Positions 1 to 32,847 of a stretch of 32,847 bases of DNA are shown here, one piece after another (the first letter of the stretch is position 1; the number at the start of each line of letters is the position of its first letter). The DNA is from a virus (lineage: Duplodnaviria; Caudoviricetes). The notes under the pieces were generated by a model that had not been told where the DNA came from, did no database searches, and was given only the letters and a program-made list of their open reading frames with translations. The position numbers and the translations under genes were made by a program. The DNA lies in IMG/VR virus record IMGVR_UViG_3300027769_000090, positions 1 through 32,847 of that record; one strand, written 5' to 3'.

Positions 1-110
1 CGAAAGGGCAGCCAGGGTAAACTAAGATTATCTGAGCGTAGAAAATAACCCATACCCACCATCTGCCAGGAGGGAGGCAGGGGTTTCTACCTCAGTATTG
101 TTTATTTATA
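1..110. other. probable genome end/cos-proximal region
   Basis: Non-coding, G-run-rich on the minus strand, between HNH and (via the junction) terS; the first 6 nt CGAAAG equal the last 6 nt of the window. Confidence 0.5.
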
Positions 111-425
111 TTATTTCTTAGATGAATTGCATCTGCGACATAAAACCATAATGTTGGATAGGACATTCTGTCCTCCATCAGCCAAACTTAAAATATGATC
201 TGCCGTCAGGTCCTTTTTACTTCCACATCTTGAGCACCATGGCTGTACTGTCCTTGCATATCTTGATAATTTTTGCCACTCATAATCGTACTGTCTATTT
301 CTATGTATACGCTTAGGATCTTTTGACTGGATGGCTAGTGTGCACTGGGGGCATGTGGATCCCCTGGATAATATTCCACAATATAAACAAGGACTAAGAA
401 ATCTTTTCATACTATCACTGCCCAT
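111..425 (-). CDS. HNH endonuclease, terminase-associated (HK97 gp74-like)
   Basis: CxxC...CxxC N-terminus plus CSRCG...ADHILSLADGG...NIMVLCRRCNSSK HNH motif; last gene before the genome end and terS. Start may be the second Met (410). Confidence 0.9.
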   Translation of the reverse strand: MGSDSMKRFLSPCLYCGILSRGSTCPQCTLAIQSKDPKRIHRNRQYDYEWQKLSRYARTVQPWCSRCGSKKDLTADHILSLADGGQNVLSNIMVLCRRCNSSKK

Positions 426-445
426 CTAATTAAAATATATAAAGA

Positions 446-661
446 CTAATCTAATTCTTCAGTAGAGTTAGAGCACTCATCACACCCAGGGTCATTATCA
501 TAGTTATCATACTTAACCATATTACCCATATGGCTTTCATCTAAAACCATTGTTTGGATGACTGCCTTGTTTATTATTGTATCTATTAGATCTAAGGATA
601 TTCTTTCGTCTGTTGTGATACCCACATTTATTGGGCCAAGTGTTATATTAATATCAAACAT
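446..661 (-). CDS. hypothetical protein
   Basis: 71-aa ORF co-oriented with neighbours and overlapping the upstream stop; acidic C-terminus with CxxC. Confidence 0.6.
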   Translation of the reverse strand: MFDINITLGPINVGITTDERISLDLIDTIINKAVIQTMVLDESHMGNMVKYDNYDNDPGCDECSNSTEELD

Positions 662-821
662 TCTTGCTTATCCTCAATCTCTCATCTAGTAGTTCTTCTA
701 TCATATCATTGATTAGATGCTTCTTGCTGTCTATTGTATCTGCTCTTAATAGGATTGCGTTAGATAGTTTCTCATCTATTAGTTGGATTTGATCAAGGTC
801 TTGCTTAGTTATATTAGCCAT
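654..821 (-). CDS. hypothetical protein (short helical)
   Basis: The track start at 881 lies inside a consensus promoter; the ATG at 821 (MANITKQ) follows GACGGGA. Confidence 0.6.
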   Translation of the reverse strand: MANITKQDLDQIQLIDEKLSNAILLRADTIDSKKHLINDMIEELLDERLRISKNV

Positions 822-872
822 TGCTTTATCTGTCCCGTCAAACTTTTGGGGTGCACAATATCTGTTGCTATC

Positions 873-901
873 ATTATACATGAAGTTTTAGAAATTGTCA
901 A
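873..901 (-). promoter_or_regulatory. consensus sigma70/SigA promoter TTGACA-N17-TATAAT, candidate late promoter
   Basis: Minus strand reads TTGACA atttctaaaacttcatg TATAAT; points toward the HNH gene and, after circularisation, the packaging/structural operon. Confidence 0.8.
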
Positions 902-1626
902 GATAAATCCTTTGCTTTGGTGATTGCTCCAAAGTCATAGAGACCATTCTTGATAGAGACATTATGAGCGTTTACTATCTTTAAGACCTCTCTTGGAGTT
1001 ATCCTAAGCCATAGGCAGATTGCTTCCATATCCAAATAGAAAACCTTATCAGGATTATTAAGGGCAAGCGTCAAGAGTCTATACATTGTCCATGAAGTAC
1101 GACATTTGTGACAGACTACATCAGCCAAGAGATTGTCCATATCCATAACTATATGAGATTTACAGTCATCTGTTGGGCATGGGATCCTTCTAGGTTGTTC
1201 TATGAATCTCTTATTAGTAGCCATACCTTTACTATGGAGTTCCTTTATTAGTCCCGCAAACTCCTCCACCCAATCCTGTTGGACTGTCCATTCAAGATGG
1301 GCTAAGTGGAATGAGACTGTTGCAGCAACCTCTTTCTCCACTGTGGCTTCTCTCTTCAGTAAGGCTGGAGGAGTCAGAGACCTACATCTACGGATAAGGG
1401 CTTCATACTTATGTAATGTCCCCAGAAGTTCCTTACCCATAGAATAATCTAATGCATTCACATTGAAACCTATTGATCTCTCTGTGCTTGGTGAGCCTGA
1501 GCCAGACCTACCTGGAGTAACAAATGAAGCAGCACCTTGTTGTAGTTCAGGCAACTCAGTAAGGTTAGACTTAAGAGCATTGTATTGACTCTTAGTTAAC
1601 TTGCCATGCTTCATGTTGTCTTGCAT
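898..1626 (-). CDS. zinc-ribbon protein with possible C-terminal HTH; putative late transcriptional regulator
   Basis: CPTDDC...CHKC motif followed by HTH-like MEAICLWLRITPREVLKIV. Start re-set to MQDNM (AAGGGGA RBS). Sits immediately upstream of the putative late promoter. Confidence 0.55.
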   Translation of the reverse strand: MQDNMKHGKLTKSQYNALKSNLTELPELQQGAASFVTPGRSGSGSPSTERSIGFNVNALDYSMGKELLGTLHKYEALIRRCRSLTPPALLKREATVEKEVAATVSFHLAHLEWTVQQDWVEEFAGLIKELHSKGMATNKRFIEQPRRIPCPTDDCKSHIVMDMDNLLADVVCHKCRTSWTMYRLLTLALNNPDKVFYLDMEAICLWLRITPREVLKIVNAHNVSIKNGLYDFGAITKAKDLS

Positions 1627-1627
1627 C

Positions 1628-1900
1628 TTATCCCCTTGGAGTTTCCAACTGCTTAAACAAATCATCAACAGTGTTAGCATTCTTAAACTGTCTTTTAGCA
1701 AAGAACGCTTCAAGTTTATCCATTGTTGCTGGACTTAATTCTTTCATAGCCTTCTTTGGTTTCTTAGGTAAAAATGCTAAAGGTATTAAAGCAAATCCTC
1801 CAACAAGGTAAGCAATGAATGTCCATGCATAAACATTTCTTCCTTGTCTAATTGCAAACAATGCTACTGCTAACATCCATACATATTGCATCATTAGCAA
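1628..1900 (-). CDS. small membrane protein
   Basis: Two hydrophobic segments (YVWMLAVALFAI; YAWTFIAYLVGGFALIPLAFL) and a basic tail; exact start uncertain. Confidence 0.65.
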   Translation of the reverse strand: MLMMQYVWMLAVALFAIRQGRNVYAWTFIAYLVGGFALIPLAFLPKKPKKAMKELSPATMDKLEAFFAKRQFKNANTVDDLFKQLETPRG

Positions 1901-2295
1901 TCACACTCATGTTGGTGTTGACTCTTATCAAAGACATATCTGCCTTCTCTGCTCATATCAATGACGACTGCCCATACTCGTGGACCCCATTCATCAAACT
2001 CTTCAATCTGTGCATAGACTGGATACAGTCCATCACCATTACCTGTAGAGAATACAGTTGCATCATGATCACCCAATGTACCAAAGCCCTTAGTTAATGT
2101 TGCATTAGCAGCACCCATATAACTATACTCATCAACATGATTAACATGATCCTCAATGTCAAACTCTTCTGAATCATATGACTTCCACTTATCTAAATAC
2201 AATGGGTCACCAATGATTGCTTGTCCTGAATCTACAAAGAATGTTCCTATCAGTTGTAGATTATCTAACTTCTTAGCCTTTATCTTCTTGTTCAT
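1894..2295 (-). CDS. hypothetical protein (DUF4241-like)
   Basis: VDSGQAIIGDP...STGNGDGLYPVY motifs recall DUF4241-like phage proteins. Confidence 0.55.
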   Translation of the reverse strand: MNKKIKAKKLDNLQLIGTFFVDSGQAIIGDPLYLDKWKSYDSEEFDIEDHVNHVDEYSYMGAANATLTKGFGTLGDHDATVFSTGNGDGLYPVYAQIEEFDEWGPRVWAVVIDMSREGRYVFDKSQHQHECDC

Positions 2296-2422
2296 TTGTT
2301 TTCTCCTGTTCTGTTATTTCAACCCAGCCAATCTGGAGTTGTTCCTTGCCACACACAATGCATACTACTTCATCTTTAGTTGCTGTATTGCAACCTTTGC
2401 AGTAGTATATCTTGTGAATCAT
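2273..2422 (-). CDS. small zinc-ribbon protein (49 aa, not in ORF track)
   Basis: MIHKIYYCKGCNTATKDEVVCIVCGKEQLQIGW...; ATGA overlap with the upstream gene. Confidence 0.65.
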   Translation of the reverse strand: MIHKIYYCKGCNTATKDEVVCIVCGKEQLQIGWVEITEQEKTNEQEDKG

Positions 2423-2745
2423 TCTTCTATGCCTTCTAGTTCCTTTAGTTTCTTTTCTGATATTGATCTACCATGTGCTTGAAAGTATATGTAAGCATAG
2501 GCTTCTCGCATTCTTTCTTGCTTTTCTTCTTCTGTATGCTCTTTAATAGTATACATGTGCTTATCTCTTTTCCTGTCTACTTCTTGCTCTGCCTTTTTAT
2601 TTGCCTGCCATTGTTTCATGTACTTGAGTTTGCACTCTCTACATTCTGTATGTAGCCTAGCCTTATTCTTCTGCTGAGGACCAAAGAACTCAATAGTTAA
2701 TGGCTTCTCAATCTTGCATTTAGAACAGACTCTTGACTCTTCCAT
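2419..2745 (-). CDS. zinc-finger protein resembling the HNH N-terminal domain, no nuclease domain
   Basis: CSKCKIEKP...EFF...CRECK, paralogous to the N-termini of 3229..3735 and 7477..8085. Confidence 0.65.
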   Translation of the reverse strand: MEESRVCSKCKIEKPLTIEFFGPQQKNKARLHTECRECKLKYMKQWQANKKAEQEVDRKRDKHMYTIKEHTEEEKQERMREAYAYIYFQAHGRSISEKKLKELEGIEE

Positions 2746-2748
2746 GTG

Positions 2749-2979
2749 TTACCAATCAGCCTTTGGCCTGTCTTGTAGTTTTGCAACTGACTCATGTGGC
2801 ATTCCTTCTTCTGAACTATACAAGTCAACAAGTCTTGCAAGTCTTTGATGTACCCACTGAGCATACTCAAATTCTTCAAAGGTATCATAAGAACCTCTAT
2901 CAGAAGGTGGAAGAATCATCAGTCCAGTCTTAAAGTAGTGTTCAATTCGCTTTCTTTCAAAGTTTGTTACATAAATCAT
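2749..2979 (-). CDS. hypothetical protein
   Basis: Start re-set to MIYVTNF (ATGA overlap with the stop of 2976..3227). Confidence 0.55.
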   Translation of the reverse strand: MIYVTNFERKRIEHYFKTGLMILPPSDRGSYDTFEEFEYAQWVHQRLARLVDLYSSEEGMPHESVAKLQDRPKADW

Positions 2980-3227
2980 TTGTTGTTTCTTCTTTCTTTT
3001 AGGTAGTGACTTCTGCACAGACTCTTTGCATAGTTTGGCTTATCACAAATACTGCATCTAACTTTATTGTTGTGGTAATTATTCTTTACTAAAGCATTAC
3101 GGCATGACTTACAGTAGTAATCATATCCATCATCGTTCTTACGCAATGGAGTTAACTTGTAGAAGAACTCTACAGACTTAGGAGTATTGCACTTAACGCA
3201 ACTCTTAAAGCCACCGTTTTCTATCAT
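2976..3227 (-). CDS. double zinc-finger protein
   Basis: CVKC...FY...CKSC then CSIC...CRSHY. Confidence 0.65.
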   Translation of the reverse strand: MIENGGFKSCVKCNTPKSVEFFYKLTPLRKNDDGYDYYCKSCRNALVKNNYHNNKVRCSICDKPNYAKSLCRSHYLKERRNNK

Positions 3228-3228
3228 G

Positions 3229-3735
3229 TTACTCAGACTCCTTATTCATAAACTCTTCGTATGTTTTTCTACCTTTAGTTTCGTTGCACTTTCTGTGGCA
3301 TGGTCTTACATTAGCAATGATATTGTCTCCACCCTTAGACATAGGAATTAAGTGATCAGGCCAAAAAGATTTCTCTGATCCTTGTCCTATCTTAGGTGCA
3401 TTAAAATCAACAGGCTTATTGCAGATATAGCAATCAGTTCCATATGTTGCTATTAGTTGCTCGTCTGTCCAGTTATCAGTAAGAACTCCTGCTGCCTTTG
3501 CTCGTTCTCTTCGTCTGATTGCTCGTCGCTTGTCTCTATTATTTATCTGCCACAAATGATAAGCCAACTTCATCTTTTCTGTATTCTCACGATAGTACTT
3601 GGCCATTCCCTTATTGTTGCAATCTCTACATATGCTCTTCAGTCCATACTTTCCTTTTGCTTGCTTATGAAAGTATTCTTCTGTTGCAGGGTATTCTTCT
3701 TTGCATCTTGTACATGTTCTAGTCATAGTTATCAT
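3229..3735 (-). CDS. HNH endonuclease with N-terminal zinc finger
   Basis: CTRC...CRDC, then CYICN...DHLIPMSKGG...NVRPCHRKCN. Confidence 0.9.
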   Translation of the reverse strand: MITMTRTCTRCKEEYPATEEYFHKQAKGKYGLKSICRDCNNKGMAKYYRENTEKMKLAYHLWQINNRDKRRAIRRRERAKAAGVLTDNWTDEQLIATYGTDCYICNKPVDFNAPKIGQGSEKSFWPDHLIPMSKGGDNIIANVRPCHRKCNETKGRKTYEEFMNKESE

Positions 3736-3905
3736 GCTATCACCAATGTTCTTTCACTATATTCCGCTAAATATTCACGGACTGTGGTGACACCCTTGTA
3801 ATCAAAGCATGACTCGCATATTTGTGTATGGCTGTAATCAATCTCATCAGCCACGAAGCCTTCACACCAGACACACATGAGGCTATCTAATTTATCTCTA
3901 TTCAT
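3732..3905 (-). CDS. small CxxC-CxxC protein (57 aa, not in ORF track)
   Basis: MNRDKLDSLMCVWCEG...CESCFDYKG...; AAGGGAG RBS; ATGA overlap with the HNH gene. Confidence 0.65.
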   Translation of the reverse strand: MNRDKLDSLMCVWCEGFVADEIDYSHTQICESCFDYKGVTTVREYLAEYSERTLVIA

Positions 3906-3955
3906 TTACTGCTCCCTTGTTAGTTGTATTTGCAACATCTCTGCTGCATACATTA

Positions 3956-3984
3956 AGTATATCATGACATTATTACTAATGCAA
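3956..3984 (-). promoter_or_regulatory. sigma70/SigA-type promoter TTGCAT-N17-TATACT with extended -10
   Basis: Minus strand TTGCAT tagtaataatgtcaTGa TATACT in an intergenic gap heading the zinc-finger/HNH operon. Confidence 0.7.
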
Positions 3985-4031
3985 CCTAAATGGCCTATTT
4001 TGACCAATTTCTTTAAATTGTTATCATTTCG

Positions 4032-5087
4032 TTATAATTCATACCAGCCCTTATTATGAAGGGTATAAAGTCTCTTAAAATAAGTATCATATCTATGTCT
4101 GACCTGATCCACTGAGTATAGACTTACTGCTCTTTCATGTATTGCCTTTGGATTTAGATTTTTAACATTCTCTGCTGCTTCCGCAAATTCTTTGATCGTA
4201 TGGCATTTGTAACCATTAAATCCATTAATAACAGTTTCAGAATACACACCCCAAGGCGTAGTAATTACTGGTGTTCCACAGGTCTGAGCCTCAACATGCA
4301 CATTTGCAAATGGCTCAATGTAGTATGTTGGGCAGAAGACTGCTGTAGCCTTTCCCATGAGTTCAGCCTTCTCTTTACCATAGACTGGCCCTATGTACTC
4401 GCCATAAGGTGGTTTAAAGTCTCCTACGCCTGCTACAACAAGACGCTTACCAAGATACTCTGCAACCTGTGAGGCAACATCTAATCCCTTGCGTGGAATC
4501 AATCTTCCTATGTAAAGGAAATAATCTTCTTTGTCTTCTACAAGAGGAAATCTTTCTGGCTCTAAATATCCAGGAATCACATCATCAAAGAAGTTTCCAT
4601 CTACTGCTGTAGGATTTGTATTCATGGCATAGATAGAGTGTCTCCATGCTTCTGATTCAAATACTCTAAATGGTGCAAATGTTCCACCATAGCCAATACC
4701 GTACTCAACTCTAATATTATTTGGGAACTCATTAGCAATGTCTACTTGGGTTGAACCAGCAATAAAGCAGATAAAGTCTTTTTGTTCTACTCGCTTCTTT
4801 AGTTCATTAATCACATTACCGTTAAAGATCTGCCATCCCTTTAGTTTTGAATCAAATGGGACATGCAAGAAATGCTTTCCATCTAGAAGTTCTAGTCTTT
4901 CTTCTTCTGAGATGCAAGAGATGAACTCTGTTACATTACCCTCATTTTCTGTACCACCATACAAGAACACCTCATAATCTAGGGAAGTCATCATGTTGCA
5001 GAACTTGCGAATCTTTTCTGTGTAAGCACAATTTTCAAAGTCTGCTGTTGTATTAGTGTGTGGCAGTCCAATAACATGTAGTCTCAA
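4032..5087 (-). CDS. glycosyltransferase, GT4 family (GT-B fold)
   Basis: FLYIGRLIPRKG and EPFANVHVEAQTCGTPVI (E-x7-E motif); TTG start with AAGGGGAC RBS. Confidence 0.9.
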   Translation of the reverse strand: MRLHVIGLPHTNTTADFENCAYTEKIRKFCNMMTSLDYEVFLYGGTENEGNVTEFISCISEEERLELLDGKHFLHVPFDSKLKGWQIFNGNVINELKKRVEQKDFICFIAGSTQVDIANEFPNNIRVEYGIGYGGTFAPFRVFESEAWRHSIYAMNTNPTAVDGNFFDDVIPGYLEPERFPLVEDKEDYFLYIGRLIPRKGLDVASQVAEYLGKRLVVAGVGDFKPPYGEYIGPVYGKEKAELMGKATAVFCPTYYIEPFANVHVEAQTCGTPVITTPWGVYSETVINGFNGYKCHTIKEFAEAAENVKNLNPKAIHERAVSLYSVDQVRHRYDTYFKRLYTLHNKGWYEL

Positions 5088-5108
5088 TTTATAGTCCCCT
5101 TGTCTTAA

Positions 5109-5288
5109 TTATTCTGTAGGCTTTGTAGCGTCTTCATACTGAATTGCCTCTTCTACAAGGTGTACAGCATTTCCATCAACATAAACATACTTTAGTTTTT
5201 GTCCTAGTTCAATAGATATTAGTTGTTCTACTGGAATATTCTTTACTCCAGCAAAAGCAATAATAAAATCTTTAATTATTTGTTCCAT
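5109..5288 (-). CDS. hypothetical protein (59 aa, not in ORF track)
   Basis: MEQIIKDFIIAFAGVKNIPVEQ...; AAGGAG upstream; fills the gap between neighbours. Confidence 0.6.
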   Translation of the reverse strand: MEQIIKDFIIAFAGVKNIPVEQLISIELGQKLKYVYVDGNAVHLVEEAIQYEDATKPTE

Positions 5289-5424
5289 TTGTTTGCTCCT
5301 TCATCTCGTCTATTATTTTGTTTAATCTATCAATAGCAGCATTTAGGCTGTCTATTGTTTCTTGTACTGTGTGTCTCAAAGGAACTTCTCCCCTTGTAAA
5401 ATCATCGTTTATAAATCCACCCAT
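5272..5424 (-). CDS. hypothetical protein (short coiled coil)
   Basis: Start re-set to MGGFINDD (AAGGAG upstream); the GTG at 5496 is an alternative. Confidence 0.5.
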   Translation of the reverse strand: MGGFINDDFTRGEVPLRHTVQETIDSLNAAIDRLNKIIDEMKEQTNGTNN

Positions 5425-5492
5425 TACTTTTCTCTCCTTGTTCCATCTTATTTCATTTCTTGCGTTAAAGAAATGTCTCCTAGGCAAGTGTA

Positions 5493-5750
5493 TCACGACT
5501 TGGTTATCCTTGGCGATTTGTTAATATTGGTTCTTTTGTTTCTTACATCAGCAATAGTGCTTTTTGCAAGGTCTGGTAAATCTTTTCCTTTGTTCCTTTT
5601 TTGCCATCCAATAATGTATTGTTCTAAGTGAGCATCAATTATCTTCATAGACTCTTCCTCAGACATAGCCTGAATCTGCTCTTCGTTATATTTTCTCCAA
5701 AAGGATTTAACTACTACTGGTTCATACATTTTCATTTTTGCTACTTTCAT
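5493..5750 (-). CDS. hypothetical protein
   Basis: 85-aa co-oriented ORF; several possible Met starts. Confidence 0.55.
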   Translation of the reverse strand: MKVAKMKMYEPVVVKSFWRKYNEEQIQAMSEEESMKIIDAHLEQYIIGWQKRNKGKDLPDLAKSTIADVRNKRTNINKSPRITKS

Positions 5751-5850
5751 AAAAATAAACTAACCAACCAATTGATAGTCCAATGATTAGACTTCCTGTT
5801 ATCAGGTTAATAACTCCTGCAACAAATATTGCTTTTAATACATTATCCAT
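5722..5850 (-). CDS. small single-pass membrane protein (42 aa, probably leaderless; not in ORF track)
   Basis: MDNVLKAIFVAGVINLITGSLIIGLSIGWLVYFYESSKNENV; ATG lies 6 nt after a TATAAT box. Confidence 0.6.
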   Translation of the reverse strand: MDNVLKAIFVAGVINLITGSLIIGLSIGWLVYFYESSKNENV

Positions 5851-5856
5851 ATAATG

Positions 5857-5885
5857 ATTATACTCTAATGTTTATTATAAAGCAA
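5857..5885 (-). promoter_or_regulatory. promoter TTGCTT-N17-TATAAT, leaderless geometry
   Basis: TATAAT-cattat-ATG(5850) with no Shine-Dalgarno. Confidence 0.7.
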
Positions 5886-5889
5886 AGTA

Positions 5890-6225
5890 TTTATAGTTAC
5901 CCTGGCCTTGCCAGGAAAGGCTAACGCCTTTAATATTTAAAGTTTAAAAGTTCAATCAGTCTTGGTTAATAACTCTGATTAACTAAAGTCCGTAGGACTT
6001 TGCTTGCGAAGCAAGCGTAATATGTAATTGTTTTTTGATATAAGTAACCTTGGTATTTTACAAACACACTTGATTATTAATCATTTTCCCTTCACTGATG
6101 GCCAAGGATAGGGCGAGTGAGTTCTTCACCTTAACGGATTCCCGTCACATTAAGCACGACCTCTTGCGATTCTCCGTGCCCCTAATAAACCATCCAAGTA
6201 GGTGGATGCGTAGGTTTACTGCAAT
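5890..6225. other. structured non-coding region (candidate replication origin or ncRNA)
   Basis: Dense inverted repeats: AAAGTCC-GTA-GGACTTT (5985-6001), GCTTGC-GAA-GCAAGC (6002-6016), TGATTA-T-TAATCA (6071-6083), multi-stem 6109-6184, nested stem 6186-6218. Confidence 0.5.
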
Positions 6226-6226
6226 T

Positions 6227-6520
6227 TTATTGTTGTCGCTGTTTTTGGTAGTACTCCCTTTTTGTTTTTACTTGTTGCTTGAAAGTTCCCTCTGGATCAT
6301 GGATGTGACACAGAGTTCCAGTTCTCCATTCATCAACAAAGTTTGGACATGGCTTTTTCTTTTTTGTTAGAGAAGTACATCTTACAGTACTCTTCTTCTT
6401 TTTGTCAATTTGAACAGTTTTTACAACAGGCTTTGGCTGTCTTAACTGCTCTAAAACTTTATGCACTGCAGACTTTGCTGTTAAAGCAATATCTGAATCA
6501 TTGCCGTATTGAACTAACAT
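6227..6520 (-). CDS. basic protein with C-x9-C...C-x2-H zinc-binding motif
   Basis: RCTSLTKKKKPCPN...LCHIHDP; AAGGGAG RBS. Confidence 0.65.
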   Translation of the reverse strand: MLVQYGNDSDIALTAKSAVHKVLEQLRQPKPVVKTVQIDKKKKSTVRCTSLTKKKKPCPNFVDEWRTGTLCHIHDPEGTFKQQVKTKREYYQKQRQQ

Positions 6521-6603
6521 ATTTTGCTCCCTTGCTCTGTCGTGAATCTATCTTACCACGATGTTTTATTAAAAAGCAAACTATGGAACAAACTACTCAT
6601 AAT

Positions 6604-6626
6604 GGACAAAACGGACAAAACGGACA
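6604..6626 (+). repeat. three GGACA direct repeats with 9-bp period
   Basis: GGACAAAAC GGACAAAAC GGACA. Confidence 0.7.
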
Positions 6627-6636
6627 TTAGAGACAC

Positions 6637-6682
6637 AAAAAAAGGCCTAATGCGGAGAACGGGAGCAATACGCACTAGGACC
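6637..6682 (-). terminator. intrinsic terminator
   Basis: ~11-bp GC-rich stem followed directly by TTTTTTT on the minus strand. Confidence 0.7.
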
Positions 6683-6723
6683 TTCTTTGTTCTATGGATT
6701 ACTTGGAGGTGATCAACATAGAA
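6637..6723 (-). ncRNA. candidate ~85-nt small RNA or attenuator leader (two hairpins plus U-tract)
   Basis: Begins just downstream of a TTGACA-N17-TATACT promoter; hairpin 1 TTCTATG...CATAGAA encloses GATCACCTCC; hairpin 2 GGTCCTAGTGCG...CGCATTAGGCC is followed by T7. Confidence 0.55.
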
Positions 6724-6727
6724 TATC

Positions 6728-6756
6728 AGTATAGCAGGTGTTATAATTTGTGTCAA
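6728..6756 (-). promoter_or_regulatory. near-consensus promoter TTGACA-N17-TATACT
   Basis: Minus strand TTGACA caaattataacaccTGc TATACT. Confidence 0.8.
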
Positions 6757-6770
6757 ACAAATAGGGTTTC

Positions 6771-6869
6771 TTAGTAAACTTTGACTGTTACTGAGTTGCC
6801 GTCTTTATCAATTCTTGTTACTTCTTCGTATTCCAAAGACTCTAACGATACTTGTTGTTTTTCTGCCAT
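6771..6869 (-). CDS. hypothetical 32-aa protein (not in ORF track)
   Basis: MAEKQQVSLESLEYEEVTRIDKDGNSVTVKVY, starting 3 nt after the upstream stop. Confidence 0.45.
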   Translation of the reverse strand: MAEKQQVSLESLEYEEVTRIDKDGNSVTVKVY

Positions 6870-6872
6870 TTT

Positions 6873-7292
6873 TCAATACCACCTATTCTTTTGAAAATGT
6901 TTCCAGGCTCCACATGGAGTGGAATGCCGTCTTGATATGTAAGACAATGTAGCAACTAATTGGGCTACTGCACTATCTGACTTTTTCATGCCAAGACTAC
7001 TTACTGTTGAATCCAGCAGTTGGCCAAGGCCACTTGCGGTGGAGGTAGGGTTTTGAGCCTCTGGCCTCCAACTACTCTCCTTGCCAATCAACTTGGTTAA
7101 ACATATAAACTGCTTAGGATCAAGCAATTCCTTTGCTATTTCTTTTGCAGATACCTGCTCTAGTACTGGCCTTGGCTCGTAAACTATTGTAGGTTCTGGG
7201 TTTGCTGTGTCTGTCGTAATACTTGTTTGAATAAATACTGCTAGTAAAGAGACTATTAAAACTCTTTGCCAGATATGTTTATTACGCTTAAT
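6873..7292 (-). CDS. secreted or membrane-anchored lytic transglycosylase (SLT/Rpf-like lysozyme fold), probable ATT start
   Basis: CL..LI..ESSW...AQNP.S.A.GLGQLL...Q....L.YI..RH..PC.AW...WY motif; the frame stays open upstream of the track's TTG to AAGGAG-aaactt-ATT, adding a signal-peptide-like N-terminus. Confidence 0.8.
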   Translation of the reverse strand: MKRNKHIWQRVLIVSLLAVFIQTSITTDTANPEPTIVYEPRPVLEQVSAKEIAKELLDPKQFICLTKLIGKESSWRPEAQNPTSTASGLGQLLDSTVSSLGMKKSDSAVAQLVATLSYISRRHSTPCGAWKHFQKNRWY

Positions 7293-7349
7293 AAGTTTCT
7301 CCTTTGGTTGGTTAATACTTCTCCCCAGCCATTAGTCATACTTACCTCC

Positions 7350-7490
7350 TTATAGTTTATTACTTTCTATCATGTCACAAAGACGCTCAATAGTCCAAGA
7401 GTCTAGCCCTTCAACTTCTGAGATTCTTTCAAGGATTTCCTCACGAGCATATGCATACCCGTCAACAAAGCCCTCTTTATATTGTTCCAT
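7350..7490 (-). CDS. hypothetical 46-aa protein (not in ORF track)
   Basis: MEQYKEGFVDGYAYAREEILERISEVEGLDSWTIERLCDMIESNKL. Confidence 0.6.
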   Translation of the reverse strand: MEQYKEGFVDGYAYAREEILERISEVEGLDSWTIERLCDMIESNKL

Positions 7491-8085
7491 TGCTCAATTC
7501 TACACTATCCTTGCCTCTTTGTGGCTTTGTTAAGTTACACCAGCCATGAGATGGACGCACATTTTCTAATGTGTCTGGTCCTCCAAGGGCAATATCAATA
7601 AAATGTTCTATGTGAAGCCCTGTTTTCCATCCAGGCTTTCCAGTACTTCTTGGTGCATTTAGGTCAATTGGCATATCACAAAGATAACAGTTTGTTCCGT
7701 AAAGTTCTAAAACCTGAGCCTCTGCATAGGGCTGATGTTCATTTTGAAGTTTTCTGGCTCTTCTTATTCTACTTTTATTTCTAGAATTTGACTTTGCTTT
7801 TTCTGGGTTAGCATATCTCCATGCTTTGTTATCTTCTCTTAGTTTTTCTCTACCTTGAAGATCTCTCCAGCGTTTATTCATCTTTGAGACTTTATCTTTA
7901 TTAGATGTTGCCCATCTTTTTGATTTTTCTCTATTTTTGTCTGGATTATTTTTTGCCCAATCAGATCTTGTTTTATTATTACATTCTCTGCATGAAGAAA
8001 AAAACCCAGAAGGTCTATCTTTTCTTATTTGAAAATATTCAGATGTTTTAGGAAACTCCCGTTTACACTTAGTACATGTTTTCAT
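7477..8085 (-). CDS. HNH endonuclease with N-terminal zinc finger
   Basis: CTKC...CREC, then CYLCD...IEHFIDIALGG.D...NVRPSHGWCN; paralog of 3229..3735. Confidence 0.9.
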   Translation of the reverse strand: MKTCTKCKREFPKTSEYFQIRKDRPSGFFSSCRECNNKTRSDWAKNNPDKNREKSKRWATSNKDKVSKMNKRWRDLQGREKLREDNKAWRYANPEKAKSNSRNKSRIRRARKLQNEHQPYAEAQVLELYGTNCYLCDMPIDLNAPRSTGKPGWKTGLHIEHFIDIALGGPDTLENVRPSHGWCNLTKPQRGKDSVELSNGTI

Positions 8086-8091
8086 ACTATA

Positions 8092-8120
8092 AGTCTATCA
8101 CAGGATGCCCATTTTAGCCA
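8092..8120 (-). promoter_or_regulatory. extended -10 promoter (TGaTAGACT) with leaderless geometry
   Basis: TAGACT-tatagt-ATG(8085); weak -35 (TGGCTA) at 17 nt; no SD. Confidence 0.55.
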
Positions 8121-8167
8121 CCTAGCAGGCCCATAGAGCCACTTTTAGGCCTAAGATGTACCTGGAT

Positions 8168-8207
8168 AAGGAAAAAGACCTCAGAACTTAATCTGAGGCC
8201 CTTCCTT
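8168..8207 (-). terminator. intrinsic terminator ending the structural/lysis operon
   Basis: Minus strand GGCCTCAGA-ttaagt-TCTGAGGTC-TTTTT, downstream of the holin. Confidence 0.75.
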
Positions 8208-8281
8208 GTAGATAATTAACAGACATATATTTTATAGAGATGGTTCTGTATTTGATCTACATAGCCTTAGTATACTCTTAT

Positions 8282-8497
8282 TTATTTAGTTATGCCAAAT
8301 TCTTTTTCATTTGGTTGTAATGCTTTTAGTAGTGGTGCTGCAATACCTGCCAAAAATGCGTTTGCCAATACTTTTGGATCTGTTATGCCAGAAATGTAGA
8401 GGGCTAGAACTGCTGCTGCAGATGCTCTGAGCCATGATTGTGCTACGGCTAATGCTTGATCCTTTGTTGACTTTGGTGCTGGTTTCTTTGGTGCCAT
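8282..8497 (-). CDS. putative holin
   Basis: 71 aa, two hydrophobic helices, SW.R...AA.LA.Y..G.TD......AF.A....P....L.P....FG pattern, located at the end of the late operon. Confidence 0.7.
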   Translation of the reverse strand: MAPKKPAPKSTKDQALAVAQSWLRASAAAVLALYISGITDPKVLANAFLAGIAAPLLKALQPNEKEFGITK

Positions 8498-8499
8498 GA

Positions 8500-8730
8500 T
8501 TACTCCTTTGGTGTTACTTTTCTTTTAGGTCTTTCATTCTGAGTCATCAAAATAAGCATGATTTGTTCAACCTGCTTCTCTAGACGATTTACAGAATCCT
8601 TCAGGCTAGATCCGCTATTTTCTTTAAGTTCAACTAAATAATGCTTTACCATCCAACGAACTGCTGTAGCGAGTCCTCCAACTAAAGTAAAGATTGCTAC
8701 AAAAAATGCAGCCCAGTCTTGTGGTGTCAC
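8500..8730 (-). CDS. single-pass membrane protein of the lysis region
   Basis: GTG start (MTPQDW) with AGGAG RBS and GTGA overlap; TM helix then NSGSSLKDSVNRLE, a motif I recall from actinophage lysis-cassette proteins. Confidence 0.7.
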   Translation of the reverse strand: MTPQDWAAFFVAIFTLVGGLATAVRWMVKHYLVELKENSGSSLKDSVNRLEKQVEQIMLILMTQNERPKRKVTPKE

Positions 8731-9680
8731 TTGATTTCTCCTTGTATCCATTTGTATGTTTCAGATAAGCCGTATTCCAAATTCTCATCTGGTGCATAGC
8801 CTAAAACATTTTTAATTAGTGCATTATGTGAGGTTCTTGCATGTACTCCAAGAGGCCCTGGAATATGTTTCTTAGTTAGTGTCTTGCCTGCTATGCTGCA
8901 AACAATATCAACCAACTCATTTATAGACACATTCCTCTCAGAACCAATATTGATTGGCTCAAAGTATTTATCTTGTCTATAAAAGTCTATTGTGGCTTTG
9001 ATGGCTTCATCTATGTATAAGAATGAACGATGTTGTTCTCCGTTACCCCAGATTTCTATCTCATCAGTTGCCTTTGCTACCTTGCGACAAATGGCTGCAG
9101 GAGCCTTCTCCTTGCCTCCGTCCCAAGTTCCATAAGGACCGTATACATTGTGATATCTAACTACTTTGTTCTTCATCTTGTAGTTCTTGTTGTATGCAAG
9201 ATAAAGTCTTTCGCTAAACAATTTTTCCCAACCATACTCTGTGTCAGGTGCAGCAGGGTAGACAGAATCTTCACGAGTGTTAATGTTGTCTGGATCCATC
9301 TGGTTATATTCTGGATATACACAGGCTGTGGATGAGAACAAAATAGACTTAATTCCAACTATCTCTGCTCTCTTCAAAACATTTACATTGATCAGAATTG
9401 AGTTACCCATAACATCAGCGTCATTATCACCAGTATTGATGTATCCTGCTCCACCCATATCTGCTGCCAATTGATAGACTTCATCAAACTTCTTATCCAT
9501 CACGCTTTCAACAACATGTGGATCTCTTAAATCACCAATCACAAAATGATCAGCAAACGAAATAGAGAATTCTGGGTACTTTAAATCTACTCCACGAACC
9601 CAATAACCTTCTTGAACTAACTTCTTAACTAGATGGCTACCAATAAAGCCACCTGCTCCTAGGACTAATGCTGTTTTCAT
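8727..9680 (-). CDS. NAD-dependent epimerase, GDP-mannose 3,5-epimerase (GME)-like
   Basis: GAGGFIG, LAADMGG.G.I, STACVYPE, YGWEK (YxxxK), HNVYGP.GTW.GG.EKAPAA.CRK; start re-set to MKTALV (ATGA overlap). Confidence 0.88.
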   Translation of the reverse strand: MKTALVLGAGGFIGSHLVKKLVQEGYWVRGVDLKYPEFSISFADHFVIGDLRDPHVVESVMDKKFDEVYQLAADMGGAGYINTGDNDADVMGNSILINVNVLKRAEIVGIKSILFSSTACVYPEYNQMDPDNINTREDSVYPAAPDTEYGWEKLFSERLYLAYNKNYKMKNKVVRYHNVYGPYGTWDGGKEKAPAAICRKVAKATDEIEIWGNGEQHRSFLYIDEAIKATIDFYRQDKYFEPINIGSERNVSINELVDIVCSIAGKTLTKKHIPGPLGVHARTSHNALIKNVLGYAPDENLEYGLSETYKWIQGEIK

Positions 9681-10708
9681 ATCTTTGATTCTTTCCATTC
9701 TCTCCACCACATTTTCCTGGTGTTATCTAATGGGTAGCCATTCCAAGAATATGGAGTTCCCTGTGGTTTTGGTGGGTTATCAAAGAAATCCCATGTCTCA
9801 ATATCCTTTTGATTTCTATTTCTATGGATATAGGCACTATAGGTACTTCCTGATGTACCCACAAAATTTACAGAGTCATGAAGAACAAGGTTACAGATTA
9901 GTCCAAAGACAACTTCATCCTGAAATGGCAGGGCTTTAAAATCATCTGCAAAGTTATTAATAATATATTCATCAAGCAGTATAAACCTGTGCCTATTGTC
10001 CTGAACCATCTTGTGTCCTGGTTCACATGTTGAGACAACTATTGGTAGGTTGTTTTGCTCAAAGTTGTTTAGCCACCCTTCAAACATCTCTTGGGTAGTA
10101 TTAAACGCATGAACATGATCAGACAGCCTTAGATGCATACCCTGAAAGTTTCCAAGAGAGGCAGATATCTTGCTTGCTAAATCTACATATTCTTTCTTAA
10201 ACTTAACTGAAGATATTGCCTCATCTAATGCTTGGCTTCTATTATAGAAGAACCTGGAATACCAGCCCAATGTTCTTTTTATATGTAGAGTTTTATCTAA
10301 TGGTAGTCTTTGTCGTCCTTCAGCAAACATAATCTCATTATCTGAGACAGTCTCACTATTGCTATAGTAAAACTCATTTATCATGTCATCAATTACAAAC
10401 TCTTCTTGAGGAAAACTGTCTATTTTCTCATTAATGAAAATTAAGTTTTGATTAAAATCAAGTAAGTCTAACAGATGAGGAGACTGGTCTGATTTTATGA
10501 ACCATTCTCTTTGCTGATTATAAAGTGTGCTTGGAGTAAAGATAGCATTACTATTAGTATCAAACAAGTTAGTATCAGCCATATATTTTCCATAATGAAT
10601 TATTGCTGGAACATTTAACTCATTAGATAGTCCTACTGCTAACTCTAGGCTCATTACCTGGTTAATTAGTCCTGTAGGATTATATAACTGAAAGAACAAC
10701 TTGTTCAT
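9677..10708 (-). CDS. O-fucosyltransferase-like glycosyltransferase (O-FucT/POFUT-type GT-B)
   Basis: GLINQ near the N-terminus, GMHLR..D and FVGT.GSTYS are the conserved GDP-fucose-binding motifs. Confidence 0.8.
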   Translation of the reverse strand: MNKLFFQLYNPTGLINQVMSLELAVGLSNELNVPAIIHYGKYMADTNLFDTNSNAIFTPSTLYNQQREWFIKSDQSPHLLDLLDFNQNLIFINEKIDSFPQEEFVIDDMINEFYYSNSETVSDNEIMFAEGRQRLPLDKTLHIKRTLGWYSRFFYNRSQALDEAISSVKFKKEYVDLASKISASLGNFQGMHLRLSDHVHAFNTTQEMFEGWLNNFEQNNLPIVVSTCEPGHKMVQDNRHRFILLDEYIINNFADDFKALPFQDEVVFGLICNLVLHDSVNFVGTSGSTYSAYIHRNRNQKDIETWDFFDNPPKPQGTPYSWNGYPLDNTRKMWWREWKESKI

Positions 10709-11502
10709 TACATAGAGTCTTTTTCGTTACCGTCTGCTCTTCCCAATTCTGGGTCTGGATTGAAGGCTGCAAAAGTTCCATTAGTTCTAGGCTTTTTAAC
10801 TTCACCTTGAATTGGATCAAGTTTGTAGCGATTGCCCCAATATCCATTAGGATAAAAATATGGGCTTTCTGGATTATCAGTCTTTGTTGGCAATGGATTC
10901 TCGTTCCAGTTATCTTTAATTGTAACTAGTGATGCTCCACAAAAACGCTCTCCTGAAGTTACTTTTTTAACTCCATGACGAGTATTTCCTTCATGCATAG
11001 CCATAGATCCTGCTTTTGGCTTATACCAATAATCATAATCTGGGTAGTAGATCTCTCCACCTTCGTAATCATCATTAATGTAAAATACGCTGCCCCACAT
11101 GATTGGACTTTCCATGTGTCCTTGATTATCTATATGGATAAACATCTCTAGTTCAGTTCCTCCATTAAAGAATGCATCGCTTGCTCCGTCATACATCTTA
11201 ATTAGATTGTGATCAGAAGGAATCCATTCTGCTTGATGGTCGTGCTCATTAAGAACATCGCTAATTCTTTGCTTAATAGTGTTTAGAGTAGGCATTATAG
11301 GGTCCATAATATTTTCATACCCTGGATTTAAACTCATCTGATAGCCATTAATTAAACGCTTACCCCAGTACTTAAACTCGTGTTCTTTTAATCCGTCATA
11401 CTTAAAGTTCCTCATAAATGAGTCTAATAGACTAACTTCTTCTGGTGTTAAGAAGTCTTCAAATATCATAACTTTTCCATCACAGTGCTTTTCTAATTTC
11501 AT
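10708..11502 (-). CDS. 2OG-Fe(II) oxygenase, prolyl 4-hydroxylase-like, with Pro-rich C-terminal extension
   Basis: HID, YINDDYEGGE, HGVKKVTSGER. Confidence 0.88.
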   Translation of the reverse strand: MKLEKHCDGKVMIFEDFLTPEEVSLLDSFMRNFKYDGLKEHEFKYWGKRLINGYQMSLNPGYENIMDPIMPTLNTIKQRISDVLNEHDHQAEWIPSDHNLIKMYDGASDAFFNGGTELEMFIHIDNQGHMESPIMWGSVFYINDDYEGGEIYYPDYDYWYKPKAGSMAMHEGNTRHGVKKVTSGERFCGASLVTIKDNWNENPLPTKTDNPESPYFYPNGYWGNRYKLDPIQGEVKKPRTNGTFAAFNPDPELGRADGNEKDSM

Positions 11503-12065
11503 CCTAAGTTCCTCTCAATAGCCTTCTGTTGTCTAATCTCGTCGTGCTTTTCTTTAGGTTCAGTTATAAACCAATGGTCTGGTTCCACATAGTGAAAGAA
11601 GACTACTCCTATTTTACCAGTATTGTTATAAAGTGTCTCTCTCCAGTGCTCATACTCTTCTCCCATAAATAGAATTGCTTCGTTTGGGTTTGCGATGTAT
11701 GGCTTTCCTTCTATGTAAAGTGCCCATGGATCTCCTTGATAGAGAACCAAATCAAGTGTATATGTGCAAGCGTTCACATCTTTATGTTTAGGAAGATTAA
11801 TAATCTCATCACAATACTCTGCAAATAGAGAATATGATGTTACACAGGTTTTTGTTCCAAAGTACTCTCTTACTATTGGTAATAATATTTCACTAAACTC
11901 TTGTAGTATTGGCTCTACCTGGTCTCCCAGCAATTTTCTGCCAAAGTCCTCTGTTTTCATAGAGTCTAATTTAGGATTGTTTTTAAAATGCATACGAAGT
12001 CTATCAAAGTCATAAGGACTTAAGACATTCTTAATTAATCCAACTTCTCTATTTATCGTATCCAT
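11499..12065 (-). CDS. 2OG-Fe(II) oxygenase (phage type)
   Basis: HKD...C.YT, A.LF.GEE.EHWRE, VFFHYV. Confidence 0.8.
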   Translation of the reverse strand: MDTINREVGLIKNVLSPYDFDRLRMHFKNNPKLDSMKTEDFGRKLLGDQVEPILQEFSEILLPIVREYFGTKTCVTSYSLFAEYCDEIINLPKHKDVNACTYTLDLVLYQGDPWALYIEGKPYIANPNEAILFMGEEYEHWRETLYNNTGKIGVVFFHYVEPDHWFITEPKEKHDEIRQQKAIERNLG

Positions 12066-12622
12066 TGAACCACCACATATCTTAGGCCATCTGTTACTGG
12101 GTATACCTGATGGTGATACATAAAGTTTGAAGGGAAAATCAGAAGATCACCCTTTTTAGCCTTAAATCTAAGTCCATGTCTCTTGAACTCTACATCGCCA
12201 CCCTCATACTCATCATTTAAGTAATAAGTCATTGATACTCTTCTGGTTAATTTTGGATGATCATCTACATGATAGTTAAATTTTTGTTCTTTTCCATACC
12301 GCAAAAGATGAGGAGGCTCAAAATCTTCTATTACTGCTCCATACTCACGAATGTATTGATCCAAACATGGCTTTATGCTTTCATAAAAGGCTTTTGAAAA
12401 GTTAGCAAGAGCAGTATCGTCTTGTGTATCGTGCTTAGGAAGACCAATTATGTCTGTATCTCTGTGACTATTATCTGTGCCAATTTTATTTCCTGCAGCA
12501 TCTGTAAGCAATACTCCTGCTGGTTCCCAATGTGAATTTGATTCTTCTATCTTCTTAAGATATTCCATTGAGTCAGGAAATATATTTTCAAATATTACTA
12601 TACCTGGTGCTAGTTCTTTCAT
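12053..12622 (-). CDS. 2OG-Fe(II) oxygenase, prolyl 4-hydroxylase-like
   Basis: HVD, YLNDEYEGG, IFPSNFMY.H.V.PVTDGLRY. Confidence 0.9.
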   Translation of the reverse strand: MKELAPGIVIFENIFPDSMEYLKKIEESNSHWEPAGVLLTDAAGNKIGTDNSHRDTDIIGLPKHDTQDDTALANFSKAFYESIKPCLDQYIREYGAVIEDFEPPHLLRYGKEQKFNYHVDDHPKLTRRVSMTYYLNDEYEGGDVEFKRHGLRFKAKKGDLLIFPSNFMYHHQVYPVTDGLRYVVVQWIR

Positions 12623-12623
12623 A

Positions 12624-12851
12624 TTACCACTTCCCTATTGGACAGACTGCTGATTGTAGTTTTGTTTTTAAGGCCATAAAACAGCCACACTTTTTACAGT
12701 TTCCTGTTAACTCTATTAACTGTGGGCATGACTTGCATATCTCAAATCTTTCCCTGCCCAAATTTTCATCTTCTACATGCTTGCTTGAATCAATCAGATC
12801 CCAAGGCCTAGTATCTCCTAAAGACTCTTTCCATTCACTCCATTTTGACAT
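12624..12851 (-). CDS. Cys-rich small protein (DUF6171-like)
   Basis: R..IC..C......C..CGCF...K......CP..KW. Confidence 0.7.
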   Translation of the reverse strand: MSKWSEWKESLGDTRPWDLIDSSKHVEDENLGRERFEICKSCPQLIELTGNCKKCGCFMALKTKLQSAVCPIGKW

Positions 12852-12887
12852 TTTGTCCCCTTTTGTTGTTCTATTTTACACTAAAAT

Positions 12888-13076
12888 TTAAGATTGTGGT
12901 GGATGAAACTCAGATCCATCCCATGTCCAATTCTTGTCTACTTCAGATTCTATTGGTAATTCAACAAAAACTGGATTATTTAAACAGGCATTGGTAATAT
13001 CCTGAAACTTAGTTCTGCTTGGAACATTTAGTACAGCAACAACATCTTCTTCTACAACTAAAATAAATTTTTTCAT
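12888..13076 (-). CDS. small hypothetical protein (fibre-associated type)
   Basis: 62 aa ending WTWDGSEF..P; similar layout to 13077..13274. Confidence 0.65.
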   Translation of the reverse strand: MKKFILVVEEDVVAVLNVPSRTKFQDITNACLNNPVFVELPIESEVDKNWTWDGSEFHPPQS

Positions 13077-13274
13077 TTATATTGTTTCCGTTTCTACGCC
13101 ATTGATATATTTCCAGCCCATTTCTACCTTTGAGGATGCTGAAACTTCAAAACATTCTGGGCTTGAAAGCATTCCAGCAATAGTTCCTTGTCTTACAGCG
13201 TCGTCATCTTTAAGAGCAATGATTGCAACAACAACATTGTTATTGTCTATCATAGCGACTTTTCTATTAGCCAT
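13077..13274 (-). CDS. small hypothetical protein (fibre-associated type)
   Basis: 65 aa, A.ID.NNVV......V..GW.Y..G; AAGGAG RBS. Confidence 0.65.
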   Translation of the reverse strand: MANRKVAMIDNNNVVVAIIALKDDDAVRQGTIAGMLSSPECFEVSASSKVEMGWKYINGVETETI

Positions 13275-13316
13275 TAATTTCTCCTTATGTCTAGTATACC
13301 ATTTGTGCTTCTTATA

Positions 13317-13781
13317 TTAACAGCCAACACAATCACCACCAATATAGAAGCAACACACTTGTCCTGGATCGTTGCCACAGTATGCAGTAGAACAATCAAT
13401 TGGTGTAGCGATGATTGCAATAATAGGTGTAGCGATGATAGGTGTAGCGATGATAGGTGTAGCGATAATTGGTGTAGCGATGATAGGGGTTGCAATTATA
13501 GGCGTTGCAATAATAGCAATAATAGGTGTTGCGATAATAGGTGTTGCGATAATAGGTGTTGCAATGATCGCAATAATAGGCGTAGCAATGATAGGAGTCG
13601 CAATAATTGGAGTAGCAATGATAGCGATAATAGGAGTCGCAATGATTGGTGTCGCAATGATTGGTGTCGCAATGATTGGTGTCGCAATGATTGGTGTAGC
13701 AATGATTGGAGGAGGTGGTGGTGGTGCAATGTACTGTAACGGTACACCTATTCCACTTGGACTACGAAATAATGGACTCAC
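13317..13781 (-). CDS. Pro/Thr-rich repeat protein: P6-(IIATP)18 with a 6-Cys C-terminal domain
   Basis: GTG start with GAGGAG RBS; DNA variation among repeat units is synonymous in this frame. Confidence 0.8.
   Translation of the reverse strand: MSPLFRSPSGIGVPLQYIAPPPPPPIIATPIIATPIIATPIIATPIIATPIIAIIATPIIATPIIATPIIAIIATPIIATPIIATPIIAIIATPIIATPIIATPIIATPIIATPIIATPIIAIIATPIDCSTAYCGNDPGQVCCFYIGGDCVGC
13398..13709. repeat. coding tandem repeat, 15-bp unit (18 copies) with four 9-bp partial units
   Basis: GCAATGATTGGTGTC-like units encoding IIATP/IIA. Confidence 0.9.
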
Positions 13782-13802
13782 TTTTCTCCTCTTTCCTAAT
13801 AA

Positions 13803-14531
13803 TTAAGCAAACTTGTTTTGTGACGCTAGAACTGTAAATCCAGATGCAGTCTTTATAATTGTATAAACATATGCATCTATTCCGTTAACAGTTCCTGTAG
13901 CAGGTGCTGATCCACCTAACCACTTAGGGGTTACTACTGATCCATCAATTTGAAATCCTGATGCTGCTGGGATATATGCTGTAGCAGTATTTGTATTAAG
14001 ATATACAACAGAGATTTGTTCTCCAACTGCCATTGTTGAGTTAAGAGTTGTTGAGCCATTTCCACGAACATTTATTGTCCAGTTTCCTGTGGCAGCACCA
14101 GTATAATATTCAACAGATGCTGTTAAGGTATCAATATTAATAACGGTTGCTGATGATCCAGCAGCAACAATCTCAACTGTTTCTTTTGGTGATGTTAGAG
14201 TTGCATTGGTTGATAGAGATATTGTTGGTATTGGGCCTGAACCGTTTGTAACAGTAATTCCAGGACCAGCGTTTATAGCAGTTAGGTCTCCACCAGCATT
14301 TGAGATTGTTACCCATGTGCTTCCATTATAGAAAGTTAGGGAATCTGAGTCAGCAAGATAAGCAAACATGCCTTCTTGAACAGTGCCTACTGGTAGGGCT
14401 GTAGTTCTTGCTGCAGCATCAAGAAAGAACATGATTGTTTGGTTCTGCAGGTTGTATTGAACCTGTGCTGCAGTTAGTACCTGACCTGTATTGAAGGTAA
14501 GATATCCTGCGTTTGGACTACCTATTGGCAT
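13803..14531 (-). CDS. minor tail or fibre protein
   Basis: F.TGQVLTAA.V...L..Q....F..AAAR...EGM.AYL.D.D....YNGS.W N-terminus and Gly/Thr-rich beta C-terminus; follows the tail hub gene. Confidence 0.75.
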   Translation of the reverse strand: MPIGSPNAGYLTFNTGQVLTAAQVQYNLQNQTIMFFLDAAARTTALPVGTVQEGMFAYLADSDSLTFYNGSTWVTISNAGGDLTAINAGPGITVTNGSGPIPTISLSTNATLTSPKETVEIVAAGSSATVINIDTLTASVEYYTGAATGNWTINVRGNGSTTLNSTMAVGEQISVVYLNTNTATAYIPAASGFQIDGSVVTPKWLGGSAPATGTVNGIDAYVYTIIKTASGFTVLASQNKFA

Positions 14532-14543
14532 TCGTTTTCTCCT

Positions 14544-15872
14544 TTAGTATGATAGCGTGTTAGTGTTTTGTGGAACAGTATCTCCAAGTATACCTTGAAG
14601 TTCTGAATCTAGCAGAAAGCCCTGAATAAGAGGCTCAGAAGTTAGCAGTTTGGTTGTCCAAGTTTTTGGAGTAATATCGTGCTGAACACCCTGAACAAAC
14701 AACTCTTTTGAGATATTGCTACCACCAGACATTGTTCTTTCTACAAAGATAAGGTTGTAGATATCTGAAGATAAATTAATAATTAAGTTTAATTCACTGA
14801 TATCTGCAATGTTATTTACAGTAATTGAGTCAATTCTTAGGTCTGCATCTTTACGACTGGCTAATAATGTTCTGGCTTGATCGTTTGACTCTTGATCTGT
14901 CTGTACAAGAATTCCTGTTCTCTGGCCTGATTTAGTAAAGAATCTTTCAATACTTGGAGTATCAAAAACAGTTTGAGGTACAGGATTAGGCCCAACATTA
15001 TCGTCATATCTTGTAACGGTAACATCGTTTAGAATTAACTGATCATCATAAGCAAAATCAATGCTCTGATATGTAAACTCTCCAGGAGCCCCTGTATCTG
15101 AATAGATTCTAACTGGAGCATCTGCTCTTTTAATAACATCATCACGATCAATAAATAGTGTTTTACCAGATCTTTGCATAAAGAATGCACCAAACTCTGA
15201 TTGCTCAACTGTTTGAATAGCAGCAAGAACTGATCTTGCTCCTCCTGGATCTGCCTGCATAGTAGACTGGCCTGGTAGTGTACTTCTCATGGATGCTGGA
15301 AAACCAGCAAAATCTAATAGTGCATCTACTCTTGCTCCAGATAATTGACCTGCTGGGCATCCAGGAACAGGAGCAACCCCTGTAGAAACATTGTTTAGAA
15401 GACGGAATCCATCAACACATTGCAGAGTAACCTGAGATGTAGTGTAAACTCCATCATAAAATCCAGTGTCGTATGTAACAATATATCCAGAAAATATGTT
15501 AATTTCTAAAATACCACCTACTGCTTGATCAACTTCTGCATAGATTCTTATCTTGCGTAGTGGTACTACCTTTGAACTATCTGTTACTGGATCCCAGAAT
15601 GGACTTGCTGAGTTTTGAGGATTAAACCATGACTCAGGATCATTTAACACTACCGTCGCAGATCCAGCCTCAAAGTTAGAAAGGATACGGTTACGGCCTC
15701 TACGAGTAGAGCATCTCATAACCATATCAGAAATATCATAAAGATCTGAAGCCTGGTCTGCTAAAATATTTTCATCTAAAATGCCATAAACAGGATCATT
15801 AAGAATAAGAGGATATCCAAATGCTGCACCATTAGCAAAGTCAATTTCTACTTTTAATACTGGTGTCGCCAT
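14544..15872 (-). CDS. minor tail (baseplate hub-like) protein
   Basis: Directly after the tape measure gene; RRGR...F.AG.A...L.D....FNP.N..SP pattern. Confidence 0.75.
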   Translation of the reverse strand: MATPVLKVEIDFANGAAFGYPLILNDPVYGILDENILADQASDLYDISDMVMRCSTRRGRNRILSNFEAGSATVVLNDPESWFNPQNSASPFWDPVTDSSKVVPLRKIRIYAEVDQAVGGILEINIFSGYIVTYDTGFYDGVYTTSQVTLQCVDGFRLLNNVSTGVAPVPGCPAGQLSGARVDALLDFAGFPASMRSTLPGQSTMQADPGGARSVLAAIQTVEQSEFGAFFMQRSGKTLFIDRDDVIKRADAPVRIYSDTGAPGEFTYQSIDFAYDDQLILNDVTVTRYDDNVGPNPVPQTVFDTPSIERFFTKSGQRTGILVQTDQESNDQARTLLASRKDADLRIDSITVNNIADISELNLIINLSSDIYNLIFVERTMSGGSNISKELFVQGVQHDITPKTWTTKLLTSEPLIQGFLLDSELQGILGDTVPQNTNTLSY

Positions 15873-15873
15873 T

Positions 15874-18531
15874 TTATATCGCCTCTAATGTTAGACTTTG
15901 GCCATTAGTCTGACCAGCAAGAAGTCCATTTCTAACTGTCTGAACTAAGTCATTTTCAGTTGTTACTGATCCTGCCACATTTATATTAATAACTGGAGCA
16001 CTAGATCCTGACATGCTACTTCCCATTAATCCCTTAGCAGTGTCTAGAGTGTTTGAGTTTCTGAATCTAAATCTTTCATCATAATCCATTGCATCTGCTG
16101 CTGCTTGTGCAGCACTTGAGTCTGCTATTTCTTTTGCCTTAAAGTCAGAAAGCAGTTTTTCTCTTGCTGCTGCTGCTGCAGCGAGTTGTTCTTCTCTTTG
16201 CTGTGCTGCAATTGCCTGGCCTGTGTATCTTGCAGAAGACAAAGCATTCTGTGTGCTGACTCCTTGATTCAAGAGGCCAGTAACCATAGAGTTTGCAATC
16301 TCTGAGGCAGATACTCCAGCCTTTGTTGCATCTGCTACTGCTGAATTTATTGCTTTAGTAGTTGTTGCCGTGCTAATTGCTGATACTGCTGCTGCAACTG
16401 TTGCTGCTGTGGTTCCTGTTGTACCAGTAGTTCCTGTAGTTCCTGTAGTGCCAGTAGTTCCAGTAGTTGGAACACCACCAGAACTTAACTTAAGTTTTCT
16501 TAAGTATTCATCAAGTTCGTTATTTGCTGCTCTCCACTTATTAAATGCTATGTCTGCAGGATCAAATAATGTTCCTGAATATGTAGCAGGTGCCTTAATC
16601 TTATTTAGATAATCAAGAACCTGTTGGTTGCCCACACCCCAGGCTTTAGCCAAATCTGTAATATCTTTATCTGAAATGTCTCCATCAGACTCAATCTTTA
16701 AGATAACATCCTTGTATTTTTCTGCCTCATCCTTGGTTAACTTCCAAGTACCCATGAGAGTTTGAAGATCAGAATCAGAAATCTTACCATCATCTCTTAA
16801 CTTGGAGATAAAGTCAAGATACATTCCTGCTTCTCTTGTGCTTATACCCCATGCCTGTGCAAGTGCTGCAACTTCATCATCTGATACTTTATTATCTTTA
16901 ATAGCAAAGACTGTATAGATATATGTTTTGGCTGCTTCAATTGACATGCCCCACTTTTTAGCAAGAAGTTCTATTTCTTGAGTAGACAGTTTTTCATCTG
17001 CAATAGCAGTTAAAAGATCTGTATATCTCTCAGCATTCTTGTTAATTGCTTCAAATAGAGCAAGTTCCTGAATTCTTAATTTAATTCTTTCTGCTAATGA
17101 TGCATCAGCATCTTTTTGCTTTGCCTGTAATTTTTGTACTGCCGTTAATTGAATATTCTCATACTCAGCAGGATCTGTTATTTTAAGGTTATACTTCTTT
17201 TCAATTTGAGCCTTTAGTGCAGCATTCTTTTTATCAATGTCTGCCTGCTTTTTTGCTGCTGCTGCAGCCTTGGCTGCGGATGCTGCTGCTGCTCTTTCTT
17301 GTGCTTCTCTAATTTTTTGTGATTTTGCTGCTGCTGCTGCTTGAACTTCAGCCTTGTACTTTTCTGCTGCTGCTCCACCATAAGTTTTTTCAGTTAACTT
17401 TGAAACATAATCAGTTGTAACTCCAAGGCTTGTATTGTATCCATTTGTTGCATCTGTTGCTTTCCAAGTTGCAAATCCAAGACCAGCCATAGCCAAAGCA
17501 CCTAAGCCTGCTGCTACTGCAGTACCAAATGATGCAATTGCTGTAGCAGTTGCTGCTACTGTTGTTGCTGATGCAATGGCTGTCCATGCTGTAAGCACTA
17601 GTCCTAAGTTTGCAAGGAATACACCAATATTTGCAATAGTAAATACTACAGCAGTAATTCTAACAATATCATCTAGATTATCTTTATATTTATCTGCCCA
17701 GCGAAGAATTCTTCCAACAATGTCCAAAAACTTTAAACCAAGTTGCATAGAACCTTCAAATGCTTGGCTTAAGTCTGTACCGTTTGTCTGTACCCATTTT
17801 TCAACTGCTGGAATTACAACATTAATTATTTCATCTGTAAATCTTTGAACTACTGGTAATAACTTTAAACCTATTGTTTCAAGAACTTCTCCATATGCTA
17901 GTTGTAATGTTGTTAGTGGATCAAGATTTGCTAATTGTTCTGCTGTACCAGCATATGTGGTACCAAGAATAGACATAATGTCTTCAAATTTTGTTGTTTT
18001 GCTTATAAGTCCAGATAGTTCTGGAGATAACTTCTTTAATGCACCAACATTTCCCTGCTGTGCTTTGGTAATTCCAATTGTTACGGCCTGTAAATCTCTA
18101 CCTGTTGCTGCTGCAACATCTAATGCAATTGTCTGAAGTCTTTGTGATTCAGTCATATCTTGTGTAGCAACAAATAATGTTGCAAGACTTGCTCTTAATG
18201 CTGTATCGCTTTGGTTTACACGAAACTGAGTTACCTTTATGTATTCTTCAGCAGCAGCGATTGCCTCTTTTGTTGCACCAGTTGTATTCATCATTGCATT
18301 TGCAAGAATTAACTGTGACTTTGAATCCTCAATTGCTGCTTTTACAGCATCAGTTCCAATTTTTATGCTTAGTGCAGCAGAGGCTGCAACGGCAATACCA
18401 AATGACTTTCTTGTCTTTTTTGCAAAGGCATCAAACTGGGCTCCAAGTTTCTTAAGATCTTTTTGGGCTGCCTTAGAACCTTTATCTGAGTATTGGGTAA
18501 GAATTCTGGCAACTACTGCACCTGTAGCCAT
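15874..18531 (-). CDS. tail tape measure protein
   Basis: 885 aa, Ala-rich helical, central hydrophobic segment, C-terminal ININVAGSV; follows the tail chaperone genes. Confidence 0.9.
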   Translation of the reverse strand: MATGAVVARILTQYSDKGSKAAQKDLKKLGAQFDAFAKKTRKSFGIAVAASAALSIKIGTDAVKAAIEDSKSQLILANAMMNTTGATKEAIAAAEEYIKVTQFRVNQSDTALRASLATLFVATQDMTESQRLQTIALDVAAATGRDLQAVTIGITKAQQGNVGALKKLSPELSGLISKTTKFEDIMSILGTTYAGTAEQLANLDPLTTLQLAYGEVLETIGLKLLPVVQRFTDEIINVVIPAVEKWVQTNGTDLSQAFEGSMQLGLKFLDIVGRILRWADKYKDNLDDIVRITAVVFTIANIGVFLANLGLVLTAWTAIASATTVAATATAIASFGTAVAAGLGALAMAGLGFATWKATDATNGYNTSLGVTTDYVSKLTEKTYGGAAAEKYKAEVQAAAAAKSQKIREAQERAAAASAAKAAAAAKKQADIDKKNAALKAQIEKKYNLKITDPAEYENIQLTAVQKLQAKQKDADASLAERIKLRIQELALFEAINKNAERYTDLLTAIADEKLSTQEIELLAKKWGMSIEAAKTYIYTVFAIKDNKVSDDEVAALAQAWGISTREAGMYLDFISKLRDDGKISDSDLQTLMGTWKLTKDEAEKYKDVILKIESDGDISDKDITDLAKAWGVGNQQVLDYLNKIKAPATYSGTLFDPADIAFNKWRAANNELDEYLRKLKLSSGGVPTTGTTGTTGTTGTTGTTGTTAATVAAAVSAISTATTTKAINSAVADATKAGVSASEIANSMVTGLLNQGVSTQNALSSARYTGQAIAAQQREEQLAAAAAAREKLLSDFKAKEIADSSAAQAAADAMDYDERFRFRNSNTLDTAKGLMGSSMSGSSAPVININVAGSVTTENDLVQTVRNGLLAGQTNGQSLTLEAI

Positions 18532-18534
18532 TTG

Positions 18535-19071
18535 TTAGTTCCTCCTCTTATTTAGGTTCTGTTGTAATGTTTGCTTAACATTGTTGAATGCGTGTTCAAC
18601 ATTTTTTACAATTCTATCTTTATTGTTGTCTACAGATCTCCAAATTAAACGAGAAGCCTTTGACTCTTTTCTTTCAAGGTTACTGATAAATGTACCAGTT
18701 CCTTTGTTTCTTCTACCTGCTAATTCATAAATAACACCTGCTGCAGATCTGTTCTTTAATGCTCCTGCTGATGTTGTGTAGTCTTTTCTAACCTTACCCT
18801 CAGCCTTTGTGGATGTTATTCCTGCCTTAATAATACTTTGATCCCAAGCAGGCCATCCTGCACCACCACGACTACGAGGGTTGCGAGCAGCCTGAGTGGA
18901 CCATCCACTTAATGGGGCATCTGATTTTACGAAACCTTGGGCTTCGTCTTTGGCAATTTTGAGTTCTCTATTAATTACTTTTTTAAACTCTTTAACTGCA
19001 TCTTTATCAAATTGGTCCAATGCTTTTAGTGTCTCTGTTAATCCTTTTAACACTATCACATCTTTACTCAT
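18535..19071 (-). CDS. HK97 gp10-like tail completion/neck protein
   Basis: V.LKGL.ETLKAL..FD, G.IYELAG, basic C-terminal helix. Confidence 0.65.
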   Translation of the reverse strand: MSKDVIVLKGLTETLKALDQFDKDAVKEFKKVINRELKIAKDEAQGFVKSDAPLSGWSTQAARNPRSRGGAGWPAWDQSIIKAGITSTKAEGKVRKDYTTSAGALKNRSAAGVIYELAGRRNKGTGTFISNLERKESKASRLIWRSVDNNKDRIVKNVEHAFNNVKQTLQQNLNKRRN

Positions 19072-19229
19072 TGCTTGCTCGCATCCTTTGATCGTTGTTT
19101 TAGATAAATAACCATTGACTCAAGTATCCCATCAGGGGCATCCATTAAGTCAGTTGGTGCTATGCCTGTTTCCACAGAAATCATTGCTAACGAATATGTT
19201 AGGCTGTCTCTGTGGATTCTAAATTTGGG
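19068..19229 (-). CDS. -1 frame extension of the tail assembly chaperone (gpGT-like)
   Basis: After CCCAAATTTA the -1 frame is open (RIHRDSLTYSLAMISVETGIAPTDLMDAPDGILESMVIYLKQRSKDASKQ) up to an ATGA overlap with the next gene. Confidence 0.8.
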   Translation of the reverse strand, partial: PKFRIHRDSLTYSLAMISVETGIAPTDLMDAPDGILESMVIYLKQRSKDASKQ

Positions 19230-19477
19230 TCTACGACTAACTCAACACTTTCTAAAGTGTCAAGGAAGGAATCTCCCCAAGGCTTTACAACCTGACCAGC
19301 ATCCTTCAAAGCACTGTGTGCCAAGAAGTAGATGTGTTCAAGTTTCTGATCTTCGCTAAGAAGTTTAGCAAAACCCTTGCCAAACTTTTGCTCAAATGCA
19401 ACTATTGCTCGTGGTCTTAGAGATAGTGTTCCCTCAAACCCGTCAACAGTTTTTACTTTTATATGTAGTCCGTCCAT
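19199..19477 (-). CDS. tail assembly chaperone (gpG-like)
   Basis: Follows the tail tube genes; ends DPNLESTETA with a slippery site. Confidence 0.8.
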   Translation of the reverse strand: MDGLHIKVKTVDGFEGTLSLRPRAIVAFEQKFGKGFAKLLSEDQKLEHIYFLAHSALKDAGQVVKPWGDSFLDTLESVELVVDPNLESTETA

Positions 19478-19506
19478 CTTTGTCCCCTTTCAAGGTGTTA
19501 TTTGTT

Positions 19507-19917
19507 TTATGGAGTTGTATCTTTTTCAATTGTGCCATAAATTGGCCAGTCAACCGTTACAGTTGCAAGGCTTCCTGGAGTTCCTGTTAAAGGAGCCCAT
19601 TGGCTAACAAGTGCTTGAAATCTGTATTCAGGATTCGTAGCACTTATTGCTGCATTTTCTGGTCTTACTGAACAATTAATTAACAATCCTCTGTTTGGAT
19701 ATATTACAGATTCTAGTTGCGATACACCAAAATCTTGCATTAGTTCAAGGCTTAAAGAATTGTCCTCAAGCCCTGCAACCATCTTTTTTGCAATATCTCC
19801 AACCTGTGTAACCTCAACCAAGTCATAAACTGTTCCAAAACTTATGGAAGAGCAATGATCAGAAACATCATAGCCATCTAAAATTATTCTGGGGTTAGTT
19901 AAGACTAGTTTTGACAT
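19507..19917 (-). CDS. tail tube protein paralog 2
   Basis: LVLTN...D.S...SS.......VE.T..G......AGL.D.S...E.M.DF...NP.Y...L.S.W.PL.G..G.L.TV.V.WP..G.I.K, shared with 19924..20382. Confidence 0.8.
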   Translation of the reverse strand: MSKLVLTNPRIILDGYDVSDHCSSISFGTVYDLVEVTQVGDIAKKMVAGLEDNSLSLELMQDFGVSQLESVIYPNRGLLINCSVRPENAAISATNPEYRFQALVSQWAPLTGTPGSLATVTVDWPIYGTIEKDTTP

Positions 19918-19923
19918 GATCTA

Positions 19924-20382
19924 TTACGCTGTTGCCTTTACGATTTGTCCGCTTACAGGCCATGTGACAGAAACAGTTGATAGTTCACCAACGGCTCCAT
20001 TTAGAGGAGTCCATTCTGAAATCAAAACCTGTCCTGCCTTTGTTGCACCTGATCCTGAACCATCAGCCTTGTAAATTGGATTTGTTACAGATACTGCTGC
20101 TGAAGTTGGCTTGATTGTGAAATTCGCCAATTCTCCAATTCCAATTGCGCTTATTACTTGCTCAAGAGCACCTGATGCAAAGTCATTCATAAATTCTACG
20201 GTTACTGAATGATCCTTTAGTCCTGCTGTTCTTGTTCGTGCTCCTGCTGGTCCAAAACCTGTGGTCTCAACCACATCTTCTGGTGTGTTAATTGTGACGC
20301 TAGAAATGTATTCTGATATGTCAGTTAGTGGAGCACTTGCTCCAATTTCTACAACTGCATTTGTTAATACTAAACGAGCCAT
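19924..20382 (-). CDS. major tail tube protein
   Basis: Same tail-tube motif set; strong AAGGAG RBS; canonical position. Confidence 0.85.
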   Translation of the reverse strand: MARLVLTNAVVEIGASAPLTDISEYISSVTINTPEDVVETTGFGPAGARTRTAGLKDHSVTVEFMNDFASGALEQVISAIGIGELANFTIKPTSAAVSVTNPIYKADGSGSGATKAGQVLISEWTPLNGAVGELSTVSVTWPVSGQIVKATA

Positions 20383-20384
20383 GA

Positions 20385-20624
20385 TTATTTATCTCCTTCA
20401 TTGTTGAATGTTTCTTTAATTTCATCCACCTTTGGTGCTTCTTTCACCTCTGGTGTATGTCTTACTGATGGTGCTTGTGTTGCTGTTCCTTGCTTTTTTG
20501 CTATTCCTCCAGAGGCCAAAAGATAATCTATTGAGGCTCCAAGGTCAAGCAATTCTTGTTCTGTGAATGTTTCGCCAGCAGATTTGCCACCTACTTGTGT
20601 TGGCGAGGTTACGATATATTCCAT
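20385..20624 (-). CDS. hypothetical virion-associated protein
   Basis: 79 aa between the tail terminator and tube genes; AAGGAG RBS. Confidence 0.65.
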   Translation of the reverse strand: MEYIVTSPTQVGGKSAGETFTEQELLDLGASIDYLLASGGIAKKQGTATQAPSVRHTPEVKEAPKVDEIKETFNNEGDK

Positions 20625-20633
20625 TATTTCTCC

Positions 20634-21035
20634 TTAGCCCCAAAGTGTGAGGTTATAGCGATAAGATAAAAATGATTGATCCCCAGAATTGTAAGTACCA
20701 CTTTCTGCACTTATAACTCTTAGTGTATCAACAAGACCACCTAATGTTCTATCTGATTCTAGAGCAGTTTTAATTGATCCAGTTCCAGTTCCCGCTAATA
20801 GATTATCTAGTTTGTCTTGCCCTGCTCGTTCAGAAAATCTCTGAACTATCACAAATACATCAACAGATGCTTGGTCTAAACCACGCATATTGTTAATATC
20901 AAATGTGAAATCTAGTTGTCCTACAATTGCACATGGTGGAACTACTACATCTGGAATTGTATCATAAACTCTCAATCCCGTGATTGTTTCTAGGTTCTTT
21001 CCAAGTGCATCTCTTACTTGATTAATTTTAATCAT
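20634..21035 (-). CDS. tail terminator/completion protein
   Basis: L.TITGLRVY...P....PP.A, SIK.ALE.DRTLGG.V; position. Confidence 0.75.
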   Translation of the reverse strand: MIKINQVRDALGKNLETITGLRVYDTIPDVVVPPCAIVGQLDFTFDINNMRGLDQASVDVFVIVQRFSERAGQDKLDNLLAGTGTGSIKTALESDRTLGGLVDTLRVISAESGTYNSGDQSFLSYRYNLTLWG

Positions 21036-21673
21036 TAGAACGCCAATCCAAAGTTTCTACGGAATGGCTTTAATAAAATCTCAACATCTGGATCTAGACG
21101 AGAACTCAAACGAACTGTTCCTAGTTCTACAGATCCTGCAATACCAAACGGAGATTGCTTTCTAACAAATAGTCTTGATGCCTGTATCTTACAAGCAAGT
21201 TGTACCTCATAAGGTACTTCTTTCCATCCAAAGATTCCAGTTATTTTAACTGTCTGAGGAAAGAAATATGGAAAAACATATGTCTGAATTGCCAAGAGTC
21301 TTGTTACTGGCCATCCTCTTTCAGGATTATTAATTGGCTCATACATAACATCTGTATCTAAGTTCCATACTTGATTGAATGGACCTGATTGGTTTGCTCT
21401 TGATCTAATTTCTACTGGCTCTACTAAGTCGTCTATCTCTAAGTACCACGGATTTACGGGTGTGTAGATTTTTGTTGTAGGTGAAAGAAGAGTACCTTCT
21501 TGGTAGAAAGATCTCTGGCAGTAGTCATCAATCATACGACTTGCAGCAAGAATAGCCATTTGAATGTCTTGATCATCAATGCTATCTTCAATCTGTAGGC
21601 CATTTCTTACATCAGCCAAAGTTGTATAGACATTTGTTGGTTGGCTAGAACTAGCAGCAGTAGGGTAACTCAT
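21035..21673 (-). CDS. head-tail connector/adaptor (gp6/gp15-like)
   Basis: YTTL..V...L.I....DD......AASR.ID.YC.R, FGW..VP..V..AC, DPDV..LL.PFR. Confidence 0.85.
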   Translation of the reverse strand: MSYPTAASSSQPTNVYTTLADVRNGLQIEDSIDDQDIQMAILAASRMIDDYCQRSFYQEGTLLSPTTKIYTPVNPWYLEIDDLVEPVEIRSRANQSGPFNQVWNLDTDVMYEPINNPERGWPVTRLLAIQTYVFPYFFPQTVKITGIFGWKEVPYEVQLACKIQASRLFVRKQSPFGIAGSVELGTVRLSSRLDPDVEILLKPFRRNFGLAF

Positions 21674-21774
21674 TTATTCCTCTTCTCCAATTTAGGCAAC
21701 ATAGCCTTCTCCATCTTAGGAGTAGCACTTGCTGTCTCTTTCTTAATCTTAAAGATATTCTTAATTTTTTTCAT
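21670..21774 (-). CDS. small basic protein (34 aa, not in ORF track)
   Basis: MKKIKNIFKIKKETASATPKMEKAMLPKLEKRNK; AAGGA RBS, ATGA overlap. Confidence 0.55.
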   Translation of the reverse strand: MKKIKNIFKIKKETASATPKMEKAMLPKLEKRNK

Positions 21775-21788
21775 AACTTCCTTTTTTT

Positions 21789-21833
21789 AAAAAGGAGTGG
21801 GCCAAAGACGGGGACTTCCTCAACCCACTCCTT
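21789..21833 (-). terminator. probable terminator/attenuating hairpin after the major capsid gene
   Basis: AAGGAGTGGG...CCCACTCCTT 10-bp stem, 22-nt loop, short T run. Confidence 0.6.
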
Positions 21834-21875
21834 CCTTAGATTACTCTAAGTATTGCATAGAATCAACTATACAAA

Positions 21876-23228
21876 TTAGAATGTAGGTGTTACAAGACCA
21901 GTTCCTGAGATCTTTGAGAATGCTGCAGGGTAACGGCCAGCAGTTGCTGCTGCGTATCCGTATACGACTGACTTAATTGTCAATGATCCAGCACCTGTTG
22001 CATCAAAGTTCAATGCAAATGGTGATCCAGCCTGCTCCCAAAGATGGAATTCTGGTGCAGTTACGCAATAGATTTCATCTTCGTTAGTGCCAGCACCTGC
22101 TGTTGTTGTAACATTCGCATCTGCAACAATTGGAAGACCCATTAGTGAGTATCCTGAATTGCCGTAGTATGCCTGGCCTGCACCTGTTGCGAATGAGTTC
22201 ATTGGGCCGTTTAGTGTAGGAACTACAAGTGGACGACCTGCTGTATCAACTGCTGCAAGCAAGAATGCTAGGCGACGAGGGTGCATGACCCAGTGTGTTG
22301 GGTTCATGAATGCACCAGTCTGTACCAACTGGTAAGCGTTAGCCAACTTTGGATACAGTTCTGCAACTGTTGGTGATGCATCTGTGTATGTTACAGATCC
22401 AATACCTACAGTGTTTGAAAGACCTAGGATAGAACCTGATGTTCCGTCACCGTTAAGGATCTGTGAATCAAGTGTTGTGTGCCATCCACGGATAAGGTCT
22501 GAGATGATGAATGAGTCAATACCTGTACCACGCTCAATCGCCTGCTTTGAGATATCCTGCTGTCCTGCGATTGTACGAACATTCACAGTAAGTAGTGTAT
22601 CGTCAGCATTTGTCTCTGAGATAGCATCATTTTCAGCAGCCTGAACTGCAGTTGATGTACCAGTTGTCATGCGTGAGATATTTAGTGTCATACCTGCTGG
22701 AGGCAAAACCATCTTGTTTGTTGCGAAGTCTGCTGTTGGGCGACCTGCACGAGCAAGAGGTGCTGCTAGATCAACAAGGTACTGTGGGATTACGAGACCA
22801 GCAAAGTTGCCAGTTCCTACATCACGACGCTCAATCTCTTCTTCACGAGTGTGACGAGCAAGACGCTCTTGTGCTGCATAGTCATTGCTGAACTTTGCTG
22901 CAAATGCATCCTTAACGAATGAGTTGTCTGCTTGAGGTGTGTATGTACGAACCTCAGAAACAATCTTTGTTGATGCAGAAACCTTTGGCATTGCAACATC
23001 AGCGACTGCTGATCGTGCTTCTGCTGCCTTAGCATCTGCTGCTGCCTGAGCAGTCAACTTTTCAATCTTTGAATCTAGTGAGCGTGACTCTTCAACAAGG
23101 GCATCAACCTTTGCTGACTCATCATTTGTAAGGTCTGTACGATTCTCTGCAGCAACTGCCTCAAGAACTTCGTCCAACTCTACCTTAACTGCATCACGGC
23201 GTTCAATTACTTTGTCTAGATAAGACAT
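21876..23228 (-). CDS. major capsid protein, HK97 fold with N-terminal delta domain
   Basis: Coiled-coil N-terminus, AGLVIPQYLVD, LNGDGTSG...GL, WVMHPRR, GRPL, LMGLPIV.D. Confidence 0.95.
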   Translation of the reverse strand: MSYLDKVIERRDAVKVELDEVLEAVAAENRTDLTNDESAKVDALVEESRSLDSKIEKLTAQAAADAKAAEARSAVADVAMPKVSASTKIVSEVRTYTPQADNSFVKDAFAAKFSNDYAAQERLARHTREEEIERRDVGTGNFAGLVIPQYLVDLAAPLARAGRPTADFATNKMVLPPAGMTLNISRMTTGTSTAVQAAENDAISETNADDTLLTVNVRTIAGQQDISKQAIERGTGIDSFIISDLIRGWHTTLDSQILNGDGTSGSILGLSNTVGIGSVTYTDASPTVAELYPKLANAYQLVQTGAFMNPTHWVMHPRRLAFLLAAVDTAGRPLVVPTLNGPMNSFATGAGQAYYGNSGYSLMGLPIVADANVTTTAGAGTNEDEIYCVTAPEFHLWEQAGSPFALNFDATGAGSLTIKSVVYGYAAATAGRYPAAFSKISGTGLVTPTF

Positions 23229-23340
23229 TTATTGTTCTCCTTTGTGAGTTTGTTTAGTGCGAGGTGGTGGTTACGGGTTTCACGACGCTTACGGGTGTGA
23301 GCCTAACTCCGACTTCTACCTATCTTGTTAGATAGGAATA

Positions 23341-24567
23341 TTATTTGATTGTATTTCTCTTTGCTTGTGCTAAGCGTAGAGACATTCTTGGCATGTTATC
23401 TGGTAGGAAGTTTAGAACTGATGGATGATCTCCAACAATCTTTCCACCCTGTCCAGGTACATCTACTACATTGATAATGTTAGCAGAAGTCTCTAATTCT
23501 TCATCTTCAACTTCTTCTAGTGGAGATTCAGATGACTCTTCTTCTTCTGACTCTACTTCTACTCCATTATTACCAAGTAGTGTACCCATGACTTCTACAG
23601 CCTTCATGACATATTCATGACCTTCTGTTAGGTCTCCAAAGATGCTCTCTAATACTAATAATGAGTCACCACTTACTTCTCTACCCTCTTTTATTTGGGC
23701 AATGGCTCTCTTAATTGCTTCTCTAGCCTCTACAGAAGTTGCTGGATATGCTGGATATGTGACGATTGATACATCACCATCAGCAAGGCTAACCTCTGTT
23801 AGGCTTCTTTCTGTACGGTCATCATTCCACTTTTGGCGAATAACACGGAAAGCAAAGGACATTTGGTCAACATCTCCACGCTCAACAAGAGTATATAGAT
23901 CTCTTGCCTCTTGTGTATTTGCTAACTCTGCTTCAAAGTATAGTCCTCTTTCATCTTCAGTTAATCTCATTGTACCGTTTTTGGTTCTGGCCATTGGCAA
24001 CCCTTCGTGGTTAACCAATAATCTAACATCAGGTGTCTCACTGAGTGTCTTTCTGAATGCACCTGGTGCAATCTTTTCAATAAATGGCAGTGGAACAGAT
24101 GGCTCATTGAATACTGCAGCATAACCAGCCATACGCATAGTACCATCTTCTGCCTGTCTTGCTTCTATGTCTCTGACCGTAAAGGTACGGCGTTCAGTCT
24201 TCTTCATCTTGCTCCTTGCTTTATTAGTTTCATTATCTAATTTATCAATTTGGCGTTGTGCCCAATCCTGAGCAGCATCATCAAAATCTGCATTTCCACC
24301 CCAAAGTAGCCAAGCAACTAGGCCTGCTCCTGGATATTCTGGATCTTCAGTATTGCTATTCTTTGGTGCTTGTCCATCTGCCTTGTGTCTTGCGAACCAA
24401 GGTGCCATCTTTCTTACTTTGTTGTCAGAGATATTGCCATCAGCCATCTCTCTTGCTTCTCTTTTAGTAGCATCAGTAAGTCCGTCGCCACCAAAACCTT
24501 CTGCCAAATAATCTAGTCCTCTTTGTGCATTATTTCTAATGAACTGTGGAACATTGTCTATAGGCAT
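23341..24567 (-). CDS. HK97-family prohead protease with N-terminal extra domain and acidic tail
   Basis: GYAAVFN, E.IAPGAF, LL.NH, L.EDERGL, QMSFAF, DVS.VTYPAY. Confidence 0.93.
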   Translation of the reverse strand: MPIDNVPQFIRNNAQRGLDYLAEGFGGDGLTDATKREAREMADGNISDNKVRKMAPWFARHKADGQAPKNSNTEDPEYPGAGLVAWLLWGGNADFDDAAQDWAQRQIDKLDNETNKARSKMKKTERRTFTVRDIEARQAEDGTMRMAGYAAVFNEPSVPLPFIEKIAPGAFRKTLSETPDVRLLVNHEGLPMARTKNGTMRLTEDERGLYFEAELANTQEARDLYTLVERGDVDQMSFAFRVIRQKWNDDRTERSLTEVSLADGDVSIVTYPAYPATSVEAREAIKRAIAQIKEGREVSGDSLLVLESIFGDLTEGHEYVMKAVEVMGTLLGNNGVEVESEEEESSESPLEEVEDEELETSANIINVVDVPGQGGKIVGDHPSVLNFLPDNMPRMSLRLAQAKRNTIK

Positions 24568-25973
24568 TATTCCTTGACCTCATCACTGTAAGCAGCCTTT
24601 GGATCTGCTGGATCAACCAAAGACACTTGCTGTAGTTGTGCTGAAGGAAGTCCTGTGTGATTTAGATCTGCCATATCAAGCATCTTAGCAACATCATCTG
24701 GGTTGTAACCAACCTGTACAAGGATAGAAGCAATTTCAGCCTTCATCTTATCTCCAACAAGTGGTGCTTGATTAGCATCAATGTTTTGTAGAGGAAGTCT
24801 GTATTGATCTCCTTGCTCACCAAGTGATGAAAGGTCTTCGTAGTTGCGTACATCATTTAGTGACAAGAAGCCTTCTCTTAGTCCCTTTGTGTAAGCATCA
24901 AAACGCTCAATTGTAGTACCACGCAAAAGTGCATCTAGGTTAAAGCGAATAAATCCATCTGGCTCAGGAAGCAGTGGAGATAGTGCTTGTTCCAAACGCT
25001 CTAGCAATGGACGCAATGAGTGTTGTACAAATGAAAGGTTCTGTGCTTCTACAGATGCATAAGACATAGCACCTTGTGAAGGATGACCTAATAGGCTTAG
25101 TGGGACACGGAATATTCTTGCAATGTCCTCCACATTGAAGCGTCTGACCTCAATGAGTTGTGCGTCTGCAGCGTTTAGTGTTAGTGGCTTAAATGCTGCA
25201 CCACCAGAAAGAATACCAACCTTACCAGACATGTATGGTCCAGCATGTGATTCTTGCCAGTTAGTAGAAATGTCTCTTGCTTGATCTGGTGTTAATTCAC
25301 CAGCAACTTCAATAACTCCACCAGGATTTGATGCATTACCAAAATATGAAGCAGCATAAGTATCAGATGCTTGTGCAATACCAACAGACATACGGCAAGC
25401 ACCAATTGGGCTTAATCCATAATATGATCCTGGCATTCTAAATAGTGGAATATGTAGAAGTTCTCTATTTGTAAGAATCTTATCAAAGATACCTTTTTCT
25501 GTATCCTTAACTCTGTAAATAAGTGGCTCACCTGGAGCAAGTCTTTCAATTCTAATTTCATTTGGATTCAATACATATAGTTCTGTTACTTCATCATTAT
25601 CATCTCGTACCGTCAAAATAAATGCATTACCATGTAGGTGTAGAGAAGTAATTACTTGCTCAATAAATTCTAGTCTTGTTGTTTCTGGATTTGGCTTATT
25701 AACCCATTCTGGAGTATAGTTATAAACTGATGCATATGAAAGACGATTACGCCCTCTGCGTACATAAGCACCCATTGGCAATGAAGCGATAGTATCTCCA
25801 AGCAATCTTACGCATGAATAAACTGTAGATGTACGAATAGCAGACTCTGTATCAACATAGGTACCTGTATTGGCTACACCAAACAAAGGACGAGGTGGAA
25901 TCAATGGAAGTATGTATTGACTGTTCATGTCTCTGGCTTCACCAGATGCCTTTAGTCTTTTGGATAGACTCAT
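24567..25973 (-). CDS. portal protein, HK97 family
   Basis: VYSCV..L...IASLP, L.GNAF, GLSPI, YF.N...PGG, IARIFRVP..LLG, S.N.VR..E.L. Confidence 0.95.
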   Translation of the reverse strand: MSLSKRLKASGEARDMNSQYILPLIPPRPLFGVANTGTYVDTESAIRTSTVYSCVRLLGDTIASLPMGAYVRRGRNRLSYASVYNYTPEWVNKPNPETTRLEFIEQVITSLHLHGNAFILTVRDDNDEVTELYVLNPNEIRIERLAPGEPLIYRVKDTEKGIFDKILTNRELLHIPLFRMPGSYYGLSPIGACRMSVGIAQASDTYAASYFGNASNPGGVIEVAGELTPDQARDISTNWQESHAGPYMSGKVGILSGGAAFKPLTLNAADAQLIEVRRFNVEDIARIFRVPLSLLGHPSQGAMSYASVEAQNLSFVQHSLRPLLERLEQALSPLLPEPDGFIRFNLDALLRGTTIERFDAYTKGLREGFLSLNDVRNYEDLSSLGEQGDQYRLPLQNIDANQAPLVGDKMKAEIASILVQVGYNPDDVAKMLDMADLNHTGLPSAQLQQVSLVDPADPKAAYSDEVKE

Positions 25974-26000
25974 TTAATTACCCTTTTCCCTTAGTTAATT

Positions 26001-29403
<3,403 letters not shown>

Positions 29404-29411
<8 letters not shown>

Positions 29412-29760
29412 TTGCTGTTACCTGAGCCCTTACTGTTATTTGACCTTGAATTAAACGAGTGATCTCAGAACCTGCTGTAAGTTCTAAATCATAAAGATAA
29501 AATCCTGCTGGTATCGCTTCTGTCTGCAAAACAGTTGCAAGAACAGCAATGCCTCCAGTTAAAGGAGTAATTGTAAGTCCACCATTAGATGTAGTTAGTG
29601 TCAAAACAGCATTAGATGTGAACTTTTCTCTAAGTTGCATACGAGCAGTATAACCAGTAAGATTAACTGGGTTTCCGTTGTAGTCTGTATAAACAATGTT
29701 TACAGTCCAAGTAGCCCCTTGATCAATTACTGTGTTATATATACCTGCAGTACCTGGCAT
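29404..29760 (-). CDS. fibre-base/adaptor protein (BppU-N-like Ig fold)
   Basis: YN..IDQGATW......[13 protein letters not shown]...YDLEL...RL.QG...V pattern commonly found before fibre genes. Confidence 0.7.
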
Positions 29761-29763
29761 CTT

Positions 29764-29913
29764 TTATTCCTTTTCCGTTACCCAAATTAAAAAGCCACCA
29801 AGAGCAATAAAACTAATTGGTGGGAATATCAAAAATAGACCGTATGTCGTAAGGCTTACTCCAACTATCTCTGTAGTTAGTGACCAATCTATATTTGGCT
29901 TCTTTAGTTTCAT
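29764..29913 (-). CDS. small two-helix membrane protein (49 aa, not in ORF track)
   Basis: MKLKKPNIDWSLTTEIVGVSLTTYGLFLIFPPISFIALGGFLIWVTEKE; AAGGAG RBS; such genes often follow terL in HK97-like phages. Confidence 0.7.
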   Translation of the reverse strand: MKLKKPNIDWSLTTEIVGVSLTTYGLFLIFPPISFIALGGFLIWVTEKE

Positions 29914-29925
29914 GATGCTCCTTAT

Positions 29926-31440
29926 TTATTTAAATGAATAAAATCTTGGTACAGGCTGCTTAGGTGGTGCTGGTTGTGTGCTTCTATCATACCCAAAAAT
30001 AGCAGCAACTGCTGCGTCAATCTTGCGTTTGTTATTAGCCTTAGAGACCATCAGACCTCTTGATGAAGTCTTTGTTACACAGTTTGCAATGTGTCTTGCT
30101 AGTCTTGGATCTCCATCATGTGTGAAAGAACCGTTAACTACTGCTTCATAAAACTTTTGTGTTGCTGGCACCATACGCTCTGCAGAGTTAGGATATGAAA
30201 TCACAGGTAGACCTGCTTCATCTAGAACCATGAATGTTCTATTCCATCTTGCTGGGTCAAAGACAATTTCACGAACACTGAAATCTGGATTTCTGTAGTA
30301 ATCAACAATTGTCTCTTCCACCTCTGCAACATTAACATGCCAATTTGGATCAGGATCTACCTCTGGTATTTCCCACAATCCAATAATTTTAAGATGAGGC
30401 TTTTCGCCTCCAAGGAACCAACCAACAACTGCAGTTGCATCATTAGAGAAAGCACCATCAAAAGCAATTATAGCATCTTCTCCAGGAATATGCTCTCTGT
30501 CTTTAAGAGTAAGTGCCTCCCATAAATCAGAGTTGATCCATGATGCACCTGTACTTGTCCAGATATTCAAACGCTTAGTTTTAAATTCATTCTCTGGTGT
30601 AAGTGCTGCAGCAGACTGCATATCCTCTTCAGAAACGATATCTCCAAGGGATGGATTGGCTAAAGCCCAGTTTGCTTCGTCCTTATAATTGAGTTTTTCG
30701 TCTCCCTGCCACCATGCAAAGAAGAAAGTAGGGTCTTCAATCTCGCCTTTTGTGAGTTGAATACCTCTGTTGTACATAGAATAGCAGACAGAATCCTTAC
30801 CAGAAGAGTCATATTTAGAGCCTGCTGTGGTAATTGCTACCAACATTGGCTCAGTTCTAGCACCCATAGATAGTGATAAAACATCATATAACTCTCTATT
30901 TGGCTGTGCATGTAACTCATCAAGTACGATAAATGTAGAGTTTAAACCTTCTTTTGTGTATGCATCAGAAGATAATGCTCTATAAACAGATCCAGTGCTA
31001 GGGTTATATATAGTGTTTTGGAATACTTGTAGTATTTCACTTAACTCTGGTTCTAGTTCAATCATTTTCTTTACCGTTTTAAAAATAATACGAGCCTGTT
31101 CTTTATCAGCAGCAGCAGAATAAATCTGACCACCACGAACACCAAGAACTAATTGCTCTAAAACAAGTGAAGCGATAAGAGCAGACTTGCCGTTCTTTCT
31201 GGCTACGCCAATTAGAGCACGGCGATGTTTTAGAAGGCCATCTTCTCTTTCAGCATACAAATGTAGCAATAAATCTTTTTGCCAGTCACGCAATAGAAAC
31301 TTGTCTCCAGTATTTCCAGCGATAGAGTCTTCAGTCAGGCGACATAGAGTCTCTATGAAGTCAATAGCCTCATATCCACGACTGTTGGCTAACTCTGTTT
31401 TAGAAACGGGCGATAAATAAGTAGGTGGCCACATGCTCAC
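29926..31440 (-). CDS. terL: terminase large subunit
   Basis: L..WQ, Walker A ARKNGKS, Walker B IVLDELH, ITTAG, ANPSLG, nuclease DG....D, KIDAAVA. Confidence 0.96.
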   Translation of the reverse strand: MSMWPPTYLSPVSKTELANSRGYEAIDFIETLCRLTEDSIAGNTGDKFLLRDWQKDLLLHLYAEREDGLLKHRRALIGVARKNGKSALIASLVLEQLVLGVRGGQIYSAAADKEQARIIFKTVKKMIELEPELSEILQVFQNTIYNPSTGSVYRALSSDAYTKEGLNSTFIVLDELHAQPNRELYDVLSLSMGARTEPMLVAITTAGSKYDSSGKDSVCYSMYNRGIQLTKGEIEDPTFFFAWWQGDEKLNYKDEANWALANPSLGDIVSEEDMQSAAALTPENEFKTKRLNIWTSTGASWINSDLWEALTLKDREHIPGEDAIIAFDGAFSNDATAVVGWFLGGEKPHLKIIGLWEIPEVDPDPNWHVNVAEVEETIVDYYRNPDFSVREIVFDPARWNRTFMVLDEAGLPVISYPNSAERMVPATQKFYEAVVNGSFTHDGDPRLARHIANCVTKTSSRGLMVSKANNKRKIDAAVAAIFGYDRSTQPAPPKQPVPRFYSFK

Positions 31441-32240
31441 ACCTTTAGGGCAAACGATAGCCTGTCATTGTCTATATCAATTTCCAAGACTTCTACTTCT
31501 ACATCATGGCCAATAGTAAATTGCTCAGGAGTATACTTGCCCATTTTAGTCTTGTGCAATAGTCCAGAGACCATGCCCAATGAAACAAATACGCCAAAGT
31601 TTGTGATACCTGAGACCTTGCCTACATAGACTTCGCCTTGTCTTAGTTTTCCAAACTCTGCTATCTTATCTTGCTTAAATTCATTTTGCAAAAGTGCTTT
31701 TCGTGAGATAACAATATTACCCTTTTCTCTTTCAAACTGGATAACCTTGGCTTCAACAGTTTTTCCAATCCAAGAACTAAAGTCTTCTGTTCTTTCTACA
31801 TGGAATTGAGATGCAGGTAAGAATGCTCTTACTCCAATATCTACAATCATTCCACCCTTAACAATTTTAGTGATCTCGCCAGAGACAACATTATTATCAG
31901 AATGGAATATGGCCTCAATTGAGTTCCATAGCATCTCTACTTCTGCTTGCTTCATAGATAATGTATATTGGCCTTCTTCGTCAATAGAAAGAACTGTGCC
32001 TTCTACTGCCTGGCCAATTGACAGGACTTCATTAATATCAGAAATGCGTCTTGCTGTTACTTCTCTTCTTGGAACAAAGGCTTCTGTCTTATAGCCAATA
32101 TCAACAAGGACTCCTTCACGATCAATTCCTACTACTATGCCCTTGACCATATCGTTAACCTGAATATACTTTATTGATTCGTCAATTGCCTTTAGGAAGT
32201 CTTCTGCTGTTCCTATGTCGTTAATTGCTACTTGATTCAT
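31437..32240 (-). CDS. rpsA: 30S ribosomal protein S1 (bS1) homolog, three S1 domains, C-terminally truncated
   Basis: QVAINDIG.AEDFL.AID..IKY, DIGYKTE, VKGG.I.DIG.R.FLPAS, N.V.SR.A.L, G.VS.I.NFG.FV.LG.V.GL.H, V.VEVL..D.D..R.S..LK are collinear with actinobacterial RpsA D1-D3. Confidence 0.92.
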   Translation of the reverse strand: MNQVAINDIGTAEDFLKAIDESIKYIQVNDMVKGIVVGIDREGVLVDIGYKTEAFVPRREVTARRISDINEVLSIGQAVEGTVLSIDEEGQYTLSMKQAEVEMLWNSIEAIFHSDNNVVSGEITKIVKGGMIVDIGVRAFLPASQFHVERTEDFSSWIGKTVEAKVIQFEREKGNIVISRKALLQNEFKQDKIAEFGKLRQGEVYVGKVSGITNFGVFVSLGMVSGLLHKTKMGKYTPEQFTIGHDVEVEVLEIDIDNDRLSFALKV

Positions 32241-32745
32241 TGTCTATCATTTCCCCTTGTGTTGTGTCTTCTTCTGCAAATACTAGTTTAGCACGATTTT
32301 CTCGTCTCTCCAATAATTTATCAATTGAAGTTGCTGCTCTTACTTCTGCTACTCCAAGACGAGATCTTGAAACTGGATCAAAGCCAAGTGAGGTCAGAGA
32401 ATCAGTATACGCTTTATTGATAGCAACATAAGCCTTAGCATCTGCAGGCTCTGTAGAAATCATATATCTATCTCTTGCTGCTTCATTAGCATCAGCCAAA
32501 TGTGCTGCATTTTTAATAGCCTCAATATCACTAACAGGGCTAAGCCAAGTAACAGCCACACCCCAAGCACGATTCCATAAATCTAATCCAGATTGCTTAA
32601 GGCTCTCTGGTGGTGTTGGTATTTCTCTCGCCATAGGCAAATGACTAATTGTATTTAAATCAGGCAAAGGTCTTCCACCAGGGTTGCCTAATATTCTTTT
32701 TAGTTCATTTGGCTTAGGAGGTCGTCCTGCCGTTGGTTGAGCCAT
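32221..32745 (-). CDS. terS: terminase small subunit (P27-family-like)
   Basis: GRPPKP.ELK...GNPG.R.L, P.PP.L, LGF.P.SR.RL. Confidence 0.9.
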   Translation of the reverse strand: MAQPTAGRPPKPNELKRILGNPGGRPLPDLNTISHLPMAREIPTPPESLKQSGLDLWNRAWGVAVTWLSPVSDIEAIKNAAHLADANEAARDRYMISTEPADAKAYVAINKAYTDSLTSLGFDPVSRSRLGVAEVRAATSIDKLLERRENRAKLVFAEEDTTQGEMIDNESSSN

Positions 32746-32847
32746 TATTTATTTTTTTCCATTTCTATTCGTCCCCTTTTCAAACATGGTTGACACTTTT
32801 GTCCCAAATGTCCAAATCTTGTAATTTCGCTATGATATATACGAAAG

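Follow-up and report, generated by a model that had tools for sequence, protein, structure and literature searches.

A Three-Domain Homologue of Ribosomal Protein S1 Encoded Between the Terminase Genes in a Clade of Small Freshwater Phages

Genes and Features of the Locus

The window, i.e., the whole stretch of DNA analyzed (32,847 nucleotides), is a whole phage genome of 32.8 kb, 98% complete, in which the genes for the terminase small subunit (terS), an S1 protein, the terminase large subunit (terL), a tail fibre, the portal, a protease, the capsid and the tail follow one another on one strand (Table 1). The ends of the window overlap by 6 nt and join between the HNH gene and terS at ACCCTGGCTGCCC, and a start 102–103 nt before terS (window 32745–32847) is shared by many contigs; we infer that the genome end is a fixed cos-type terminus.

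The 20-bp overlap between terS and the S1 gene described in the initial annotation is real, and 56 of the 78 S1-bearing contigs have it at precisely this length. A GTGA overlap with terL, also described there, had to be abandoned: it arises because the ORF finder picks the first GTG, while the actual terL start is an ATG located 2 nt beyond the S1 stop, and an in-frame terL ATG or GTG lies 1–2 nt past this stop in all the distinct homologues (73/73). In the homologues, a G-rich motif occupies the same place as the AAGGGG of the S1 gene. The suggested translational coupling of S1 to the late genes is retained, given the overlap with terS and a terL ribosome-binding site located within the last S1 codons. 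Scanning for promoters in front of terS gave no usable signal (18 found against 29 expected). In one relative, a 756-nt insert (L214:620-1376) lies between terS and S1.

Table 1. Coordinates of the features discussed, numbered along the window.
Feature	Position	Strand	Remarks
Conserved ACCCTGGCTGCCC 13-mer at genome end	6..18	(-)	between HNH and terS
Predicted small RNA gene	6640..6756	(-)	promoter, two hairpins, U tract
terL, terminase large subunit	29926..31434	(-)	PF03354, PF20441; phrog_9
terL ribosome-binding site	31440..31445	(-)	encoded by last S1 codons; terL ATG at 31434
Three-domain bS1 (RpsA) homologue, 267 aa	31437..32240	(-)	packaging operon gene 2
S1 domain 3, residues 199-266	31443..31646	(-)	F/Y215, F218, H229, R260
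S1 domain 2, residues 115-183	31692..31898	(-)	K128, F140 = E. coli K117, F130, SD-helix pocket
S1 domain 1, residues 25-98	31947..32168	(-)	D47, K51 = E. coli D39, K43, uS2 zinc pocket
N-terminal anchor helix, residues 12-24	32169..32207	(-)	predicted uS2 contact; F15, I19 = E. coli F5, F9
terS, terminase small subunit	32221..32745	(-)	phrog_83; 20-bp overlap with S1 start
S1 ribosome-binding site AAGGGG	32253..32258	(-)	inside terS; from sequence

Identity and Domain Organization of the S1 Protein

The S1 ORF contains three Pfam S1 stretches and is collinear with RpsA from its N-terminus. In NCBIfam, RpsA models account for its 12 best matches (E 9.5e-74 to 5.9e-29), with the other S1-domain proteins GSP13, PNPase and RNase R scoring below them. 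The best solved relative is the bS1 of M. smegmatis (8wi7_b, E 3.3e-73), aligned over residues 10–277 of 479, an E. coli-type S1 giving a weaker match (E 2.5e-48). Collinearity with actinobacterial RpsA and a stop right after the third S1 domain, both noted in the initial annotation, are thus borne out. The predicted structure displays three OB folds (pLDDT 82), and the top PDB fold matches of this model are ribosome-bound bS1 proteins. Against the PRK07899-type equivalog, which we take to be the actinobacterial full-length RpsA, the phage protein reaches 248.8 bits for a cut-off of 691 and covers profile positions 9–277 of 486. Judged by its sequence, it is a truncated RpsA derivative lying outside the full-length equivalog, which has four S1 domains and a C-terminal region.

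Like the phage S1, the bS1/RpsA of Actinomycetes (M. smegmatis, PDB 8WI7) has an anchor helix and domains 1–3 in collinear order, with the same contact residues. However, the bS1/RpsA proteins of Actinomycetes are ~435–500 aa long with domain 4 and a C-terminal region, whereas the phage proteins (261–269 aa across 73 distinct sequences) lack both; the latter are ~43% identical to the former, have a less acidic domain 3 with a shorter loop, and are encoded in a terminase operon. PHROGs has no family for the phage S1 protein, the 271-aa protein is without a name in the Atlas, and a search of the viral fold library gave only longer phage S1s at ~20% identity. Many family members are automatically labeled "small subunit ribosomal protein S1" in databases.

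Distribution in a Small-Phage Clade

The gene belongs to a family of freshwater phages with 32–34 kb genomes in which S1 is fixed between terS and terL. A protein search returned 979 matches and, among the 120 listed, lengths range from 266 to 280 aa and identities to the phage S1 from 64 to 99%. The order terS-S1-terL was found in 78 of 80 viral contigs chosen by terS and not by S1 (near-duplicates included), the other two ending at most 27 nt from the terS stop. When loci were picked by terL, leaving out five with too little upstream DNA, S1 was present in 57 of the 62 with at least 64% identity and at least 150 nt upstream, and in none of the 13 below 64%. The five S1-less loci, at 64–70% terL identity, form a sister group in which terS abuts terL. 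On a 51-row terL tree, S1 corresponds to one change (SH-aLRT 99); it was gained once, and the sister phages are without it. No S1 turned up among 80 more loci close to Pontimonas phage phiPsal1, of which 42 have 900 nt or more upstream, or in five S1-less records searched over their full length, and of 38 INPHARED records matched none is a close relative (all <60%).

Both S1 junctions are spanned by contigs assembled from separate, independent DNA runs, which speaks against a chimeric join, and the GC of the gene (0.38) matches that of the genome. Half or more of the sampled words were recovered in 15 metagenome runs, including those of freshwater, estuary and wastewater. Contigs from RNA libraries of two studies cover the S1 gene, the libraries being unstranded, without a silent-stretch control and open to DNA carry-over.

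Origin and Host

In quick trees, the phage S1 proteins form one long-stemmed clade beside the S1 of Actinomycetes, within Actinomycetota, in agreement with the actinobacterial-type origin initially suggested; mean phage-host identity is ~43%. A family of small-genome Actinomycetes (1.0–2.2 Mb), which presumably resembles acI/Nanopelagicales, is a candidate donor, sharing with the phages three near-fixed sites (Q38, V133, F256) and a short N-terminus. In the donor test, mean identity is equal (0.429 vs. 0.432) and the diagnostic sites divide into 6 and 7; a tree constrained to join the phages and this family is 9.2 log units higher, but with a p-AU of 0.66. The rpsA genes of the same family mostly appear to start at TTG or GTG (L278-L307).

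A possible Actinomycetes host is suggested by the relatives of terL and capsid and by whiB in the S1-less sister genome G260. The nearest cultured terL is that of phiPsal1 (44.7%), and all 61 capsid matches are mycobacteriophages. The whiB gene is absent from the window and from 7/7 S1-bearing records, and present in G260 and in 6/15 S1-less records. Genome GC passes from 47–49% in the sister group to 37–43% in the S1-bearing clade.

Selection and Conserved Contact Residues

The S1 gene is under purifying selection. Its median dN/dS is 0.20 (Nei-Gojobori, pairs with dS 0.1–1; 584 of 2628 pairs, which are non-independent), for 0.07 in terL and 0.11 in terS with the same approach; the homologues therefore do not evolve neutrally, although S1 evolves two to three times faster than terL and terS. 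The lowest value within the gene (0.11) is that of the anchor helix. With synteny and the bridged junctions, this agrees with the initial view that S1 is no stray host fragment. Domain identities amount to 91–94% among the host Actinomycetes, 58–66% among the phages and 42–47% between phage and host.

Eleven E. coli S1 residues with published roles were mapped through the bS1 alignment, F79 being left out. They comprise the uS2 contacts F5, F9, D39, and K43 (PMC10123108, which did not observe the D39 salt bridge), the SD-helix pocket formed by K117, F120, and F130 (PMC10123108, section 13), and the RNA-binding Y205, F208, H219, and R254 (PMC4176380). Nine of the 11 are retained by 98% or more of the 73 sequences from phages; for other host-conserved sites that are neither Gly nor Pro, the proportion is 17 of 159 (Fisher p 5e-7). 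The remaining two contact sites change conservatively (L to M/L/F, F to F/Y). Facing uS2, F15, D47, and K51 occur in 73/73 sequences and I19 in 72/73, as in hosts, so that the uS2-docking residues are kept as supposed. K128 and F140 of the SD-helix pocket are found in 73/73, with M, L, or F at position 131, as are F/Y215, F218, H229, and R260 of domain 3, which correspond to the four RNA-binding residues. The divergence of the OB folds reported initially is therefore correct overall (42–47% identity to Actinomycetes), but does not extend to the contact residues. Similarly, the N-terminal segment was described as almost unchanged, and this is true for the F-x-x-A-I helix, but not for QVAINDIG, the ND[IL]G part of which occurs in only 57 of 73 homologues and has been replaced in a subclade. 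Domain 3 carries a net charge of -2.0 in the phages vs. -6.9 in the host, with acidic residues lost beside H229 (D225 to S/A, E232 to K/Q), and four residues are deleted from its loop relative to the host.

Phage Translation Signals

SD-led genes represent 69–83% of phage genes, compared with 26–32% for positions inside genes, and phage start regions are weakly structured. The possibility of leaderless or SD-less phage mRNAs was ruled out by these SD-led genes. The enrichment of A in leaders over coding sequence is 1.10–1.23 in the S1-bearing phages, 1.15–1.18 in S1-less relatives and 1.18 in one host; no phage-specific A-rich leader signal was thus found beyond the S1-less relatives or the host. 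Since the phages use SD sequences, unlike the huge phages that carry S1, the need for an S1 of their own is not obvious.

Proposed Role on Host Ribosomes

The reading that we favor, with a probability of about 60%, is that a working minimal S1 is swapped onto the host 30S subunit late in infection, where it loads mRNAs and probably favors those of the phage. Made together with the packaging genes, and hence late to judge from its operon position, the three-domain protein would likely dock on the 30S via uS2 in place of the four-domain host S1; domains 2–3 would then load mRNAs, the beneficiary probably being the phage's own SD-led, unstructured late messages. The steps do not carry equal weight. 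Docking on the 30S is highly probable on sequence grounds, and the mycobacterial bS1 docks on uS2 with the same helix and domain 1 (PMC6133939, PMC10799931). Active mRNA delivery, rather than blocking, is suggested by the retention of domain 3 and of its RNA face, which points to a working minimal S1. Least secure is a preference for the messages of the phage: of the initial proposal of a swap-in S1 retargeting ribosomes to phage messages, the swap-in is favored, but the retargeting finds no echo in leader A-enrichment, which is the same as in S1-less relatives. The fast evolution of S1 and its long stem branch also mean that its function may have shifted. As to the C-terminal region absent from the phage protein, its link to tmRNA mentioned in the initial annotation is disputed (PMC10931766).

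The engineered E. coli S1 restricted to domains 1–3 ends at the same boundary as the phage protein and is the minimal form keeping 30S binding and mRNA docking (PMC3858243); since the cut coincides with the minimal functional E. coli S1, a swap-in is favored over a dominant negative. The same E. coli allele, however, supports only extremely slow growth (PMC3858243) and, like the loss of domain 4 and of the C-terminus, would also fit a dominant-negative or weakened plug that holds the S1 site, starves host mRNAs needing domain 4 and passes the strong-SD, unstructured mRNAs of the phage. This alternative, unlikely but the best placed, stays alive because unstructured SD-led leaders, which are those of the phage, can bypass S1 (PMC3296737). 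Known dominant-negative fragments nevertheless consist of domain 1 or domains 1–2, which displace S1 and stop bulk translation in E. coli (PMC3296737). The phage S1 is natural, selected, diverged and of neither length: domain 3, intact in sequence, is full-length in 73/73 homologues, with F218, H229, and R260 invariant and acidic residues lost, which places it outside this class. As its RNA-binding residues are kept whereas known dominant-negative fragments have no domain 3, a plain dominant negative, as envisaged initially, is disfavored.

Marginally less probable than blocking is a role away from the ribosome, as a late-mRNA chaperone, a cofactor of a phage process or a uS2-bound repressor. 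S1 has many such roles, Q-beta replicase uses exactly S1 domains 1–3, and the S1-bearing phages have no recognizable replication genes; yet the invariant residues are those contacting uS2 and the SD helix, the anchor helix is the most constrained stretch of the gene, and no phage partner is evident. Lower still stands a non-selective top-up or defense bypass, in which the phage protein would replace a host S1 that is scarce, bound in hibernating ribosomes or disabled by a defense. The participation of bS1 in mycobacterial ribosome hibernation (PMC6133939, PMC10799931) is in line with this and the fast divergence of the surface around fixed contacts would suit evasion, but neither a fixed truncation nor a changed domain 3 is necessary for a mere top-up. 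Finally, an assembly chimera or decaying host fragment, conceivable because a ribosomal gene in a viral contig may stem from contamination, retains practically no probability in view of the synteny, the bridged junctions, the genome-like GC and the dN/dS.

Relation to Known Systems

Phage S1 proteins have already been published for huge phages; here, a three-domain form is a core gene of small phages. For the rpS1-like proteins of huge phages it has likewise been proposed that a phage-encoded S1 replaces that of the host and redirects initiation (PMC7162821). That group, however, is made of genomes >200 kb, with up to six domains and rare SD sequences (PMC7162821), against three domains and SD-led genes in ~33 kb here (32.8 kb for the window), which sets the present family apart, as do its traceable origin and fixed synteny. 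The authors of PMC7162821 were unable to confirm the S1-like genes of huge phages as true rpS1, and link them to a lack of SD. The phage bS21 found by terL and capsid genes, likewise a ribosomal protein related to initiation, has a fixed place in the packaging region in a freshwater clade, and is absent below ~70% terL identity (PMC9723584), similar to the limit observed here for S1. It is a different protein, in phages of another host phylum with large genomes, and lies on the opposite strand (PMC9723584), whereas the small-phage S1 lies on the same strand as terS and overlaps it; the available part of that paper makes no mention of bS1.

The main survey of viral ribosomal proteins left out S1 as ambiguous (PMC6375957), and a freshwater survey, as far as its accessible text goes, lists only S21 and L12 (bioRxiv 670067). 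A recent cultured example, the bS1 of PhiMa05, is contested (PMC13157829, PMC13623518). No paper on a small-phage S1 family was found in the published literature, most subscription journals and the supplement of bioRxiv 670067 being outside the search. The standing of phage S1-domain proteins as genuine ribosomal S1 had been left in doubt; in sequence terms, the family removes this doubt, and reveals that a 33-kb phage retains S1 as a core gene. It provides a natural counterpart of the minimal S1 made in the laboratory, in hundreds of variants that share the fixed contact residues, and makes directly testable the building of specialized ribosomes by phages, the function of domain 4 in Actinobacteria and the effect of S1 on mRNA preference.

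A Predicted Small RNA Element Displaying the 16S Tail

A promoter (TTGACA-17-TATACT) at 6756 precedes an element of ~85 nt with two hairpins and a terminal U tract (folding z -5.1). The loop of hairpin 1 displays GAUCACCUCC (6714-6705), identical to the 16S 3' tail of two candidate hosts and to the sequence bound by Era (PMC10582724), and the loop of hairpin 2 reads UCCC. The motif CACCTCC follows such a promoter in 12/12 distinct S1-bearing loci, anchored by the neighboring gene, but not in G260. The element with the tail core CACCUCC occurs in 7/7 S1-bearing records, once per genome searched, and in 1/15 S1-less records; for ten of these 15, the absence of S1 was judged solely by the flank of terL, and seven are <90% complete. 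Shuffled genomes give 139 of 2000. G260 constitutes a weak control since it avoids both CCTCC and GGAGG genome-wide. In this genome (L544, L545), GGAGG is present once for 35 expected and CCTCC 0 times for 24 expected, a rarity pointing to a restriction site or nuclease target that this genome avoids.

Covariation concerns 7/17 pairs, all in hairpin 2, hairpin 1 being invariant and without any. Loop 2 pairs best, out of 32, with the start region of the next gene (-21.3 kcal/mol); the small RNA may therefore be a local regulator, although cross-genome support for this pairing is weak (292 of 10000 permutations, with crude starts), and the downstream gene differs among genomes. In the window, the region complementary to loop 2 is the ribosome-binding region of a 97-aa zinc-finger-like gene (6227-6550, (-)). 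A functional link between the small RNA and S1 would rest on their co-occurrence in one clade. Tentatively, and rather doubtfully, a lineage of small phages with no recognizable replication genes could take control of translation initiation by two ribosome mimics, with the minimal S1 replacing that of the host and selecting phage mRNA and the RNA either blocking GGAGGUG-led host messages or acting as a decoy for factors that bind the tail, such as Era. An avoidance of GGAGG as a shield from the small RNA was rejected (4/177 genes in S1-bearing phages, 5/181 in hosts, 0/42 in the sister), and 110 of 119 loci from a loose RNA pattern scan, having neither hairpin nor clade marker, were dropped as chance. 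Rfam gave no match for the two-hairpin element, and no paper matching a tail-mimic RNA of this family was found in the published literature, most subscription journals lying outside the search.

Other Gene Content

When the ORFs of the window, G261, and G262 were scanned, none matched a polymerase, primase, helicase, SSB, or recombinase family, small ORFs staying unannotated, and tblastn with the proteins serving replication and recombination in G260 and phiPsal1 gave no match at E 0.01 in five S1-bearing genomes. No recognizable replication, recombination or WhiB gene lies in window 898-13800 (-) or in G261-G264. The S1-less sister G260 carries, between the same flanking genes, a primase-polymerase, an exonuclease and methyltransferases, with RusA and WhiB just upstream. 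No tRNA or tmRNA was found in the genome.

Between terL and portal, S1-bearing genomes have a collagen-repeat tail fibre gene and a phrog_1084 gene (26001-29760, (-)), neither with a tblastn match in G260. Two tandem genes (19507-20382, (-)) both match the major tail protein family phrog_4574. After the tail genes, an ORF of 154 aa, which contains numerous IIATP repeats and ends in a Cys-rich stretch (13317-13781, (-)), is variable among relatives. A variable block (4032-12622, (-)) encodes a glycosyltransferase, a sugar epimerase and three 2OG-Fe(II) oxygenase-like proteins, its version in relatives carrying a carbamoyltransferase or a UDP-glucose dehydrogenase.
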